From: a virus
Length of the DNA: 64,000 nucleotides
Reading direction: 5' to 3' (one strand)
Virus record (IMG/VR): IMGVR_UViG_3300010370_000027
The position numbers and the translations under genes were made by a program. Below, one piece after another: positions 1 to 64,000 of this stretch. Under the pieces are notes generated by a model. The model saw nothing but the letters and a program-made list of their open reading frames with translations. It ran no database searches and had not been told where the DNA came from. Positions within the stretch are counted from its first letter, which is position 1; each line of letters begins with the position of its first letter.

Positions 1-663
1 TGCATCTGCATTTCCAAATGCCTTAGAAACGTAATTTACAACTCCTGTATTGAAAACATTTGAAGTGACTGTATTGTTTAAGATTCCATTGATTATGGCG
101 TCTTTTTTGTATATTCCTTTTCTTATGTTTGCACCTGATACCAGAGGTCCATAAGTGCCATTGACATCTACGGCTGTAAATCCCGCTGCTGTATTACTAG
201 AAATGTAAGAAGGAAGATACCCGCTTCTATCATTTGAAGCGCCAAAGGAAAGATAGGCGGTAACACCTGCCGTATTCTCGCAGCTTACATTACTCAGATT
301 AGGAGCTGGTGGTGGTGCAAGTGCAAGGAGAATCTCATTGAACCTATCTATCGGTGTGCCAATTGGTGTCGACGGGGTGAAATCCTTGAATAATCCGTCT
401 TCATAAGTTCCATCTTCTGCAGGTCCTATTACACTCCCAGCAGCAGCAGTAGAAGAAATTGTTATGGCTCCACCGGCACCTGCATCAGTAAGAGATATTC
501 CTTCACCTGCAGTTAAAATACGTGCACTTGTAGGAACAATTGCACCTACAACCGGTACAACTACAAATGGCGTATTGTTGACATGCTCATCGATTTGATC
601 GTGAGTTGTCGTACCTATGTTGCCTAACTCTTTGTGGTCATCTATGACTCTATAGGCCGTCAT
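1..663 (-). CDS. Virion structural/fibre-like protein, N-terminal part (runs off the window)
   Basis: Not in the ORF track. Manual translation from ATG 663 gives MTAYRVIDDHKELGNIGTTTHDQIDEH...ILTAGEGISLTDAGAGGAITIS...IGPAEDGTYEDGLFKDFT. It is G/S/T-rich like tail or fibre proteins. Confidence 0.65.
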   Translation of the reverse strand, partial: MTAYRVIDDHKELGNIGTTTHDQIDEHVNNTPFVVVPVVGAIVPTSARILTAGEGISLTDAGAGGAITISSTAAAGSVIGPAEDGTYEDGLFKDFTPSTPIGTPIDRFNEILLALAPPPAPNLSNVSCENTAGVTAYLSFGASNDRSGYLPSYISSNTAAGFTAVDVNGTYGPLVSGANIRKGIYKKDAIINGILNNTVTSNVFNTGVVNYVSKAFGNADA

Positions 664-784
664 CCATCAATTTCCTGTGTCCAATATACTAACTTTTCTC
701 AAATAGTATGGCCATGAAAGAAAAAATGACACCCTGCAAAAACAGAGGTCATTTTATTGACATGAAAATACTCGACGCTAAGTA

Positions 785-1006
785 TCACATACCTGAAACG
801 ATTGCCTGAATTGCAACCTTAATTCTCTCTTGAAGCTCTTTTGGAAGAGAAGACAGAAGAACGTAATCTTCTGCAGTAAGAGAAGTTTGAGGTACTCCTC
901 CGCCAATGTAGCTGTTATTGTTAGAAATAATAGCTCTGATTACAAGTGGTGCAGGTCCTTGTGTAGCAGCAAAAACCGGATTATATAAATTTGCCTTGTT
1001 ATCCAT
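785..1006 (-). CDS. Hypothetical protein (73 aa)
   Basis: Starts 1 nt after the stop of 1008..1187, so likely translationally coupled. Confidence 0.6.
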   Translation of the reverse strand: MDNKANLYNPVFAATQGPAPLVIRAIISNNNSYIGGGVPQTSLTAEDYVLLSSLPKELQERIKVAIQAIVSGM

Positions 1007-1007
1007 C

Positions 1008-1187
1008 TTATCCCTTTAGGAGGGTCTTGCCCTCATTGAGAGTCTTATTCACAGTTGCAAGCTGTGCTCTAAGATTCTCTAGCTCGGTTCTTAAAAATTC
1101 AGTGGAACCACCTTCTTGCTCTGCCTTGAGGAGTGCTGCCTCATATACACTGATCTTCTCACAAATTATCTCGCGCGTCGCTGACAT
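1008..1187 (-). CDS. Small coiled-coil hypothetical protein (59 aa)
   Basis: Absent from the ORF track. AAGGAG SD at 1195-1200. Translation MSATREIICEKISVYEAALLKAEQEGGSTEFLRTELENLRAQLATVNKTLNEGKTLLKG fills the gap between flanking genes. Confidence 0.75.
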   Translation of the reverse strand: MSATREIICEKISVYEAALLKAEQEGGSTEFLRTELENLRAQLATVNKTLNEGKTLLKG

Positions 1188-1207
1188 AAAAAATCTCCTT
1201 GATGAAA

Positions 1208-1957
1208 TTATACACCAAAACCAAGCTTTTTGATGGTGCCTGTTAAGCCATCCCAGTCTTTAATGGATTGTAAAACAAATTCTCTTTGTTGCTCAATCGT
1301 TGTGTTCTGGTTGTTCACGCGTATTAAAAGCACATTACGTTTAAGTGCTTCCTCTGCTTCAATTGAATCTCTTAGTTTCGTTGCCTCGAAGTTGTGCCCT
1401 TCATGAACTTTTTCAAAGTGCCAAATTCCATCAGATTCAATCCATACTTTTTTATCTTGTGAAACAATGTCAACATCAAAGATGAAGTCTTGGGTTTTGA
1501 CAACATGGTGTCTTTTGAACCCAAGATCCCTAAGAGATTCTGCGAGTTTCCTTTCAGGTTTTGATGAAGATCTTCTACCTGAAGTGAATCTGGATATTAC
1601 TGACTTCAATAGTTCAGGATTGTCCTCGTACGTCCTCTTGAGAGTCTCTCCTCTTTTCGTGTTTGATTCTTCTGTGAATTCTCTTGATTTCCAGCATTTT
1701 GGAGAACAGGTTGACCTTCCCTTGTAAGAACGCTCAGGAGAAAATGAAACATCAAATAATGTTCCACATTTGCAAATTCTAGTCTCTGTGACAATTGTCT
1801 TTTCACCAAACCTTTTCAAGTTGGACGATCGAGTTGATTCTCTCATCCTTTCGAGACCATCAGGAGAATATTTTTCCTCCTTGTGGTTCCACCTGACATG
1901 GTTGGCTTTCTGCTGAAAATTATTGAATTCTTGATTGCAAATCTCACACACTCTCAT
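1208..1957 (-). CDS. Freestanding homing-type endonuclease (C2H2 Zn finger, Cys cluster, Vsr/DUF559-like PD-(D/E)XK domain)
   Basis: Motifs CEIC..HVRWNH, CKC..CSPKC and C-terminal SKPE..FDVDIV..IESDGIWH..RD..LLIRV. Start moved to ATG 1957 because the longer ORF overlaps the tmRNA and ATAATTA lies 5 nt upstream of 1957. Confidence 0.75.
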   Translation of the reverse strand: MRVCEICNQEFNNFQQKANHVRWNHKEEKYSPDGLERMRESTRSSNLKRFGEKTIVTETRICKCGTLFDVSFSPERSYKGRSTCSPKCWKSREFTEESNTKRGETLKRTYEDNPELLKSVISRFTSGRRSSSKPERKLAESLRDLGFKRHHVVKTQDFIFDVDIVSQDKKVWIESDGIWHFEKVHEGHNFEATKLRDSIEAEEALKRNVLLIRVNNQNTTIEQQREFVLQSIKDWDGLTGTIKKLGFGV

Positions 1958-1997
1958 AAGAGTAATTATACTCAACTTGAGTGGAGGTGACAAAAAT

Positions 1998-2377
1998 TGG
2001 TGGAGGTGGGGGGAATCGAACCCGCCGTCCGCCACACGTCTTCAAACGCCATCGTCCACAAGCTTGGAATCCATTTATCGACAGGATCCTCGTCTAGATG
2101 GTTTCACGCTTCTTTTTTCTCGGGCCGTTGAACCATCACCTCACCCCAGCCCAGGCACCACCCTCCTAGACGATCCACCCCTTACAATGGGGGTAACTAC
2201 ATTGTTCGGGACATTCTGTTTCTAGGTCGTCCCTGCCCATTACTCATGCCGCGAGGGCGAGAGCAGCGTAGCCGTTGTCGTTGGCAACTGAACGTCACTT
2301 GGGTTTTGGACCGGACCCTCGTGCACCGGTGCTTGCTGGTGTTCGCTTCTGTGCGCCGTCGAAACCTTTACACCCCC
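1998..2377 (-). ncRNA. ssrA: tmRNA, one-piece, 380 nt; tag (A)ANDNGYAALALAA* at 2285..2244
   Basis: 5' end GGGGGTGTAAAGGTTTCGACGG; 3' end GGGTTCGATTCCCCCCACCTCCACCA. The 7-bp acceptor stem GGGGGTG/CACCTCC has the G3.U alanine determinant and an encoded CCA. Helix 2 pairs GCAAGC/GCTTGT. Resume codon GCC opens a tag ending LAA-TGA. Confidence 0.97.
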
Positions 2378-2382
2378 AAATC

Positions 2383-2658
2383 TTACTTCTTGGGAGAAGC
2401 TTCCTCCTTCGTTTTTGGCATGCCTTTGATCACTTCCTCGTTCTGTTGCTCAAGATCCTTAATCTTCTTAGCTTGCATCTCCTCCCATGCCTGGAAAGAC
2501 GATGCAACGTCTTCGTCGTGTAGCTTGCTCAAAGCCATGAGGATTCCTGTCCTGAACTTATTGAGAAGCTTCTCGTCGTCCTCGGGGAAGAGCATTTGGT
2601 TCTTTGTGAGGAGCTCAAAGGTGTGGAGAAGTTCGTGTGGATCGAAAGAAATGTTCAT
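2383..2658 (-). CDS. Hypothetical protein (91 aa)
   Basis: ATGA overlap with the upstream gene. The stop lies 5 nt before the tmRNA 5' end. Confidence 0.7.
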   Translation of the reverse strand: MNISFDPHELLHTFELLTKNQMLFPEDDEKLLNKFRTGILMALSKLHDEDVASSFQAWEEMQAKKIKDLEQQNEEVIKGMPKTKEEASPKK

Positions 2659-3224
2659 TCTTTCTCTCCCGTTGAGAATCCGACGACCTGACCAGACGGG
2701 AAGAATCTCTTCCAGTACTTAGAAAGTTTTACAACCTTAAAGTCGTGCCATTCCTCTCCGTCATACAGAGATACGCTCTTTTCATCGACAACTACTTTTA
2801 CAACTGAGTCTACGATGACTGTTCCCTCATCTATTAGAGCATCTACCATGTCATCTTCTCCGACATATTCGAATTCGAGAGATACTGTAGATCCATCAGG
2901 AGAGACTACACTTAATGGCGAGAGATCAGCTGCATCTTTTGCAGCTACGAAGACATCAATAGGATCTTCCTCCTCTTCCTCTTCCTCTTCCTCGCTCTCT
3001 TCATCATCATAATCATCATCATCATCATCATCAGATTCGTCGTAATCTTCTTCTGTGTCTGATGCTTCTTGACAATCTTCTTGAGAGTCTGTGATAAAAT
3101 CTTGCAAGCGCTCTTGTAAAGACTGTAGATGTTCTACGTCAACAAAATCTAGATTAACGTTAGAATTTACATACGCAAAAAGAACAGAATGTAGCATTAG
3201 AGCATCGGGCTTGTCGATTTTCAT
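2655..3224 (-). CDS. Highly acidic hypothetical protein
   Basis: GGAG SD upstream. Contains a ~40-residue D/E tract (EEDYDESDDDDDDDYDDEESEEEEEEEEED). Confidence 0.75.
   Translation of the reverse strand: MKIDKPDALMLHSVLFAYVNSNVNLDFVDVEHLQSLQERLQDFITDSQEDCQEASDTEEDYDESDDDDDDDYDDEESEEEEEEEEEDPIDVFVAAKDAADLSPLSVVSPDGSTVSLEFEYVGEDDMVDALIDEGTVIVDSVVKVVVDEKSVSLYDGEEWHDFKVVKLSKYWKRFFPSGQVVGFSTGEKE
2966..3033. repeat. Low-complexity (TCTTCC)n/(TCA)n tract encoding poly-Glu/Asp
   Basis: Sequence tcttcctcctcttcctcttcctcttcc...tcatcatcataatcatcatcatcatcatcatca. Confidence 0.8.
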
Positions 3225-3242
3225 TTAAAGTTCTCCAGTTAT

Positions 3243-3268
3243 AAAAAAGGGAGGCCTTTCGGCCTCCC
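3243..3268 (-). terminator. Intrinsic terminator
   Basis: Minus strand reads GGGAGGCC-GAAA-GGCCTCCC-TTTTTT just after the stop of 3287..3553. Confidence 0.9.
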
Positions 3269-3286
3269 CTATGATTTCATCAATAA

Positions 3287-3553
3287 TCAGTAAGACTTGT
3301 CTGTCGCCTGATAGTGCTTCTGAAGCGTACGATAAAGAGTGCGAGCCGTTCGACCGTCGAACCGAAGAGTATTGCCTTCCGACGTATAGATCGAGAGACG
3401 AGTCGAATCATTGCGTGGATCAGTGCTGACTGTCACGTTAACACTGTCTTCATCGCGACGGAAAGTCTCCGTGCGAAGGTTTCCCTTGCGGTCCTCGCGG
3501 GTACGAATCGATGCGTTCTTGTTCTGCGAAACGGTGTTCTTCTTGCTTGCCAT
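3287..3553 (-). CDS. Small basic hypothetical protein, monocistronic
   Basis: AGGAG SD, own promoter upstream and terminator downstream, GC-biased codons. Confidence 0.8.
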   Translation of the reverse strand: MASKKNTVSQNKNASIRTREDRKGNLRTETFRRDEDSVNVTVSTDPRNDSTRLSIYTSEGNTLRFDGRTARTLYRTLQKHYQATDKSY

Positions 3554-3599
3554 AGTCTAATTTCTCCTGAAGGCATATTAGTGATGCCTCGTTGGATTA

Positions 3600-3629
3600 A
3601 TCTTAGACACACGTAGCTGTCATGTTCAA
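3600..3629 (-). promoter_or_regulatory. Sigma70-like promoter TTGAAC-18-TAAGAT
   Basis: The same architecture recurs at 20658-20686 and 61262-61291. Confidence 0.6.
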
Positions 3630-3642
3630 GAAAAAATTTTGT

Positions 3643-3945
3643 TTACTTCTTAGACGAAGTCGCGGCTGCAAGAACCTTCTTGAGGGCTGAAACAGCCTCT
3701 TGCTGAGAGATGCCCTTTTGAGATGCAATCTTCACAACATCTTGAATGAAAGAGGCAAGTGAATCAGTCGTAGTTATCTGATCCATCGTGGAGACTAAAG
3801 CCTTGTTTTGAACAAGCTTGCCAGTAGCCTTCTCAGCAGCTGTGTTTCCCTTGATGTCTTTCCCGACATTTGCCGAGTCCTCCTCGGCAAGCGCAGAAAG
3901 TTCTTCTCTTACTAATTTGCGGAGGGTAGACTCAGTTATCTTCAT
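3643..3945 (-). CDS. Putative internal head protein with conserved leader
   Basis: N-terminus MKITESTLRKLVREELSALAEE. ATAATTA motif 6 nt upstream (3952-3958). Confidence 0.65.
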   Translation of the reverse strand: MKITESTLRKLVREELSALAEEDSANVGKDIKGNTAAEKATGKLVQNKALVSTMDQITTTDSLASFIQDVVKIASQKGISQQEAVSALKKVLAAATSSKK

Positions 3946-3994
3946 GAGCCTTAATTATATGATACACATGAAATTAAAATTCTAGGATAGAGGC

Positions 3995-4462
3995 ATGAAC
4001 ATATTTGTCCTCTCAGAAGATCCAGAAGAGGCTGCACGGATGCAGTGCGATAAGCACGTGGTGAAGATGATCCTCGAGTCAGGTCAAATGCTGTGCGCAG
4101 CTCACGATCCAGGCTCAGCTCCCTGGAAGCGCACTCACTACAACCATCCGTGCACGGTTTGGACTCGTGCATCCACCGAGAACTACAAATGGCTGGCTGC
4201 ACACGGTCTCACGCTCTGCGATGAATACACGAAGAGGTACGGAAAGGTCCACAAGGCTGAAGAGGTATTGGTGTGGTGTGCGGAGAATATTCCGAAGAAT
4301 GTTCCTATCGGTAACCTCACGCCATTTGCAGTCGCAATTAAAGACACCAAATATCACCTAGGAGACGTTGTATCTTCCTACAGAGCCTATTACCTCGGTG
4401 AAAAAAGCAGATTTGCAAAATGGAGATATTGCGATCCTCCCGAGTGGTGGATTTCAGGGTGA
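3995..4462 (+). CDS. Pyrimidine-dimer DNA glycosylase/endonuclease V family protein
   Basis: Motifs MNIFVL..DKHVVKMILESGQML, H.NHPCTVW and YRAYY..EK..FAKW. Promoter-like TGATAC-17-TAGGAT lies 6 nt upstream. Confidence 0.85.
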   Translation: MNIFVLSEDPEEAARMQCDKHVVKMILESGQMLCAAHDPGSAPWKRTHYNHPCTVWTRASTENYKWLAAHGLTLCDEYTKRYGKVHKAEEVLVWCAENIPKNVPIGNLTPFAVAIKDTKYHLGDVVSSYRAYYLGEKSRFAKWRYCDPPEWWISG

Positions 4463-4492
4463 GACTATAAGTTCATGATCATACTTATGATC

Positions 4493-5155
4493 ATGAATGA
4501 TGCTAAACGATGGCGGACGCTAATCAAGCGCCTCGCGTATCTCAGGGCGGAAGCGTCTGAGGCGGTTGAGTCATTCGAAGAATCTGTTAGTGAGATAGAG
4601 TCAAGAATAGAAGAAAAAGAAAGGTCAGTCGTCATTGATCCAGACGACATCGTAGAAGGAAGCAAGATACCAGTCAACGAAACCTCCAAGCACATGACAA
4701 AATTCACGGGCAAGAGTGAAGAGAAGTCGTCTGGTGCAACAGAGACGAAGCAGGAATCAAAGATTGAGACTCCATCGATGGACGACAGCGGTGATGAAGT
4801 GAAGCACCACTACAAGCGCCTCTGGCGGGTCGTGGCAAAGCTTACACATCCTGACGCTGTAGGAAACAACGACGAGCTAATCACACTTTACAAAGCAGCC
4901 GCATCGGCGTACGAAAAGGACAGAAGAGACGAGCTCTTAGACGTGGCGTCTGAGGTGAACGCACAGTTAGAGAAGCCTCACCCAAAGATGTTTGAGGACC
5001 TCGACAAGAGGTGCAATCATTACGAGGCGATGTTAAGAAAGATAAGGGGTTCTGTGGCGTGGCAATGGAAGAACGCTCAAGAAGGAACGAAACAAGAGAT
5101 TATCGATCTGATTAAGTCAAAGAGGGAAGAAAAGGTAAAGCAAACCACTGAATAA
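4493..5155 (+). CDS. Protein with an internal DnaJ-type J-domain and N-terminal coiled coil
   Basis: YKRLWRVVAKLTHPD..LYKAAASAY is J-domain helix II, HPD and helix III. Start set at ATG 4493, 5 nt after ATACTTA (the ORF track starts at 4475). Confidence 0.75.
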   Translation: MNDAKRWRTLIKRLAYLRAEASEAVESFEESVSEIESRIEEKERSVVIDPDDIVEGSKIPVNETSKHMTKFTGKSEEKSSGATETKQESKIETPSMDDSGDEVKHHYKRLWRVVAKLTHPDAVGNNDELITLYKAAASAYEKDRRDELLDVASEVNAQLEKPHPKMFEDLDKRCNHYEAMLRKIRGSVAWQWKNAQEGTKQEIIDLIKSKREEKVKQTTE

Positions 5156-5185
5156 TTTTGTCTGTCGTGGAGATAATTAATCTTC

Positions 5186-5923
5186 ATGAATGAGAAGCTC
5201 TTAAAGAGATACGTTAGATCCATACTTCTAGAGATGTCTTACGAAGACGTCAAAACTTCTAAGGACCCGCTCGATTGGGTGGAAGCAGCTTTTCAAGATC
5301 CAGAAGAATGGAACACAAAAGATCCCTTCAGGGCAATGATAAGAGCTGCAAAAAGATTTGGTCTTGAAGAATTCGGAATGGGATCAAGCAGGTTCGTCTT
5401 CAACCTGAAAAACGGAAAAGTTCTAAAAATAGCAAGGAACAACAAAGGACTCGAGCAAAATAAGCTCGAAGCAGTAGCAGGTCGAGACCCACACGTTCAC
5501 TCTATTTTGGCTTCTGTTTATGATACTTCACCAGAATATGCGTGGCTCGTGGCTGAATTCGTAAATCCTCTCGAGGACGGAGAATATAAGGCTGCAGAAC
5601 GGGTGTGCGGAGTTGTATGGTCAGAAGTAAGACGCGTCCTCGGCTTGTCGAATAAATCTGAGATTGAATCGACAGTATCGCAGATAACAAAGAAGCTTGA
5701 GCCAGAAGAATCTCGAAACAGCAAGACAAAAGGTCAAACAGGATCAGACTGTCCAACAGGCAAAGAATTTCTCGAGAGTCTCGGAAGCTTCTTGGATCGA
5801 TATAGTGGAATGCTCACAGGAGACATCGAGAAGTTGTCGTCATGGGGAGTGAATGACAAAGGATGTCTCGTGTTACTAGATTACGGAATCACAAGAAAGA
5901 AGTTCGAAGAGCTTTATCGATAG
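5186..5923 (+). CDS. Protein kinase-like (PKL) fold enzyme
   Basis: Gly loop GMGSSRFVF, VLKIA lysine, QNKLE helix-C glutamate, hinge LVAEFV, catalytic loop GDIEKLSSWG and metal-binding LLDYG. ATAATTA lies 6 nt upstream. Confidence 0.75.
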   Translation: MNEKLLKRYVRSILLEMSYEDVKTSKDPLDWVEAAFQDPEEWNTKDPFRAMIRAAKRFGLEEFGMGSSRFVFNLKNGKVLKIARNNKGLEQNKLEAVAGRDPHVHSILASVYDTSPEYAWLVAEFVNPLEDGEYKAAERVCGVVWSEVRRVLGLSNKSEIESTVSQITKKLEPEESRNSKTKGQTGSDCPTGKEFLESLGSFLDRYSGMLTGDIEKLSSWGVNDKGCLVLLDYGITRKKFEELYR

Positions 5924-5982
5924 AATTATCCGAGTGTCAGGACCGTCGAATTAGATCGAATATTCTTCTACAGAACAAAAAC

Positions 5983-6018
5983 AAAAAGGAGGCCACCGAA
6001 AGGTGGCCTCCTTCTTTT
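5983..6018. terminator. Bidirectional intrinsic terminator between the kinase and major capsid genes
   Basis: 12-bp stem AAGGAGGCCACC-GAAA-GGTGGCCTCCTT flanked by an A tract and a T tract, between convergent genes. Confidence 0.92.
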
Positions 6019-6034
6019 CTCCTATGAGACGTTA

Positions 6035-7888
6035 TCAGATAACGTTCATGTCGAGGACGGTGACTGTTCCGTAGAAGTCCGAGCGAACGGTCTTCTTACC
6101 GTAGCGGGTCATGACGCCCTTGCGAGGTGTGAAGTCCTCAGGAGCGAAGATCGTCGGTGTGACGATGAGTGGGACGTATGGAGCGTAGACGTAGCCTGTC
6201 TCGAGGTAGCTGCCGCCCTTGTAGCCGACGAGGATCTTGTTACGTGAGAAGTAAGGATCCTTATAGACCGTGAAGCGGTTCGAGAGGGTACCGACTGCCT
6301 CTGCGCCGATGGTGAAGGGCGATCCGACCTGGCCCTCGCCGTCGAGCGAGAACTTAGGCTTGTAGAGGACCGAGGCCTCGAGGATTGTGCAAACGTCTGG
6401 TCCTGTGACGAGGAAGTTTGCCGATCCGCGGAGCGTCTTGCGGTGGATGGTGTTCGCGACGTCGATGATCGTCTCGATGAGTGTCTCGTACCACTCGCGA
6501 ACTGTACCTGTGAACTGTGGTCCGATCTGGTACACGTCTGTGAGTGCCTGGCGAGCGCCTGTCACCTTGTTAACGAAGCGACCTGGCGAGCGGCTCCAGT
6601 AGTAGTTGGCGCCGTTGGCCTGCGACACGAGGTCGTTGAGGATCTCGCGGTCGATTTCGAGGGCGATCTGCTCCGAGAGGATCGATGTGAGCTCGACTTC
6701 AGCGTCCATCGAGTGATAGGCGTTGAGGTCCTGTGCGAGTTCCGGCGACCACTTGGCGCGGAGCTTACGGGTCTCAGCTGTGATGCTGATGGCCTCGATC
6801 TTGATGTCGATCTCAGGGATCACTGGGGCTGGTGTTGCACCGAAGTCCGACTCGAACGAGGGGACTGTGACTGTGGCGCCGCTGTTTCCGTCGACCGAGA
6901 GGGCTGACGAGAGCGAGTACGAAACTGTACCAGCTGCAGCACCGGCTGAAAGAGCTGCACCGTTGGCGCCCTTGACGACCGTGAGGACGTGTGTGCCGTT
7001 GAGTGCGTCTGGGGTGAAGACCGAACCGCTCCAGTTACCGCGCTTGTTGAGGCGACGGAGGTTGAGGACTCCATTGCCACCCTGATATGTCTCTCCCCAA
7101 GCTGTCGCATTTGTGACACCAGCGAAGAGAGCGAGCTGGTTGACAGCAAGCTTGTCCATGTTCGAAAGACCGCTAATATCGACGATTGCGAAGGCCATGT
7201 CGAGGTCGTTGTTTGCGAGAGCGTTCTCGACCTGACCGTCGAACTCGGCGAAGCGAGCGTTCGATCCCGAGAACATTGCAGCAGAAGAAACTTCGAGGTT
7301 AGCTGCCCAGGTGTCGCCGTTGACTCCGCCCCAAGCACCGACCGTGAAGGTGAGGCCTGTTGCAGAACCTGTCACGCGGCTGTAGCCTGTGTTGACGAGG
7401 TCGTACATACCACCGGTGGCGAGCGATCCGCTCTGGACGCCTTTGCCGGTCGGGTTGTTGTAGAGCGACTGTCCGCGTGTGTATGTCGAACCTGTCTCAC
7501 CAGCTGGTGTTCCGACGTTCGAACCGTAGGTGTAGTCGAGATAGAAGATGAGTCCCGATGGGAGGCTCATTGGCTGGATCGAGACGAGCTCGTTGGCAAC
7601 GAGACCGCCGAAGACTCTGCGAACGATCGGGAAGGCGATGTTCGAGAAGCCCTGGATCTGACCCGAACCGGCGAGGTTTCCACCGCCGCTCGAGAGAGCG
7701 TTGCTCTCCTTGAGGACCTGAGCTGCCTGGTTCTCGAGGAGCTGGGCCATAACCTCGCGGCGTGTGCCGTCGAGGCCACGGAGGAGTCCTGTGCGGCTCC
7801 ACTTCTCTGTAAGACGTGCGCGCTCGGCTCCGACGTGCTTCTCGCGGATGCCCTGAGCGAGTTGTTCAAGACTAAAGTGCTTTGACAT
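6035..7888 (-). CDS. gp23: Major capsid protein, T4 gp23-like
   Basis: Motifs LVSIQPMSLPSGLIFYLDY, TRKLRAKWSPELAQDLNAYHSMDAEVEL, EIDREI, YAPYVPL, FTPRKGVMTRY. AGGAG SD and strong codon bias. Confidence 0.97.
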   Translation of the reverse strand: MSKHFSLEQLAQGIREKHVGAERARLTEKWSRTGLLRGLDGTRREVMAQLLENQAAQVLKESNALSSGGGNLAGSGQIQGFSNIAFPIVRRVFGGLVANELVSIQPMSLPSGLIFYLDYTYGSNVGTPAGETGSTYTRGQSLYNNPTGKGVQSGSLATGGMYDLVNTGYSRVTGSATGLTFTVGAWGGVNGDTWAANLEVSSAAMFSGSNARFAEFDGQVENALANNDLDMAFAIVDISGLSNMDKLAVNQLALFAGVTNATAWGETYQGGNGVLNLRRLNKRGNWSGSVFTPDALNGTHVLTVVKGANGAALSAGAAAGTVSYSLSSALSVDGNSGATVTVPSFESDFGATPAPVIPEIDIKIEAISITAETRKLRAKWSPELAQDLNAYHSMDAEVELTSILSEQIALEIDREILNDLVSQANGANYYWSRSPGRFVNKVTGARQALTDVYQIGPQFTGTVREWYETLIETIIDVANTIHRKTLRGSANFLVTGPDVCTILEASVLYKPKFSLDGEGQVGSPFTIGAEAVGTLSNRFTVYKDPYFSRNKILVGYKGGSYLETGYVYAPYVPLIVTPTIFAPEDFTPRKGVMTRYGKKTVRSDFYGTVTVLDMNVI

Positions 7889-7932
7889 GATTAAATTCTC
7901 CTAAAATAGTTGGTTGGTTTTAATTGAATCAA

Positions 7933-9921
7933 TTACTTGATTATTCCCGCCAAACGTGCCCAACGGTCAGACTCAAATCCCTCGTTGAGAGTATTGGTTG
8001 CCGATGCAGGACGTGCTGGGCGAGATGCTGAACCTATGACGCCACGATCGGTCGACTCCGTGATCTTCGTTGTCGATGCCGAGAGTGTCTTCACGAGGCT
8101 CTCATACACGAGCTTCACTTCACGCTCAGACTTAGCCTCGTCGAGTCTCTCTATGATTTCAGCCTTCTGGCGTTTTGTGAGTGACTCATTCTGGAGGAGC
8201 TTGTTTGTGAAGAGCAACTTCGCGTTGAACAGATTCGTTTCTGCCAACTTATTGCGGAGATCAGTCTCTGCCGCGGACGACTTCGGAGCGCCATTGAGGG
8301 CCTCTCCCTTGCGGGTTGCCTCTGCGAGCATACCCTTGAGCTTGTTGCAGCGAGCAACAGACTCGTTAAACTTGGTTGCGAAGAAGTTGTAGGCCTCCTG
8401 CATCTTCTTAGCCTGCTTCTTAGCCTGCTGCTTCTCCTGCATCTTCTTAGCCTGGGAAGCCTTCTTCTGGGCTTCCATCTGCTTCTTCTTGGCCTGCGTA
8501 GCCTTCTTCTTGGCTTCCGTCTGAAGATTTGCCTCTGCAGCGAGCTTTCGCTTGATCGATTCTACAGGCATATCAGGCTGAACATTTGGCTGCATAACCT
8601 TGGGATCATGTCCTGGGTGGGAGCGACGCTTCTCAGATTGATCCATGCCACCGTAGGCTTGATCCATCTCTGACTCATCCATCTCAGCTTCGTCTTGCTC
8701 GTCCATTTCTTCTGCCTCTGACCAAGCCTGATCAAGTTCGTCGAGTTCTTCCTGAGCGTCTTGCTCGTCCATCTTCTTGTCGTCAGAATCCTCTTCGGAC
8801 TCTGTGGTTAGCTCGACGTCAGTGAAGGGATCACCAAGATCGTCGTCTTCAAAATCATCAGAAACTTCGCCTGGACCGTGGCCCTTTTCAGCATTCTTTG
8901 GCATATCAGTCGCCTCGCGGATCGACTTCATGCGTGCAATCTCACGACGGAGCATTCCCTCGTCTATTTCAACGATTGTGTCGTCGCTGAGAGTCTTCGA
9001 CTCGAGAGCAAACGATTCTTCCTGTGTCTCTTCTTCATCACCGCCGAGATCAAGGTCGGCATCTTCTGACTCATCAGAACTTTCGTCTCCGAGGTCAAGC
9101 TCTTCGCCGCCCTCGTCGCCACCTGCTTCTTCAGCTTCGGCGCCGGACTCCTCACCCTCTTCGTCACCTGTGATAAGATCAACGCCGAGAGATTCGAGAT
9201 CCAGATCATCGGGCATGCCCGTGAGCTTTAATGTTACGTCTGCTTCTGAAAGTGTTTTGTGGTTTTTCTTCATTTTCTGCTCCGTGAGCTGCTTGAGGGT
9301 TGAATAATAATTTTCAAGAATCGACTCATAAGAGCTCTTCTTGGGGCAATCCTGCAGGTTATTCTGCAAGTACGAATACGTATCCTCTACTTCAGCAACA
9401 ATTGAAGAAAGTACGTCTTCAAAACCTTTAGATTCTCTAACAAGCTTTCCAGTCTTGCTGACTAAATCAATTTTCTTGTTGAGACCTTCCATCTTGACGT
9501 CGAAATTCGAATCACCAGATGAAGCCATTAAAACTCCGAGAGAATTAGCAGATTCTAGACTAAGCTCATACTCATTTCCGCAGCCATCGTCAGCCTTGAG
9601 TGCATCTAAGTCGAGAGTAACCTTTCCTTCCTCATCAGGAAGAGACATTGCTACCGCAGAAGAAGCTGCGTCTCCTACCTGAGGAGCTGCGGTGACAGGT
9701 GCAGTCTCAAAAGAATCAGGAGAAACAAGCGTGTTTTCGTCCTTTAAAATGTCTTCTGGGTCTGCTTCCATCTCTCCGAGCTCGCCGAGCAGTTGATTCT
9801 CGATGAGATCTCTTATTCGAGGTGTAACTGCCTCAAGAAGTGCTCTTTTTGCGTTATCTTCAGCTACTTCCTTCAGCTTCTTCACGTCTGCTAAGGCTTC
9901 TTCGTACAATTGCTTAGTCAT
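7933..9921 (-). CDS. Prohead core/scaffolding protein
   Basis: Directly upstream of the capsid gene. Acidic tracts, coiled coils, many L/I-x-E sites and C-terminus DRWARLAGIIK. Confidence 0.8.
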   Translation of the reverse strand: MTKQLYEEALADVKKLKEVAEDNAKRALLEAVTPRIRDLIENQLLGELGEMEADPEDILKDENTLVSPDSFETAPVTAAPQVGDAASSAVAMSLPDEEGKVTLDLDALKADDGCGNEYELSLESANSLGVLMASSGDSNFDVKMEGLNKKIDLVSKTGKLVRESKGFEDVLSSIVAEVEDTYSYLQNNLQDCPKKSSYESILENYYSTLKQLTEQKMKKNHKTLSEADVTLKLTGMPDDLDLESLGVDLITGDEEGEESGAEAEEAGGDEGGEELDLGDESSDESEDADLDLGGDEEETQEESFALESKTLSDDTIVEIDEGMLRREIARMKSIREATDMPKNAEKGHGPGEVSDDFEDDDLGDPFTDVELTTESEEDSDDKKMDEQDAQEELDELDQAWSEAEEMDEQDEAEMDESEMDQAYGGMDQSEKRRSHPGHDPKVMQPNVQPDMPVESIKRKLAAEANLQTEAKKKATQAKKKQMEAQKKASQAKKMQEKQQAKKQAKKMQEAYNFFATKFNESVARCNKLKGMLAEATRKGEALNGAPKSSAAETDLRNKLAETNLFNAKLLFTNKLLQNESLTKRQKAEIIERLDEAKSEREVKLVYESLVKTLSASTTKITESTDRGVIGSASRPARPASATNTLNEGFESDRWARLAGIIK
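8395..8517. repeat. Tandem QAKK-type coding repeats in the scaffold
   Basis: ctcctgcatcttcttagcctg occurs at 8395-8415 and 8434-8454, with further degenerate units. Confidence 0.75.
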
Positions 9922-9957
9922 GTTTACTCTTTCTTGCGTCTAACTGTTAACCATCTC

Positions 9958-9964
9958 TAAGTAT
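9958..9964 (-). promoter_or_regulatory. Putative late promoter ATACTTA for the scaffold-capsid operon
   Basis: One copy of a motif recurring upstream of about 12 genes (see findings). Confidence 0.65.
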
Positions 9965-9968
9965 AATA

Positions 9969-10532
9969 TCAAATCGAGGATTTTCCAGGCGTAAGTGAAT
10001 CTCCTAACACAGTATTGACACTTTCTTCACTTGGAGAACGTGTACCAGATCCCTCTGCTCCTGGTGTGTAGTTTGGTTTGATCTCACTTGGGGAAATATC
10101 AGGATTTGAATTTTTATCTATGCCGTCCACTCTAACAGTTCCAGGAGCTCCTGGGCCGGGGGATGTGACATCAGGTACGTATGGATTGGCAGGATCTCCA
10201 GGATTTCTCCAGGACACATCTGCGAGATTTGGCGCCTTTCCGTAAGTGAGATCAACACCCGATGGGAACATGCCCAAATCACCTGTCTGCATGCCAGACT
10301 CAGGAAGAAGTCCGTTCTGGTTATCTCTCGCTCTTTTTACGACAGATTCTGCGGCTTTTCCGTTCTCAGTCTGTGGATTAGAAGACTCTCCATAAAAACT
10401 AGCAATTCCTGATCTAAGGGCATTTGCCTTTTGATTGAAGAGTTTCCACAAAAGAGAATAGCGCGAACCAGCACTCGTAGTAGTGGCTGCGGGAACATAA
10501 GTTGTATATCTACCTTTACCTGGTGCGCTCAT
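9969..10532 (-). CDS. Pro/Gly-rich hypothetical virion protein
   Basis: In the head cluster with an AGGAG SD. Confidence 0.7.
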   Translation of the reverse strand: MSAPGKGRYTTYVPAATTTSAGSRYSLLWKLFNQKANALRSGIASFYGESSNPQTENGKAAESVVKRARDNQNGLLPESGMQTGDLGMFPSGVDLTYGKAPNLADVSWRNPGDPANPYVPDVTSPGPGAPGTVRVDGIDKNSNPDISPSEIKPNYTPGAEGSGTRSPSEESVNTVLGDSLTPGKSSI

Positions 10533-10553
10533 TGGACTGCTCCTGTTGACAAA

Positions 10554-10799
10554 TTAAATCTTCTTCGAAAGACGCTTCTTCGTCTCTTCGATCTTCGCGA
10601 GACGACGACGAAGACGAGTCTCCTCGATCTTAAGCGCCTTCATAAAATCAATGTGCTTCGCTGCAACCTTTTCGCTTCCGACCTCGTCAGCGTCGACCTC
10701 TTCTGTGTCTTTTGCTCGTTCTTCTGTCGACTCCATGTCGCCGAACTTGGCAACTTCCTCTTCAATGATTCTACGAAGTAACTGGCTTGTAAGTTTCAT
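10554..10799 (-). CDS. Small head-associated protein with conserved leader
   Basis: MKLTSQLLRRIIEEEV from ATG 10799 with a GAGAGG SD. ATACTTA at 10826-10832. Confidence 0.75.
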   Translation of the reverse strand: MKLTSQLLRRIIEEEVAKFGDMESTEERAKDTEEVDADEVGSEKVAAKHIDFMKALKIEETRLRRRLAKIEETKKRLSKKI

Positions 10800-10849
10800 A
10801 TCAAAAAATCCTCTCACTTAAACGGTAAGTATATTCAAGAAGAAAAAAT

Positions 10850-11275
10850 TTACTTTTTTAGAGGTGAATCCATGAAAGCAAGTGATGCCCACTTGGATGT
10901 TACATCATCTCCAAAAAGGTCTTCCGGGTTTGCCCTGGCGACGACCTGTTCAACTAATCCCCCACCTGCTGCTGCAGGAACGGGTGATTTTCCGTCGTTC
11001 TGCAAAAATGCAGGAAGTGTAGAAGCTGCAGTATCTGCAAAGATGTCTTCCATCACTTTATTTCCTCCTGCCTCTCTCCTTATTGTCTCTTTTAAACTAG
11101 GAGAAAACATCTTTTGAGGAGGTGGTTGCCTTCTAAGATTGTCTGAAAGAGGCGCGCTTGGCTGACGATTCACAACACTTTTTGGAGAGTCAGCATTTAA
11201 ACCCAGGCCTTCACCCAATATTTCAACAAGGCATTCTTTGACAATAGATTTTAATTCAGATTTTGTGATCTTCAT
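10850..11275 (-). CDS. Head-associated protein with conserved leader
   Basis: MKITKSELKSIVKECLVEILGE. C-terminal SKWASLAF resembles the scaffold end DRWARLAG. Confidence 0.75.
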   Translation of the reverse strand: MKITKSELKSIVKECLVEILGEGLGLNADSPKSVVNRQPSAPLSDNLRRQPPPQKMFSPSLKETIRREAGGNKVMEDIFADTAASTLPAFLQNDGKSPVPAAAGGGLVEQVVARANPEDLFGDDVTSKWASLAFMDSPLKK

Positions 11276-11287
11276 CCCGTTCAACCT

Positions 11288-11899
11288 TTACTTCTTTAAT
11301 GTCAAAATATCGTTAACAATTCTATCAATTCTATCCGACTTATTGAATATGTTTCTTAATTCATTCGAATTAATGGTCCTACCCTCAGGAAGCATAAATG
11401 CTCCGGGCGTAGAAGGCTCTGAAACGTAGTCCCAACAGATTAGCTGGAAGTCATCTTGAACGATGTGATAGTCACCTTGCTTCTTGACTGATCCTACACC
11501 TCGCGAGGAGATTCCGAGCTTGACTCCGCTCTCGACGAGGGACTGAAGTATCTTGCCAGAAGGTGTATCCAATAGCTCCACAGTACCATAAACCACCCCT
11601 CGATCCAGGTATGCTTCCTTAATGACGTGAGACACGTTCTTGAGGTTGACCACGGATGAGTCCGGGTGGTCCAACTCACCGAGAGCGCGGTTCTCAGCGA
11701 TGAACTTCTGATAGTTACGGACTTCACGCTCGAGAACAGCCATCGGGTAGATGCGACCGTTCTGGTTGAGTGTGTCGGCCTTCTGAAGGATTCCCTTCAT
11801 CATGACCTTACCGTTGTTCTTCTCCCGCGACTCCTTGATCATTTCAGGAGTGTAGTCGAAGACTTCGTATGAATTGAGTAGCTTGAGGTCTTGTGCCAT
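11288..11899 (-). CDS. gp21: Prohead core protease, T4 gp21-like
   Basis: NQNGRIYP, GELDHP (His), GISSRGVGS (Ser), WDYVSEPS (Asp). The AAGGAG SD supports ATG 11899. Confidence 0.95.
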   Translation of the reverse strand: MAQDLKLLNSYEVFDYTPEMIKESREKNNGKVMMKGILQKADTLNQNGRIYPMAVLEREVRNYQKFIAENRALGELDHPDSSVVNLKNVSHVIKEAYLDRGVVYGTVELLDTPSGKILQSLVESGVKLGISSRGVGSVKKQGDYHIVQDDFQLICWDYVSEPSTPGAFMLPEGRTINSNELRNIFNKSDRIDRIVNDILTLKK

Positions 11900-11904
11900 G
11901 GTGT

Positions 11905-12759
11905 TCACTCCTTAGATGCCAGTTCGTCGTTGAGTTTTGCGTAGAGCATGAATCGGGTAACTGTCGAGTCGTCGATTGAATCAAGATTCTCTTCGAGGAG
12001 AACGTTCTTTGTCTCAGAGAGTTTGTTCTTGAGGTAATCGTTCTGCACTTCTGACTCGTAGCCATCGATGAGTCCAACAAGATCATTCTTTATTTCTTGC
12101 AGCTTCATCTTTATTGAAGTTTGATCGTCTGACGCTGTCGAATACGCGTAAGCTTTGATGAGAGACTTCTGATGCTCGTTAAGAACACCGTTGTACTTCT
12201 CATTGAGCTTCTTGGTCATGACTTTCATGAGAAGTCTTGCAGATCCTGAAGTATCTTCTGAAATTGAAGTATCTGGTTTCTGTACCTTTTCTGAAACAAG
12301 ATGCTTCATGATGTGGTCTTCATACTGAGCAACCCTGTAGAGGTCCTTGTCAGACATAGTCCACTCGTTAATGAGGGTCTGAATTGTGGCAAAGAGTCTG
12401 TATTCGCTGATGTGCTGATCATAAAAGTCTTCATCATTCAAAATGTGATTGATGTTTCGAATGAGAATTGACTTCTCCCTATCAAGTTTTTGAATATCAA
12501 AAGAACCTACTGCGTTTTTTGCTTCACTCAAAATTGAAGCCGCTGTGTGCTCAGAGGCAACTGTAGTCTTTACGAGAGCGTTCATTAGACGAAATTCTTT
12601 GTAAATTTCTGTGCCTTGTCTAAAGTGCTTCTTTAAGATCTTGAGGGCGGCGGAAGACTTTTTCTTGTTATCTTCTATGATTGACTTAGAAATAGTCCTC
12701 ACGAGAAACTCGTATATGAGGAGGCTGTTTCTTCTCTTGTTATGCTTATTTGCGGCCAT
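11905..12759 (-). CDS. Head-module hypothetical protein
   Basis: 284 aa, tightly packed between the portal and protease genes. Confidence 0.8.
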   Translation of the reverse strand: MAANKHNKRRNSLLIYEFLVRTISKSIIEDNKKKSSAALKILKKHFRQGTEIYKEFRLMNALVKTTVASEHTAASILSEAKNAVGSFDIQKLDREKSILIRNINHILNDEDFYDQHISEYRLFATIQTLINEWTMSDKDLYRVAQYEDHIMKHLVSEKVQKPDTSISEDTSGSARLLMKVMTKKLNEKYNGVLNEHQKSLIKAYAYSTASDDQTSIKMKLQEIKNDLVGLIDGYESEVQNDYLKNKLSETKNVLLEENLDSIDDSTVTRFMLYAKLNDELASKE

Positions 12760-12760
12760 T

Positions 12761-14770
12761 TCATTTGCTCCCGTCGTCGTCTATTATGAGGACTTCTCTA
12801 TGTTCGCGTGCGTCTGCCTCATCAAAATTATCTGATTCGCTGAGGACTTGTGGAGTTTGTGTAGAATTTTTAGTATTTTTTTGAAACTTTGAAGACAGAG
12901 ACATGTTTCTCAAAGAAGAAATAACGTCATTTCCAACGGGCGTCTTATGTGATGTCTTGTTGGCAGATTCTCCAAAGGGATTTCTTACGTAAGAATTCAT
13001 CCATTCTCTGTCGTAAGGATCAGAGTAATTTTTGTCATTTGCTCTTGTCATTCTATTGAAGTCAGGAGAATGAGTCTTAGAAGGTCCGTGATGTCTGATC
13101 CTAGATCTATTGTAGAGAGCTCGGTCGAGTTGCTTTTGAGCCTTCACAGGTACTTCGACATCCTTTAAAGAAAATTTAACTGGGACGTCGTCGTCATCTG
13201 GGTCTTCTCCGGCAGTGAGGAGATCAAGATAAGGATTCTTCTGAGAAGCGTCGTCTCCTGCAAAGAGATCTTCTGCTTCCCCGCCTTCTTCCTCGCCTGC
13301 CTCAGGCTCTTCGGTATCTTCAGGCTCCTCTGATGATTCACTGCCAGAATCAGGCTCAGCACTTTCTATGGCCTGATCTACAAGTTTCTCTCTAAGGCGT
13401 TGATCATCAATTTCCTTGCACTGATCGTCATTAAGTCCCCAAATCTCCTTGCGGATAAATTCCTTAGACATCTGACCTTCAGGTGCAGTACCTGCAATCT
13501 CGAACTTAGATCTCCACAATTCCAACTTCTGCTGCTGAGCAACAGTCGATGGATTGGACATACGCAAAGCAAAATTCTGCAGATCTTCAGAATCAAAGCC
13601 ATGTGCATAAAGATGAATTATTGCCAATTTATTAAGCTCAGCAACAATTGTCTTTTGAATAACGTTGATAGTCCTGGAAAATCTGATGTCTTCCTGAGCA
13701 AGTGTTGCTTTGCTTGAAAGAGATTCGTCATAACCGAGATATGCACGTGGAATCTTAAGGGCTGCAAAGAGCTTCTTCTGAATGTAGGCCACATCTTCAA
13801 CAGCCGCAGTGTTCTGACCGCCTGCAAGTGTATCGATTCTCGTACCGGAATCTCCGCCGCGGACAGGTATAAAATAGTCCTCATCGACAGAAAGTGGGTT
13901 GTAACGAAGATCGACTCGACCTGTTGAACGATCAATGACTTGTGAGGAACGAAGGTTCTTCCTTTGCTCCTCGACGTACATAGGAACGTTCTCAGGCGGT
14001 ATGTTGGCCACGTCGATGTAGAAGACGCGCCTTTCTGGTGCGCGAACAACTCGGTAGACCAGCATGGCGTCCTCGATGAGGATCAATTGACGCCAAATCC
14101 TGCGGGCGGGTTCGATCACTGAGGAGCCATAGGGAAGAAACATGTCGTTTCCCAAGAGCCTGAAGTGTGTAACCTCCCAGTTCTCCAGCGTTCTATTGCC
14201 GAGAGTGACCCATCGGTAACGAACTGCCATGGGATCGCTAGGATCGTAGTTCTCCTCGCGCTCGATCTCGTTCACCGGGATGGGGAAAGCACTGATGACA
14301 CCATGCTCCGGTGACACGTCGTTATAGAGGAACATGTCACCGTACTTGACAAGATTTCTTACCCAGGACCTGAGGTTGAACTCCACATTGAGTGTGTTGT
14401 AGAAGAGGTCCTCAAGAATCTCTCTGATCTTCTCGTTATCCGAGTAGATGTGGAGGACTCGTCCCTTCTCGTCCTGTGCACATGTCTCGTCAGCATAGAT
14501 GTCCAGGGCCGCCGCCAATTCAGGAGTGTATTCCATCTCAGCGAAATCTTGATAACGCATGAGACGCTCTGAAAGATTGTAGGCATTAGCCGTTATAGTG
14601 GCATATGTTGGCGCCATCGACTTCTGAAATAACAAAGCTCCACTGCTCTTTGTTTTATCTGCCACAGCAACAGTAGTATCGAGCGCCCTGATCTTTCTCT
14701 TGACAACAGGACCACTTCGAAATAGCTTTGTTAATTTCTGAAAGATGTTTTGGTCTTCTTTTTTCGCCAT
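12761..14770 (-). CDS. gp20: Portal protein, T4 gp20-like
   Basis: EDAMLVYRVVRAPERRVFYIDV, EDYFIPVRG, IDTLAGGQN, DVAYIQKKLFAALKIP, EDIRFSRTI. Long acidic C-terminal extension. Confidence 0.96.
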   Translation of the reverse strand: MAKKEDQNIFQKLTKLFRSGPVVKRKIRALDTTVAVADKTKSSGALLFQKSMAPTYATITANAYNLSERLMRYQDFAEMEYTPELAAALDIYADETCAQDEKGRVLHIYSDNEKIREILEDLFYNTLNVEFNLRSWVRNLVKYGDMFLYNDVSPEHGVISAFPIPVNEIEREENYDPSDPMAVRYRWVTLGNRTLENWEVTHFRLLGNDMFLPYGSSVIEPARRIWRQLILIEDAMLVYRVVRAPERRVFYIDVANIPPENVPMYVEEQRKNLRSSQVIDRSTGRVDLRYNPLSVDEDYFIPVRGGDSGTRIDTLAGGQNTAAVEDVAYIQKKLFAALKIPRAYLGYDESLSSKATLAQEDIRFSRTINVIQKTIVAELNKLAIIHLYAHGFDSEDLQNFALRMSNPSTVAQQQKLELWRSKFEIAGTAPEGQMSKEFIRKEIWGLNDDQCKEIDDQRLREKLVDQAIESAEPDSGSESSEEPEDTEEPEAGEEEGGEAEDLFAGDDASQKNPYLDLLTAGEDPDDDDVPVKFSLKDVEVPVKAQKQLDRALYNRSRIRHHGPSKTHSPDFNRMTRANDKNYSDPYDREWMNSYVRNPFGESANKTSHKTPVGNDVISSLRNMSLSSKFQKNTKNSTQTPQVLSESDNFDEADAREHREVLIIDDDGSK

Positions 14771-14828
14771 TTTATTCTCGCTGATCCATTAAGGGATCAG
14801 CCCTAAGTTTTTTTAAAATACAACAAAA

Positions 14829-15119
14829 TTACTTCTGCGCTTTAAGAGTTACTTTTTGCGCTGAAGGTTTTGTTGCATCGACATATTGCATCGGAGAGGC
14901 AACAATTCTATTGAGAATCTGCTCTAGGCCATCAAGATTTCCTCCAAGCTCGGCCTTAGCTTTTTCGCTAGCGCTCTCCTTAAAAGACTCGATAGCTCCT
15001 AAAAGTTTGGTAGCAGCTCCCATAATCTTAGAGGCAGAGTCATGGTCTGCGCCTTCATTAAGAGACTCTATCTCTTCGCGAATTATTCTCTTAAGAGTAT
15101 TTAGATTAATCTTTGACAT
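14829..15119 (-). CDS. Small head-associated protein with conserved leader
   Basis: MSKINLNTLKRIIREEIESLNEG. GAGG SD and TTATTTA at 15141-15147. Confidence 0.75.
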   Translation of the reverse strand: MSKINLNTLKRIIREEIESLNEGADHDSASKIMGAATKLLGAIESFKESASEKAKAELGGNLDGLEQILNRIVASPMQYVDATKPSAQKVTLKAQK

Positions 15120-15217
15120 GTTTCCTCTGATCAGATATGTTAAATAATAGATCTTCAGCCCTTTTAAACGAGCAATTTCTATTTATGAACTTAATCTTTA
15201 AAAACAACAACGACAAG

Positions 15218-16834
15218 CTATCTAAAAAGCCAAGAAAAGTCTGATACGTCGACGTGCTTTATGTCCTCGGGCTTTTTCGCTTTGTGTACATTTTCTGGTG
15301 TGAATCCCTGTATCTGGGCATTTGGGACAGGCCGCACTTGATTGACTCCGCCGGGCAGGTCATTCAAATTTCTATTTCCTACTGCTGTCGCTTTTAGCAT
15401 TGCCATGGCCATTGCCATGCCCTGAGTATCTCCACCGCCCTCGCCTGCAGCGAGCCAAGTTCCAATAGCTAGACTCATGATAAGGTCGTCGTGGGCATCT
15501 TTGGAAGCCTGAGCTTTTGCACCATTCCAGATAAAGGCCTGCAATTGATCAAAAAGACGTTGAGAGTAAGTTTTTAGCCTTGAATTTCTTATTGATTCTT
15601 CAAGCTTTGTCAGTATCTGAGTCCTAGTCTTGGTCTGTGTCGAGAATCCAGGCACTGATTCTGGGTCTGAAGGCTTGTATCCAAACAAATCTCCCCCATT
15701 ATTGTGATAGTACAAAGCAGGGTATCCTTCATCTCTAAGCTTGACACAAGTAAAGTATCCGAACGTGTTTTGTTCTGGGCATATCAAGGCATTGTTGTAA
15801 CGCCTTCCATAAGTAGAAAGAAGCTCTGCAAGCCTATCGGGAGGTATTTTCCCCATGAATTCTGCACACACTTCGCACGATTCGTAGTCTATGACATGAA
15901 AAGTTGAATAGTCAGAAGCATCTCCTCTTGCGACATCTGCAGAAATTATATACTTGTGCCCTTGCTCTGGGTTCTTCCAGATCCAGACTCCATTCTGTGG
16001 CCCTTCTTTTAGATTTGGCGGTCTAATAAGACCTCGAAGTTTTTCAAACTCAGAAGGCTGTAGAAACGTGTCACCGGACGAAACGAAGTCACATAAAAAC
16101 TCTTGCGCGATCTGACGCTTCGTGAGGTTTCTGGTCTCTTTGTTGAACCAATCTTGGTCGTGTTCTGGGTGGACGTCCCATGGGAGTCTTATAGGATTGA
16201 AGTCATTTGCACCAGTCTCGGCTTCTGTCCACAGCTTGTAGTACTGACCTCCCACGCCGTTTGGAGTGGACAGGATGATAGCAGAACCACCGGTTGAGAG
16301 TGTTGGATAAAGAGACGTCCAAATCTCATCGAAGTCTCTAATGAATGCTGCCTCGTCTACGATAAGTAGCGCTAATGCTTCAGAACGACCGGCGTCAGGA
16401 GATGTTGGAACAGCAGTTATTGTTGAGCCATTATCAAAACGAATTGACTGCTTTGTAGGTTCAAACTTAGTCAACAGAAGCCAAGGAGGAAGACCATCAA
16501 GCATGGTCTTTACTTTCTTGATGAAGTTAATTGCTGTGTTAAGCTTAGTTGCAATGACAAGAATGTTCTTGTCCTTTTTAAAAATTGCATACCAAACAAC
16601 ATAGGCAGCGGAGACCGTAGAAAGTCCCAACTGCCTAGACTTGAGAACAATGTTAAATCGATGCTGTTGAAACTGTTTTACACAATCGTTCTGGAAATCA
16701 TATGTGTCGAAGGGGATAAGACCTCTCAGCTGATGCTGAATCTTGCAGTACTTCTTCATAAAGTACGTTGGATCTTTACCGCACTTTAGTATCTCTGCTA
16801 CTACCGCCTGTCTTGAAGGAGTCGTTGTTGTCAT
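15218..16834 (-). CDS. gp17: Terminase large subunit, T4 gp17-like
   Basis: KSRQLGLST (Walker A), LLIVDEAAF (Walker B), STPNG, and nuclease motifs ISADVARG and HDDLIMSLAI. Confidence 0.96.
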   Translation of the reverse strand: MTTTTPSRQAVVAEILKCGKDPTYFMKKYCKIQHQLRGLIPFDTYDFQNDCVKQFQQHRFNIVLKSRQLGLSTVSAAYVVWYAIFKKDKNILVIATKLNTAINFIKKVKTMLDGLPPWLLLTKFEPTKQSIRFDNGSTITAVPTSPDAGRSEALALLIVDEAAFIRDFDEIWTSLYPTLSTGGSAIILSTPNGVGGQYYKLWTEAETGANDFNPIRLPWDVHPEHDQDWFNKETRNLTKRQIAQEFLCDFVSSGDTFLQPSEFEKLRGLIRPPNLKEGPQNGVWIWKNPEQGHKYIISADVARGDASDYSTFHVIDYESCEVCAEFMGKIPPDRLAELLSTYGRRYNNALICPEQNTFGYFTCVKLRDEGYPALYYHNNGGDLFGYKPSDPESVPGFSTQTKTRTQILTKLEESIRNSRLKTYSQRLFDQLQAFIWNGAKAQASKDAHDDLIMSLAIGTWLAAGEGGGDTQGMAMAMAMLKATAVGNRNLNDLPGGVNQVRPVPNAQIQGFTPENVHKAKKPEDIKHVDVSDFSWLFR

Positions 16835-17214
16835 GCAATCTCGAAAATTACCTTGCGTCTATAATACGCGGTACGCTTCGGATTGTGAACGTTAAATCCT
16901 ATGATTTCAATAGAGTCAGTAGCACTCTCTTCTTTTAGCGTTATCGAATCACCAGTCAGTTCCTTGTAAATTTCTTTGACGGACTTGACGTGTTCTGCGA
17001 TGACGTCCTGAGACTCCTCTGCACACTGTCTCTTCATCTTAATCATCTCTCCCTCAGAAACGAAGTTTGTGATGACCTTGTAGGAAGCAAGAAGCCTGCT
17101 GTCACCGAGGAAAGTAAACTTGACCGAGTATGATGCTGTCTTCGGTGTAGATGACCTGCCCCAGGTCGTGTCTATTGCTTGGCCGAGGGCGTTGATGTTG
17201 AGTGTCTTGGGCAT
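16831..17214 (-). CDS. Hypothetical protein coupled to the terminase gene
   Basis: ATGA overlap with terminase. AGGAG SD and ATACTTA at 17236-17242. Confidence 0.75.
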   Translation of the reverse strand: MPKTLNINALGQAIDTTWGRSSTPKTASYSVKFTFLGDSRLLASYKVITNFVSEGEMIKMKRQCAEESQDVIAEHVKSVKEIYKELTGDSITLKEESATDSIEIIGFNVHNPKRTAYYRRKVIFEIA

Positions 17215-17234
17215 ATGGAAAGACTCCTGTAACC

Positions 17235-17513
17235 TTAAGTATGATCGATCTTATATTTATTCATTACTTCCTCAGAAGATGGTCGCCACCCTTGCATCCA
17301 CTTTTCTTTGTTGGGGTACGCCCAAAATGTTGAACATGAATCACAGCATTCGAACTTTTCGTATGCTTCTTCATCCATTTCAGTTCTCATAATTTTCTCA
17401 CACACCCCACAAAAAAGAGGAACAAATTTATCCCTTTCCTTGGGAATGATCACAAAAAAATTATCTCTGTCAGAAATGAGACGATTTCCTAAATAATTTT
17501 TCCAAGATGTCAT
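17235..17513 (-). CDS. Small Zn-finger-like protein
   Basis: CGVC..CCDSC..W..GWRP. ATGA overlap with the Mre11-Rad50 stop. Confidence 0.7.
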   Translation of the reverse strand: MTSWKNYLGNRLISDRDNFFVIIPKERDKFVPLFCGVCEKIMRTEMDEEAYEKFECCDSCSTFWAYPNKEKWMQGWRPSSEEVMNKYKIDHT

Positions 17514-20500
17514 AGAAATTCTATCCTTGAGTCTTTTTCTGACTTAGTAATTTCCAGAATATGATCTGCGCTGTCTTTGATTCCATCGACGTGAGTGATA
17601 ACGATAACTGTCTTAAAATATTTCTTTAGAGAGGCTAAAAATCTACTACACGCTTCAACGCCTGCACTATCCAAAGTTCCAAATCCTTCATCGATTATAA
17701 AAAAGTCGGACTTAGGCAAAGAAGAAACGTTGATCATTGCAACTCTCAGAGCAATTGCAGAAATTGTTTTTTCCATGCCTGAGCAAAGCTCTATGATTCT
17801 TCTTGAATCACCGTAATTAATGTAAATCTCTAGTGAATCTGTGTCCTCATCAGATTCTAGCTCTATAGTAAAATCAACAATTCCTTGCAAGATTTTTGAA
17901 ACCTCTGCATTGATAAGCGGAAGCTGTGATTTAGTGACAAGAAGAGGAATTCCTTTCTTAGAAAATGCATTTGCAATTAATTCATGCATTCTAACGCTTT
18001 GAAGTAGTAAATCTCTAGTCTTCTTCTCTTCTTCCAGTTTTTCAATGCTGGATTGTATTTTTCCGAGCTTGGCAGCAGCCTCTATCTTTTGAGTGTCATA
18101 CAAGCTAGATAGTTGTGAAAGCTCAGTTATCTTATCTCTGATAGAGATGACCTCCTCTGCAACATCATTATCGAGTGAAAGTCGTAGATTCTCTAGCTTC
18201 TTCTTTGCCTCATCAAGCAATGTTTGACAAGAATCACAAGCTGTCTTGATCTTTGCTATCTCTGTCTCTTTCTTTGAAATTTCAAGTTTCATCTTGTCCG
18301 ACAGCTGAGAAGCTTTTTCGTACTTCGATATTTTCTCAGCAATAGTATTGTCTTCGACGCTAGCAAGAGAGGCTCGTGCCTCCTCTAAGACGCTTAAAGC
18401 CTTTGAAACTTTTTTGATTTGATCAGGAAGATAATTCTTGTTAACGTGTGCGTCTTTTATGAACTTGCACGTTGGATAATTGTCTCCACAAGGAACTTCA
18501 TCCAAAATGACTAAAGATTTCTTCTGCTGCGAAAGGATTGTCTCTTCTTTTTCATGAATATGTCTAAGCTCTGAAATTGCAGTCTGCAATTTGCGCTGTG
18601 TATCTTGACGATCCTTTAAGTCATTGACGTCTATTGAGTCGATAATCTGCTGAAGTGCATCGACCTTCTCCTGCAAGGAATGGATCTCTTGCTCGAGTGA
18701 GCTTATACTTCCAAGACAATCTTCAGCTTTTTTCTCCAAAGAAGTTACTCTTCTCTCCTGAGATACAACGTCTTCTTTTGTTATGGGAGTTGCATTGTGC
18801 TTTAAGAGTTCAGACTTCAAGAGAGTGAGAGACGTCTGATTCTCAGAAATCATGTCAGTAAGTCGATTTATTTTATCTTCATTTTCTTTGGCAAGCGCCT
18901 CATTAGAAGACTTCAATTCAGACCAGTTCCTGTCTGGGAAGTTTTTTAACTGTGATTTAACAGATGAAACTTCTTTCGAAGAAAGCTCATGCATTCTATC
19001 GAACACATCGAGGTCAAGAAACTTCGTAAGAATAGATCTTCTCTTTGTAGAGCCCTGAGAGAGAAAGATGTTAGTTTCTCCTTGAGCTGACAAAGACGTT
19101 ATTAAAAAATCATCAGAAATTCCTAGAAGAGTTCTTATGGTCTTCTCTGTATCATTTCTTTGCTCTCCGCAGAGATCGTCCATGTCTTCTTCATCTTCTC
19201 TCATTCTAAAAAGATTTAGAGAAGTAGAAGCGCTGACAACACCTTTCTTATTAGTGTTCTTTGCCGTCTGCCTTTCAATCACGTAGGTGGAACCATTGTG
19301 ATCAAGAATAGCTCTTGCTGAGCAATAGTCCTTTCTGACGTTGCAGATATTAATGTTCTTGATAGGACCTCTATCAGTCGCATTAAAGAGTGCGTACATT
19401 AATGTTCCAACAATGGATGATTTACCAGTTCTATTGGGACCAAAAATTCCGACTATGCCGTTCAATTTTTCAAAATTGATAACGTTGCTTTCTCCATAAG
19501 AAAAGAGATTGTCCCACTCAAGCCGTCGGAGTGACCACTTAGAATTGCGTGCATGATCTTCAGAAGTAGAAACTTGCTTAAGATAAGACTTTGCAGTATC
19601 ACTGAGTGACTCCATCTCTTTTTCAGAGAGATTTAATTCAGAGTAATACTCTCTCAGAAGCTTAGTAATAACTTCGGAAGATCTAAGGTCTGTTTTTGCA
19701 ACAGAGGTTGTGCTAGTCTTTACTATCTCAGTGTTAACCTGTGCATCGATCTTATAGGTTACTTCTGAGGCATTCATCTCTGTCTTAAGAGACTCAGAAA
19801 GTATATGAACTTCATCTTGTGTAAGAGAAACGTTAGATCTAATCCTAAATCTAGTGCCTTGAGGGCAAGCCTTGGCAAGGCCAAGCGTCTTGTCAAGCTT
19901 CCCTGCCCAGTCAATTGTAATAAAAGGCTTTGGATTCGGAAGAGGCCTATTTACGACAGACCAGTCAGAAGAATTATTTATTTCCCAAAGATAGTATCCG
20001 TGGTTTAATTCTTCGGCATAATTCTGCTGAATCGGGGTGCCAGGATAGCCTATCCACGGCTTTCCATCCCTGTAGCCAAGGAACTGCTGTTTGTGAATGT
20101 CACCCAGCATGCAAAAATCATAGTCTTTAAAAAAGTCTGTCGTTATTCTATCTTCTTCAATCTCCCAGCCAGTCTCAGAATAGGAACCCTTAACACCACC
20201 GTGAAAAGTCGCAATGTTAATATCTCCTTGAACGGGCTTAAGATCATCCCACCCGTCCTCGTCGAAGCATGAGAAAACGCACCAGTTATATCCTGGTGAG
20301 AAGTTATAAACTCCCGACTTCTTGTAGAGGAAAACACGCGGATTCTTCATCGCCTCCACGATGGGTGTGACAGCGTCTTGGCGGGACAGGTTCACGAGAT
20401 TTCCATCGTGATTACCAAGGACCATGTGGACGGGTGCTACCTTCGCCATCTCCTCCAACCACCACGTGAGGAGCTCGATGTACTCAGGTGAGATTCCTGT

Positions 20501-20650
20501 CACCTTCGTGTGGAAGATGTCTCCACCGATGAAGATATGATCTACCTTCTGTGCCTTACAATCATCTATGAACGCCTTGAAGACTTGTCTGTACTCGTCG
20601 TGACGAGAAAGAGCCCTGATATGAATGTCGGCAGTATGAGCAATACGCAT
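17510..20650 (-). CDS. Fused Mre11/SbcD nuclease and Rad50/SbcC ATPase (gp47-gp46-like)
   Basis: Phosphoesterase motifs DIH, GDIFH, GNHD, GDIH. Then Walker A GPNRTGKS, coiled coil with PCGDNYPTC, signature CSGME, Walker B IIDEGFGTLD and H-loop ITH. Start at ATG 20650. Confidence 0.93.
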   Translation of the reverse strand: MRIAHTADIHIRALSRHDEYRQVFKAFIDDCKAQKVDHIFIGGDIFHTKVTGISPEYIELLTWWLEEMAKVAPVHMVLGNHDGNLVNLSRQDAVTPIVEAMKNPRVFLYKKSGVYNFSPGYNWCVFSCFDEDGWDDLKPVQGDINIATFHGGVKGSYSETGWEIEEDRITTDFFKDYDFCMLGDIHKQQFLGYRDGKPWIGYPGTPIQQNYAEELNHGYYLWEINNSSDWSVVNRPLPNPKPFITIDWAGKLDKTLGLAKACPQGTRFRIRSNVSLTQDEVHILSESLKTEMNASEVTYKIDAQVNTEIVKTSTTSVAKTDLRSSEVITKLLREYYSELNLSEKEMESLSDTAKSYLKQVSTSEDHARNSKWSLRRLEWDNLFSYGESNVINFEKLNGIVGIFGPNRTGKSSIVGTLMYALFNATDRGPIKNINICNVRKDYCSARAILDHNGSTYVIERQTAKNTNKKGVVSASTSLNLFRMREDEEDMDDLCGEQRNDTEKTIRTLLGISDDFLITSLSAQGETNIFLSQGSTKRRSILTKFLDLDVFDRMHELSSKEVSSVKSQLKNFPDRNWSELKSSNEALAKENEDKINRLTDMISENQTSLTLLKSELLKHNATPITKEDVVSQERRVTSLEKKAEDCLGSISSLEQEIHSLQEKVDALQQIIDSIDVNDLKDRQDTQRKLQTAISELRHIHEKEETILSQQKKSLVILDEVPCGDNYPTCKFIKDAHVNKNYLPDQIKKVSKALSVLEEARASLASVEDNTIAEKISKYEKASQLSDKMKLEISKKETEIAKIKTACDSCQTLLDEAKKKLENLRLSLDNDVAEEVISIRDKITELSQLSSLYDTQKIEAAAKLGKIQSSIEKLEEEKKTRDLLLQSVRMHELIANAFSKKGIPLLVTKSQLPLINAEVSKILQGIVDFTIELESDEDTDSLEIYINYGDSRRIIELCSGMEKTISAIALRVAMINVSSLPKSDFFIIDEGFGTLDSAGVEACSRFLASLKKYFKTVIVITHVDGIKDSADHILEITKSEKDSRIEFL

Positions 20651-20657
20651 TAGGTTA

Positions 20658-20686
20658 ATGATACCCCATGTGCAGAATAAGTTCAA
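20658..20686 (-). promoter_or_regulatory. Sigma70-like promoter TTGAAC-17-TATCAT, 7 nt before ATG (likely leaderless)
   Basis: Spacing read directly from sequence. No SD between the -10 element and the start. Confidence 0.6.
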
Positions 20687-21672
20687 ATTCCAAGTGAAGA
20701 AGTACTAACAACCCTATTGAGCTTGATAAGAAAGTTATCGTTCCAGTCGAGATAGCGCGCCTCGGACAAGGCTATCTCGAACTCCGCACGAGACATGGAG
20801 CCAGGATCTCCCCAGGGGCGAACATCCACGATCTGGACATCCACATCGTACTCCTGGAGTTTCTTCGCTATCTTGGGAGTCTTCCTATCCCACATGTCTC
20901 CATCCAGTGCGAGGGCGACTGGTGTGTTGTTTAGGAGGATGCGATTGAAGAGTTCGTGGCGCTCATCCAGGTCAGAACCGAGGAGAGCTGTGGTGTTGTC
21001 CGGGCACTTGACGAGGTCGAAGGGACCCTCCACCAATGCCAATCTCTTCGTCCAGTCGATGTTGATCTCGTTGAAGATAATGGGGTTCTTGTCCACCTCA
21101 GGGTTGTCGTACTTGGGTCGTCTGTCCTTGTCGATCGCCCTCGCGGTGAAATAGTTGAGTTCACCTTTGAAGTTAAAGGATGGCATGATCACACGCCTCT
21201 TCCATCGGGGTTCGTTAGAAATGCCGAGCTTGAAGTACCACGCGTCCTTCTCGGTGAGACCTCGTCCGAAGAGGTATCGCCACATTGCCTTCACATCGGG
21301 ATCGTTCTGATTGGAGAGTGGGAGGAGACAGAAGTCCTTTGGTAGCTCGAGACGCTGTTCCTCAACCTTCTCACCGGTGACCAGTTCGCCTGAACCACCA
21401 TCGGCGATACCGAGGACCTCCTTGTACTTCGCTAGTTGTCCAGGCGTACCGTACTTGCGGATGAGAGGTACGAGATTCCTCGCCTTGAATCCACACACCC
21501 AGCAGTGACACCTGTCATCATCTGTCTTGATTGCCAGCTTCTTCTTCGTGACATCGGAGGGAGCACAGATGGGACACCGAACATCGAAGTTCTTTCCGTT
21601 TCCAGCGAGGTGACCCTTGCCGAAGACTGACTCGATGAACAGAAGTTTATCACTGATACTGAATACGGCCAC
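20683..21672 (-). CDS. DnaG-type DNA primase (Zn finger and TOPRIM)
   Basis: CPIC..HCWVC, YLFGRGL, FTARAI..PKY, LVEGPFD, LALDGD. Confidence 0.9.
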   Translation of the reverse strand: MAVFSISDKLLFIESVFGKGHLAGNGKNFDVRCPICAPSDVTKKKLAIKTDDDRCHCWVCGFKARNLVPLIRKYGTPGQLAKYKEVLGIADGGSGELVTGEKVEEQRLELPKDFCLLPLSNQNDPDVKAMWRYLFGRGLTEKDAWYFKLGISNEPRWKRRVIMPSFNFKGELNYFTARAIDKDRRPKYDNPEVDKNPIIFNEINIDWTKRLALVEGPFDLVKCPDNTTALLGSDLDERHELFNRILLNNTPVALALDGDMWDRKTPKIAKKLQEYDVDVQIVDVRPWGDPGSMSRAEFEIALSEARYLDWNDNFLIKLNRVVSTSSLGI

Positions 21673-21696
21673 AATACAACCGTATCACACCCAGGT

Positions 21697-22254
21697 TCAC
21701 TTGTTCATTAGGCCAGCAGCACGAGCGATCACGTATGCATCAGTGGCATCTCTGCTCCACCCCACGATAGCACCTGACTTGGGGGTGAGGGGCCACTCCA
21801 CGTGGGACAGGTCGTGTTCGCACATGTACTTGAAGACCTGCTCCTTGTGTGGCATGCCTGCCACGGATGTTTTTTGAAGTTTAACACCGCATAGTTTCCT
21901 GGCCGATGCTGCGGGTATGTAGGTGGGTTCTACACCGAGGACCTCGCGCCCGATGTAGGACACAATGCCGTTGAATCTCATTAATGTTGTTATCGTAGCG
22001 GCTGAGCTCATTCCCTTCGAGAATCCGAGGAGTGGTTCCTCCAAGGCGAAAGTTGTGATGGAAGGAAATCTGGTCTTGAGAAGAAGTAGTTCCTGTTTCA
22101 CTCGATCGGCCTTGTCCCACAGCGTCACACACTTCTTGAACTCTATGCGGTCGAGATGTGAGATATTTCCACTGCCAGGATCAATAGTAGGATCTACTAT
22201 GCACACACCCGTCACTGAGGTAGAAACGTCTAGCCCTAATATGAGATTCGCCAT
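21697..22254 (-). CDS. RuvC-like Holliday junction resolvase
   Basis: Acidic catalytic residues in ILGLDVSTSVTG, ALEEP and DATDAYVIA. Confidence 0.85.
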   Translation of the reverse strand: MANLILGLDVSTSVTGVCIVDPTIDPGSGNISHLDRIEFKKCVTLWDKADRVKQELLLLKTRFPSITTFALEEPLLGFSKGMSSAATITTLMRFNGIVSYIGREVLGVEPTYIPAASARKLCGVKLQKTSVAGMPHKEQVFKYMCEHDLSHVEWPLTPKSGAIVGWSRDATDAYVIARAAGLMNK

Positions 22255-22294
22255 GGTCAGATTGTTACACCAGAATGAGTCCAGTAAAACTATC

Positions 22295-22699
22295 CTATAA
22301 AAGACCTAGTTCCTTCAATTGTATTTCTGTGACTATTCTATAGGTCATCCCGTGTTCAGCACACCACAGGAGAGCTGCAGCCATCTTCTTCTTAATAACA
22401 GCCTGTTCCAGCTTACGCTTCGGTTTCACTTCAATGAGTTCAGTTCGACCGTCCTTGTAACGAACGAGGAAGTCTGGGTAGTACTTACGCACCTTCTTTG
22501 TCCTCACGTTGGACACGTACTCGATCACCGTCTTCTCATAGGACCAGAACTCCACATCGGGATTCTCGTCCAGGTGTAACATGAGTTTGAATTCCCACCC
22601 AGATCGGAACTTACACTCACCAGCGATCGGAGAGGTATAGGTACCGCGGATATAGTGACCCTTCCTCTTCTTCTTTCTCTTCTTCTTGAGTGTAGCCAT
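22295..22699 (-). CDS. Head-completion nuclease (T4 gp4/TnsA-N-like PD-(D/E)XK)
   Basis: FRSGWE, YYPDFLV, LIEVKP. Confidence 0.85.
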   Translation of the reverse strand: MATLKKKRKKKRKGHYIRGTYTSPIAGECKFRSGWEFKLMLHLDENPDVEFWSYEKTVIEYVSNVRTKKVRKYYPDFLVRYKDGRTELIEVKPKRKLEQAVIKKKMAAALLWCAEHGMTYRIVTEIQLKELGLL

Positions 22700-22708
22700 G
22701 GCTAAGCC

Positions 22709-25219
22709 TCAGTAATCGAAAGCTACCTTGAAGAGAACCTTGTCGCCTTCTCGCTTTATTATTGGTTGAGCGAGACGAGCTTTAGCAACAACATTCATGT
22801 TCTCATCATGGAAGTTGAGGCCGGAGATGTAAACAAAAGCTTCATCGTCTTTAGGGTTGCCTGAGGCCTTGAGATTTGAATAGTTCTCAATAAAGGATGG
22901 ATTGGAAGAAGAATTCAACAACCCAGAACCGGCAACTATCTCATACTTCGAGGAGAAGATGTTATAGACACCCCTGAATGAAACTTCATACTCATTCTTA
23001 CCAAAGAAGTAGAGATGTGGACTCTTGATGACAACAACCCCCTCATCATAAAAAATATTTCCAACAGAATTTTGCGTTGCGTGGGGAGTCAAAGAATCTG
23101 CTCTATAGAGATTTCCAAGAGAATCATCTTTCAAGGTTATCGAAACAGAGCCAAAAGATCCTGAGACTGCAGGATCTCTAATTTCAAAAGACCCAGGCAT
23201 AATCCTTCTTCCATAATAAAGGTTGCTTATGTTGAATATGGTGACCTGGTTAGAAGAGGGGTCTAGTGTACGCTGATAGATGGTGAGAGGAACGTTCTTT
23301 TGAACTCCCTTGTTGAACAGAGTGTCGTCGGTTATAGAAGACAGAGATGCAGTAACAGCCGCTATGTAATTTGTGTAAGCTAGACCGGGTTCTAGGCCGG
23401 GTTTTTCAGGACTTGCCCCGTAGAGTTGTTCAACGTAGTCCTCAGGAGCATCTGAGTTTATTCCACCGCCGTCAAGAGAAGCTGTTGAAACTAAACTGTC
23501 CAAGTTGATGTAGCTAAAATCAGAAAACCCGCTTGCTGAGAATTTGTCTGTATAGCTCTCTCTAGAGAGTATTTCATAGTTTGGATCAAAATTTCCATCG
23601 TCGCAGGGAAGAACAGTAAGATTTCTTTTTGCTACATTTCCATCTTCATACAAGAAATAATTTGCCTCTTTTGCTTCTGACGTGTGGTCTATTGCAGAGG
23701 CTGTAAGATTTAGCAGTCTTGGAAATCTACCTGTTGAAAAGTCTTTAACGAAATTATCCAGATTAATGTAGTGTCCATTCACGCCGAATGCCATCGCCAC
23801 ATTGAAAGGATCATCTGTAGTGCCGTCAATTTCGAAGAACGGTGTCTGTAATATGCCACCGTGGCCGTTCACATATCTCTTTATTGTAGTGTTTTCAACG
23901 AAAAACGGAGGAAGGTAAAAGGCTATATTTTTACTTGTGGCGTCGTATCCAATCCCTCTAGATCCCGTTAGCTGAATTTCTGCATCAGAAATATAGTATC
24001 TTCTGAAAACAAGATCATGTATTTCAGCTTTTAAAGGATGAGCAAATTTATAGGAAACAGGTCCTCCATATTCTGGTTCTCCTGATTCGTTTGTTAGCTG
24101 GTCGACTCCGTCTCTTCTTGCATTTTCAGGATTGAAGAAGAGGCTCATTGCATCTACTCCTGAATTTGTTCCTTCGTAATAATTTCCAATACAAAGAACA
24201 TCAGGGTTTAGAGAGTTAGAAAAAGAAGCAGGAAGAAGAGAAGCAGAGGGAATAACGAAGTTACCCCTATTGATTCCGTCTATAATGAACGAACCTGTTC
24301 CGTTATTTATAGAATTTGTTCCCCATCTAACAATGACATGGTGCCAATTGTTGTAGGAGAGAGAATTATCTGCGGATAGGAAGGTTAAGTTGTTAGGACA
24401 AGATCCAGGCAAAGCCTTAGAAGGAGAATAATCCGCGCTGTGACTCAACTGAAGCTGCAATCTAAATCCTTCCGGCAATCCATTAGGATCTTTCTTTGAG
24501 CCAGTTATCAGAGACAGACTGTAGCTAGAAGAGAGATGAAATATTGTTCCTGCTTTAAAGTGTCCTGCGTCGATGCCGTCTTCTTTGTACCTTGGATTTA
24601 TGTAGAAATCAAAAGTAAATCCATCTTTAAAGACATAAGACCCAGATGTGAATCCTGTGGGAGAGACATTTTTGTCATCAGGCACGTTTGGATAGAGAAG
24701 AACAGAAGACGTTGGAACGAGTTGTGCAGTCCCGTCAAAAGCAGTAAAAAAATTCAAAGAATGATAGTTTGTATATGCCCAGTGACTTTGTGGATATTCA
24801 GCCCTGTAGTAAGGCATCAAAACATCTTTGATGTTATTTTTTATGAGTGTGTATTTCGTTAGTCTCGTGGTAGGAGTAAATCTCTCTATGTCAAGAACAG
24901 CAGCTTTTTTGCCGCTTGTCATCGACACAAGATCGAAGTAGCTATTTGCGACACCTTCTATGGACTGACCAAAAGATCTGTAAGTTCTCGCCTTATCAAC
25001 AATCTTTTTTGAAGAGTTACTAAAATTAGTGTCCATAGCGACAGAAGCATCACTAAAAACAAAAGAAGACTCAGAGTCCTTCTCAATAGAAGAGAGTCTC
25101 GGAAAAACTTTTACAGAGCCTGTAACACCTTGTGTAGAGCTAGAAACATAAACTCTGCTAGGAGTAGTAACTAACGTAAAGTTCTCGACATCATTCTTAG
25201 TGACACGGATAACCGACAT
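22709..25219 (-). CDS. Putative baseplate/tail protein with LamG-like segment
   Basis: FTFDFYINP..NNWHHVIVRW is LamG-like. C-terminus YISGLNFHDENMNVVAKARLAQP..FDY is paralogous to the next gene. Confidence 0.65.
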   Translation of the reverse strand: MSVIRVTKNDVENFTLVTTPSRVYVSSSTQGVTGSVKVFPRLSSIEKDSESSFVFSDASVAMDTNFSNSSKKIVDKARTYRSFGQSIEGVANSYFDLVSMTSGKKAAVLDIERFTPTTRLTKYTLIKNNIKDVLMPYYRAEYPQSHWAYTNYHSLNFFTAFDGTAQLVPTSSVLLYPNVPDDKNVSPTGFTSGSYVFKDGFTFDFYINPRYKEDGIDAGHFKAGTIFHLSSSYSLSLITGSKKDPNGLPEGFRLQLQLSHSADYSPSKALPGSCPNNLTFLSADNSLSYNNWHHVIVRWGTNSINNGTGSFIIDGINRGNFVIPSASLLPASFSNSLNPDVLCIGNYYEGTNSGVDAMSLFFNPENARRDGVDQLTNESGEPEYGGPVSYKFAHPLKAEIHDLVFRRYYISDAEIQLTGSRGIGYDATSKNIAFYLPPFFVENTTIKRYVNGHGGILQTPFFEIDGTTDDPFNVAMAFGVNGHYINLDNFVKDFSTGRFPRLLNLTASAIDHTSEAKEANYFLYEDGNVAKRNLTVLPCDDGNFDPNYEILSRESYTDKFSASGFSDFSYINLDSLVSTASLDGGGINSDAPEDYVEQLYGASPEKPGLEPGLAYTNYIAAVTASLSSITDDTLFNKGVQKNVPLTIYQRTLDPSSNQVTIFNISNLYYGRRIMPGSFEIRDPAVSGSFGSVSITLKDDSLGNLYRADSLTPHATQNSVGNIFYDEGVVVIKSPHLYFFGKNEYEVSFRGVYNIFSSKYEIVAGSGLLNSSSNPSFIENYSNLKASGNPKDDEAFVYISGLNFHDENMNVVAKARLAQPIIKREGDKVLFKVAFDY

Positions 25220-25240
25220 GATGGTCCACTAGAGTTACCA

Positions 25241-26539
25241 CTAGAAGTCTAGTCGAACTCTAAAAGTAAGATCTCTTCCTGGATTTTTCTCGACGGGTCT
25301 GCTGAGCTTGGCGACAGCTAGAAGTCCGCCTGTATTGTCGTAAAGACCAATTGTCGTGATATACGTAAAAGGCTCTTGTGTATCTTCAGGTACAGAGGGA
25401 TCATAAATTGTTAGTCTTCCCTGATAATCACCTGTCGTCTCTACGTAAGTAGGATTTGATGAATAGTTGAAGTCGTCGGGTAGAGCTCTGCAGAATATAA
25501 GAGAAGAGTTTATGTTAGTGACGTTCTGGAACGTCATGGCTGTCAGAGCTCCGCTTCCAAATCTTGAATAGCAGAAGTGGTCTACGATGTCATCTATGCT
25601 TCCCGATGTAACAAGATCAGGAATTACTTTTGCTTTCTTATCAGTCTCTGTTCCCCTGCCTCCGAGAGTAATTCTTCCAAGAGGATGCATTGCAGAAATG
25701 GTTCCAGAAACAAACTGAGAACCTGAAACTATCTTCGCAGCGTCAAGAACGACCATCCCTGAGTCATAATAAATAAGTCCAACTGCGTTAGAAGTGTTGG
25801 ATGCGTTAACCAGGTATCCGTACTGACCGCCTACCTCAAAGTATCTTGAGTCTGAAGAGCCTATGTCAGTGAAGATTGCTGAGCCTGATGTTGAAGTAAC
25901 ATAAAGATTTGCAACTCCGTCGACGTCTGAACTTGGCGGAAGTGAAGGATCTGCACCAGTCCTGCTTACGTAAGAAGCAGACTGATAAAACCTCATTGCA
26001 AACGTCTCTCTTTTAATTTGGTCTCTTGCAAAGAGACGCTTAAATGCTATGAAAAGAGCAGCATCAATATCAGTTGTTGTGGTCGTGGTTGTCAAAGATG
26101 CGTCAATAGGCAACTTAAACATTGACTTTCTGTTACCAAGAAGAGACTGAGCAAACTGTCCATACACATCAGTCTTTTCTCTCATCATAAGCGAGCTGCT
26201 TGGATAGAGATATTTACCTGCCGTATCTTGCGCTGTAGATGTATAGCCAGCAATTCCGCTTGTATTGGAAGTTCCATCTCCTTTTACAGCGTCCACGGGA
26301 GCTAGTCCGAACGTGATGTCAAAAACAGGGTTTGCGGTCTGCAGTGTAAAGTCTTGATCATATACAGTCTGGAAGAGCGAAGAAGTCACACCGGGACCAA
26401 TACCGCCTGTTACGAATACCTGATATTTCCTTCTAGACACCGAAGAACTAATGTCTTCTTGAAGAACGTCGATCAACTGGTTGAGAAAAGATCGAGTTGT
26501 CTTTTTGTCGGAAGCTAAAATCTCTTTTGTTGTTGCCAT
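25241..26539 (-). CDS. Putative baseplate/tail protein
   Basis: C-terminus FNYSSNPTY..YITTIGLYDNTGGLLAVAKLSRP..RLDF. Confidence 0.7.
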   Translation of the reverse strand: MATTKEILASDKKTTRSFLNQLIDVLQEDISSSVSRRKYQVFVTGGIGPGVTSSLFQTVYDQDFTLQTANPVFDITFGLAPVDAVKGDGTSNTSGIAGYTSTAQDTAGKYLYPSSSLMMREKTDVYGQFAQSLLGNRKSMFKLPIDASLTTTTTTTDIDAALFIAFKRLFARDQIKRETFAMRFYQSASYVSRTGADPSLPPSSDVDGVANLYVTSTSGSAIFTDIGSSDSRYFEVGGQYGYLVNASNTSNAVGLIYYDSGMVVLDAAKIVSGSQFVSGTISAMHPLGRITLGGRGTETDKKAKVIPDLVTSGSIDDIVDHFCYSRFGSGALTAMTFQNVTNINSSLIFCRALPDDFNYSSNPTYVETTGDYQGRLTIYDPSVPEDTQEPFTYITTIGLYDNTGGLLAVAKLSRPVEKNPGRDLTFRVRLDF

Positions 26540-26556
26540 TTTAGTTTAATTCCATC

Positions 26557-27309
26557 TCAGATTAATGACGCTCTATATGTGACAGGAATATCAAGCGTGC
26601 AGCCGTGTCTCTCTCCTACGACTGTAATATAGCTGTTGATTTGTCTAACAGAAGAGTTAGTTGAAATTCTTTTTCCGTAGACTGAAAGCGTTGTGTTATC
26701 AATGTTTCTGGCTCTGACGTTGAAAGAAATTGTAGTTTGTGTGCTAGAAGAAGCAGTGAAAGTGTAGGTTGCGATCTTATTAGGATCACCTGCATTTACA
26801 AGGTTTCTTGCAATGTCTGGTTGTGTTAGACTGCCTCCAACCGGAGAATCTATGGTGAAAAATCTGTCAGAAACTTTTATCTTGTAAATTGTCTGTATCA
26901 ATTCCGCAGGAACTGATGCTCCTGTCGTGTTGTTAAAATACAGATCTACTTTAACAGAAACTGAAGAGTTTTGAGTTTTCTCTAAAGATACAGTTGAGGT
27001 AGTAGTCTTAAGGACTGGGAGGTATATGGTGGAGATAGATGTTCCATCGTTTTCTCTACCTATGAGTCTATACTTGAGCGCGATTGAAGAATTGGTTAGC
27101 GCTTCAAAGATCGGTGTATTCTTCTCAATCTTTTCTTTCCCTACAGTTCTTCCATACTTCTTGACAATCCCGTAATCTACTTCATCATCTCCGAGAGAAT
27201 AATGCGTAATGTTAAAAGCACTATTAGCTGTTGCAAGCCTTTGACGACCGTAATCTGTCAAGACTGCGTCCAGAATAATGTTGTTGGTGCTATGATCTAG
27301 ATATCCCAT
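26557..27309 (-). CDS. Putative baseplate/tail protein
   Basis: N-terminus DAVLTDYGRQRLA..ITHYSLGDD. ATAATTA at 27339-27345 and a GAGGG SD. Confidence 0.7.
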   Translation of the reverse strand: MGYLDHSTNNIILDAVLTDYGRQRLATANSAFNITHYSLGDDEVDYGIVKKYGRTVGKEKIEKNTPIFEALTNSSIALKYRLIGRENDGTSISTIYLPVLKTTTSTVSLEKTQNSSVSVKVDLYFNNTTGASVPAELIQTIYKIKVSDRFFTIDSPVGGSLTQPDIARNLVNAGDPNKIATYTFTASSSTQTTISFNVRARNIDNTTLSVYGKRISTNSSVRQINSYITVVGERHGCTLDIPVTYRASLI

Positions 27310-27384
27310 GTTCCCTCAGGTTTGGTCTTCTACTGCTGTAATTATTCAAGGTCTTTTTTTTTAGCTTCAATTAGTTTTTAACAA

Positions 27385-29328
27385 TCAAGAAGATTCAGTT
27401 AGCTTCTCAGGATCTTTTATGGATATTTTTACTGACTGTACTTTCTGATTGTCGAGATTGATGAATTGCAAAAGATAGTAGGAGTCTTTTTTGTCTGTTT
27501 GCGCTTCAACTACTTTATATGAAATATTTCTTTCATCCCTGACTTTAAGGTACTCGGGCGTAAAGTAAACGTCAAGCTTCTTAGAAGAGTCACCTGAGAC
27601 GGAAATAACGTCTTTAAAAGCGTCCATCCTAAGATTCATGTTGGGGTATTGCCTAGGAGACCCAGTATCACAAATAACTTCTGAGACTATCTTGTTTTTA
27701 TAAGGGTCGAAAGTAACCCTGTGCTGAGAAGAATAGTTGGATATCATTCCATGAGCATCGATGCTGCATATTGCGTAGATGTAGTCCGAAGATATGAAAA
27801 ATTCTGGGTCGACTGTAAAGTCTTCATCGACGTGCATGTAAACAGGATTTTCTGATACTTTCACCAAGAATTTATTATCTTGTGACATTTGTCCCAAATT
27901 ATTTGCATCTACGACTTCTCCTGTTTTATACCGAGTTGTTCCGCTACCAAAGTCTGTGTTGTCAAATCCGTACTGTGCAATTAGCTCAAAAGGTTCTCTT
28001 ATCGTCTTTCTTCTAAAGACTTGAAATTGCTTTACATCTTTCTGAGGATTGACAGGCATGTCCCAGTGAATTTTCAAATTTCTTTTCACGTAATCAAAAA
28101 CAAATCTAATATTATTGGGCTCAGGAGGCGGAGAATATTCATAGCATTCTACAGGAATTGAAACAGGTCTCGAGCTAACGTAGACAGTGGAAGAGTTAAC
28201 AGAAGACCCGTCTGAATTGTAGGTAAGAAGCTTGACGCTTGAAACCACTCTAACGGTATATACGTAAGTGACTCCGTAAAGAACAGAAACATCTTCAAGG
28301 TTTGTTTTTTGAATATCTTCTATGTAGAAGGTTTTTTCTTTTTCAAATCCTTCTCTGGTCACTTTGTATCTATCAACAATGTATCCAATCAATTTTACGG
28401 GTTGTGTGATCCTTGATGTCGACGTATCAGTGTAGTCATTTTGTACTGGGACCAGGCTCAGTCCTTCTCTATTTTTAAATCCTTTCAGCGCTTCAGAGTG
28501 AGAAACTCTTAGAGCTTCTAGATTCGTGGAGTTCTTCTTTACTTTAGAATTTTTAAAGACGTCAGGTATTATTGTGTTGCTTATCTTCATCGACAAAGAT
28601 ACTGAGTCTGTTATTGATCTCAGAAGATCGTCTTCATCTACTTCAACTTTTCTTTCATCATAGACTCTTAGACCAAGAGAAGTCTTTGGGAAATCAGCCA
28701 GCTTAGCATAAGTTTCGGTTAGGTCTGCGGCAATTCTATTGACATTCAAGTTGTTAGTAGTCAAAGACGGAGATATTTCTTGTATCTGTACTTTTGACAT
28801 CTTAAAGAGACTTTCATCATCTCTTCTAGAGAGTCTACTGTAGTTCTCAATATCAGAGGCTCCCTGTTCTATTATCTCAACATTAGAGAACGTGTGATTG
28901 ATGTAACCGGGATTGAAAAAGTTGTCTTCAGATATTATCTTTTCGGCATTTTTCTCTATTGATAATCCTTTATTGCTTTGCTTTTCTAGGTCAAGTTTAT
29001 CAATTTCAAGGTTAGAATTTTGAGGAGATGTCCATCTTATTGATACGTACCTCGGTACTTTAGTGAGGTTATTTACAGAATTTTCAGCTGACGGACTAAT
29101 TCTTTCGTCTTTGGTGTAGAAGTTGTATACAAATTCTCCTCTATAATCGGTCACTTCAGGAACATTAACGTGATCAATTGAGGTAGAAGGATCTGAAACT
29201 TTATTCTTAGAATACTGGTATGACTTCCCGATGTCTGAGGCAGGTATTCCTGACTCTTCGTAAAGGTCTACTATGTTTTGACCTGGGCTTTCAATTCTTC
29301 TAACGTCTGAAATTATTGATCGGACCAT
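27385..29328 (-). CDS. Structural protein with FN3/Ig-like domains
   Basis: PPPEPNNI..LKIHWDMP..FQVFRR..YIYAICSIDAHG.ISNYS and GVTYVYTVRVV. Confidence 0.65.
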   Translation of the reverse strand: MVRSIISDVRRIESPGQNIVDLYEESGIPASDIGKSYQYSKNKVSDPSTSIDHVNVPEVTDYRGEFVYNFYTKDERISPSAENSVNNLTKVPRYVSIRWTSPQNSNLEIDKLDLEKQSNKGLSIEKNAEKIISEDNFFNPGYINHTFSNVEIIEQGASDIENYSRLSRRDDESLFKMSKVQIQEISPSLTTNNLNVNRIAADLTETYAKLADFPKTSLGLRVYDERKVEVDEDDLLRSITDSVSLSMKISNTIIPDVFKNSKVKKNSTNLEALRVSHSEALKGFKNREGLSLVPVQNDYTDTSTSRITQPVKLIGYIVDRYKVTREGFEKEKTFYIEDIQKTNLEDVSVLYGVTYVYTVRVVSSVKLLTYNSDGSSVNSSTVYVSSRPVSIPVECYEYSPPPEPNNIRFVFDYVKRNLKIHWDMPVNPQKDVKQFQVFRRKTIREPFELIAQYGFDNTDFGSGTTRYKTGEVVDANNLGQMSQDNKFLVKVSENPVYMHVDEDFTVDPEFFISSDYIYAICSIDAHGMISNYSSQHRVTFDPYKNKIVSEVICDTGSPRQYPNMNLRMDAFKDVISVSGDSSKKLDVYFTPEYLKVRDERNISYKVVEAQTDKKDSYYLLQFINLDNQKVQSVKISIKDPEKLTESS

Positions 29329-29339
29329 TTTTAAGCCTC

Positions 29340-32300
29340 TTATTGCTGAGCATAGTCATAAGGTTCTATCGTGACAAAGTATTCGTCAAGAGTAACATCT
29401 CCGGGAGAAGTATCCCTGTGCTTGTAGGGAAAAGAGCTCTTTGATGTTCCTTGATCTCCTCCTACAAGCATTCCTAGATTTTTCAAAGACTCAAGCGTTG
29501 TCTTTGCAGAAACAGAATCGTCTACATAGAAATCATCTGGGTCGAAGATGACATTAAAGACTCTATCGAATTTTTTCATATAGCTCATTCTTCTCTTGAT
29601 TGTCTCTACATTTGTAACAAATGTTTCGTTTTCAAAGTAAGAAAGAAGAGTGTTGTCCATGGGGATAACATAAGACTTAGTGTTTGCTGAGGTAGTAGAG
29701 CTTGCTAATTTCTCGTCTACGTTAGGAGACTTTACAGAAATATCAAAAGTTTCACCGCTTGTAGGATCTGTAAATCTTGCTTTTACTTGCTGCGAGATGT
29801 CTTGACCAAGCGACATCTTTTTTGCAAAATTAACATAAGATTTAAACTGTTCTTCTGAAGCAGTAGAAGAATCCTTTATGTTGGAAAAATTGTTATATCT
29901 GCTCTCGTCAAAGTGAATATCTGTAAACCACCTAAGATATTCTTCGGAAAGAAAACTAATGGAATGGTTGATGTATAGATGAAATTTTTCTTCATCTAGC
30001 AGTATGTTTCCGTAAATGTTTGAAGGAAATGCTTCAGTGAAATCTTTGTGAACAGAAATATTTCCGTTCGGGGAGACAAGCTTGCTTGGCATGTTAAGCA
30101 AGTTAAAATCGTCTTCAATAAATGAAGAATAATTCCAGTTGCTAATAACTCTTGTTGGAAATCTATTCATTTCAAACAAGTAGGTCTTGGGCAAATACAC
30201 CACGTCTGGATGGAGTCTATCCAGCTTATACACTTTGATCTTGATAAGGCTTTGCTTTATTGCCTTCTCTCCCCCGGACGAAGATCTCAATATTGTTCTT
30301 AAATTTCTATTGAGCCTTGGAGGTATTCCTACTGACAATATCTTTTTATTGTTACCTTTCTCCTTTAAGAATTCAACTGACTTGAAGTAAGGAGAAAGCA
30401 TCGTATAAGAGATTATGTCTGTTTCATTAATAGGTAAAAACTCAGTAAAACCTACAGGGAAATCTGTGAAAGAAGGAATTGACTTTAGCTTGCCTTCTAG
30501 ATCATTAGATTCTTTTATCCTGTCTCCTATCTCGGACATAACGTAGCGAGAAAGCCTTATTTGCTCCTCAGAAAAAGAAAGATTCAGCAAAGAAACTTTT
30601 TGATTTTTGTCAAGATTGTCATCTGCATCGTAAAGACTCTTGATGCTAGCAATGTGCGACTCGAAATTATTCTTCAAGAACGTTCTAAAGAAATTAAGAC
30701 TTGTACCCAGATCTAGCAAGTACTTTCTAAAGACTGCAACTTGCCTTATGATAGAGTCATCTTCTGACTTCAAAAAACTGATAGCATCAGAAAGTTTCTT
30801 AACGTACTTTTTTGGCTTGTGTCCAGTTTTTATGTATCTTGCATTGTAGATCTCATTGAGCTGATTCTTAGCGACAGGGCTGATTAGAAATCCAGTCTCT
30901 GATATTGTAATCGTCTTAAAAGACGAACTATATTCATATGAAGTGCTATAAGATCCCAGCAGGTTCTCAGGAGTCTGAGAAGAAATTACTCTCAATATCA
31001 GGTCAAAGTATCCAAAGATATAGCCGATCTTTGATATTCCAGAGTATCCCGTGTAATCTCCCGTAAAAAAGAAATTTACGTTAAGTAACTCTTTAAAAAT
31101 AGAGATAATTTCAGACCATAATCCTTTGTCTGCATCTAACTGGAATATTCTACTACTGACCGACTGAACGTAAGTTATGAGAGCAGCTTTTTTCTCTCTA
31201 ACAGCCTCTGTATCGTTAGAAGACTCCGCGTAAGTTCCTATGTCAGGTGAGTTTCCGACAGAAAAAGGAAATGTTCGTGCTTCTTTTGATGCAGCTATTA
31301 TTTCTTGACCTGTCGTATTTACAGTTATTGATGAAAAATAAGAAGAAATTCTATTCTTTAGATCACTTATAGTCGATTCATTGCCAATAGAAGGATCTAA
31401 TTGCTTTAATGCAACGTTTAAAAGCCAAAGAAAGAGTAGTGACTTTAGCTTATTTGAAGTTCTTTCATAATTTTTAGTTGGATAAACTGCAGCTTTACAG
31501 ATAAGAGAGACTAACCTTATACCAATAGACTCACTGGTGGTTAGACCGAAACCTGTTCTCATATAAGAAGCATCTAGAGAATTTATTTCATCAGCAGAAG
31601 AGATGACCATGCATTTTTGGTACGTGGTTGCAACATTAGAAAATCTGTCAACAAGACTTTCAAGAGATACTAGGCCTTCATACTTTCTCCTGTAGTCTTC
31701 ATTAACTCCAGAGACATTAGAGTTTCTTTGTATGTTGTAGCCTAAAATGTCAATGATTGTCTTGGTTGTATCGTGTGCTTCTTTTGTTTTTCCAATTAAT
31801 TTGTCAAGACGAGAAATATCAAAAGACGTCCCGTCTTGAGTCGTTAAAGAGCTATCAATGTAATAGTTCGAACCAGGTGTAATACCTGATCCTTCGATCA
31901 CGTTATTTTCAAAAGTTAAAACGTCGTAAGAGTCATCTCCTTGTGAGACAATCTCTTGAGAAAAAGAAGAAAGAGACTTTCCTTTTCCTGTCGGGTTTTT
32001 TGAAAATTCAAGAATAGACTTTGGAAATCTTCCAACAACGTAATCCCATAGCTGCAAGTTATCACCTACAGGTGAAGACCTGTATCCGAACTTGTACTCT
32101 ATGTTAGATGAATTTTCCGGGTTTAGGATGTAAACTGAATAGATGGCTTCTTTAAAGACTGAGTTTGAAGCTATCGATATGTCTCTTCCTGAGTCTGAAT
32201 ATGAACCCAGCAAGTTGTTTAAAACTTTTGCTGTTAAGCTCTTTGACTTGATGTTGTTAGTTACGTTGATCTCAGAAAGATTGACGTATTTTTTATCGTC

Positions 32301-33275
32301 AAACCTAGACATCTCAGTAATATTGTCTTCTATCTTTTCGAATGAAGTAACTTCCTGTAGACTTGGAAGGTCTGAATAGGGATTTAACCATATTCTTTTT
32401 ATTCCTTCAGGTTGATTTTCTATGTCTGAAAGCTCGAATGGATCACTGTCTGTTTTTGTATTTTTTCTATTAACTTTCGTAGAAGTTAAGTCTGGGCTGT
32501 GTGTCAAGAGAGATCTTTTTAACTCTACGAGAGACTGATTCCAGAGCTTTGACTCTGTAAATTTAGCTATGTTTTCTGAGCTGTAGCCTGCTCTCTTCAG
32601 TATCTCATACAGACTACCAATTGAATCTCTGGTGGCGAAGCTTGGTATTGAATAAGAGCTTAAGTCTAGTGCTTCAAGTGCTTTTGAAGTAGTGTTAGAA
32701 AGCTGATTTAGAAAAGAGTCTTCTTTTGAGATATAGAAAGACAGCTCTTCTTTGTTAGATTTGATAAATGACTTAGTATCAATGCTTTGAGAGAGAATAT
32801 TGATGGCAGTCTTTGCATTAATGATCTTTGAATTTTCTTTTAAACTCAAAGCTTTTCCTTGATCACTTTTTTGATTACTGGAAAAGATAGGAATAAACTC
32901 GGACATCAGTATTACACTGGGTTCTGTCTCTACGATTCCCGTGTATTGAGAAAAAACTTTCTGATTTGAATTTGAAGGAGATGTTACCTCTAGATCAACG
33001 GAATCTTGAAAAAGATTTGGTATCTCTAACTGCTTGTGAAGTATTGGTGGTTTGATTGAAACTATGGGTAATTTATTAGCTACGCTACTTAAGCTAGAAG
33101 CAAATTCCTCTATTCTTGCAGAAGAAAATAAGCTCTGTGCATTCTGCTGATTAAAATTTGTCGAAGAATTGGCTTTCGAAGGTGTCGGAGAAGCACTCGT
33201 GACGGGGGTAGAATGAAGTGTAGTAGAAGGTATCTTCGATGCCGTTCCGCTAAACAATTTTGAAGATTTAATCAT
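29340..33275 (-). CDS. Large Ser-rich hypothetical structural protein (1311 aa)
   Basis: Long ORF in the tail cluster with an S/T/P-rich N-terminus. No catalytic motif recognised. Confidence 0.7.
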   Translation of the reverse strand: MIKSSKLFSGTASKIPSTTLHSTPVTSASPTPSKANSSTNFNQQNAQSLFSSARIEEFASSLSSVANKLPIVSIKPPILHKQLEIPNLFQDSVDLEVTSPSNSNQKVFSQYTGIVETEPSVILMSEFIPIFSSNQKSDQGKALSLKENSKIINAKTAINILSQSIDTKSFIKSNKEELSFYISKEDSFLNQLSNTTSKALEALDLSSYSIPSFATRDSIGSLYEILKRAGYSSENIAKFTESKLWNQSLVELKRSLLTHSPDLTSTKVNRKNTKTDSDPFELSDIENQPEGIKRIWLNPYSDLPSLQEVTSFEKIEDNITEMSRFDDKKYVNLSEINVTNNIKSKSLTAKVLNNLLGSYSDSGRDISIASNSVFKEAIYSVYILNPENSSNIEYKFGYRSSPVGDNLQLWDYVVGRFPKSILEFSKNPTGKGKSLSSFSQEIVSQGDDSYDVLTFENNVIEGSGITPGSNYYIDSSLTTQDGTSFDISRLDKLIGKTKEAHDTTKTIIDILGYNIQRNSNVSGVNEDYRRKYEGLVSLESLVDRFSNVATTYQKCMVISSADEINSLDASYMRTGFGLTTSESIGIRLVSLICKAAVYPTKNYERTSNKLKSLLFLWLLNVALKQLDPSIGNESTISDLKNRISSYFSSITVNTTGQEIIAASKEARTFPFSVGNSPDIGTYAESSNDTEAVREKKAALITYVQSVSSRIFQLDADKGLWSEIISIFKELLNVNFFFTGDYTGYSGISKIGYIFGYFDLILRVISSQTPENLLGSYSTSYEYSSSFKTITISETGFLISPVAKNQLNEIYNARYIKTGHKPKKYVKKLSDAISFLKSEDDSIIRQVAVFRKYLLDLGTSLNFFRTFLKNNFESHIASIKSLYDADDNLDKNQKVSLLNLSFSEEQIRLSRYVMSEIGDRIKESNDLEGKLKSIPSFTDFPVGFTEFLPINETDIISYTMLSPYFKSVEFLKEKGNNKKILSVGIPPRLNRNLRTILRSSSGGEKAIKQSLIKIKVYKLDRLHPDVVYLPKTYLFEMNRFPTRVISNWNYSSFIEDDFNLLNMPSKLVSPNGNISVHKDFTEAFPSNIYGNILLDEEKFHLYINHSISFLSEEYLRWFTDIHFDESRYNNFSNIKDSSTASEEQFKSYVNFAKKMSLGQDISQQVKARFTDPTSGETFDISVKSPNVDEKLASSTTSANTKSYVIPMDNTLLSYFENETFVTNVETIKRRMSYMKKFDRVFNVIFDPDDFYVDDSVSAKTTLESLKNLGMLVGGDQGTSKSSFPYKHRDTSPGDVTLDEYFVTIEPYDYAQQ

Positions 33276-33298
33276 TTTTATTGCCCTGATGTTTCTCT

Positions 33299-35974
33299 TT
33301 AAAATTTCTTTATCAATTTATTTTGCATAATCGAAGAAAGCAACGACTTGTTCTTCTCTGCACTAAAGAGACCGTCTTTTACTTTTGAAACCGTGTCATT
33401 TGATAAAGAAGTGCCTGAGGTCGTCGCCTTAATTCTAGGTGTTATTCCTTCTGGAGAGATGTAAATTACATCTGAATAACCGGGAGAGTCTATGTCAAAT
33501 TCCGACATGATCGGAACTATTATGTAGTACAAGGATCCAACATCATTCTCTGAAAGTTGATGATAGATGTAATTTTTGCAGGTTCTTCCAACAAAACTTC
33601 TTACACCATTTACTACTTTCATCACAATGAATGAATCAATCAAATCTTGTGAATTATTTTCAGATGTCCAGCTTAGCTTCACTGTATTGACATCCACCCT
33701 ATCGAGATTTATTTGACTTATTGAAAAATATTGGGTAGAACCATCTGTTTGGTACTGTGCAGTTATTCCGAAAGGCTCTGAAGTAAAATTATCGTATGCA
33801 TCCACGACAGGTGTTCCCTGTGTGTCATCGGCATATAGCTTCCCGAGCTTAACAACAGGCTGTTTCCATTTGTAAGGAAGATAAAACCATTCTCTTCCTT
33901 TCACGTCTATTCCTCTTGCAACAAATTTTTTGAAGATTTCTATAGGATTCTTCTTGTATGTGAAAACTTGATAGCTGTAAACATGCTGAGGATTTATGGG
34001 CTTTATGTTTGAAAGTATCTGAGTTTCTTGATTATCTTTGAAAGTTCCATCAGATACAAGCTCAAAAGTCTCCCTCTCAGAAGTATTTAAGTTTGTTCTT
34101 ACAACCTCATGAAAAAATAAATTCGAATACTGCGGAATTCCCTTGTCTCCCTCTCCAAGAGGCGAGGATGAGTTAGTAGCAGGATTCAAATATTGATCAT
34201 AAACTTCACCTAATTGATCCTTTAGAGTTTGAGTTATTTTTTCATTTTCAGACTTTGAAATGCTTGTCGACAAATCAAATGTAACTTCGTAAGACTCTCC
34301 TGAATTTTTCATAGAAGGATTGGACAATTTTACGTTTATTGATCCTTCTGAAAATGATCCGTGAGAATTTCTAAAAATAGCATAATTTGAAAAATTAGGC
34401 TTTTCTTCTTTCGTTTCATTAGAAAGACTGATTGCTATAACGTAATACTCGTATGTTCTTCCAATCTCTGTTGACTGGTCTGTGATAACAGCATTGACAC
34501 CGGGTTTGTCAAATTTTATAGATTCAATAGCATAGAAAGAACCGTCAATGTTGTCGGTACAGTCTCTTCTATACAAAGTCAAAGAAATACAGTCATTTGG
34601 AATGTTAAGAACATCTATTTTTATCTGATTTTTCCCAAAGTGACTGGGTAATATCGTTAGATTTCCGATGCTTTTATGCCCAGAACCTACAACTATATTC
34701 GTAAAAACATTTGACTCTTTATTCTGAGAATCGGTTGGTATCACCCTGATAACTGAAAGTTTAGACTTAGCAAAAAATTTATACTCAGTTATCTTTTCGT
34801 TTTTTACCTCTCCCAGCTTCTGATAAGAACTAGCAGAACCTTGTTCATCTACTGATTTTATGTAAATATTGTATCCTTGAATTTTGCCAGGTACTTCTCT
34901 GTCAACTATTGTTAGAACGTGGATATTCTTATTTTGATAAGAAACTTTTAAGTCGGGAGGTGTTGAAATACATTCAAATGCTTCGACATGACTTGGTACA
35001 AACAAGTCTGTGGAGTAAGTTTCTTCAACTACATTAGATCCAATTCTATAAAGATCAAATCTTACTGTTAGATTTAGATTCTTATTTCCTTTTAAGATTG
35101 GAATTAATTGACTTACTTCTAAGTCTTCAACATTTTTTGTTGTAACTCTCTTGTCGTACCAAACCGCTGTTTCTTCAACTGTTCCCGGTGGAACGTCATT
35201 TAAATAATATTTTGCAATATCGAAGAAAAGAGCAGGTCTACCCTTTGATATTTCAGACATTCTTAGTCTGGGATTGTCAATAAGGGACTCAGACGTAAGA
35301 CCTTTTATAGTGTCTTCAGTGACTGGCTGTGTTATGTCACAAAGCTCAGAATTAATTCTTCCAATGACAAAGAAAGGATTTATCCTTGAAGTATCTTGAT
35401 CATTAACTGTGGAGGAATTTTCGTCTGCAACAAGTTCATTTCTGAGTTTTGAATCTCTGTTTCTTGCTTCCTGTATGTTTCTTTTATATGTGTCTGCATA
35501 TAGTTCAACAAAACTGTATTTTTCAGTGAGGGCTTCACTCACAAGAGAAGAAATGGGAACGTTAGTCTGAGAAATAAACTGTTCTTTTTTCTGTATGTCT
35601 TTGACTAATTGCAATCCTGAATATAGCTTTTTAGTAACTTTGCTGGGTAGAGATGGAGAAGATAATGATTGATTAAGCCCAGATGTCATTCTGTTTTTCA
35701 ATGAAACATTTGGTACTTTTTCCATCACTGAATTGGCAACACTAGAAAACATAGAAGAAGCAGAAGCTTCTTCAGTTTCTTTTCTTTTGACAGTTATTAC
35801 TACTTTTTCATAATCTTCAGGATTTTTCCTTGTATTTGTAAGAGAAATTCTAAAGGAAAACTTGAAATTGAAAAATTCTTCGGTTTGTCCAACTATCTCT
35901 GCAAATGTATCATTATTGATCTTCAGAATAGAAGAAGATGTATCAAATACGGCAGGCTTTTGAAAAATTTTCAT
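33299..35974 (-). CDS. Structural protein with FN3/Ig-like repeats
   Basis: IQGYNIY, LYRRD..ITDQSTEIGRTYEYYVIA, VKLSW..YYIIVP. Confidence 0.65.
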   Translation of the reverse strand: MKIFQKPAVFDTSSSILKINNDTFAEIVGQTEEFFNFKFSFRISLTNTRKNPEDYEKVVITVKRKETEEASASSMFSSVANSVMEKVPNVSLKNRMTSGLNQSLSSPSLPSKVTKKLYSGLQLVKDIQKKEQFISQTNVPISSLVSEALTEKYSFVELYADTYKRNIQEARNRDSKLRNELVADENSSTVNDQDTSRINPFFVIGRINSELCDITQPVTEDTIKGLTSESLIDNPRLRMSEISKGRPALFFDIAKYYLNDVPPGTVEETAVWYDKRVTTKNVEDLEVSQLIPILKGNKNLNLTVRFDLYRIGSNVVEETYSTDLFVPSHVEAFECISTPPDLKVSYQNKNIHVLTIVDREVPGKIQGYNIYIKSVDEQGSASSYQKLGEVKNEKITEYKFFAKSKLSVIRVIPTDSQNKESNVFTNIVVGSGHKSIGNLTILPSHFGKNQIKIDVLNIPNDCISLTLYRRDCTDNIDGSFYAIESIKFDKPGVNAVITDQSTEIGRTYEYYVIAISLSNETKEEKPNFSNYAIFRNSHGSFSEGSINVKLSNPSMKNSGESYEVTFDLSTSISKSENEKITQTLKDQLGEVYDQYLNPATNSSSPLGEGDKGIPQYSNLFFHEVVRTNLNTSERETFELVSDGTFKDNQETQILSNIKPINPQHVYSYQVFTYKKNPIEIFKKFVARGIDVKGREWFYLPYKWKQPVVKLGKLYADDTQGTPVVDAYDNFTSEPFGITAQYQTDGSTQYFSISQINLDRVDVNTVKLSWTSENNSQDLIDSFIVMKVVNGVRSFVGRTCKNYIYHQLSENDVGSLYYIIVPIMSEFDIDSPGYSDVIYISPEGITPRIKATTSGTSLSNDTVSKVKDGLFSAEKNKSLLSSIMQNKLIKKF

Positions 35975-37422
35975 TTAACGACCTCGACCGACTTCCTGTC
36001 ATCTCTTGAAAAAATCAGAGTAAACATGTTAACAAAACAAGTTGTCCCTCTGTTGTCCAAGAACGTCTTTCCTACAAAGAAGACTCTATTGTTATCAGGA
36101 GAACTTTCTTGCATATCATTTGAAATGTTTCCAAAATCAACGATGTCTAACTTGCTGACGTTGTTGCTTGTAACTTCAAAAAATTGCCCAATAATTCTGT
36201 TCTTCTTAGAAGTTACGTTAAAGTATACGGGTATTTGAGTCTCTTCATACGATTTAACTTCTTCCATAAGCTTAGAAAACGTAAGCTTCTTCTCATTGTC
36301 TCCCCAAGACGGGTAATTACCAAGAAAATAAGGAGATAAATTTTCTATCTTTGACTTGTCTGGTAGTAACGAGTCTGAAGTCTTGACAATCGGCGGGAGA
36401 TACATAAAATTTTCTAAGTGGCTCATCTTGTTATCGTTAAAAAGAGAGTCAATAGAATTGAGTGTGGGAGGTGATTCTTTAAAAGATTTTAAAACTTTTG
36501 TAGAAGATCGAGAAAGATCAAAAGTCAAATCTTCCGTAGATAGAATGAATTGATCGTCTTCAAAAAGTCTATCGATGCTTGCTATCGTCTGTAAATCTAG
36601 GAAATTGTCCAATGATGAAGTTAAGATGCCCTTTATCTGTGTGGCAAAAGAAGCATTTTCAATTTCATCAACAAGTAATTTTCCACCAATTGCACCCTCT
36701 TCTATCAAGAGAGGAGAAGAAAGTGTACCTGTTGCAAAAATTTTTGTTCCAACAAAAGTGTCTAAGACATCAAGATAGACAGAATCATTTACAGCCCTGC
36801 AAGAAACATTTGGACCACCTATGTTCTTTAGACCATCAATCGCTCCTGAAATAGCAGTAGAAAATTCTTTTGGACCAACTCCTCCACGAGTTCCAACATA
36901 AGCTACGAAAGGTCCGCCCAGTGCGGGAGAAATAACTTGGTATGATCCGCCTTGAAGACTTGATCTGACTAAGATACTTCCTGTTATTCCCAGAGTATCT
37001 GAATAAATGAATCCTTTGTTGTCATCATTGACATTTTCAGATATTAAAGAAGTCTTTACTCTTCTTCCGTGATGGTATTGATAGGCAGTCAATCTTCCGT
37101 TGACTATGGAGCCTTCAGAGTATTCTGAAGGTATATTTCCTCCAAGATTGCTAACTTTAATGTCATGAGATCTGAAAGGTACTAGCTTACCTTCATCATT
37201 CGCTTCAAAAGTTATTTGGTCTTGGGGGAGATTGCAAGCTTCAAAATAAATTCTTCCTGTTGGATCTTGATGACCATCCATTAAATCAGGAACATAAGAT
37301 ACACCTGAATCTGTAAAAGTGACATAAGAAACCTCAAATGTTCCTTCTGCCATTTGTCGTCTACCTTCAGACGTAAGGATGGCATCAATTATTCTCGACT
37401 TGCTATCTAAAATTCCGCTCAT
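35971..37422 (-). CDS. Putative baseplate/tail protein, N-terminal paralogue of 26557..27309
   Basis: MSGILDSKSRIIDAILTSEGRRQMA versus MGYLDHSTNNIILDAVLTDYGRQRLA. Confidence 0.65.
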   Translation of the reverse strand: MSGILDSKSRIIDAILTSEGRRQMAEGTFEVSYVTFTDSGVSYVPDLMDGHQDPTGRIYFEACNLPQDQITFEANDEGKLVPFRSHDIKVSNLGGNIPSEYSEGSIVNGRLTAYQYHHGRRVKTSLISENVNDDNKGFIYSDTLGITGSILVRSSLQGGSYQVISPALGGPFVAYVGTRGGVGPKEFSTAISGAIDGLKNIGGPNVSCRAVNDSVYLDVLDTFVGTKIFATGTLSSPLLIEEGAIGGKLLVDEIENASFATQIKGILTSSLDNFLDLQTIASIDRLFEDDQFILSTEDLTFDLSRSSTKVLKSFKESPPTLNSIDSLFNDNKMSHLENFMYLPPIVKTSDSLLPDKSKIENLSPYFLGNYPSWGDNEKKLTFSKLMEEVKSYEETQIPVYFNVTSKKNRIIGQFFEVTSNNVSKLDIVDFGNISNDMQESSPDNNRVFFVGKTFLDNRGTTCFVNMFTLIFSRDDRKSVEVVK

Positions 37423-37471
37423 TGCTCTTTAGGAAAATATGGCGAGACATCAATATCTAGCCACCTTTAGA

Positions 37472-38875
37472 TCAAAGAATCTTAGATGCAAGTGTTGCCA
37501 GCTCACTTCTCTCTCCCTTCAAGAGGGTCACGTGCCCAGAAATATCATATTCTTTGAACTTCTCTACAGCGTGTGTGAGTCCGTTTGTGAATGTATCTAC
37601 GTGGTTATTGTCAATCTGCTCAACGTCACCAGTAAGGACAATCTTCGTTCCCTCCCCGGCTCTCGTTACAATAGTCTTGAGCTCATGCATCGAGAGGTTC
37701 TGAGCCTCGTCTATGATGATAAAAGCGTTAGGAATAGAACGACCACGGATGAAGGTAATGGCCTCGACCTCGATGAGTCCCTTAGACTGCATGAGCTCAA
37801 GGAACGGGTCTTTACTGAGACCTGAAACACCGCTTCCTCCCATGAGTTCATCTGACTTCTTTCTTCCTCGAGATTGTCCCTTCTTTCCTGACTTACTGCT
37901 TAGAAGGTACTCTAGATTGTCTCTAATGGGAGCAATCCAGGGTTCCATCTTTTCTGCAAGAGTACCTGGAAGGAATCCAATGTCTCTACCTACAGGTTGG
38001 ACGGGGCGTGAAACAATCAGTTTCTGATATGGTCCATCATTTCCCATTGCTTCGAGCTGCTCTAATCCGGCGGCAATAGCAAGAAGAGTCTTGCCGCAGC
38101 CAGCCTTTCCCGTAAGAGTCAAAAGCTTGATGCTAGGGTCCATCAGAAGCTCAATAGAGAATGTTTGCTCTTTGTTACGTGGTTTTACCCCAAAGACTTG
38201 ATCTATTTTTCTGCAGTGGTGGAGCATATCTCCCTTAACACGACAGATTGCAGACTTAAGGGTATTTCCTTCTGAATCTACAGACTTGATCACGAGAATC
38301 TGGTTGGGGTACAACTTTTCTGAGGTTACGTTGTCTACGTGTATCGAATCTCTCGCGTAAAACATTTCCACTACTTCGTAGGGAACGACAAACACCTTGA
38401 CTCCCGTGTAGAGATGCTCGGCTGAATCCGTAGCCCTGTTAGACAGATAATCCTGTGCCTCGATGCCAAGAGAAGAACACTTAACTCTAACGTTAATGTC
38501 CTTCGAAACCAGCACTGCATCAGGATGATCTTTTTTCATCATCAGAACGAATCCGATGATCATGTTATCAACAGAAGAACCAAGAACGAGCTCCGGCGGG
38601 AGAAGAGCGCTGTATCCCGTAGGCGAAGACATTACTCTAAGTGTTCCTCCGCACGGGAGAGAGACACCGTCTCTTAGAGATCCTGATTCGCTTATCTTGT
38701 CGAGAATTCTGTTTACTTCTCGAGCAGCTCTTCCGACCTCGTCAGACCTTCCCTTATGTTTATCCAGCTCTTCAAGAACAAGGATAGGAATTATTAAATC
38801 ATTGTCTTGAAAGTTATTGAAGCAGTTTGGATCGCTTAGGAGGACGTTGGTGTCTAGGATGTAAGTTTTTTTCAT
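37472..38875 (-). CDS. phoH: PIN-domain PhoH-family ATPase (PhoH2/YlaK type)
   Basis: PIN motifs YILDTNVLL, ELDKHK, VSKDIN. Walker A GKAGCGKT, IGFLPG, FIRGRS, IIDEAQN, LTGDVEQID. Confidence 0.93.
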   Translation of the reverse strand: MKKTYILDTNVLLSDPNCFNNFQDNDLIIPILVLEELDKHKGRSDEVGRAAREVNRILDKISESGSLRDGVSLPCGGTLRVMSSPTGYSALLPPELVLGSSVDNMIIGFVLMMKKDHPDAVLVSKDINVRVKCSSLGIEAQDYLSNRATDSAEHLYTGVKVFVVPYEVVEMFYARDSIHVDNVTSEKLYPNQILVIKSVDSEGNTLKSAICRVKGDMLHHCRKIDQVFGVKPRNKEQTFSIELLMDPSIKLLTLTGKAGCGKTLLAIAAGLEQLEAMGNDGPYQKLIVSRPVQPVGRDIGFLPGTLAEKMEPWIAPIRDNLEYLLSSKSGKKGQSRGRKKSDELMGGSGVSGLSKDPFLELMQSKGLIEVEAITFIRGRSIPNAFIIIDEAQNLSMHELKTIVTRAGEGTKIVLTGDVEQIDNNHVDTFTNGLTHAVEKFKEYDISGHVTLLKGERSELATLASKIL

Positions 38876-38936
38876 GTGATTTAGAAGTTGACTTATACAA
38901 AAATCATTCCTTACTAAAATATCTTACACAAGATCC

Positions 38937-39206
38937 ATGAGTAACAATCAACAAAAAATAAAGTTAAATGTGTTGCAAGATAATAAGTGCTACGAAGCAG
39001 TTGAAAAAAGCACATGTGCATGTGAAAGAAAGTCATGCAAACAGTGGATCGATTTCCCGCAAGGTAAAAATTGCACACTAATAACGACTCAAGCCGGACC
39101 TTTAACCCTAAGTGAAATAGGAAAGATCTACGGCCTGACGAGAATGCGTATTTGCCAGATAGAAAAGAACATCTATCAGAAGATTAGAAGTTTTATTCAG
39201 TGCTAA
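38937..39206 (+). CDS. Cys-rich protein with stand-alone sigma70 region-4-like HTH
   Basis: LTLSEIGKIYGLTRMRICQIE resembles RpoD region 4.2 (TLEEVG..F.VTRERIRQIE). N-terminal C..CAC..C..W..NC cluster. Confidence 0.8.
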   Translation: MSNNQQKIKLNVLQDNKCYEAVEKSTCACERKSCKQWIDFPQGKNCTLITTQAGPLTLSEIGKIYGLTRMRICQIEKNIYQKIRSFIQC

Positions 39207-39490
39207 CTGATTGGATCTTCTTCTTTTTTCTTCTTTGGGAAAGGCTTCTTCTTGCTGGAAGAAGTCTTCTCTTCAGATGCCAAAGGAGTTGTTTCAGTGT
39301 TTTCTTCTAGAGATTCAGGAATACTCTTTGCTGTCTCAGAAAGAATAAAATCTTCACTTGTCTTAACTGGGACATTTTCAGACTTTTCAGAAAGAAAGGC
39401 GGCAGGTTTTTCCACCGCCTTTCTTTTCTTTTTAGAATCCTCTCGAAGTTTTTTTGCTACAACTCTTCGAAGTAATTCAACATGTCTCAT
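39203..39490 (-). CDS. Lys/Glu/Ser-rich hypothetical protein
   Basis: ATG 39490 lies 1 nt after the stop of the Hc1-like gene. Confidence 0.6.
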   Translation of the reverse strand: MRHVELLRRVVAKKLREDSKKKRKAVEKPAAFLSEKSENVPVKTSEDFILSETAKSIPESLEENTETTPLASEEKTSSSKKKPFPKKKKEEDPIS

Positions 39491-39491
39491 G

Positions 39492-39695
39492 TCACTTCTC
39501 TTGCTTCTCTGACTTTTCAGTTTCAAGTGTAAGCTTGACAAGTTCCTTAGACTTTGCCTGAAGCAATCGAAGTCCCTTGCGAGCTCTCACGCCCGCGGCT
39601 GCAACGCCCTTTGCGTTCTTAGCAACATCAGCCTCGAGGCTCTCCACGAGGGTCTTCAATTCATTCCACTTCGCTACGATTGGGTTATCACTCAT
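39492..39695 (-). CDS. Histone H1-like (Hc1 N-terminal-like) protein
   Basis: ADVAKNAKGVAAAGVRARKGL resembles the Hc1-family K...G.KAA..R.R motif. AGGAGG upstream. Confidence 0.7.
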   Translation of the reverse strand: MSDNPIVAKWNELKTLVESLEADVAKNAKGVAAAGVRARKGLRLLQAKSKELVKLTLETEKSEKQEK

Positions 39696-39749
39696 TGGTT
39701 AATGTGACCTCCTGATTCAGGAATATATGGTGGCAAATAAAAAAGTAAA

Positions 39750-41399
39750 CTACTTGACGAAGGATGACCTAAATTCCTGCGGGAACATGTGAAGATTGCG
39801 AGAATAGAATCGATCCCAGTCCGCGTCTAGAATGTAGGAAACCGCATGATCTTTCTCGTTTCGGATGGATCGACCGAAAGCCTGGATTACTGACTTCGCT
39901 GTGGTGTATGGGTACCACATTTTGTCTTTCTCCATTCGCTTCTTGATCACGAGGTCACCGAGGTATGGGAAGGGAACCTTGCACAGTATCTGAAACCGCG
40001 AGGCATCATCAGCGAGGTCGACGCCTTCCATCATCGAGGGAGACAGGAGTACAGTGGGTTCTGAAGAGTTCACGTGGAACTTAAGAATCTCATCGCGGTT
40101 GGCGGACTCGTGGGTGAGGAAACGATTTGTCTTCACGTTCTCCACGAGGTACTTCGCCACCTTGTAGTTCGCGGTGTGAATGATTCCCTTCTCATTCGGA
40201 TGTTTATCGAGGATCATCTTGACCGCCTCCGCCATGACCGGTAGGGTCTTGTCGATTGAATCCTTTCCCATTGATCCTACGGGGATGTAGTGGGCAGGTC
40301 TGTTCTCCACTGGGAAGGGTGATCCTATGCGGAGGTAGGCCACTTCTGCAGGATCCAGTCCAATCGACTTACAGAATACTTCGTGGTCCACCACAGTGGC
40401 ACTCATCATCAGGGTGCGGGCACCGGACTTGAGGAATACCTTCTGAGAGTACGGTCCTAGATCTACAGGCTTGAACTCGAACTTTCGAGCGCCTCTCCGG
40501 TTACCCTCCTGAGGATAAGCCACGTTCATGACCCAGTTAGTAGGGTTATACACCTCGATGAACTGATCGATCTTTCCCGTGTGTTTCTCCAGCATCTCGT
40601 ACTGTTTAGAGAACTCGTTGTGGCCCTCAGAATCAGAAAGTTTCACGAGGTTCTTCTCAAGTTCACGAACGTACTTGTTTACTGCCTTGCGATAAGGTCC
40701 CTTCACCCATTCGAGGACGGCCTCTTGAGTATCTAGCTTGGGAATCTTACACTTGAGGATGTCACGAGCAAACTTCTCAGAGAAACTCACCTCGATGAAT
40801 TTACCCAGTTCCGTTTCTGTGTTGTGGCACTCATCCACCACTAGGAGAGATCTAGGAGTCAACTTTCCGGCGTACGTGGTCTCCGCCAGAAAATAAGAGA
40901 AATTCGTGATGGAGATGGGACACTCGATAAAGTCCTGTTTTTCTAGGGAGTACGTGCACTCGTTCTTGCAGGTCTTCGCGAAGTCGGTTCCGGCAACCTG
41001 CTTGCCGAGCTTCTGTAGCAGGCGCTTAGACTCAGCGCAGGAGTTATCAGAGTAGTGCTTACACCGGTAGTTGGAGGAGGACTTGATGGTCCTGATGAGG
41101 TTCCTCCCTGACTGTGGCCCGAAGTCGTCCATGTACTGTTCCTGGAGTATCTTCTGTGTAGTGATCACGTAGGCTCCGGTGAGGGGCATTCCCTCCTCGT
41201 CCTTAACCACGGGAGCGTGGGCCTCCATGTAACGGGCAATACAGATACCGGTGGCAGATTTGCCCGTGCCGGTTCCCATCTCTAGTAGAACTGCTTTCTT
41301 ACCCGACTCGTATGCATCGAGTGCGAACTCAATCGCCTTGCGTTGTTCAGGACGGATCCTGTCAAATGGAAAATACCTCACGTAGTCATGTTTAGGCAT
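39750..41399 (-). CDS. DinG/Rad3-family SF2 helicase with probable Fe-S cysteines
   Basis: Q motif RPEQ, GTGTGKS, four Cys, VVDECH, MSAT, EGVD, KVPFP, QAFGRSIR..D. Extended -10 TGGTATAAT upstream. Confidence 0.92.
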   Translation of the reverse strand: MPKHDYVRYFPFDRIRPEQRKAIEFALDAYESGKKAVLLEMGTGTGKSATGICIARYMEAHAPVVKDEEGMPLTGAYVITTQKILQEQYMDDFGPQSGRNLIRTIKSSSNYRCKHYSDNSCAESKRLLQKLGKQVAGTDFAKTCKNECTYSLEKQDFIECPISITNFSYFLAETTYAGKLTPRSLLVVDECHNTETELGKFIEVSFSEKFARDILKCKIPKLDTQEAVLEWVKGPYRKAVNKYVRELEKNLVKLSDSEGHNEFSKQYEMLEKHTGKIDQFIEVYNPTNWVMNVAYPQEGNRRGARKFEFKPVDLGPYSQKVFLKSGARTLMMSATVVDHEVFCKSIGLDPAEVAYLRIGSPFPVENRPAHYIPVGSMGKDSIDKTLPVMAEAVKMILDKHPNEKGIIHTANYKVAKYLVENVKTNRFLTHESANRDEILKFHVNSSEPTVLLSPSMMEGVDLADDASRFQILCKVPFPYLGDLVIKKRMEKDKMWYPYTTAKSVIQAFGRSIRNEKDHAVSYILDADWDRFYSRNLHMFPQEFRSSFVK

Positions 41400-41442
41400 G
41401 TTGGCCCAACATTATACCACGTGAGGCATACTTTGCATTATA

Positions 41443-42039
41443 TCAGTCACCAATGATCTTGTCGACAATACCAAGCTTAACAGCTTGGTCCGGAAGGAGG
41501 TAGAAGTCATGTCCAGACTTCATGATCTTTTCGATCTCAGTCTTTGAAGCCTTTGTTTCACGAACAATTGCATCAACCATCTGGTCCTGCATGCGCTTGT
41601 GCTCCTTAGACTCGTTAATGACCTCGAATACGTTACCTCCGACTCCTCCGGAGATGGGATGGATCATCACACGAGCATTACGTCCAATCATCCTCTTACC
41701 CTTAGCTCCAGTGGCGAGAAGTAGAACTCCTGCACTCATAACTTTGCCAAGAGCAATGGTATGGACTGGGCACGGGAGAAACTTAATAGTGTCATAGAGA
41801 GTAAACATCTCGTCCACTGATCCGCCGTACGTAGAGATAACTAGATGGATAGGCTTATGGTTTTGAGATGCTAAATGGAGTAACTGAGCTACCACGAGTG
41901 AGATCGATGCCTCATTGACATCTCCGTGGAGAACAACGAGGCGCTGCGAGTCTCCCATTGCTATCCCCATCGTAGTAGAGGACTCTTCGCTGTTATTCTT
42001 AGAAATTTTTGCTGAATTTGTTACAGATCTTCCCATCAC
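41443..42039 (-). CDS. clpP: ATP-dependent Clp protease proteolytic subunit
   Basis: ISTYGGSV. Catalytic Ser in GKVMSAG, His in VMIHP and Asp in HDFYL. Ends ..A..LGIVDKI. Confidence 0.93.
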   Translation of the reverse strand: MMGRSVTNSAKISKNNSEESSTTMGIAMGDSQRLVVLHGDVNEASISLVVAQLLHLASQNHKPIHLVISTYGGSVDEMFTLYDTIKFLPCPVHTIALGKVMSAGVLLLATGAKGKRMIGRNARVMIHPISGGVGGNVFEVINESKEHKRMQDQMVDAIVRETKASKTEIEKIMKSGHDFYLLPDQAVKLGIVDKIIGD

Positions 42040-42284
42040 TCGTCTCCTTCGCTTGCGCCGTAGATTCTGGAGATGAAAAGGTCTTTACCCTTAGTCTCCT
42101 TGACATAGCCTGTTAGTTCTTTCATTTCGTCCACGTTCTCTAGTTCAAGAGCCAAGTAGTAAATCACTAGCCATCTCTGGCGATCGTTTATGCCAAATTG
42201 GTTTATCTCTCTAACGATTTCGTGTGCTACTTTATTGTCAGCTGCGAGTTTTTCAGACTCGAGTTGTCCATATATTTCTGACAT
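42036..42284 (-). CDS. Hypothetical protein
   Basis: GGAG SD and ATGA overlap with clpP. Confidence 0.75.
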   Translation of the reverse strand: MSEIYGQLESEKLAADNKVAHEIVREINQFGINDRQRWLVIYYLALELENVDEMKELTGYVKETKGKDLFISRIYGASEGDE

Positions 42285-42286
42285 GC

Positions 42287-42760
42287 TTACTCCGATGGAA
42301 CTGCTACTTCTTCTCGGGAAAATGACTCCACCTTGAAGAAGGTCTCACTCATGATCCTAACATACTTTCCTTGCTTTGTACCAGACTCTTCTTCTTGAGC
42401 TAGGATAACAAAGTTTCCCCATTCTTTATTTTCAAGTATAAACTGAGCAGATTCCCAGGTCGCAATATCAACATTATTTCTCTCTAGTATGTCTGCAAGG
42501 TTAGCAGGCAGAGAGAGTTTAATGTCTTCTATTTTAACGATGGATCCCATCGCTTCTTTTCCAGAAAGTATCTCAGAGGTACAAATGTCAATTACTTTGT
42601 GAATTATTCCACAGTTATTGCACTGAGAGTATTTAGGCTTGACAGAGTTATCATCAGAAATAACTGAAAATACGACAAATTGATGGGCAGGAGGATTTAC
42701 AACCCCTTTAAATTGGGGGAGTACACACCTGCACTTGACAAGATGTCTTTGTCCTCTCAT
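42287..42760 (-). CDS. Hypothetical Zn-binding protein
   Basis: CRC, CNNC..H and C motifs. TGATG coupling with the upstream gene. Confidence 0.75.
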   Translation of the reverse strand: MRGQRHLVKCRCVLPQFKGVVNPPAHQFVVFSVISDDNSVKPKYSQCNNCGIIHKVIDICTSEILSGKEAMGSIVKIEDIKLSLPANLADILERNNVDIATWESAQFILENKEWGNFVILAQEEESGTKQGKYVRIMSETFFKVESFSREEVAVPSE

Positions 42761-42978
42761 CAGAGATGCTTCTTGATAGTATTCTGATAGTAAGGAAGCG
42801 CCTTTTGGTATCCTTCATCAAGAGAAATATTTATAAGATTCAATAGCTTTTCAACCTGAGCAGGCTCTAAGTTGATCTCTTTATTTGCTACCAAAGAAAC
42901 CAAATTTGAGTTAATTGAATCCTTGGCGCTCTCGATAAGAATCTTTGAATCTTTTGAAATTTTATCAATGCTGTTCAT
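42760..42978 (-). CDS. Hypothetical protein
   Basis: Likely ATG 42978, preceded 6 nt earlier by TGTG-TATAAA. The ORF track starts at TTG 42993. Confidence 0.6.
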   Translation of the reverse strand: MNSIDKISKDSKILIESAKDSINSNLVSLVANKEINLEPAQVEKLLNLINISLDEGYQKALPYYQNTIKKHL

Positions 42979-43002
42979 GATTTTTTTATACACAAGTAAG
43001 GT

Positions 43003-44136
43003 CTAAAGTAAAAGTTTTGCAGAATTTTCAAAATTATCCTGAAAAGATCTGTAAAAAAATTTTGAAGTCTCGTAAGGATCATATGTGTTGTTCATGACAG
43101 AAGAAATTATCCTTATGCCTTCATCGATCTGGCTTGACCTAGAATAGTAATTGATGTCATCTGGTATGCAGATGTCTACACAAGAAGAGGAAAGAGATCT
43201 TACTCTTTTGTACAGAAGAGAAGATATCTCAGGTCTTTCCTCTGCTGTTTTTCTTAGATTCCTGACGTGATTTTTTATAGAGGCTGTGTGAAAGTTAGAT
43301 TTTGCTCTGACAGACAAATTTGAAAATGTACAGCTCTTCAATTCTCCGAGATCTTCTGGTTTGATTGTGGAGATTAGATTTCCTTTTGTAGTTGAAACTA
43401 CGTCGTTTCCTGACGCAATTGCAACATCTACAAGGGTATTCACACTTTCTACGTCAAACGGACTTCTATACGGAAAAACAGAGAGTGTCTTTCTATCGTT
43501 ATTTACCTTGATGGTATTTAGAACATCATTTGACATACCGCGAGATACCAAAAGGCATGTCCTTCCAGATTCAGAAAGATAGCTTAGCAGATGATGAATC
43601 TCAGAAATGCTTTCAATATAACCGTCTATGCAAGCAACTTTTACGTTGAAAGATTCTTGATTTTTAAGATTTAGCAAAGACGTTATGTCGAAATTGTAAC
43701 CCTCTGAAAGCTCAACGTAAGAGTTACTTGTTGAAGACTTCTTCAACAAAATTCTAGTATTAGATGAAGACAAGTTCATTGCCTCTTCCAATAAGTCGAC
43801 TACAACGTTCGAATAATTCCTATCTTTTAGAATTTTTATAACTGATTTTTTGTCTCTTGGTATTCTGTGGAGCGTTGGGTCTACAGAAAAACCACAAAAC
43901 ATCTTTAGAAATAAAGAACCGGAAAGCGGACACTTAGTTTCTGCTTGAAAAGCATAGCTCAAAAGACTGTCTAAGACAATTTTTGTAGATTTCTCTTTAG
44001 GATTTAGACAAGACAAGTGTTGAAAATTTCTTCTAGTTCGTATCTCTTTAGAGAGTAGATCTAAAGAAAGATTTACTTCTAAATTTTCTCTAACTATGTC
44101 TTTTACCTTCGACAAGGTTTCATCTTGAAGTAACAC
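43003..44136 (-). CDS. Degenerate GroEL/cpn60-like protein (apical domain recognisable, ATP motif absent)
   Basis: EGYNFD..IDGYIESISEIHHLL..LLVSRGMSNDVLNTIKVN..SPF..LVDVAIASG aligns by eye with the GroEL apical domain. No GDGTT motif. Promoter TTGACC-18-TAGAAT lies 6 nt before the GTG. Confidence 0.7.
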   Translation of the reverse strand: MLLQDETLSKVKDIVRENLEVNLSLDLLSKEIRTRRNFQHLSCLNPKEKSTKIVLDSLLSYAFQAETKCPLSGSLFLKMFCGFSVDPTLHRIPRDKKSVIKILKDRNYSNVVVDLLEEAMNLSSSNTRILLKKSSTSNSYVELSEGYNFDITSLLNLKNQESFNVKVACIDGYIESISEIHHLLSYLSESGRTCLLVSRGMSNDVLNTIKVNNDRKTLSVFPYRSPFDVESVNTLVDVAIASGNDVVSTTKGNLISTIKPEDLGELKSCTFSNLSVRAKSNFHTASIKNHVRNLRKTAEERPEISSLLYKRVRSLSSSCVDICIPDDINYYSRSSQIDEGIRIISSVMNNTYDPYETSKFFYRSFQDNFENSAKLLL

Positions 44137-44168
44137 ATCAAGATTCTAACAACTTATACTTGTTTTGG

Positions 44169-44690
44169 TCAATTAAATCTCTTTTGAGCCCAATCAAAAA
44201 TAAAAGTAACTAGAGCTCCTCCCACAGCAACAAAGAGCCAGCGAAGTATTGACCAGGCTGCTTCTTTGCTCTTTGAAAGAGAATTAACAGAGTTCTCAAG
44301 AACAGCAATTTTTTTAGTTGCAATTTCCACTGCTCTGTCATCTCTCATATCGTCTCTTTCAGAGTGAATCTTCCAGACTTGAAGTTCTGTTATTTTTTGT
44401 TTAACGTCGTTTACTTCATTCGTATTGTTAAGTCTGTACTCTGAGAGTTTAGAAAAAATACCATCCTGAGGATCATAGATTGCTTCGTGTATCTTGTCAA
44501 CCTTTGTAACCAGGTTACCTTGACTTTGTTCAATCTTGTCGATCTTAAATAAAAGAGTGTCAAATCCACCGTTCAGAGCTGCACTACTAGCAAGCTTTTT
44601 CTGAATCTCACTGAGAGTTTGCTTATGATTTGTAGAAGAACTGTTTGTAGATACAGGATTCTTCGCAGTTGATTTTTTCTTCATATACAT
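44169..44690 (-). CDS. Coiled-coil protein with a C-terminal transmembrane helix (possible lysis/holin-like)
   Basis: Hydrophobic segment WSILRWLFVAVGGALVTFIFDW. GGGGAG SD and CTATTTA motif upstream. Confidence 0.55.
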   Translation of the reverse strand: MYMKKKSTAKNPVSTNSSSTNHKQTLSEIQKKLASSAALNGGFDTLLFKIDKIEQSQGNLVTKVDKIHEAIYDPQDGIFSKLSEYRLNNTNEVNDVKQKITELQVWKIHSERDDMRDDRAVEIATKKIAVLENSVNSLSKSKEAAWSILRWLFVAVGGALVTFIFDWAQKRFN

Positions 44691-44759
44691 TTCTCCCTGG
44701 GACAGTAATTTCTATCTCTGTTAAATAGAAATAAATTTAGAAATTTGAGAAATGAAATT

Positions 44760-46667
44760 ATGAATTTTAAAGATCAGATCTTTATAAATCCAAATAAACT
44801 AATCAGAGATGATACAGAAGTAGTATTTGTAGCTGATCTATTTGAAGAAGATTACGCTGGTGGTGCAGAGATGACATCGGAAGCGATAATTCAAAGATCA
44901 CCCTACAAGATTCAAAAGATCTACGCAAAAGATGTCAATCTTTCAGTATTGAATCAAGGACTTAAAAAGTTCTGGTTATTTGGTAACTTTTCTCAAATGA
45001 ACCCAGAGCTAATTCCAAGCATCGTTGCAAATCTCAAATATTCTATTCTTGAGTACGACTACAAGTATTGTAAGTTTAGATCTCCCGAGAAACATCAGGT
45101 TTCTACAGGACTTCTTTGCGACTGTCACAATCAGATGAATGGAAAACTGATATCAGCTTTCTACTACGGCGCTCAGTCTATGTGGTGGATGTCAGAGAAG
45201 CAAAAAGAAAGATATCACACTCTTTTTCCTTTTCTTGCTGAAAAAGACAACATCGTTTTATCTTCTGTATTCTCCAGAAAAACTCTTGGAATTCTTAAAC
45301 TTTTGAGAGAGACTATCAAAGAAGATGAACGTAATGGTTGGATTGTTTTGGGATCTCAGTCGTGGGTAAAAGGATTTGAGGCAGCAAAGACTTGGTGTGA
45401 AGAAAATAAGAAAAACTATGAAATAGTTTGGGATGTTCCTTATGAACAGCTCTTGGCAAAAATGGCTGCGGCAGAAGGATTTGTCTACTTGCCTTCAGGC
45501 GGAGACACATGTCCAAGAATGGTCATAGAAGCAAAACTTTTGGGATGCAAACTTCATATTAATGAAAACGTTCAGCACAAAGATGAAACATGGTTTGCAA
45601 CAGATGATTTGGATTCGATCGAAGAGTACCTAAGTGTATCACCAGATCTTTTCTGGAAAGCGATAACTAAAATTATGAACAAGAAGCCTACGATTAGTGG
45701 TTACATCACTACTTATAACTGTGAAAAGCAGGGATACCCATACGAGCAATCTATCAAATCCATGCTTGGATTTTGTGACGAAGTTTGTGTTGTAGACGGC
45801 GGTAGCACTGACGGAACTCTAGAAAATCTCGAGAAGATCTCCAGACAAGATCCTCGTCTAAAAGTAAAAAAGGTACAAAGAGACTGGTCTCACCCAAGAC
45901 ATGCTGTTTTTGACGGTATGCAGAAGGCAGAAGCAAGATCTATGTGCACGTCTGAATTTTGCTGGCAGATGGACTCTGACGAAGTTGTTCACGAAGAAGA
46001 TTATCAAAAGATTGTAGACCTCTGTAGCAAATTCCCCGCCAATGTAGAAATTCTTTCACTTCCAGTCATAGAATACTGGGGAGGACCAGAAAAGGTTCGA
46101 GCAGACATTCAGCCCTGGAAATGGAGACTGAGTAGAAATCTTCCTCATATCACGCACGGAATACCCTCACACTTGAGGAGAGAAGATAAACTAGGTGTTT
46201 ATGCTTTGCAAGGTACCGATGGCTGTGACATGATTCACAAGGTAACCGGAGAAATTATCAATCATTTGACTTTTCATACGGAGGAGTCAGAAAGAGTAAG
46301 AATTGCTGCTGTCTCTGGAAATTTGGAGGCAATCTCTGTTTATCAAGACTGGTTCAACAGAGTTGTTGAAAATATACCTGGTGTTCATCACTATTCTTGG
46401 TATAACATGTCAAGAAAAATGAGACTCTATAGAGACTACTGGACACGTCATTGGAATTCTCTTTTTAATGGTTCTCTTGAAGACACATCTTCAACGAATA
46501 TGATGTTTGACGTGCCTTGGTCAGAAGTCACCGAAGAAATGATAGAAGAAAGAGCAAAATTACTCACTGAAAAAACAGGCGGATGGATTTGGCATAGAAA
46601 GTGGGATGGTCGATCAACACCACACATTGTTGTAAAAAAGACGCAACCAAAGATAATGTCAAGCTAG
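44760..46667 (+). CDS. Bifunctional glycosyltransferase (GT-B/GT4 fused to GT-A/GT2)
   Basis: N-half KGF..DTCPRMVIEAKLLGC. C-half ISGYITTYN..VVDGGSTDGT..QMDSDE. Confidence 0.88.
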   Translation: MNFKDQIFINPNKLIRDDTEVVFVADLFEEDYAGGAEMTSEAIIQRSPYKIQKIYAKDVNLSVLNQGLKKFWLFGNFSQMNPELIPSIVANLKYSILEYDYKYCKFRSPEKHQVSTGLLCDCHNQMNGKLISAFYYGAQSMWWMSEKQKERYHTLFPFLAEKDNIVLSSVFSRKTLGILKLLRETIKEDERNGWIVLGSQSWVKGFEAAKTWCEENKKNYEIVWDVPYEQLLAKMAAAEGFVYLPSGGDTCPRMVIEAKLLGCKLHINENVQHKDETWFATDDLDSIEEYLSVSPDLFWKAITKIMNKKPTISGYITTYNCEKQGYPYEQSIKSMLGFCDEVCVVDGGSTDGTLENLEKISRQDPRLKVKKVQRDWSHPRHAVFDGMQKAEARSMCTSEFCWQMDSDEVVHEEDYQKIVDLCSKFPANVEILSLPVIEYWGGPEKVRADIQPWKWRLSRNLPHITHGIPSHLRREDKLGVYALQGTDGCDMIHKVTGEIINHLTFHTEESERVRIAAVSGNLEAISVYQDWFNRVVENIPGVHHYSWYNMSRKMRLYRDYWTRHWNSLFNGSLEDTSSTNMMFDVPWSEVTEEMIEERAKLLTEKTGGWIWHRKWDGRSTPHIVVKKTQPKIMSS

Positions 46668-46682
46668 AAAGTCTAAAAAGAA

Positions 46683-47396
46683 ATGAAGATTATCGACATA
46701 AGAAAAAAGCTGATTGATCTAGGGACTTCTGTAGAGAATGTTGCTCTAGGAGATTTCGATATAATTGGAAGATTTACTGCTGAAAGAAGTAGAGGTCAAG
46801 AAAGTGAGCTCTATAGAAAAGTCGGTGCTTTCTATAGATCAAATTACGAGAGAGGAATTCTAATAAGCGAGCTTATCAAGAAATACAAGATAGAGTCAAT
46901 GCTTGAGATAGGATTCGGAAGAGGATATTCAACTTTTTGCGCAGCAAAAGCTTTTAGCGATGCGGGAATAAAGGGAAGAATTGTAACGGTTGACCCTAAC
47001 TTCGATGAGAATCACATAAGAAACTTACAGTCTGTATTCCCTTCAAGCTGGTTTGATTGCATTACTTTCATGAAGGGTACTTCCACTCAAGCACTCCCGC
47101 AAATCAATGAGAAATTTGATCTTGTCTATATCGATGGAGATCATTCGTATGAAGGGACTAAATTTGACTGGGAGATGACTAAGGACAAGTGGAACAAGTG
47201 CATATTGTTCGACGACTATCATATGCCCACAAAAAATGATCCCGGCATACAATGCAGAGATCTAATAGACAGTATTGAAGATGCTACAAAAGAGCTGATC
47301 ATAATGGATAGAAGAATATTCTTCGACGACCGAAGAATACCGGACGATCAAGTCGATTATGGTCAAGTTTTGATGACAAAACCGGAGCTACTATGA
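46683..47396 (+). CDS. Class I SAM methyltransferase (Methyltransf_24-like)
   Basis: MLEIGFGRGYS, FDLVYIDGDHSYEG, LFDDY. Confidence 0.88.
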   Translation: MKIIDIRKKLIDLGTSVENVALGDFDIIGRFTAERSRGQESELYRKVGAFYRSNYERGILISELIKKYKIESMLEIGFGRGYSTFCAAKAFSDAGIKGRIVTVDPNFDENHIRNLQSVFPSSWFDCITFMKGTSTQALPQINEKFDLVYIDGDHSYEGTKFDWEMTKDKWNKCILFDDYHMPTKNDPGIQCRDLIDSIEDATKELIIMDRRIFFDDRRIPDDQVDYGQVLMTKPELL

Positions 47397-48118
47397 AGTC
47401 TAACAACTTCGTTTTTGTAGCACCGATGTTCAATGCATCGGAAACTCTACCTAGAATGATGCACTCCTTGTATGGTCAGTCTTACGATAACTGGAGATTG
47501 GTACTAATAGATGATGTATCTAACAAGGATCATAGCGAAGCTGCAAAAGAAACAGTCAGAAAATTCGAAGAATTAAAACCAGGTAAAACAACAGCCATTT
47601 GGAACGACACTAAAGAATGGGAAGTCTCTAATGTTCTAAAAGGAATATCGATGTGTAATGATGAAGACATAGTCTGCAGAATAGATGCGGATGATTGGCT
47701 TACAGACTTAGACGGTCTTGCTATCATCAATTACACTTACGAGAACACAAAGTGTGACATTGCCTGGACTGCACATCGATGGAGTTTTTCAGATAAGAAC
47801 ATTAGCGGACCAATGTCAAATGATGCAGATCCTTATTCTCACCCGTGGGTATCAAGTCATCTAAAAACATTTAGAAAGAAACTTTTAAGAGACGTTAAGG
47901 ACGAAAACTTTAGGGGCGAAGACGGAAATTACATAAGGCGAGCAGGTGATCAGGCAATTTATTTGCCCGCCTTAAGAAATTCTAGCAATAGAGTTTTTAT
48001 TCCAAGAGTAATGTATCACTACACGATTAAAGACGTTCCTGAAACTTATCAGACTGATGATGCAAGGTTTCAAAGAGACGAAGCTGTCTTCCTAAGAAGC
48101 AGAGGCTACGTAGAATGA
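47393..48118 (+). CDS. GT2 glycosyltransferase
   Basis: PMFNA..SLYGQSY..LIDDVS..RIDADDWL. Confidence 0.9.
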   Translation: MKSNNFVFVAPMFNASETLPRMMHSLYGQSYDNWRLVLIDDVSNKDHSEAAKETVRKFEELKPGKTTAIWNDTKEWEVSNVLKGISMCNDEDIVCRIDADDWLTDLDGLAIINYTYENTKCDIAWTAHRWSFSDKNISGPMSNDADPYSHPWVSSHLKTFRKKLLRDVKDENFRGEDGNYIRRAGDQAIYLPALRNSSNRVFIPRVMYHYTIKDVPETYQTDDARFQRDEAVFLRSRGYVE

Positions 48119-49020
48119 AAGTCTACATAAACAGAAAGCCTGTTGTTGGTCCATGGGGAGGTGGAAATATGTGGGTACAATCTATGTACAGCATTCTTCC
48201 AAGCCTTGGAATATCTCTTGTAGAGATATCGGAATCACCAGATGTTATTTTAATCGCAGGAATAGGCAGAGAAGGCAACTGTATATCAGCTGATGAAGCG
48301 ATTAGATACAAAGAAATGTCAGCATCTCATGGAAGAAACGTAAGACTTGTCATGAGGGTAAACGAGAATGACGCAAGAAAATCTACTACAGGTGTAGATG
48401 ATTCAATAAGAAGAATTGCAAGACATTGTGATCACGTAGTTTTCGTTTCCAGATGGCTATACGATTACTTTCAAGCAGAAAGCCTGGGTGAAAAAGCCTC
48501 CTATATCTACAACGGTGTCGACAGTCAAATCTATAGAGAATCACCAAAATTACAGAATGAAAAGATAAACATTGTGACACATCACTGGTCCGACAATGTT
48601 ATGAAAGGATTTGACATCTATGATTTAATAGATGAGTGGACTTTAAAGAATCAGGACTTTACTTTCACATACATCGGCAGAGAAAGAGGAACTTTCAAGA
48701 ATGCTAAAGTTGTAAAGCCTTTATTTGGAAAAGAGCTAGGAGAAGAACTTGGTAAATACGATGTTTATGTATCTGCTTCAAGATTTGATCCTGGTCCCAA
48801 TCACATCATAGAATCTATATCTTGCGGATTACCAACTTATGTTCACAAAGATGGCGGTGGATGCGTGGAATTTGCAGGTCAAGATCACGTATACCAAGAC
48901 GTCAATCAGCTATTAAACATCTTGTCAAGCAAATCATATTCTAAGAACACTTGTTGGCTACCTAAGAATTGGGAAGCTTGTGTAAAAAGTTTCTATGAAG
49001 TTTTAAAGAAAGTGAATTGA
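48115..49020 (+). CDS. GT4-like glycosyltransferase
   Basis: PWGGG, VFVS, YNGVD, KGFD, DPGPNHIIESISCGLP. Confidence 0.88.
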   Translation: MKVYINRKPVVGPWGGGNMWVQSMYSILPSLGISLVEISESPDVILIAGIGREGNCISADEAIRYKEMSASHGRNVRLVMRVNENDARKSTTGVDDSIRRIARHCDHVVFVSRWLYDYFQAESLGEKASYIYNGVDSQIYRESPKLQNEKINIVTHHWSDNVMKGFDIYDLIDEWTLKNQDFTFTYIGRERGTFKNAKVVKPLFGKELGEELGKYDVYVSASRFDPGPNHIIESISCGLPTYVHKDGGGCVEFAGQDHVYQDVNQLLNILSSKSYSKNTCWLPKNWEACVKSFYEVLKKVN

Positions 49021-49377
49021 ATGAAAAGCATACACGAAGCAGTTACTAAACTTTTAAATGATAGACTTCAAAGAAGGCTAGAGCAGAAATTTGATAAGTC
49101 TACGTGTATGGAAATTTATGGAGACATTTTTTACACCATATCTGAACTTGTCAAAGAGACACAAACTCCACTTAGCAATGAATCGGTCAATCTTCTTTCT
49201 CAGATGTATTATGACAGCGTAACAGTTAACGGAAACCAGGAGTTAGATCCCTCAATCTTCACGAAGCGAGCAACAACGACTGAAATACCGACAAAAGAGT
49301 TGGCTTTGTTGGCAACTATGATGAATGGAACGGTATTCGGTGATGTGTTCATTTCTGCTGTCAAGAGAAGATCATGA
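49021..49377 (+). CDS. Hypothetical protein in the glycosylation island
   Basis: Abuts both neighbouring genes. No motif recognised. Confidence 0.7.
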   Translation: MKSIHEAVTKLLNDRLQRRLEQKFDKSTCMEIYGDIFYTISELVKETQTPLSNESVNLLSQMYYDSVTVNGNQELDPSIFTKRATTTEIPTKELALLATMMNGTVFGDVFISAVKRRS

Positions 49378-50306
49378 AAATACATCTAGACAATGTTAAC
49401 TTAAGCTCTAGATCAGGTCCTAATTCATTTGCAAAAAGATTTTCTGAAAAAGTGATTGAGCTGGGTCATGAAATCACTTTTTCTGGTAAAGATGCTGATA
49501 TTTCTCTGGTTTTTATAGAAAAATCAGGAAGACCGCTTGCACCGAAAGTAGTACAGCGGATAGATGGTATTTGGTTTGCTCCTAATCAATTTTATACCAA
49601 CAACACGGGTATAAAATCAACATACCAGTCCGCTGATTACGTGGTATGGCAATCAGAATTTGATAAAAGTATGATTACTAAGTGGTGGGGGATTCCTAAG
49701 CTAGGATCAGTGATAAGGAATGGATGTCCACAGCCAAAAAGCTTTAGTCAAGAGACTGAAAATGCCATAAAAAATCTAAGAGAAAGACATGAAAAAATTT
49801 TTGTGTCTTCTGCTAACTGGCATCCTCAAAAAAGGTTAAAAAGCAATATAGAGCTTTTTAACTACATCAAGAATAACTTTCACAAGAATTCTTGTCTCGT
49901 GATAATGGGATCTTTAGATGGAAGACTTAATGAAAAAGACGTGTATGTTACAGGAAACATACCGCATGATGTCTGTATGCAAATATTCAAAGAATCAGAC
50001 TGGATGATTCATCTTGGTTGGTTGGATCATTGCCCCAATACAGTTGTCGAAGCACTATCTGTAAGAACACCAGTCATATGCTCCGAAGACGGAGGCACAA
50101 AAGAACTTCTTGGAAGTTTTGGAATAGTCTTAAAAGAAAATATTCCTTACGAATATCAGCTTACGGATTACGATAATCCACCAGATTTAGACGTTACTCA
50201 GCTAAAATATCTTCCTGAAAAGAAAGACCTTACTTACGACATAGACGTCTCTATTGAATCTTGTGTCAACAAGTATCTAGACATATTTGAAAGACTATTG
50301 AAATGA
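49374..50306 (+). CDS. GT4-like glycosyltransferase
   Basis: SGPNSF, QRIDG, IRNG, KRL, DHCPNTVVEALSVRTPVI...GGTKE. Confidence 0.88.
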   Translation: MKIHLDNVNLSSRSGPNSFAKRFSEKVIELGHEITFSGKDADISLVFIEKSGRPLAPKVVQRIDGIWFAPNQFYTNNTGIKSTYQSADYVVWQSEFDKSMITKWWGIPKLGSVIRNGCPQPKSFSQETENAIKNLRERHEKIFVSSANWHPQKRLKSNIELFNYIKNNFHKNSCLVIMGSLDGRLNEKDVYVTGNIPHDVCMQIFKESDWMIHLGWLDHCPNTVVEALSVRTPVICSEDGGTKELLGSFGIVLKENIPYEYQLTDYDNPPDLDVTQLKYLPEKKDLTYDIDVSIESCVNKYLDIFERLLK

Positions 50307-51232
50307 TCTACTACGTTTTTAAAGACTCTCAAAAAGATTACACGTGTAAATCAAGCGGATCAGATTTGATATCTACGTTTGAAAAAAACGGATGCATAGC
50401 ACTTACTGAATCAAATTTTCTTAATAGCAATTTCAATCCATCAGATGAAGACGTAGTAGTCGTCTATATCTCAGTAGAATCTCAAAAGAGTCTAGAGAAA
50501 CTTAAGTCTTTAAACTGTGTAAAAGTTTTACATTCAATAGACGAAAGCAAAAGTGATGCAATTCTGTACAGAACTCAGCTAAAATTTCTAGAAGAAGTAG
50601 GATCTAACACTATCATAAATGCTTATCCCTCTAAGAGAAATTTAGATTTCTTATCGTCTAAAGGGCTGGAAGTTATTACTCTACCGCTTTGTGGATCTAA
50701 AAGAATGGTAGACATATCAAACAAAGATATCGATGTGCTTGTTTCGGGCCAAATGGATGCGTCTTATTATCCAACAAGAACTAAGATTCTAAGTGCATTG
50801 AGCAAGTCGGATGTAAAATTTGCCTATCTACCTCACTCAGGTATGGAAGCTTCAAAAGCAACACACCAGTATCATGGAGAAAAATTTCTAGAACTGCTAG
50901 ATAGATGCTGGCTGGGCGTAACTTGCAAAGCAGGAAATTTTAGAGACAGATTAGTTGCCAAATATGTTGAGTTTGGATTTTCGAAAGTTTTGCCCGTGGG
51001 AGATGTACCCACTTACATGGACAAGAGAATGTCAGAGAGTATGCTATCAATAGAAGAAAGCGACTCAGAAGAAAAAATAATAAGCAAAATAAAAGAATGT
51101 CTAAGCAACAAAGAAAGCCTCATCAGAAGAATAGAGACATATTCATCAGCAACTGAAGAGATCCATGACATGGAAGAAAATGTTAGAAGAGTTGTACATC
51201 TTCTGCAGAAGTTAAAGACGAATACAAAGTAG
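50303..51232 (+). CDS. GT-B (Glyco_trans_1_2/CgeB-like) glycosyltransferase
   Basis: KDIDVLVSG..YPTR..KYVEFG pattern plus island context. Confidence 0.6.
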   Translation: MIYYVFKDSQKDYTCKSSGSDLISTFEKNGCIALTESNFLNSNFNPSDEDVVVVYISVESQKSLEKLKSLNCVKVLHSIDESKSDAILYRTQLKFLEEVGSNTIINAYPSKRNLDFLSSKGLEVITLPLCGSKRMVDISNKDIDVLVSGQMDASYYPTRTKILSALSKSDVKFAYLPHSGMEASKATHQYHGEKFLELLDRCWLGVTCKAGNFRDRLVAKYVEFGFSKVLPVGDVPTYMDKRMSESMLSIEESDSEEKIISKIKECLSNKESLIRRIETYSSATEEIHDMEENVRRVVHLLQKLKTNTK

Positions 51233-51256
51233 AAGATTGTTAATATAGTTACTTTT

Positions 51257-52156
51257 ATGCCCAAAGTCTATGTTCTTCCACCAGGAGAGGGATGGATAGT
51301 TGATAGAATGGTCAAGGAGTGGACCGAAGACAATGCTGATATGTGTGTAGACAACCCACATAATGCAGATGTTATTTGGCTTTTAGCAGATTGGTGCTGG
51401 AGGAACGTTCCACCTTCCATTTTATCCACTAAGAAAGTAATAACGACAGTTCATCATATAGTTCCCGAAAAGTTTGGGGAAAAAGAAAAAGATGATTTCG
51501 CTTTAAGAGATAGCATTACTACTGTTTATCACGTCTATAATCAGTCTACTTTAGACTTCATAAGACCGCTTACTAGCAAACCAATACACCTGATACCCTA
51601 CTGGGCTAATCAGAAAATTTGGAAAAAAACAGAAGATAGATTAAGCCTAAGAGTAAAATATAATTTACCTGCTGGCGCTTACCTGGTTGGATCTTTTCAA
51701 AGAGATACAGAAGGTCATGATTTAAAAAGCCCAAAGCTAGAAAAGGGACCTGATATTCTAGCTGACTACTTGGAGAAACTATTCCTTAAAAGGAAAGATT
51801 TGTTTGTAGTTTTAGCGGGCTGGAGAAGACAATACGTCATATCCCGCCTGGAGAAGGCAGGAATTCCTTATGCTTATTTTGAAAGACCACCCCACGACAC
51901 AATAAATGACTTATATCAGTGTCTTGATCTATATCCAGTTACTGCAAGAACAGAGGGCGGACCTCAATCGTTAATAGAATGTGGCCTTCTTGATATTCCT
52001 GTAATATCAAGAAATGTCGGAATTGCAAGCCAAGTTTTACCTTTGGACTCAATAAACGACAACATATCTGAGGCAATACCAAACATACCGGATGTATCTT
52101 CCTGGAAATTGCCAGAAGGTTATGTTCAATATAGAAGATTAATTTCTAATTTGTGA
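51257..52156 (+). CDS. GT4-like glycosyltransferase
   Basis: EKGPD, EGGPQSLIECGLLDIPVIS.NVG. ATAGTTA 5 nt upstream. Confidence 0.88.
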   Translation: MPKVYVLPPGEGWIVDRMVKEWTEDNADMCVDNPHNADVIWLLADWCWRNVPPSILSTKKVITTVHHIVPEKFGEKEKDDFALRDSITTVYHVYNQSTLDFIRPLTSKPIHLIPYWANQKIWKKTEDRLSLRVKYNLPAGAYLVGSFQRDTEGHDLKSPKLEKGPDILADYLEKLFLKRKDLFVVLAGWRRQYVISRLEKAGIPYAYFERPPHDTINDLYQCLDLYPVTARTEGGPQSLIECGLLDIPVISRNVGIASQVLPLDSINDNISEAIPNIPDVSSWKLPEGYVQYRRLISNL

Positions 52157-52162
52157 GAAAAA

Positions 52163-53272
52163 ATGAACGTATTAATTTTTCCAACAAGCGATCGTCTCGG
52201 CCTTGCGTCAGCTATTGCTCACTACAACAAGCTTGGACATAAAGTACACGTACCAAAGCATGGAACGCTAGGTCTGGACTGGTCTACAGGAGCACAGTGG
52301 CCAGCTCTTTTGTGTCTTGATCCTGACTCGGGAAAGAGAAATTTGGAGCTTCATGGTCTTCGTAAAGAAGGTGCTTTTTTTGGAGAAGATGCTTTCATAG
52401 AAGTGCAAAATATACCCACATCTAAAGATGTTCCATTAGTAAGAATTTGCTCTGAAGAAGAAATAGCAGACACAGAAATTAACATCTATCACACGTTACG
52501 TGGAGGCGAAAATCATCTACTTCACTACAAGAGCCTAATGGAGAAAAAGAAGGCTGTCTGGGTATCCTCAACGGTTAATGCCTGGGAAGACAAACCAGGA
52601 GGTCTATCGCCTAGAAACGTTGCAAAAATATTGCCTGCTCGCTATGAAAGTACAAAATATGAAAATTCTTTCAATATGTGGTGTCTAGACATAGAATATG
52701 ACTTGTTTTCTCTCAGCAAAGAAGAACAAAATCGTCAAAAATGCTTTGCATCTTTTAATCATAATTTTCATGTTAGACAGCCCGATGACTACGATCTTTT
52801 TTGCAAGATGAACGAGATTTTATCAAAGAAAGGCATTCAAAAAGTTACCAATTACGGAGGCAACATAAGAGCGATGGGCGCTGATATTCGCTATAGCAAC
52901 GGAGGCCCCGTAGGTAACTATGAAACGCTTTCTCCCATAGAGACAATTAAGAAATACAAGACTTTAACTGGAGTGGTACATTTTAAACAGACAGACTGGG
53001 GCGGTGGAGTATTCTTTCACTCACTTTTTAGTCATACTCCCGTAGTCACAACCAGGAGATACGTTGAGAAATCTAATTCTGGGAAGTATCTTGTTGACGG
53101 CGTAAATAGCATTCATATTAGCTCTCCAGAAGAAGCTGCAAATTCAATAGAAAGACTTCTAGATGAGAAAGAATTTTCAAAGCTTTCGGCAGGAATGAAA
53201 GACATGAAGAATAGTCTCATAAATGAAGCTTACTGGGAAGGATGGAGATCTTTCTTGGAGAAGGTGTCGTGA
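52163..53272 (+). CDS. Divergent GT-B-like protein
   Basis: DWGGG....SL..HTPVV..LVDGVNS resembles a GT4 C-terminal region. Confidence 0.55.
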   Translation: MNVLIFPTSDRLGLASAIAHYNKLGHKVHVPKHGTLGLDWSTGAQWPALLCLDPDSGKRNLELHGLRKEGAFFGEDAFIEVQNIPTSKDVPLVRICSEEEIADTEINIYHTLRGGENHLLHYKSLMEKKKAVWVSSTVNAWEDKPGGLSPRNVAKILPARYESTKYENSFNMWCLDIEYDLFSLSKEEQNRQKCFASFNHNFHVRQPDDYDLFCKMNEILSKKGIQKVTNYGGNIRAMGADIRYSNGGPVGNYETLSPIETIKKYKTLTGVVHFKQTDWGGGVFFHSLFSHTPVVTTRRYVEKSNSGKYLVDGVNSIHISSPEEAANSIERLLDEKEFSKLSAGMKDMKNSLINEAYWEGWRSFLEKVS

Positions 53273-54099
53273 AAGAAGTACCAAAGAACACTCTTTTCGT
53301 ATTGGTAACTTGCTCTCGAGATAAAATTCGAGATGAAATAGCTGAAAAAGTTGTCAATTCCATACAAGATCTACCAAAAGACAGAGTAATCGCTTTTGAT
53401 AATTCTTCAGTTTACCAAAACACTAAAGAGAAATTAAAAAGCCTGACTAAAAATTCCTTCTTCTCTTCTACGAATTATGGATTTTGGACTGCAGTAGACT
53501 GGTGCTTGCAAAATTATGAGTCTATACTGAAAAGTAAGCTAGATTACGTCTATGTCATAGAGTCGGACGCAATACACTTCCCAGGATACGTAGAGTCAAT
53601 CGTTGAATGCGAAAAATATTTAGAAAATAATGCCGACGTAGGATCCATTAGACTGCAAGAGTTTTCAGTAAAAGAAAAGCATCTATACGACAAAAACTTT
53701 CCCACGCAAGACTCAAGAAAATGGGCGTGGATGAGACAGTCAAACCATTTCACTAATCAGAAAGCTTACTTTGAGAGACCTGAAGGAAGCATCTACAGAA
53801 CAAATTTGTCACCTCAAGTTTGTTCATTGAACAGAATAAGTTTTATGGAAAATGCTTTCTGTGAACTCAGAAAAATGGGAAAATTTACAGAAATTGACTT
53901 TCAAGAACAATACTTTAAGTTTTATAAAGAGTCAGCCGTATATGACGGAGGCATCTTTAACACAAAAGAATCTTTCGAGTCAGATACACTTACAGGCAGC
54001 TGGAGTGACAAGAACAAGCTTCAGCAACACGGATATAAAATGACTAGAGAAGACTCTATTCAGGCTGTTAACGAAGAAAATTTCGTGAACGTCGGATAG
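53269..54099 (+). CDS. Divergent GT-A-like glycosyltransferase
   Basis: FDNSS, NYGF..A, YVIESD. GTGA overlap start (the ORF track begins at 53242). Confidence 0.55.
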   Translation: MKEVPKNTLFVLVTCSRDKIRDEIAEKVVNSIQDLPKDRVIAFDNSSVYQNTKEKLKSLTKNSFFSSTNYGFWTAVDWCLQNYESILKSKLDYVYVIESDAIHFPGYVESIVECEKYLENNADVGSIRLQEFSVKEKHLYDKNFPTQDSRKWAWMRQSNHFTNQKAYFERPEGSIYRTNLSPQVCSLNRISFMENAFCELRKMGKFTEIDFQEQYFKFYKESAVYDGGIFNTKESFESDTLTGSWSDKNKLQQHGYKMTREDSIQAVNEENFVNVG

Positions 54100-54121
54100 A
54101 AATAGTTTATACTTAGACAAA

Positions 54122-55153
54122 ATGTCTGAGTCAAAAAACATTCTTATTTTTGGTGGTACTGGTTCTTTAGGGAAGACGCTTATAAAGAGATTTATGGCGG
54201 ATAACAAAGTCTATGCTTACTCAAGAGATGAGGCCAAGCATTGGACTATAAGAAATGAACTTTCTACTGTTGAAGGTTTTAAAAATGTCAACTTTATTGT
54301 TGGCGACATTAGAGATAAACAAAGAGTAACTCAAGCTCTTCATCAAACCGATGCCGATATCGTAATTGTTGCTGCAGCATTAAAGCAAGTTGATACTTGT
54401 GAACTCTCTCCCAGAGAAAGCGTCCTTACAAATTTGCAAGGAACACAAAATGTTGTCGAGTCCGTTTATGAGCTTGAGAAACTTACAGGAAAGACTAGGA
54501 CGCTTCTCTTTGTGAGTACTGACAAGGCATGCTCTCCAATAAATGTTTATGGAATGTGCAAGGCAGTCTCAGAAAGACTTGTAACGAGCATGTCTTTCGA
54601 TACTCAAACAAAATCGAGATACATCGGAGTCCGATACGGAAATGTGCTTGAGTCAAGAGGAAGCATCATTCCACTATTCAAATACCAGTCAGAAAATCTA
54701 CCGCATCTCACCGTAACTGACCCAGAGATGACTAGGTTTGTTATGACACTTGATGAGAGTGTTAACCTTATAGTCAGCGCAATCAACGGTGCAGAATCAG
54801 GTCAGATATTTGTTCCTCGACTTCCGTCAATGAGAATTGGAGATCTAGCTGAAATATTTTCAAAGAGATCTGGCAAACCTATAAAGGTGGTAGGACTAAG
54901 GCCTGGAGAGAAGATGCACGAAGCATTGATCAATGCTTCAGAATCCGTCAGATGTACCATCAAGGATGAGGTTATAGCAATCTCTTCTTCTCTGACGCCG
55001 GGAGATGAAAAGGCTTTTGAATATACGTCTGCTGACGATGTAATGACTGCTGAGCAACTTGAAGACAAGCTAATGAAGCTCGGAATACTCGATATGGGTC
55101 TTGAAAAGTTTGAAGGTAGAACTATTGAAGAGATTGACGGAGCTAAGCAATGA
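54122..55153 (+). CDS. UDP-GlcNAc 4,6-dehydratase (PseB/CapD-like, Polysacc_synt_2)
   Basis: GGTGSLG, SRDEAK, AALKQV, STDKA, YGMCK, RYGNV..SRGS, MTRF, GLRPGEKMHE. ATACTTA 6 nt upstream. Confidence 0.92.
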   Translation: MSESKNILIFGGTGSLGKTLIKRFMADNKVYAYSRDEAKHWTIRNELSTVEGFKNVNFIVGDIRDKQRVTQALHQTDADIVIVAAALKQVDTCELSPRESVLTNLQGTQNVVESVYELEKLTGKTRTLLFVSTDKACSPINVYGMCKAVSERLVTSMSFDTQTKSRYIGVRYGNVLESRGSIIPLFKYQSENLPHLTVTDPEMTRFVMTLDESVNLIVSAINGAESGQIFVPRLPSMRIGDLAEIFSKRSGKPIKVVGLRPGEKMHEALINASESVRCTIKDEVIAISSSLTPGDEKAFEYTSADDVMTAEQLEDKLMKLGILDMGLEKFEGRTIEEIDGAKQ

Positions 55154-56295
55154 AATCATATCCACTCTTTAAAGTTCATGTCGATGTAGAGAATGCAATC
55201 TCTTCAATAAGAGAAGTTCTTGAGTCTGGTTATATCAACGAAGGAATACAAGTCAAAAACTTCGAAGAAGCTCTAGGCAAAATTTTCGGAACAAACGTAG
55301 CATTGTTAAATAGCTGCACAAGTGCGATTACACTTTCTCTTAAGCTGTGCGGTGTTTCACACGGCGATGATGTAGTAACGACCCCCATGACTTGTGTTGC
55401 AACAAATACACCTGTTGTAACATCAGGTGCAAATATAGTTTGGACAGACATAGATCCCGAAACAGGCATGCCAGGCCCAGACCAGATCCTTAGCGCGATA
55501 ACAGAAAAAACTAAGGCTGTCATTTACGTTGCGTGGGCAGGAAATCTAGGAAGAATCGAAGAAGTATATGAAGTCTGCAAGAGCAAAGGAATACCTTTGA
55601 TCTTAGATGCAGCTCATTCTTTTAACGCAAAATATAAAGGCGTAGATCCTTCGCTGAATGTCGCAGACTATGTTTGCTATAGCTTGCAAGCTATAAAGCA
55701 CGTCACGACCGGCGACGGTGGAATACTAACTTCAAGGCACGCTGATTCTTTTGCAAGAGCAAAATCACTTAAGTGGTTTGGTTTAGATAGGGACTCTAGC
55801 AAAGATGCAAAAGGAGACTGGAAAGGTCAGCAGTGGGACGTTGACATAATAGAAGCAGGTTACAAATTTAACATGAACAATTTGACGGCTGCTGTAGGAA
55901 TCTCTCAATTGCCTCACGTTGCTAACATAATTGAGACACACAAGAGAAATTCTGCCTTGTATGATTCTCTCTTTTCAGGAACTTCTATTACGCCACTAGT
56001 TAGATCGAAGGATGAGGACACGGCAAGATGGGTCTATACCGTTAGAACACCTTTAAAGGAAAGTGATAAACTAAGCCTTATAGAAAAACTCAATTCATTC
56101 GGTATCAAGGCGGGTCTTGTGCATGTACCCAATGATGATTATACGTGCTTCTCAAAATTTAAAAAAGATCTACCGGGCGTAAGAGAATTTTCAAACACTC
56201 AATTTTCTTTGCCCTGCGGATGGTGGTTGTCAGAAGAAGACATAAAGGAAATATCCAGAATTGTTATTGATTCTTTGGGAGATTACCTGAAATGA
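55150..56295 (+). CDS. DegT/DnrJ/EryC1/StrS PLP-dependent sugar aminotransferase
   Basis: NSCTSA, DAAHS, SLQAIKHVTTGDGG (PLP Lys), GYKFNM, SLP. Confidence 0.92.
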   Translation: MKSYPLFKVHVDVENAISSIREVLESGYINEGIQVKNFEEALGKIFGTNVALLNSCTSAITLSLKLCGVSHGDDVVTTPMTCVATNTPVVTSGANIVWTDIDPETGMPGPDQILSAITEKTKAVIYVAWAGNLGRIEEVYEVCKSKGIPLILDAAHSFNAKYKGVDPSLNVADYVCYSLQAIKHVTTGDGGILTSRHADSFARAKSLKWFGLDRDSSKDAKGDWKGQQWDVDIIEAGYKFNMNNLTAAVGISQLPHVANIIETHKRNSALYDSLFSGTSITPLVRSKDEDTARWVYTVRTPLKESDKLSLIEKLNSFGIKAGLVHVPNDDYTCFSKFKKDLPGVREFSNTQFSLPCGWWLSEEDIKEISRIVIDSLGDYLK

Positions 56296-57095
56296 TAATA
56301 AACGTACATGCTACTGTCAGTAGTTTTTCAGTTCCCTTCTATGAATACATGAGGGAAAACTATTTGAATATGGCGACAAAGCATGCAATTTCTTTCTATT
56401 GCTATTGTCTTGACAACGAAAGCTATAATTCAGTATCAAATACTTCAACTCCCGTAAGAGTTCCTGACGGAAGTGGAACTACTGGTCATTGCAATGCTGT
56501 TAGAGTGGCATTGGGTAATTTTGAAAAAACAGACCCAGATTCAATCGATATTATTGCCGATACTGATACTGCAATGCTAGTAAAAGGCTGGGATGAGACA
56601 ACAGTCGATATCTTGAAAAATGTCGGAGTTTTTGGAAGCTCTTACGAAAGAATAGGCGGAAGATGCTCTGGTTCTGGTACTGTACAGACATATAAAGACA
56701 AACCTTCATTTACATGGTTTGCTGCTTCGAAAAAATACAGTTTTTCTAGCATGGATGTAACTCCTGCAAAAGGAAACAATTTACAGATTTCAAATTCAGA
56801 GCTTTCAGAGCTTTACAACCTACCGGTTGGATATGAATTGCTAAGGGATACTGGCTGGCAGATACCCTCTTACTTAAATGATAATCAGATACCTTACAAG
56901 ATACTAGTTCAAGAAAAGCCAACAGACAATGCAAAGGTTTTAAGAACTGGTGACAACTACCACGAGGAGTATCAGCTTGACGGTGTTCCTTTTTTGGCTC
57001 ATCAAAGAGGATCTCTTTCTAAAGCATATAGACAGCACGAGCTATCTAAAAAGTTCTATAACTGCTTAGACGAGTACTTTAAAAATCTTGTGTAA
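56292..57095 (+). CDS. Putative glycosyltransferase-like protein
   Basis: IADTD (DxD) and RDTG motifs plus island context. Confidence 0.5.
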   Translation: MIINVHATVSSFSVPFYEYMRENYLNMATKHAISFYCYCLDNESYNSVSNTSTPVRVPDGSGTTGHCNAVRVALGNFEKTDPDSIDIIADTDTAMLVKGWDETTVDILKNVGVFGSSYERIGGRCSGSGTVQTYKDKPSFTWFAASKKYSFSSMDVTPAKGNNLQISNSELSELYNLPVGYELLRDTGWQIPSYLNDNQIPYKILVQEKPTDNAKVLRTGDNYHEEYQLDGVPFLAHQRGSLSKAYRQHELSKKFYNCLDEYFKNLV

Positions 57096-57100
57096 GATAA

Positions 57101-57604
57101 GTGGTGATGAAAAACCAAAAATTGTCGCTAAGGGACGTAATTGACGAAGATCATCAGTGGCTAGTCGATCTTCACAATGATCCGTTAGTTCTGAGAAATT
57201 TAACACATCCCAATCCGATAGATCTCAACCAGCACATGTCTTGGTGGAGCAAAATACAGAAAGACGCTTCTCAAAAAAGGCAAATATTCTTGGTTGATGA
57301 TCAAAGAGTAGGATTTGTAAAGTTCTACAGCATTGATCAAACAAACAAGAATTGTGTTCTCGGCGCAGACATACACAAAGACTTTCGAGGTATGGGATAT
57401 GCAAAAGGAATGTGGTCCCTAATGTTAGATCTTTGTAAGAGCTGGGGGTTGCATAGAGTAAGCTTAACAACAGCAGAGTACAATCTCGTAGGACAAAAAG
57501 TCTATAGAGGGCTTGGATTTATAGAGGAAGGAAAGATGGTTTCCTCCTTGTATAGAGACGGCAAATTTTTTGATCAAATTTGTATGTATAAAATTTTGAC
57601 ATGA
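57101..57604 (+). CDS. GNAT N-acetyltransferase (PseH/RimJ-like)
   Basis: H..W, VGFV, FRGMGYAK, N..G..VY..LGF..EG. Lies downstream of the dehydratase and aminotransferase. Confidence 0.85.
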   Translation: MVMKNQKLSLRDVIDEDHQWLVDLHNDPLVLRNLTHPNPIDLNQHMSWWSKIQKDASQKRQIFLVDDQRVGFVKFYSIDQTNKNCVLGADIHKDFRGMGYAKGMWSLMLDLCKSWGLHRVSLTTAEYNLVGQKVYRGLGFIEEGKMVSSLYRDGKFFDQICMYKILT

Positions 57605-58344
57605 ATTATCCACGCGTATTTTTTGGAACGATGCACAGCAATGAGTCTGAATTTGATCAATGCAAACTTATGGTATCATTGCAAAAAGACTTGCAAAGCC
57701 ATCATCACCAGATAATCGAAGGATTGCAAGAGAAAGAAGCTCACAATGCGCTTTGGGCTTCCTGGGAATCTCAGAAAGAAAACTTTGACTTATTCGTAAA
57801 GATAGACGCAGATACTGTGCTAATGGACGAATATTCAATATCGCGAGTCTGGAAACTTTTTGAAGAAAACAAAAGAGTCACAGGTGTACAAATTCGTCTA
57901 CACGACTATTTCACAGATAGCTTGATATCAGGTCTTAATTTCTTTTCACCTGTTGTGAAATTCAATACTAGCCCTGACCTCTATTGTGATAGAGTAGATA
58001 CAAATCATGATGTCGTTCTAAAAGGAGACTGCGTTAAGCACCTAGAGCCAATAGGGTACCATTGCAAAAATCCATCTCTTGCGCAATCTTTTCATTATGG
58101 TCTTCACAGGATGCTGAAGAATCAAGTAGAAACCATGCGAAAGGTGTCAAAAGCTAAAAGAGAAGAGCAAAGAAAATTTGCTCTTTTAGGAGCATCTTTT
58201 GCCTTAAACAGTAAAAGCAAGTTTTTGTCTGGTGACAATAGTTCCTACAGCAACAGTGTGTTCATAGAGTCTTATGAAGAAGCACTGAATCTTTCGCCTG
58301 GTGATCAAGATATTCTTATAGCAAATTTAGAGAAGTCCTTATGA
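57601..58344 (+). CDS. Putative GT-A glycosyltransferase
   Basis: FVKIDADTVL DxD motif plus island context. Confidence 0.55.
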   Translation: MNYPRVFFGTMHSNESEFDQCKLMVSLQKDLQSHHHQIIEGLQEKEAHNALWASWESQKENFDLFVKIDADTVLMDEYSISRVWKLFEENKRVTGVQIRLHDYFTDSLISGLNFFSPVVKFNTSPDLYCDRVDTNHDVVLKGDCVKHLEPIGYHCKNPSLAQSFHYGLHRMLKNQVETMRKVSKAKREEQRKFALLGASFALNSKSKFLSGDNSSYSNSVFIESYEEALNLSPGDQDILIANLEKSL

Positions 58345-59252
58345 AGATTAACGTATTAGTCGATTCTATCGAATACGTCACGGGTAATTGTTATCAGCAT
58401 CAAGTCATAAATACGTTAGCATCTAACTTTGAAGTTAGACTAATCACGATGCCTGAGATTCTATCAGGGTACACTGTCGACAAATCACCTGTTATTTCTT
58501 GTTTAAAGCTAAGAACACTGGACAGAAGCCTAGAGCATCTCAAGAGATGCCTTAATGAGAATCCCGTTATAGTTTATGAACAAGATCCGTGGGAATCATT
58601 TAAAGACGATTCACCTTACAAAGGCTCTTATCATAGAATTGCAAAGTCTCTAAATGTAAAAACATTTTTAAACACATCCAGCTGGTGGTCTTCTCATGTT
58701 AGATCAAATAACTTACCGTCTAGGTTTGTTAGAATGGGTGTTCTTTCTAGCTATTGTGAACACACGGCCTGGCAGAAGAAAGACATTGAAGTAGGATTTT
58801 GCGGACAAATTCATCCCTATAGAAAGAAATTTTTCGATCATCTTTCTAACAATGGAATTAATGTAAAAATTCTACCAACCTCTGGTTATTCAGGATACTT
58901 GAAGACGCTTTCAAGGATAAAAATTTTTGCTCATTGTGAAAAGGTCGACTGGGTAGTTGAGGGAGAAAAAATACCTGCCAACGCAATGTGGATAAAAGAC
59001 ATCGAAGCGTGTGCAAGAGGATGCATTAGCATAAGAGACTACGAACCAGAATACAATGCTTACGGTTCTGCTGAAGACATACCAGCAAAAATTGGATTTC
59101 AAGATTTTGATCATTCCGTAAAGACAATAAAAAGACTTCTAGAAGAAAGAAGTGACACAGTTGACACTGTCACCTATAGATCTGTAGAATACATTAGAGA
59201 AAATTTTAACTGGCTGGATATTGTTACAGCAATAAGAGAGAGCTATGTATGA
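58341..59252 (+). CDS. GT-B (CgeB-like) glycosyltransferase
   Basis: KDIEVGFCG...YR, KDIEACARGC. Confidence 0.6.
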   Translation: MKINVLVDSIEYVTGNCYQHQVINTLASNFEVRLITMPEILSGYTVDKSPVISCLKLRTLDRSLEHLKRCLNENPVIVYEQDPWESFKDDSPYKGSYHRIAKSLNVKTFLNTSSWWSSHVRSNNLPSRFVRMGVLSSYCEHTAWQKKDIEVGFCGQIHPYRKKFFDHLSNNGINVKILPTSGYSGYLKTLSRIKIFAHCEKVDWVVEGEKIPANAMWIKDIEACARGCISIRDYEPEYNAYGSAEDIPAKIGFQDFDHSVKTIKRLLEERSDTVDTVTYRSVEYIRENFNWLDIVTAIRESYV

Positions 59253-60348
59253 CTATGTGATAGTAGGATCCGGATTAACGGGCGCAACATTTGCGCATCT
59301 AGCAAAAGAGTCAGGCAAGTCCTGTCTAGTAATAGACAAGAGAGACCACATCGGTGGAAACTGTTATACCCAGAAAATTGAAGGAATAAACGTTCACGTT
59401 TACGGACCTCATATTTTTCACACATCGGATAAAAAAGTCTGGCAATTCATCAACAGATTTTCCGAATTCAATCATTATGTTAACAGACCAAAGGCAGTGT
59501 CTGGTGGTAGAATATTTTCTTTTCCTATAAACATGATGACTCTTTATCAGCTTTGGGGAGTTGAAACCCCAGACCAGGCAAAGAAGAAACTAAATGAAGT
59601 CACTGAAGAATATGTTAGGAAGTACCCAAATCCAAGAAATATGGAAGAGTGGGCACTCACGCAAGTGGGAAAAGACATCTATGAGATGTTCGTGCATGGA
59701 TATACGACTAAGCAATGGAAAAGAGAGCCTAGTTCCCTTCCTGCAAGCATACTCAAGAGACTTCCCATCAGATTAACATGGGATGACAATTATTTCGAAG
59801 ACTGCTATCAAGGAATTCCCAAGGATGGTTACACGAAGATTTTCGAAAACATGCTGGACGGGATTGAGGTCAAGCTCAGCGTAGACTTTTTCAAAGAAAA
59901 GTCTTCTCTAGAGAAGCTTGGAAAAAAGATTCTCTATACGGGTTGTGTCGACAGGCTGTATGACTACAAGTTTGGTCCTCTTGAATACAGAACTCTAAAG
60001 TTTGAAACAAGAATCGAAGATGTAGATGATTTCCAAGGAAATGCAATATTCAACTACTGCGATCTATCTGTTCCCTGGACTAGAAGAATAGAGCACAAAC
60101 ACTTTGAGTTCGCTAGCGGTAAAAAGTCTGTTATCACAACAGAAACACCTGCAGAGTGGACCAACGATTCAGTCCCTTATTACCCTATAAACGACAGTAA
60201 CAATAATTCTGTATATGAAAAGTATGAATCTCTATCTAAGAAAGATTCAAAATACATCGTTGCAGGTAGACTTGGTAGATACAAGTATTATGATATGCAT
60301 CAGGCGCTGGCCGCCGCGATAAAACTCTTTAACGATCAAACAAAGTGA
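59245..60348 (+). CDS. glf: UDP-galactopyranose mutase
   Basis: IVGSGLTG, HIGGNCY, YGPHIFHT, GYTTKQW, YQGIP..GY, RIEHKHF, PYYP, GRLGRYKYYDM. Confidence 0.95.
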   Translation: MYDYVIVGSGLTGATFAHLAKESGKSCLVIDKRDHIGGNCYTQKIEGINVHVYGPHIFHTSDKKVWQFINRFSEFNHYVNRPKAVSGGRIFSFPINMMTLYQLWGVETPDQAKKKLNEVTEEYVRKYPNPRNMEEWALTQVGKDIYEMFVHGYTTKQWKREPSSLPASILKRLPIRLTWDDNYFEDCYQGIPKDGYTKIFENMLDGIEVKLSVDFFKEKSSLEKLGKKILYTGCVDRLYDYKFGPLEYRTLKFETRIEDVDDFQGNAIFNYCDLSVPWTRRIEHKHFEFASGKKSVITTETPAEWTNDSVPYYPINDSNNNSVYEKYESLSKKDSKYIVAGRLGRYKYYDMHQALAAAIKLFNDQTK

Positions 60349-61265
60349 ACATGAAAAAGTCAATAGCAGTCATTGGGCAAGGTTTTGTGGGGGGATCACT
60401 CACAACAGTCTTTTCAGAGCATGGGTTTAGTGTCTTTACGTACGACAAAGCGGGTAAGACTGCCGTGGGGGCAAATGACTACAGACCAAGCTCTACTAAG
60501 AGTCTTGTTGAATTTGCTGAATCTGTTGAGGGTTTCTCAGGAGTATACTTTGTCTGTCTTCCAACACCCATGTTCGAAGATGGTTCTGCAGACCTGAGCA
60601 TCGTAGAAAGTGTTCTGGAAGAACTCTCTCAGATTCCAGGTGAAAGAATCGCAGTAGTCAAATCAACAGTACCGCCAGGCTCAACAGAGAGATGGAACGA
60701 GAAATACAGCGAGAAGGGACTGCACATCGTTTTCAACCCAGAGTTTTTAACTGAGGCAAACGCGCTTGATGACATGAGAAACCAGAACAGAATTGTTTTA
60801 GGTGGCCCTCGCCCATGGATTAACGCTGTAAAGCAGGTATTTCAGACGGCATTTCCAAAAGTTCCAATCATAAAAACGTCTTCTACCACTGCTGAGATGG
60901 TAAAGTATCTGACCAATAATTTTCTTACAGTTAAGGTTGCATTTGCTAACGAGATTGCTCAGATATGTGAAGCTCTCGATAAGTCAGGACTTAACGTAGA
61001 CTATGATAAAGTCGTGGAATATGCAAAGTATGACAAGCGCCTAGGAGAAAGTCACTGGAACGTACCGGGTCCCGATGGATCAAGAGGCTACGGAGGACAC
61101 TGCTTTCCAAAAGACGTAAATGCAATGATAGACGTTGCAAAGAAGAACAATGTCGATCCTAAAGTTTTGAAAGCAGCATGGGAGAAAAATCTAGAAGTAA
61201 GATCTCCTGAACAAAGAGACTGGGAGAAGATGTCGGGAAGAGCTGTCAGTCGAAAGAACACTTGA
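60345..61265 (+). CDS. UDP-glucose/GDP-mannose dehydrogenase family protein, lacking the C-terminal domain
   Basis: IGQGFVG, CLPTP, KSTVPPG, NPEFL, AEMVKY..N, GYGGHCFPKD (catalytic Cys). Only 306 aa. Confidence 0.88.
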   Translation: MNMKKSIAVIGQGFVGGSLTTVFSEHGFSVFTYDKAGKTAVGANDYRPSSTKSLVEFAESVEGFSGVYFVCLPTPMFEDGSADLSIVESVLEELSQIPGERIAVVKSTVPPGSTERWNEKYSEKGLHIVFNPEFLTEANALDDMRNQNRIVLGGPRPWINAVKQVFQTAFPKVPIIKTSSTTAEMVKYLTNNFLTVKVAFANEIAQICEALDKSGLNVDYDKVVEYAKYDKRLGESHWNVPGPDGSRGYGGHCFPKDVNAMIDVAKKNNVDPKVLKAAWEKNLEVRSPEQRDWEKMSGRAVSRKNT

Positions 61266-61291
61266 ACTATGTGAATCTGACATGTTAGTAT
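61262..61291 (+). promoter_or_regulatory. Sigma70-like promoter TTGAAC-18-TAGTAT
   Basis: Same architecture as at 3600 and 20658. Confidence 0.55.
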
Positions 61292-61300
61292 CACATTAAC

Positions 61301-62116
61301 ATGTCAGACACAACAGGTTTTCAATCACTTCCTACAGGGAAGCCTCATGTTTCATTCTCAGAGGTAAAAACGTGGAAGGATTGTTCGTATAGACACCACC
61401 TATACCACGTAAAAAAAGTAGATCTATCAAAGCCTTCGCCCGTTCTTGTGTTTGGAACTTCGGTTCATGCTTCATGTGAGAAGTATCTGCTTACACGCGA
61501 GATGGATGTAAAACTGTGTCACGACTCGCTAGAACAGGCTTGGAAGAAGCACGAAGGGCAAGAAGAATTCTCAGAAAAAGCCTTAAGGATTGCAAAGGCA
61601 GAGTCTGAAGTAATTCTCTCAGAGGTGCCTGCATTCTTAGACAAGGAATTCCCTGAGTGGACCGTGGTGGATGCAGAACACGCGCTATATGAGTCAGTTG
61701 AAGGTCATCCACACGCCTTTAAAGGCTTTATTGACGGTGTAATCAAGTGCAAAGGTAAGCGAGGAGAAGATTTGTACTGGATTATTGACTGGAAGACGTC
61801 GGCTAATGGCTGGCGTAGAGAAAAGCGGTCTGATGAGATGATTAAGGCTCAGCTTGCTCTTTACAAGAACTATTGGCATCAGAAGAATCCTCAAGTTCCT
61901 CTCAAAGACATTAGATGTGCCTTCGCAATTCTTAAGAAATCTGCAAAAGCAGGACAGCATTGTGAGCTTTTTTCAGTGTCTCTCGGGGAAGTTCCGATTA
62001 AGAAGTCTCTTAAGGTTGTAAGCAACATGATTACTTCTGTTAAGCGTGGAATTGCTCTTAAGAATCGTGATTCTTGTACTTACTGTGAGTATAAAGGCAC
62101 AGAGCACTGCACTTAA
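61301..62116 (+). CDS. Cas4/RecB-like PD-(D/E)XK exonuclease with probable Fe-S cysteines
   Basis: SFS....WKDC, GTSVH, GFID, IIDWKT, QLALY and terminal CTYCEYKGTEHC. Confidence 0.88.
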   Translation: MSDTTGFQSLPTGKPHVSFSEVKTWKDCSYRHHLYHVKKVDLSKPSPVLVFGTSVHASCEKYLLTREMDVKLCHDSLEQAWKKHEGQEEFSEKALRIAKAESEVILSEVPAFLDKEFPEWTVVDAEHALYESVEGHPHAFKGFIDGVIKCKGKRGEDLYWIIDWKTSANGWRREKRSDEMIKAQLALYKNYWHQKNPQVPLKDIRCAFAILKKSAKAGQHCELFSVSLGEVPIKKSLKVVSNMITSVKRGIALKNRDSCTYCEYKGTEHCT

Positions 62117-62161
62117 CTAAACTTTTGTTACAACTTTTTATTTTTGCGTAATATAGGGACA

Positions 62162-63415
62162 ATGCAGAATCAAAAGAAGACTATTTTATTTTTGTCTGAT
62201 CATCCCCTGTCGACTTCAGGTGTAGGAACTCAGGCAAGATGGCTAATAAGTGGTTTAATCAATACGGGTAAGTACAGCTTTAAGTGTTTTGGAGGCGCTA
62301 TTAGGCACGACAACTACGAAACTGTAGTTGTCAATCCAGATTTTGTCATTAAGCCCACTAATGGCTTTGGTGATAAGGCACTTTTGAGAAAGACTCTTGC
62401 ACAAGTTCGACCAGATGCTGTTTTTCTCTTCACTGATCCAAGGTTTTTCATCTGGACATGGGAGATGTCAGATGAAATACACCAAATATGTCCCATAGTC
62501 TATTGGCATCTTTGGGATAATCCGCCTTGGCCTGCATTCAATAGTCCTCTTTATGAGTCGACTGATCTCATAAACTGCATTAATTACCCGACCTATGAGA
62601 TGGTGAAGGAACGGTTCCCGGAAAAGACGAATTACATACCGCATGCAGTACCGGAAGACCTGTTTTGTCCCCTTCCGAAGGAAGAATCTCAGAAATTTAA
62701 GATTGCGCTTCTCGGGAAAGACAGATCCGACCATTTCACGTGCCTCTATGTCTCGAGGAATGCAAGACGCAAGATGATAAGCGACATTCTTGTCTCTTGG
62801 AAGGATTTCGTAGAAGAGCTTCAGGCAAAGCATGGTCACAAAAAAGCAACACTGGTGTTGCATACTGACCCTATGGATCAAGAAGGAACTAACTTACATC
62901 AAGTCATAGATCTCCTCAACCTTAGGGAGAACATAGTCTTTTCTAAGGATAGAATAGGATTTAATGAGATGCGGTCTCTTTACAATATGTGTGACACAAT
63001 TGTAAATAGAAGCTGTAATGAAGGATTTGGTCTTCCTACCCTTGAGATGATGATGTGTGGAAAGCCAATCATAGCACTGAAGACTGGTGGTCTAACACGC
63101 CAAGTAGAAGACCCAGTAACAGGTGAGCAATTTGGCGTAGGAATGGACCCAGAGGTTAGGACCATGGTTGGAAATCACATGGTTCCTTACATCTATGAAG
63201 ATTTTGTCTCTCACAAGACTGTAACAAATGCATTTATGAAAATGTATGAGATGGGTCCTGAAGCTAGAGAAGAGCTGGGTAAAAAAGCTATGGAAAGAGC
63301 CAAGAAAGAATATAACCTGAAAGACGTAGTATCAGACTGGGATAGAACTTTAACAGACACAATTGAAAAGTGGAATGCTAAGATCGATACTAAGTGGAAG
63401 GTGTCTGAGATATGA
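62162..63415 (+). CDS. GT4 glycosyltransferase
   Basis: SGVG, IPHAV, RNARRK, NEGFGLPTLEMMMCGKPII. TGTTAC-17-TAATAT lies 7 nt before ATG 62162. Confidence 0.9.
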   Translation: MQNQKKTILFLSDHPLSTSGVGTQARWLISGLINTGKYSFKCFGGAIRHDNYETVVVNPDFVIKPTNGFGDKALLRKTLAQVRPDAVFLFTDPRFFIWTWEMSDEIHQICPIVYWHLWDNPPWPAFNSPLYESTDLINCINYPTYEMVKERFPEKTNYIPHAVPEDLFCPLPKEESQKFKIALLGKDRSDHFTCLYVSRNARRKMISDILVSWKDFVEELQAKHGHKKATLVLHTDPMDQEGTNLHQVIDLLNLRENIVFSKDRIGFNEMRSLYNMCDTIVNRSCNEGFGLPTLEMMMCGKPIIALKTGGLTRQVEDPVTGEQFGVGMDPEVRTMVGNHMVPYIYEDFVSHKTVTNAFMKMYEMGPEAREELGKKAMERAKKEYNLKDVVSDWDRTLTDTIEKWNAKIDTKWKVSEI

Positions 63416-64000
63416 ATCTTTTCGATTTAACAGGTGGTTTAAAAAAGAAGAAAATTCTAATCAGGGGACCCGTCTTAACACAGTCAGGCTATGGCGTTCA
63501 CGCTCGTCAAATAGCAAAGTGGCTCCTTGATAGAGACGATCTGGACGTCGATGTGCAGGCTTTGCCTTGGGGAGATACCCCGTGGTTAATTGATAGAAAT
63601 CTATATGACGGTTTTATTGGAAGAATTATGGAAAAAACCACAGATCCTTCTGGTAGACACTATGATGCAACTATTCAAATACAACTGCCCAATGAATGGG
63701 ACACGAGTTTCTCCAAAGTCAACATAGGAGTTACGGCGTCTGTAGAGACAGACAAGTGCAATCCAGAATGGATTGCGGATTGCAACAGAATGAGTCTAGT
63801 CATAGTTCCTTCACAGCACTCGAAGAGCAGCCTGACATCGACGGGAAATGTAACAACACCAATAAAAGTAGTGCCAGAATCTTACACTGAGGCAATAACA
63901 AAAAATGTAAAGACCAAAGTAGATGATCTTGAATTTTCTACTAATTTCAATTTTTTGATCTTTGGACAAATAACGGGAAACAACCCGGAGAATGAAAGAA
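63412..64000 (+). CDS. GT4-like glycosyltransferase, N-terminal part (runs off the window)
   Basis: Not in the ORF track. Manual translation gives MNLFDLTGG..ILIRGPVLTQSGYGVHARQIA..QLPNEW..NIGVTA.VETD..VIVPS.HSK. ATGA overlap with the previous gene. Confidence 0.8.
   Translation, partial: MNLFDLTGGLKKKKILIRGPVLTQSGYGVHARQIAKWLLDRDDLDVDVQALPWGDTPWLIDRNLYDGFIGRIMEKTTDPSGRHYDATIQIQLPNEWDTSFSKVNIGVTASVETDKCNPEWIADCNRMSLVIVPSQHSKSSLTSTGNVTTPIKVVPESYTEAITKNVKTKVDDLEFSTNFNFLIFGQITGNNPENER

Follow-up and report, generated by a model that had tools for sequence, protein, structure and literature searches.

Introduction

In phage T4, the leaders of the internal proteins IPII and IPIII (CTS, MKTYQEFIAE) and of IPI, as well as the propeptides of Alt and gp24, are all removed by the gp21 protease; this enzyme cleaves after L/I-x-E, and the 10-residue CTS is enough for packaging (PMC9026906, PMC3012670). 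Head and inner-body (ejection) proteins of phages phiKZ, 201phi2-1, and SPN3US also possess propeptides that are cut by gp21-like proteases (PMC9026906, PMC5694885). Moreover, the Dar anti-restriction proteins of phage P1 enter the head via their N-terminal regions (PMC9024508).

Here we describe a conserved N-terminal helix of 16–22 residues that opens many unrelated proteins of an uncultured freshwater T4-like large phage. The DNA analysed, hereafter the window, is a stretch of 64,000 nucleotides. Its initial annotation had interpreted the shared leader as a prohead-targeting tag.

Head module and leader-bearing proteins

The window encodes a head module of the T4 type, composed of a gp20 portal, a gp21 Peptidase_S77 protease, an acidic scaffold-like protein, and a gp23 capsid protein:

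6035..7888, minus strand: major capsid protein, gp23 family (PF07068, 2.4e-77)
7933..9921, minus strand: acidic scaffold-like protein, 662 aa, between the portal and capsid genes (4.2 [LIVM]-x-E per 100 residues)
11288..11908, minus strand: prohead protease, T4 gp21 family, Peptidase_S77 (PF03420, 1.2e-26; phrog_207, 5e-51)
11905..12759, minus strand: 284-aa protein encoded between portal and protease, conserved and leaderless (4.6 [LIVM]-x-E per 100 residues)
12761..14770, minus strand: portal protein, gp20 family (PF07230, 4.3e-76)

The gp21-family protease is presumed to be the enzyme that removes the leader. The 284-aa protein, a possible core protein, has homologues in phages immuto and Mel-JY01, as recognised by position and N-terminus. 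In the capsid protein, a maturation site is predicted after E61 of V-L-K-E61-S (L59-E61, nt 7706–7714); every orthologue keeps its LKE[SA], at roughly the position at which T4 gp23 has its own cut, after E65 of L-T-E65-A. The start of the capsid protein (MSKHFSLEQLAQGIRE) looks leader-like as well, but it gives no HMM signal and the resemblance is unproven.

Four proteins of the window, whose genes start at 3945, 10799, 11275, and 15119 on the minus strand, begin with MK[IL]T-x3-L[RK]-x-[IL][IV]-x-E-E, and these N-termini are as they were first described:

3643..3945, minus strand: p3945, leader-bearing protein of 100 aa (HMM 35.8 bits)
10554..10799, minus strand: p10799, leader-bearing protein of 81 aa in the head operon (HMM 32.5 bits; 60 orthologues)
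10850..11275, minus strand: p11275, leader-bearing protein of 141 aa in the head operon, directly after the protease (61 orthologues)
14829..15119, minus strand: p15119, leader-bearing protein of 96 aa between terminase and portal (HMM 33.8 bits)

The head operon holds three leader bearers, beside the protease, scaffold, and portal genes, and the p3945 gene lies outside it, 2 kb past the capsid gene. The leader of p3945 comprises residues 1–21 (nt 3883–3945) and ends in L19-A20-E21. That of p10799 comprises residues 1–16 (nt 10752–10799); behind it come an acidic segment and, at the C-terminus, a basic helix. In p11275 it occupies residues 1–22 (nt 11210–11275), with a disordered linker next and then a helical C-terminal domain, and in p15119 also residues 1–22 (nt 15054–15119), ending in L20-N21-E22 and then G. 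By size, p10799 equals T4 gp67 and p11275 matches T4 gp68; hhalign detects no homology in either case.

Conservation of the leader

A leader HMM was run against the six-frame translation of the window and the related genomes G001 and G002 (640 kb; 808,158 residues). It gave 48 matches at 9.5 bits or more, compared with none in reversed and none in shuffled sequence, and the start Met lies under 44 of them. Across all loci, 252 leader matches are N-terminal, 18 internal, and one C-terminal; enrichment at N-termini, on which the targeting proposal had depended, is therefore strong. A regular expression for the nine-residue core motif, composed post hoc from sequences already known, has only four matches in the six frames of the 64-kb window, each at residue 8, 9, or 10 of a Met-started ORF. 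The scaffold was also said to contain a weaker copy of the leader (EIDEGMLRREI, nt 8938–8970). This is noise, with no HMM match at the site; the sole match of the leader HMM in the scaffold covers residues 619–624 at -0.5 bits.

Through codon 16 of the leader, codon positions 1 and 2 have a high information content, and position 3 has almost none. Since the third codon positions are free, selection acts on the leader peptide. AAA or AAG as the second codon often enhances translation, and some of the genes have a promoter-like motif 11–13 nt upstream of the ATG, as would suit conservation at the nucleotide level, in the form of a translation-initiation or recombination cassette with the peptide as a by-product. 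Such an origin is scarcely credible, as it is rejected by the codon-position profile, and the regions upstream of leader genes are not alignable.

For p11275, AlphaFold2 predicts a helix at residues 5–23 (pLDDT 85–88) followed by disorder at residues 24–58. Leader-like repeats are also seen in unrelated membrane-anchored acidic-repeat proteins, so the helix also exists outside phage cargo. Acidic-repeat proteins of 875–1146 aa were among the top matches of a search of 1.84 billion proteins; they are unrelated look-alikes and not scaffolds, and one has a weak membrane-domain match.

Protease-type motifs

Of 40 leaders, 32 have the tripeptide [LIVM]-x-E with its Glu at residue 14; the background is 2% per position. 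Within residues 19–42, a second [LIVM]-x-E site is present in 63% of leaders versus 34% of controls. The residue that follows Glu14 is usually another Glu, which may count against reading the leader as a cleaved propeptide, as may the lack of a second site in the other leaders. Most leaders had been reported to be followed by L-x-E; this is true of p3945 (LAE21), p11275 (LGE22), p15119 (LNE22), and a kinase-like protein described below (LLE16), but not of p10799, which has I-x-E14 only.

Conservation within families is high at these residues. Across its 61 orthologues, p11275 has invariant E14, E18, E22, and G23; the 34 orthologues of p15119 all have I13, E15, E16, and E22, and L-x-E-G is almost invariant as well. 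Phage LR756508, whose capsid protein shows 39% identity, has a 22-residue leader with [VIL]-L-x-E at its end. A gp21-type protease is encoded in these genomes, and at the sequence level the leader carries its L/I-x-E motif. Cys15, too, is invariant in the p11275 family, and a leader serving as the recognition sequence of a peptide-modifying (RiPP-like) enzyme might show such a residue. This role is very improbable, as Cys15 is specific to the p11275 family and Radical_SAM (PF04055) was found in 0 of 5 leader-rich genomes, the complete one included, with positive controls matched in 14 of 14.

Distribution of the leader and diversity of bodies

Leader genes number 17 in a complete 298-kb relative, 23 in a 278-kb relative, and about 20 in a 484-kb phage, with an overall range of 17–27 per genome. 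The search of 1.84 billion proteins yielded 3,394 cluster representatives. The proposed HMM scan of the genome and its relatives therefore gives the expected outcome, many N-terminal matches on unrelated genes. As had been suggested, many of the bearers are encoded well away from the head cluster, and arrays of 3–4 small leader genes are seen. The closest isolates, with portal and capsid proteins about 40% identical, have no leader. Pseudomonas phage PA5oct was considered as a cultured carrier, but its tblastn match on a structural protein is spurious: the protein has 399 aa and is matched at its C-terminus, and the PA5oct genome gives no match to the leader HMM.

Peptidase_S77 is present in 5 of 5 leader-rich genomes tested. 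Among contigs located via the leader alone, using a degenerate DNA pattern of it, S77 occurs in 7 of 9, and in 3 of 3 of those at least 90% complete; no leader-bearing genome of at least 90% completeness lacks it. This co-occurrence is weak evidence, because any trait of the clade would show an association with S77.

It is improbable that the bearers all belong to a single large and rapidly evolving multigene family of small helical proteins, recognisable now by the N-terminus only, whose shared start reflects descent of whole proteins and not a portable tag. The bodies are indeed mostly small and predicted to be helical, and the p3945 slot provides an example of such divergence. An orthologue of p3945 is present in L002, and in relatives the corresponding slot is occupied by a divergent family in which the leader persists. 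BLAST hinted at different families between conserved flanks, as if cassettes had been swapped; on inspection, clusters 3, 4, 5, 10, and 11 share the C-terminal motif LG-x2-F-x-KLM-x3-P-x-D ... LKK and hence represent one divergent family. The view of p3945-type genes as swapped cassettes is thus overstated, and a single fast-evolving family occupies a conserved slot.

Against common descent of all bearers, the bodies of the leader proteins in the window are dissimilar by BLASTP, and hhalign of the three families with many orthologues confines the alignment to the 16–22 leader columns, so that the core families are not homologous over their full length. Within single genomes, 17 bearers fall into 14 body clusters and 23 into 21, the former holding even at E <0.05. 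Body lengths range from 35 to 308 aa. One body is a HAD/PNK-like enzyme, and metagenomic bearers add peptidoglycan-binding and EF-hand domains. Pfam and PHROGs assigned almost no functions to 44 + 145 bearers.

Promoter-like motif and class-2 leader

The late-type motif ATANTTA occurs at the following sites, together with a fifth leader-bearing gene:

3952..3958, minus strand: promoter-like ATAATTA, 13 nt upstream of the p3945 ATG
5173..5179, plus strand: ATAATTA, 13 nt upstream of the kinase-like gene
5186..5923, plus strand: protein of predicted protein-kinase-like fold, 245 aa, with a class-2 leader (Foldseek, class-2 HMM)
9958–9964: ATACTTA, 43 nt upstream of the scaffold gene start
10826–10832: ATACTTA, 33 nt upstream of p10799

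The motif precedes 36% of leader genes versus 14% of other genes. In the window, three of the five bearers have it upstream; most had been said to lie just behind a late motif.

The kinase-like protein starts with LLKRYVRSILLE (residues 1–16, nt 5186–5233), ending in L-L-E16. This start had been regarded as a variant of the leader. It has no match to the main leader HMM and belongs instead to a second, weaker class with the pattern LL[KR]-x-[YF]-[IV]-[KR]-x2-[IL]-x-E, looser than the main leader, for which a class-2 HMM finds further N-terminal bearers. Among 34 homologues, E16 is at least 90% conserved, and two homologues begin just past E16. The AlphaFold2 model of the protein (pLDDT 79.8) suggests a bilobal kinase fold with a Gly-rich loop, a conserved Lys, and D-[FY]-G; G66/S68/R69, K81, and D232-Y-G234 are invariant. 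All Foldseek matches at about E 1e-2 or better are kinase-like folds, including APH(2''), MTR kinase, PRPK, and CDK2, with TM-scores of only about 0.35.

Proposed function of the leader

Judging from its sequence features, the leader is probably a form of the T4 capsid-targeting (prohead-core) propeptide that is longer and specific to this lineage. Proteins starting with the amphipathic helix MK[IL]T-x3-L[RK]-x-[IL][IV]-x-E-E would be expressed late, and the helix would bind the assembling scaffold core, formed by the acidic scaffold together with p11275 and p10799, the small core proteins that carry the leader. Core-bound proteins would thereby be enclosed as the gp23-type shell closes. The gp21-type protease may then cut after [ILV]-x-E14 and/or the downstream L-x-E near residue 22, so that the mature protein is released from the core. 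The core components would be degraded, and the remaining cargo would be kept in the head and enter the host with the DNA. The kinase-like enzyme and other larger proteins may be served likewise by the class-2 leader. Binding, packaging, cleavage, and ejection are inferred steps, as is the loading of arbitrary cargo that was initially proposed. Some bearers may be neither late nor packaged, since there are 17–27 per genome, many are far from structural genes, and only about one third have the late-type motif.

Alternatively, the helix could serve in docking or oligomerisation with a partner other than the prohead core, such as a tail or baseplate adaptor, a chaperone, or an intracellular structure of the infected cell. 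It would then stay on the mature protein, and the x-E motifs would simply belong to an amphipathic acidic/basic helix. The distance of many bearers from the head genes and the low share of leader genes with a late-type motif would agree with this, as would the generic character of a charged amphipathic helix with similar repeats in cellular membrane proteins. We nevertheless consider it unlikely. Three bearers are encoded within the head operon next to the protease gene, the Glu residues keep the exact [ILV]-x-E register without variation and the Gly after E22 is likewise invariant, the predicted maturation site of the capsid protein carries the identical motif, and the predicted helix followed by a disordered linker resembles propeptide architecture.

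If the leader is a packaging and cleavage signal, the proteins injected with DNA by uncultured large T4-like phages could be listed from sequence. Such proteins would likely be anti-defence or host-takeover factors, apparently dozens per genome and thousands of metagenomic families. The leader would also provide a second, longer, sequence-distinct targeting tag to load foreign proteins into T4-type capsids. Moreover, a portable tag with an L/I-x-E cut would be an ancient T4 principle, in which the tag changed with the head core between lineages. More tentatively, a two-class address system could send about 5–7% of phage genes into the capsid, in the clade and in thousands of metagenomic protein families. 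The resulting injected "effector proteome", loaded by a helix common to the small scaffold-core proteins, might be far larger than that of T4 and include the kinase-like protein, a HAD/PNK-like phosphatase, and tandem multi-module proteins.

Comparison with known systems

The Dar system of P1 resembles the present one in that head-packaged, injected accessory proteins rely on N-terminal determinants. In contrast, incorporation in P1 is hierarchical and protein-specific, with no single portable consensus leader, and the head type differs. The likeness to phiKZ, 201phi2-1, and SPN3US lies in a large phage whose diverged gp21 homologue processes many head-internal proteins after Glu, with redundant propeptide sites. 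However, the sites of those phages are S/A/G-x-E and those here [ILV]-x-E; no single common N-terminal leader has been described for them, whereas here the leader itself is the conserved element.

With the T4 CTS, the leader has in common a short amphipathic N-terminus on otherwise unrelated proteins and a hydrophobic-x-Glu at its end. Furthermore, both phages have a head module of gp20, gp21, a gp22-like protein, and gp23, with a capsid maturation site of matching motif; bearers lie in and outside the head operon, and the small tandem gene arrays recall the T4 internal-protein locus. The leader shows no sequence similarity to the CTS and its HMM finds nothing in T4, so that calling the tag distinct is fair. 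It spans 16–22 residues with up to three nested x-E sites, compared with 10 residues in T4, and is carried by 17–27 proteins per genome instead of a handful. Here, unlike in T4, small core proteins and cargo share the leader, and its copies vary at synonymous positions, in contrast to the two CTS copies of T4, which have the same DNA sequence. The concept itself is already anticipated by the T4 literature; what is gained is not a new principle but scope and a new sequence class.

Head module and leader-bearing proteins of the window

A T4-type head module is located on the minus strand at 6–17 kb of the window, as read from Pfam matches and sequence. The genes are listed below; leader-bearing proteins (bearers) are named by their start coordinate.

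Genes of the head module
15218-16834, minus strand, terminase
p15119, minus strand, bearer of 96 aa, listed between terminase and portal
12761-14770, minus strand, gp20-family portal (PF07230, 4e-76)
11905-12759, minus strand, conserved 284-aa protein between portal and protease
11288-11908, minus strand, gp21-family prohead protease (Peptidase_S77, 1e-26)
p11275, minus strand, bearer of 141 aa
p10799, minus strand, bearer of 81 aa
187-aa protein, minus strand, listed between p10799 and scaffold
Acidic scaffold-like protein, minus strand, 662 aa
6035-7888, minus strand, gp23-family capsid protein (PF07068, 2e-77)

A fourth bearer, p3945 (100 aa), lies beyond three plus-strand genes from this module. 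The closest isolates are Flavobacterium phage immuto and Microcystis phage Mel-JY01, with capsid and portal identities of only about 40–45%. The 284-aa protein (11905-12759, minus strand), apparently common to both isolates as judged by position, length and similar N-terminus, is a candidate prohead-core protein without family assignment.

Conservation of the leader

The four proteins p3945, p10799, p11275 and p15119 do begin with one shared amphipathic helix, as the initial annotation stated. This leader spans 16–22 residues with the consensus MK[IL]T-x3-L[RK]-x-[IL][IV]-x-E-E, and a sequence pattern for its core has four matches in the six-frame translation of the window, each at residue 8–10 of a Met-started frame. 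For comparison, 80 related IMG/VR loci, mostly from freshwater metagenomes, were collected via the protease, and two large relatives were read end to end, namely the complete genome G001 (297,894 bp, with terminal repeats) and G002 (278 kb). The genome scan with a leader HMM that the initial annotation called for gave 48 matches of at least 9.5 bits in the window, G001 and G002, and none in reversed or shuffled sequences. A start Met underlies 44 of these 48 matches (window 4, G001 17, G002 23). Over all loci, matches of at least 7 bits were N-terminal in 252 cases, internal in 18 and C-terminal in one. The matches are thus far beyond chance, the motif is essentially N-terminal, and the phenomenon is much larger than first noticed.

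In an ATG-anchored alignment of 40 leader genes, the first and second codon positions of conserved residues were highly informative, third positions carried nearly zero information, and the upstream DNA was not alignable. Selection therefore acts on the peptide, and a nucleotide-level signal, contradicted by the uninformative third position, is excluded. A radical-SAM-linked tag is likewise excluded, as no radical-SAM enzyme was found in the five genomes searched.

Of 40 leaders, 32 have Glu14 within [LIVM]-x-E, where the background is 2% per position, and a further [LIVM]-x-E with its Glu at residues 19–42 occurs in 63% of leaders compared with 34% of control N-termini. Among 61 orthologues of p11275, M1, K9, K13, E14, C15, E18, E22 and G23 are invariant and the roughly 35 residues after G23 are hypervariable; an AlphaFold2 model of this family has a confidently predicted helix at 5–23 (pLDDT 85–88), a disordered linker at 24–58 and then a helical domain. 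The 34 orthologues of the p15119 family all keep I13, E15, E16 and E22, with L-x-E-G almost constant. In the uncultured phage LR756508 (484 kb; capsid protein 39% identical), a head-region stretch contains about 20 N-terminal copies, and the leader there is a regular 22-mer with a [VIL]-L-x-E end. In the same genome (LR756508.1), the portal match is in three pieces across 3.6 kb (145793-149413) and two S77 segments lie within one 576-aa frame (156507-158102), possibly reflecting inteins or insertions in head genes.

Diversity of the bodies

The four window bodies have no mutual BLASTP similarity. At E < 0.05, the 17 bearers of G001 fall into 14 body clusters and the 23 of G002 into 21, with lengths of 35–308 aa. 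One bearer has a HAD/PNK-like body: the 303-aa protein at G001:C1 165413-166321 (L089:5413-6321, plus strand), in which the leader precedes a HAD-type phosphatase or polynucleotide-kinase-like body with an FDFDDT motif. It is the clearest enzyme among main-class bearers and probably the source of the DUF2608 and phrog_415 matches.

Bearers could instead be whole-protein paralogues, and the initial annotation named full-length homology within one family as fatal to its proposal. Profile–profile comparison of three families with 34–61 orthologues aligned only the 16–22 leader columns, which excludes this explanation for the core families. It may still apply to some small helical bearers. In relatives, p3945-type genes occupy a slot flanked by two conserved genes, and the five separate families into which BLAST split them were rejected, as a common C-terminal motif marks one fast-evolving family. 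BLAST counts therefore overstate the diversity of small helical bearers.

Distribution in metagenomes

Searched with a profile built on residues 1–30, 1.84 billion cluster representatives yielded 3,394 proteins at E ≤ 0.001. All of the best 150 contain at least two leader copies and 141 begin with one; multiple copies raise the score. One kind among these 150 comprises tandem multi-module proteins with an MK leader opening every module. The other consists of a few acidic-repeat proteins, rejected as unrelated look-alikes, one of which weakly matches a membrane domain. The look-alikes P0001, P0003, P0004, P0005 and P0013 (875–1146 aa) repeat L-T-S-D-D-L-R-S-I-I-R-E-E-L up to 8 times as scored (10–11 matched stretches in a library search), and the P0005 N-terminus weakly matches membrane-protein family DUF4064. 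All ten matches looked up were metagenomic. Pfam names few bodies among metagenomic bearers, including EF-hand and peptidoglycan-binding domains, and the leader motif strings had no match in the literature searched.

Multi-leader proteins also include a 308-aa G001 protein (G001:C1 192342-193265; L090:12342-13265, minus strand) with one leader at its N-terminus and another full leader near residue 92, past which it matches a separate G002 leader gene. Metagenomic P0002, P0006, P0009, P0010 and P0014 carry 2–3 tandem MK-leader modules. Such proteins are possibly cargo polyproteins or gene fusions.

Upstream motif

The initial annotation placed most leader genes just behind a late motif. ATANTTA indeed precedes p3945, p10799 and the kinase-like gene in the window, and is also upstream of the scaffold gene and one gene of the tail region. 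Overall, it lies within 60 nt upstream of only 16 of 44 leader genes, compared with 101 of 719 others and a random expectation of about 1.5%.

Two ATANTTA sites in the window
3952-3958, minus strand
5173-5179, plus strand

The T4 late promoter consensus is TATAAATA, and ATANTTA would fit a late-type promoter. The motif starts 11–13 nt upstream of the ATG in 9 of the 16 motif-carrying leader genes (window, G001 and G002), and the gap contains no Shine-Dalgarno sequence, which points to late mRNAs that are leaderless or have a very short leader. In a second spacing class the motif is 26–54 nt upstream. Additionally, a long co-oriented sugar-modifying gene block (44760-64000, plus strand) includes genes starting at 51257 and 54122 with ATANTTA 12–13 nt upstream.

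Kinase-like protein and a second leader class

The gene at 5186-5923 encodes a 245-aa protein with a protein-kinase-like fold (AlphaFold2 pLDDT 79.8); all Foldseek matches are APH, MTR kinase, PRPK, choline kinase or CDK2, at low TM-scores of about 0.35. The N-terminus of this protein, initially described as a variant of the leader, fails to match the main leader, yet is kept in 34 homologues as [LI][LI][KR]-x-Y-[VI]-[KR]-x-[IV]-L-x-E16, and two homologues start immediately past E16. An HMM trained on this family alone gave 7 matches of at least 10 bits in the three genomes (reversed 1, shuffled 0), and most non-self matches fall at the very start of other proteins or close to it. Being conserved to E16 and recurring at other N-termini, it is regarded as a second class of leader, weaker than the first.

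Five proteins end in a class-2-like helix, such as SENLLKSYVRLILA followed by a stop codon, with weak scores of 7–12 bits, hinting that C-terminal versions of the tag may exist. T4 Alt and gp21 carry C-terminal propeptides.

Class-2-like C-terminal ends (ORFs by six-frame offset)
G002 225934, plus
G001 168584, plus
G001 53247, minus frame
G001 132535, minus frame
L065 15759, plus

Protease link and comparison with T4

S77, the gp21-family protease domain, was found in all five leader-rich genomes tested. A degenerate leader DNA pattern, independent of the protease, matches at least 120 IMG/VR contig stretches; among nine large contigs found this way, seven have S77, and the three with a completeness of 90% or more are among them. 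[LIVM]-x-E occurs 3.9–4.6 times per 100 residues in the scaffold, the 284-aa protein (4.6) and the protease, and 0.9–1.6 times in capsid, portal and terminase proteins.

The T4 gene 24 start MAKINELLRE, a propeptide cut after Glu10, resembles the p15119-family starts MAKIGISRLKKIIREE and MSKINLNTLKRIIREE (window leader nt 15054-15119), a resemblance that may be chance. The leader HMM has no matches in T4, Mel-JY01 or PA5oct and only weak ones in immuto. Two small head-module proteins of immuto (737-1036 and 7346-7573) both begin MEN-x-FD...K, perhaps a shared leader particular to that lineage.

T4 gp21 cleaves after L/I-x-E, a 10-residue N-terminal capsid-targeting sequence (CTS) of IPIII suffices for packaging, and tag-based loading of varied proteins by T4-like phages has already been suggested (PMC9026906, PMC3012670). 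The capsid protein of the present clade retains V-L-K-E61 followed by S or A, at about the same place as L-T-E65 followed by A in T4 gp23. The leader could conceivably be a docking helix for some other structure. We moderately favour a lineage-specific, longer CTS-type propeptide acting with a gp21-type protease, and infer packaging, cleavage and ejection. T4's own tag occurs twice in T4. Arrays of 3–4 leader-starting genes, 230–400 nt apart (L143, L159, L184, L193 and L197), are reminiscent of the variable locus for internal proteins in T-even phages. On the favoured reading, the leader extends the known T4 tag idea rather than introducing a new principle.

Follow-up and report, generated by a model that had tools for sequence, protein, structure and literature searches.

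A predicted capsid-targeted minimal kinase beside the head operon of an uncultured T4-like freshwater phage

The internal proteins IPI-III and the Alt protein of phage T4 are targeted to the capsid by an N-terminal propeptide (CTS) that is cut by gp21 (PMC5694885, PMC9958956, PMC3012670), and prohead proteases of the T4 type cleave after glutamate (PMC5694885). The Kinase-PolyVal domain (PF18762) comprises the truncated kinases of phage polyvalent proteins, for which injection has been proposed (Iyer et al. 2017, PMC5512222). The T7 gp0.7 kinase disarms defences but needs to be expressed first, and the kinases of phages Munch and G17 have been termed its 'jumbophage homologues' (PMC13645617). 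A depleted C-lobe is also found in SteC, OspG and NleH, effectors that are active and delivered into the target cell, and SteC indicates that a kinase can be active with a minimal C-lobe (PMC13395416).

The sequence analysed here (the window, 64,000 nucleotides) belongs to an uncultured freshwater T4-like phage and contains a kinase-like open reading frame of 245 aa at 5186-5923 (+). Our main reading, which we give a probability of about 0.48, is that the product would be a late-made, capsid-targeted, protease-trimmed and injected cargo kinase, similar to T4 Alt but transferring phosphate, with host proteins as its substrate. As in T4, a gp21-type protease is encoded within a head module of T4-like make-up, and a short N-terminal segment ending hydrophobic-x-Glu is common to unrelated late proteins; by analogy with Alt, the likely cargo is a protein-modifying enzyme. 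The window differs from T4 in that the segment is a 16-residue amphipathic helix of different sequence rather than a 10-residue signal, the late box is ATANTTA where T4 has TATAAATA, and the putative cargo has a kinase fold instead of being an ADP-ribosyltransferase. By eye, the terminal hydrophobic-x-Glu is all that this leader and the T4 CTS have in common, the homolog in phage XacN1 being closer to T4.

Organization of the kinase locus

The head operon facing the kinase gene is T4-like in content, with genes for gp23, a probable scaffold, a protease of the gp21 type, the portal and the terminase. The initial annotation had described the kinase and capsid genes as convergent, and this was borne out: gp23 on the complementary strand faces the kinase gene, with a terminator between them. 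The features of the region are as follows.

3643-3945 (-): 100-aa protein with a kinase-type leader; ATANTTA 6 nt before its start
4481-5155 (+): gene 5' of the kinase, headed by a separate ATANTTA box (4481-4487); by eye, an HPD motif like that of J domains
5173-5179 (+): ATANTTA box (ATAATTA), putative phage late promoter; 6-nt spacer, ATG at 5186
5186-5233 (+): leader, residues 1-16, amphipathic, with L-L-E at its end; putative propeptide for capsid targeting, putatively cut after E16 by a gp21-type protease
5234-5923 (+): minimal PKL domain; about 26 kDa if the leader is trimmed off
5983-6016 (called on both strands): two-way intrinsic terminator, common to the kinase gene and the capsid operon
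6035-7888 (-): major capsid protein gp23, converging with the kinase gene
7933-9921 (-): probable scaffold of the prohead, with many (L/I/V)-x-E sites; scaffold role suggested by its position
10554-11275 (-): two small genes, for leader-bearing products of 81 and 141 aa, flanked by those for protease and scaffold
11288-11899 (-): gp21-type prohead protease (phrog_207, E 6.5e-51), the presumed leader-cutting enzyme

The two small genes at 10554-11275 are candidates for prohead core proteins and are kept in the relatives L001, L003 and G001. Upstream of the kinase gene, the HPD-motif gene probably starts at 4493, six codons after the start given by the ORF caller (4475), and in locus L123 the homolog likewise begins at the corresponding Met, 6 nt after a box. 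A Pfam search with the encoded protein (about 220 aa, 4493-5155, +) gave no match. This gene may be co-transcribed with the kinase gene. A gene for a DenV-like pyrimidine-dimer glycosylase (PF03013; 3995-4462, +) lies directly 5' of these two box-preceded genes, with no terminator called between. Since the kinase gene is not separated by a terminator from the two genes upstream of it, transcripts from an earlier promoter may read through into it.

The window also contains a phage-encoded gene for a tmRNA, whose tag peptide is complete (1998-2377, -). The DNA of the window is present in freshwater, reservoir and estuary metagenomes, and a protein 93% identical to the kinase is located on a 313-kb contig. 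RNA contigs from two metatranscriptomes covered the capsid and scaffold genes and not the kinase gene; such contigs cannot rank genes, and a gap in them is uninformative.

The late-promoter-like box and the leader

A late promoter ahead of the kinase had been proposed from ATAATTA, 6 nt and ATG, and this arrangement was confirmed. In the window, 9 of the 19 ATANTTA sites fall 0-40 nt before a called sense-strand start, compared with 2% of positions, and a tenth is 5 nt before the probable true start at 4493; because intergenic DNA is AT-rich, the p-value for this placement is optimistic. In the 211-kb relative G001 the box precedes 51 of 292 genes (shuffles gave a mean of 27 and a maximum of 40), and its distance peaks at 5-9 nt before the ATG. 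Among its carriers there are the genes for both tail sheaths and for the tail tube, as well as those that open head operons, while helicase, thymidylate synthase and dUTPase are among the genes that are free of it; ribonucleotide reductase and homing endonucleases are exceptions, being box-preceded as well. An unbiased k-mer search 5' of leader-bearing genes ranked TA-N-TTA first (59/87 vs 159/920). The same relative (loci L091-L101) also encodes a PurZ-like member of the adenylosuccinate synthetase family (phrog_1211), GroEL and an NAD synthetase.

A sigma-70 reading of the box was rejected, as there is no sigma-70 call at the site and the base before ATA is not enriched in T. ATANTTA is a real phage-specific motif, and a late promoter is the best reading of it on sequence grounds. 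Late expression of the kinase, as first proposed, is favoured by the comparative statistics on box and leader and is very likely. A phage sigma factor would transcribe the gene from this box, and the 6-nt spacing would imply a leaderless or near-leaderless mRNA. A gp55-like gene is present in the complete relative G007 (E 6.7e-8; host sigmas also match weakly), and a gp55 profile search of the incomplete relatives, whose genomes are partial, gave no match. Elsewhere in the window, a long run of apparent sugar-modifying genes extends from 44760 to 62116 (+), and two of them have the box 5-6 nt before the ATG (51245 and 54109), which suggests late glycosylation.

The leader-like N-terminal helix ending LLE that was noted initially is present in the structural model, where residues 3-15 are helical and L-L-E16 forms the end. 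Residues 5-15 make up a strongly amphipathic helix, and the leader has a hydrophobic moment in the top 2%. Close relatives having the leader all retain E16 (32/32), with L, I or V at position -2; the cleavage rule of gp21 is (I/L)-x-E. A leader profile made from kinases only found 17 non-kinase genes in the 211-kb relative where about 3 were expected, and the box stands before 12 of these 17 compared with 42 of the 274 other genes (p=1.6e-6); the coupling recurs among non-kinase genes of 80 further loci (24/40 vs 124/586), although, since the loci are related, such p-values overstate independence. Genes picked by the DNA box alone have the N-terminal consensus L-x3-I-x-E. These comparisons favour a cleavable leader common to other proteins, cleavage itself being putative. 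A further small gene of the window (39203-39490, -) also scores for the leader and has no ATANTTA box within 45 nt.

In gp23, the propeptide helix (residues 41-52) likewise ends L-L-E, and its leader score of 8.2 exceeds the 99.9% point of the null. The density of (L/I/V)-x-E in the scaffold is 3.5 vs 1.7 per 100 aa, and an internal scaffold helix at about residues 319-336 (window about 8914-8967, -) is conserved in 59 scaffolds, where the rest of the acidic region that holds it is variable. By eye this helix resembles the leader, and it may be part of the core-assembly surface.

The type of leader tracks the phage and not the kinase. In the cultured Alishewanella phage Slickus01 the homolog is the last of nine tandem genes with another common L-x-E leader, and one of the nine encodes an ART-PolyVal enzyme (loci L085 12-5609 and L088 6302-7267). 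ORF170 of XacN1 starts with a T4-like 12-residue segment ending L-S-E. The members in RaK2 and CBB have no leader, and phAPEC6 gp500c, from the RaK2-type leaderless group, was not among 62 virion proteins. Fusion members keep an internal leader before the kinase; in locus L206 (1415-2578, P0025-P0027), for example, an AAA_33-like P-loop domain is followed by an internal leader and then by the kinase. By extension from T4, the 16-residue leader would bring the kinase into the prohead core, a gp21-type protease would cut after E16, and the 26-kDa enzyme would stay in the head and enter the next cell with the DNA. From these sequence features, packaging of the kinase in the head has a somewhat better than even chance of being correct.

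Fold and active site

An AF2 model built from 142 sequences (pLDDT 88, pTM 0.81) has the bilobal architecture of the PKL superfamily, with a five-stranded N-lobe, helix C, and catalytic and metal-binding loops. Searches with Foldseek and VIA-align returned almost exclusively kinase-fold chains, the best being ULK4 (Z 9.1, rmsd 3.4, 131 aligned), in agreement with the compact PKL fold of the initial annotation. SAICAR synthetase (Z 8.1), APH (7.8), the tRNA kinase ArkI (7.4) and Rio were all within about 2 Z of the best, NleH1 matched at Z 6.5, and T7-type kinases were among the nearest viral fold matches. The modelled fold is PKL, and the model does not separate protein kinases from SAICAR synthetase, APH, Rio and ArkI (Z 7.4-9.1). 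By sequence, Pfam searches with the protein and 141 relatives found no kinase match (no Pkinase) and one weak AceK match only, PADLOC gave no match, and solved structures returned the N-lobe of SteC only, weakly (E 0.015).

All of the motifs named beforehand are present (G64-x-G66-S-S-R69, K81, E95, G212-D213 and D232-Y-G). A helical N-extension is followed by the Gly loop (64-69), K81, helix-C E95, a disordered insert at about 170-190, the catalytic loop D213-x5-S219-W-G, D232-Y-G and a last short helix. The chain stops 13 residues after D232, and subdomains VIII-XI (activation segment and helices F-I) are absent; this early end of the C-lobe, after DYG and one short helix, had been overlooked. 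As assigned by sequence and secondary structure in the family alignment, K81, E95 and D232 are found in 142/142 sequences and D213 in 141/142, and this catalytic set of K, E, D and D is kept down to 26% identity.

The catalytic-loop Asn had been called non-canonical. It is indeed absent, but this is not a quirk of one copy, as Ser or His is the family norm: the site is His in 72, Ser in 56, Gln in 6 and Asn in 5 of 140 relatives (Ser or His in 128/140). S219 is its equivalent, because the homologs of Slickus01 and XacN1 retain Asn there, and it lies six residues after D213, not the canonical five, because the loop has one extra residue. Five residues separate the Asp from the Asn site in 131/140 relatives, and DYG is present in 128/140. 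Judged from the relatives, the unusual loop is of long standing in the family. We know of no citable tested precedent for a replaced Mg-binding Asn. The dN/dS ratio against two close relatives is 0.09-0.15, indicating purifying selection and ruling out a dead gene. Catalytic activity is likely, as far as can be predicted from conservation.

As in Kinase-PolyVal, the whole C-terminal subdomain is lost and the active site is kept, one member is fused to ART-PolyVal and another to a GNAT domain, and the protein is close to Kinase-PolyVal in Atlas features (0.93). The family is distinct from Kinase-PolyVal in that 0/142 members match PF18762 at E 0.01, that Gly precedes D213 where PF18762 has a His and an insert between His and Asp, and that members are mostly stand-alone with a short leader. 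With T7 gp0.7 the protein has in common that it is a phage-encoded reduced kinase, but it has DYG instead of DPV, no shutoff domain, and a late box and leader where gp0.7 is expressed early; T7K itself has no sequence match to it (probability 0.2%). SteC, OspG and NleH likewise have a depleted C-lobe, but they are secreted by bacteria into eukaryotic cells, and the window protein is shorter still after DYG.

Distribution, alternative readings and significance

The protein matches PHROG 4301, which has no assigned function (E 2.8e-16, residues 37-239), and the branch of the window differs from phrog_4301 by Ser at the Asn site and by the helical leader. There are 1,604 relatives among 50%-identity clusters. 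Cultured carriers are XacN1, Xoo-sp13, two Alishewanella phages, RaK2-like and Asteriusvirus jumbo phages, CBB and RM378. At about 25% identity the family reaches proteins of Munch, G17 and RaK2, with those of Munch and G17 at its edge; PA5oct, Atu_ph07 and PTm1 have no member. Larger architectures include kinase with ART-PolyVal (L060 5944-9873), GNAT with kinase and DUF5661 (L072 2135-3772), and a multidomain member of 1,788 aa with no Pfam match (L077 5944-11310).

In the closest relatives the kinase adjoins the capsid operon. A family member is found no more than 4 kb downstream of gp23 in 3/42 loci, and none is found in a complete 298-kb relative (gp23 81% identical) with the same profile that does find the RM378 and CBB members. 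In locus L123 the kinase slot holds an unrelated 251-aa protein with the same leader (8507-9259, -). This patchy distribution is the pattern of exchangeable cargo, and the gene is accessory. The L123 slot protein has ADP-ribosyltransferase-like motifs by eye and Atlas features of 0.85-0.88, with no Pfam match and a model pLDDT of 37, and is a lead only. In many related loci (L001 11030-11896; many of L123-L193) a TnsA-like or homing endonuclease gene directly follows gp23, before the kinase slot; the phage of the window has no such gene after gp23.

According to the main reading, the delivered enzyme would use ATP to phosphorylate its substrates, most likely proteins of the host, conditioning the cell before phage gene expression. 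If the enzyme is active, a protein substrate is reasonably probable, and specificity is probably loose because the substrate-selecting C-lobe is missing. Defence proteins are conceivable targets by analogy with the T7 kinase (PMC13645617). In an enzyme that is equally packaged and injected, the substrate could instead be RNA or a small molecule such as a nucleotide signal, in the manner of ArkI, APH and SAICAR synthetase. The fold scores of these three tie with those of protein kinases, the peptide-binding subdomains are missing, and ArkI is also a reduced PKL enzyme with an altered catalytic loop (PMC9095486). However, ArkI binds tRNA by a basic surface while the mature window protein is acidic (pI about 5), and T7-type protein kinases are among the nearest viral folds. 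APH binds its substrate with a large C-lobe insert that the window protein lacks. Overall, a packaged enzyme with a non-protein substrate appears rather improbable. The pseudokinase alternative, in which the protein would bind ATP or a partner as a decoy or inhibitor and transfer no phosphate, draws on the replacement of Asn by Ser or His in 128/140 relatives and on the missing activation segment and later C-lobe helices; with the catalytic K, E, D and D maintained in the set of 142 sequences even at 26% identity, and with sister members that keep Asn in the same frame, we consider it very unlikely.

A different question is whether the kinase leaves the cell in which it is made. It could be produced late and remain unpackaged, acting in the producing cell on superinfection, lysis timing or the tuning of host or phage proteins, with the leader as a docking or turnover helix. 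The leader-box coupling demonstrates shared late expression only, and the leaderless RaK2-like relatives indicate that the enzyme is useful untagged, but the invariant terminal (L/I/V)-x-E, the matching gp23 propeptide helix and the cargo-like tandem run of Slickus01 fit prohead processing better, and we regard an unpackaged kinase as unlikely. It could also be packaged and act inside the prohead on virion proteins, without delivery, as the head-type leader and the adjoining capsid operon in the closest relatives would allow. Absence from the complete close relative and presence at only 3/42 gp23 loci rule out a core role in head maturation and leave the prohead-acting kinase as the most improbable of these alternatives.

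Enzyme cargo that is targeted to the capsid has a precedent in T4, and the injection of truncated kinases was predicted in 2017; new here are an uncharacterised family whose catalytic loop is Asn-free, a leader and promoter unlike those of T4, and cultured carriers. We are aware of no phage protein kinase whose delivery by the virion has been demonstrated. It is doubtful, although conceivable, that the window represents a very large family of stand-alone, capsid-tagged, Asn-free kinases in T4-related environmental phages, which would phosphorylate host proteins, including defence proteins, at DNA entry. The main reading is directly testable in cultured leader-bearing carriers (Slickus01 WGH49852 and XacN1 ORF170), with RaK2 gp356, phAPEC6 gp500c and CBB_444/445 as natural leaderless controls. 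Because this large family of 1,604 clusters at 50% identity is unannotated and has an unusual active site, many phage genes would gain a function from one assay. If the main reading is true, a kinase that arrives ready-made with the genome would be at work sooner than the T7 kinase and would extend the principle of T4 Alt to phosphorylation.
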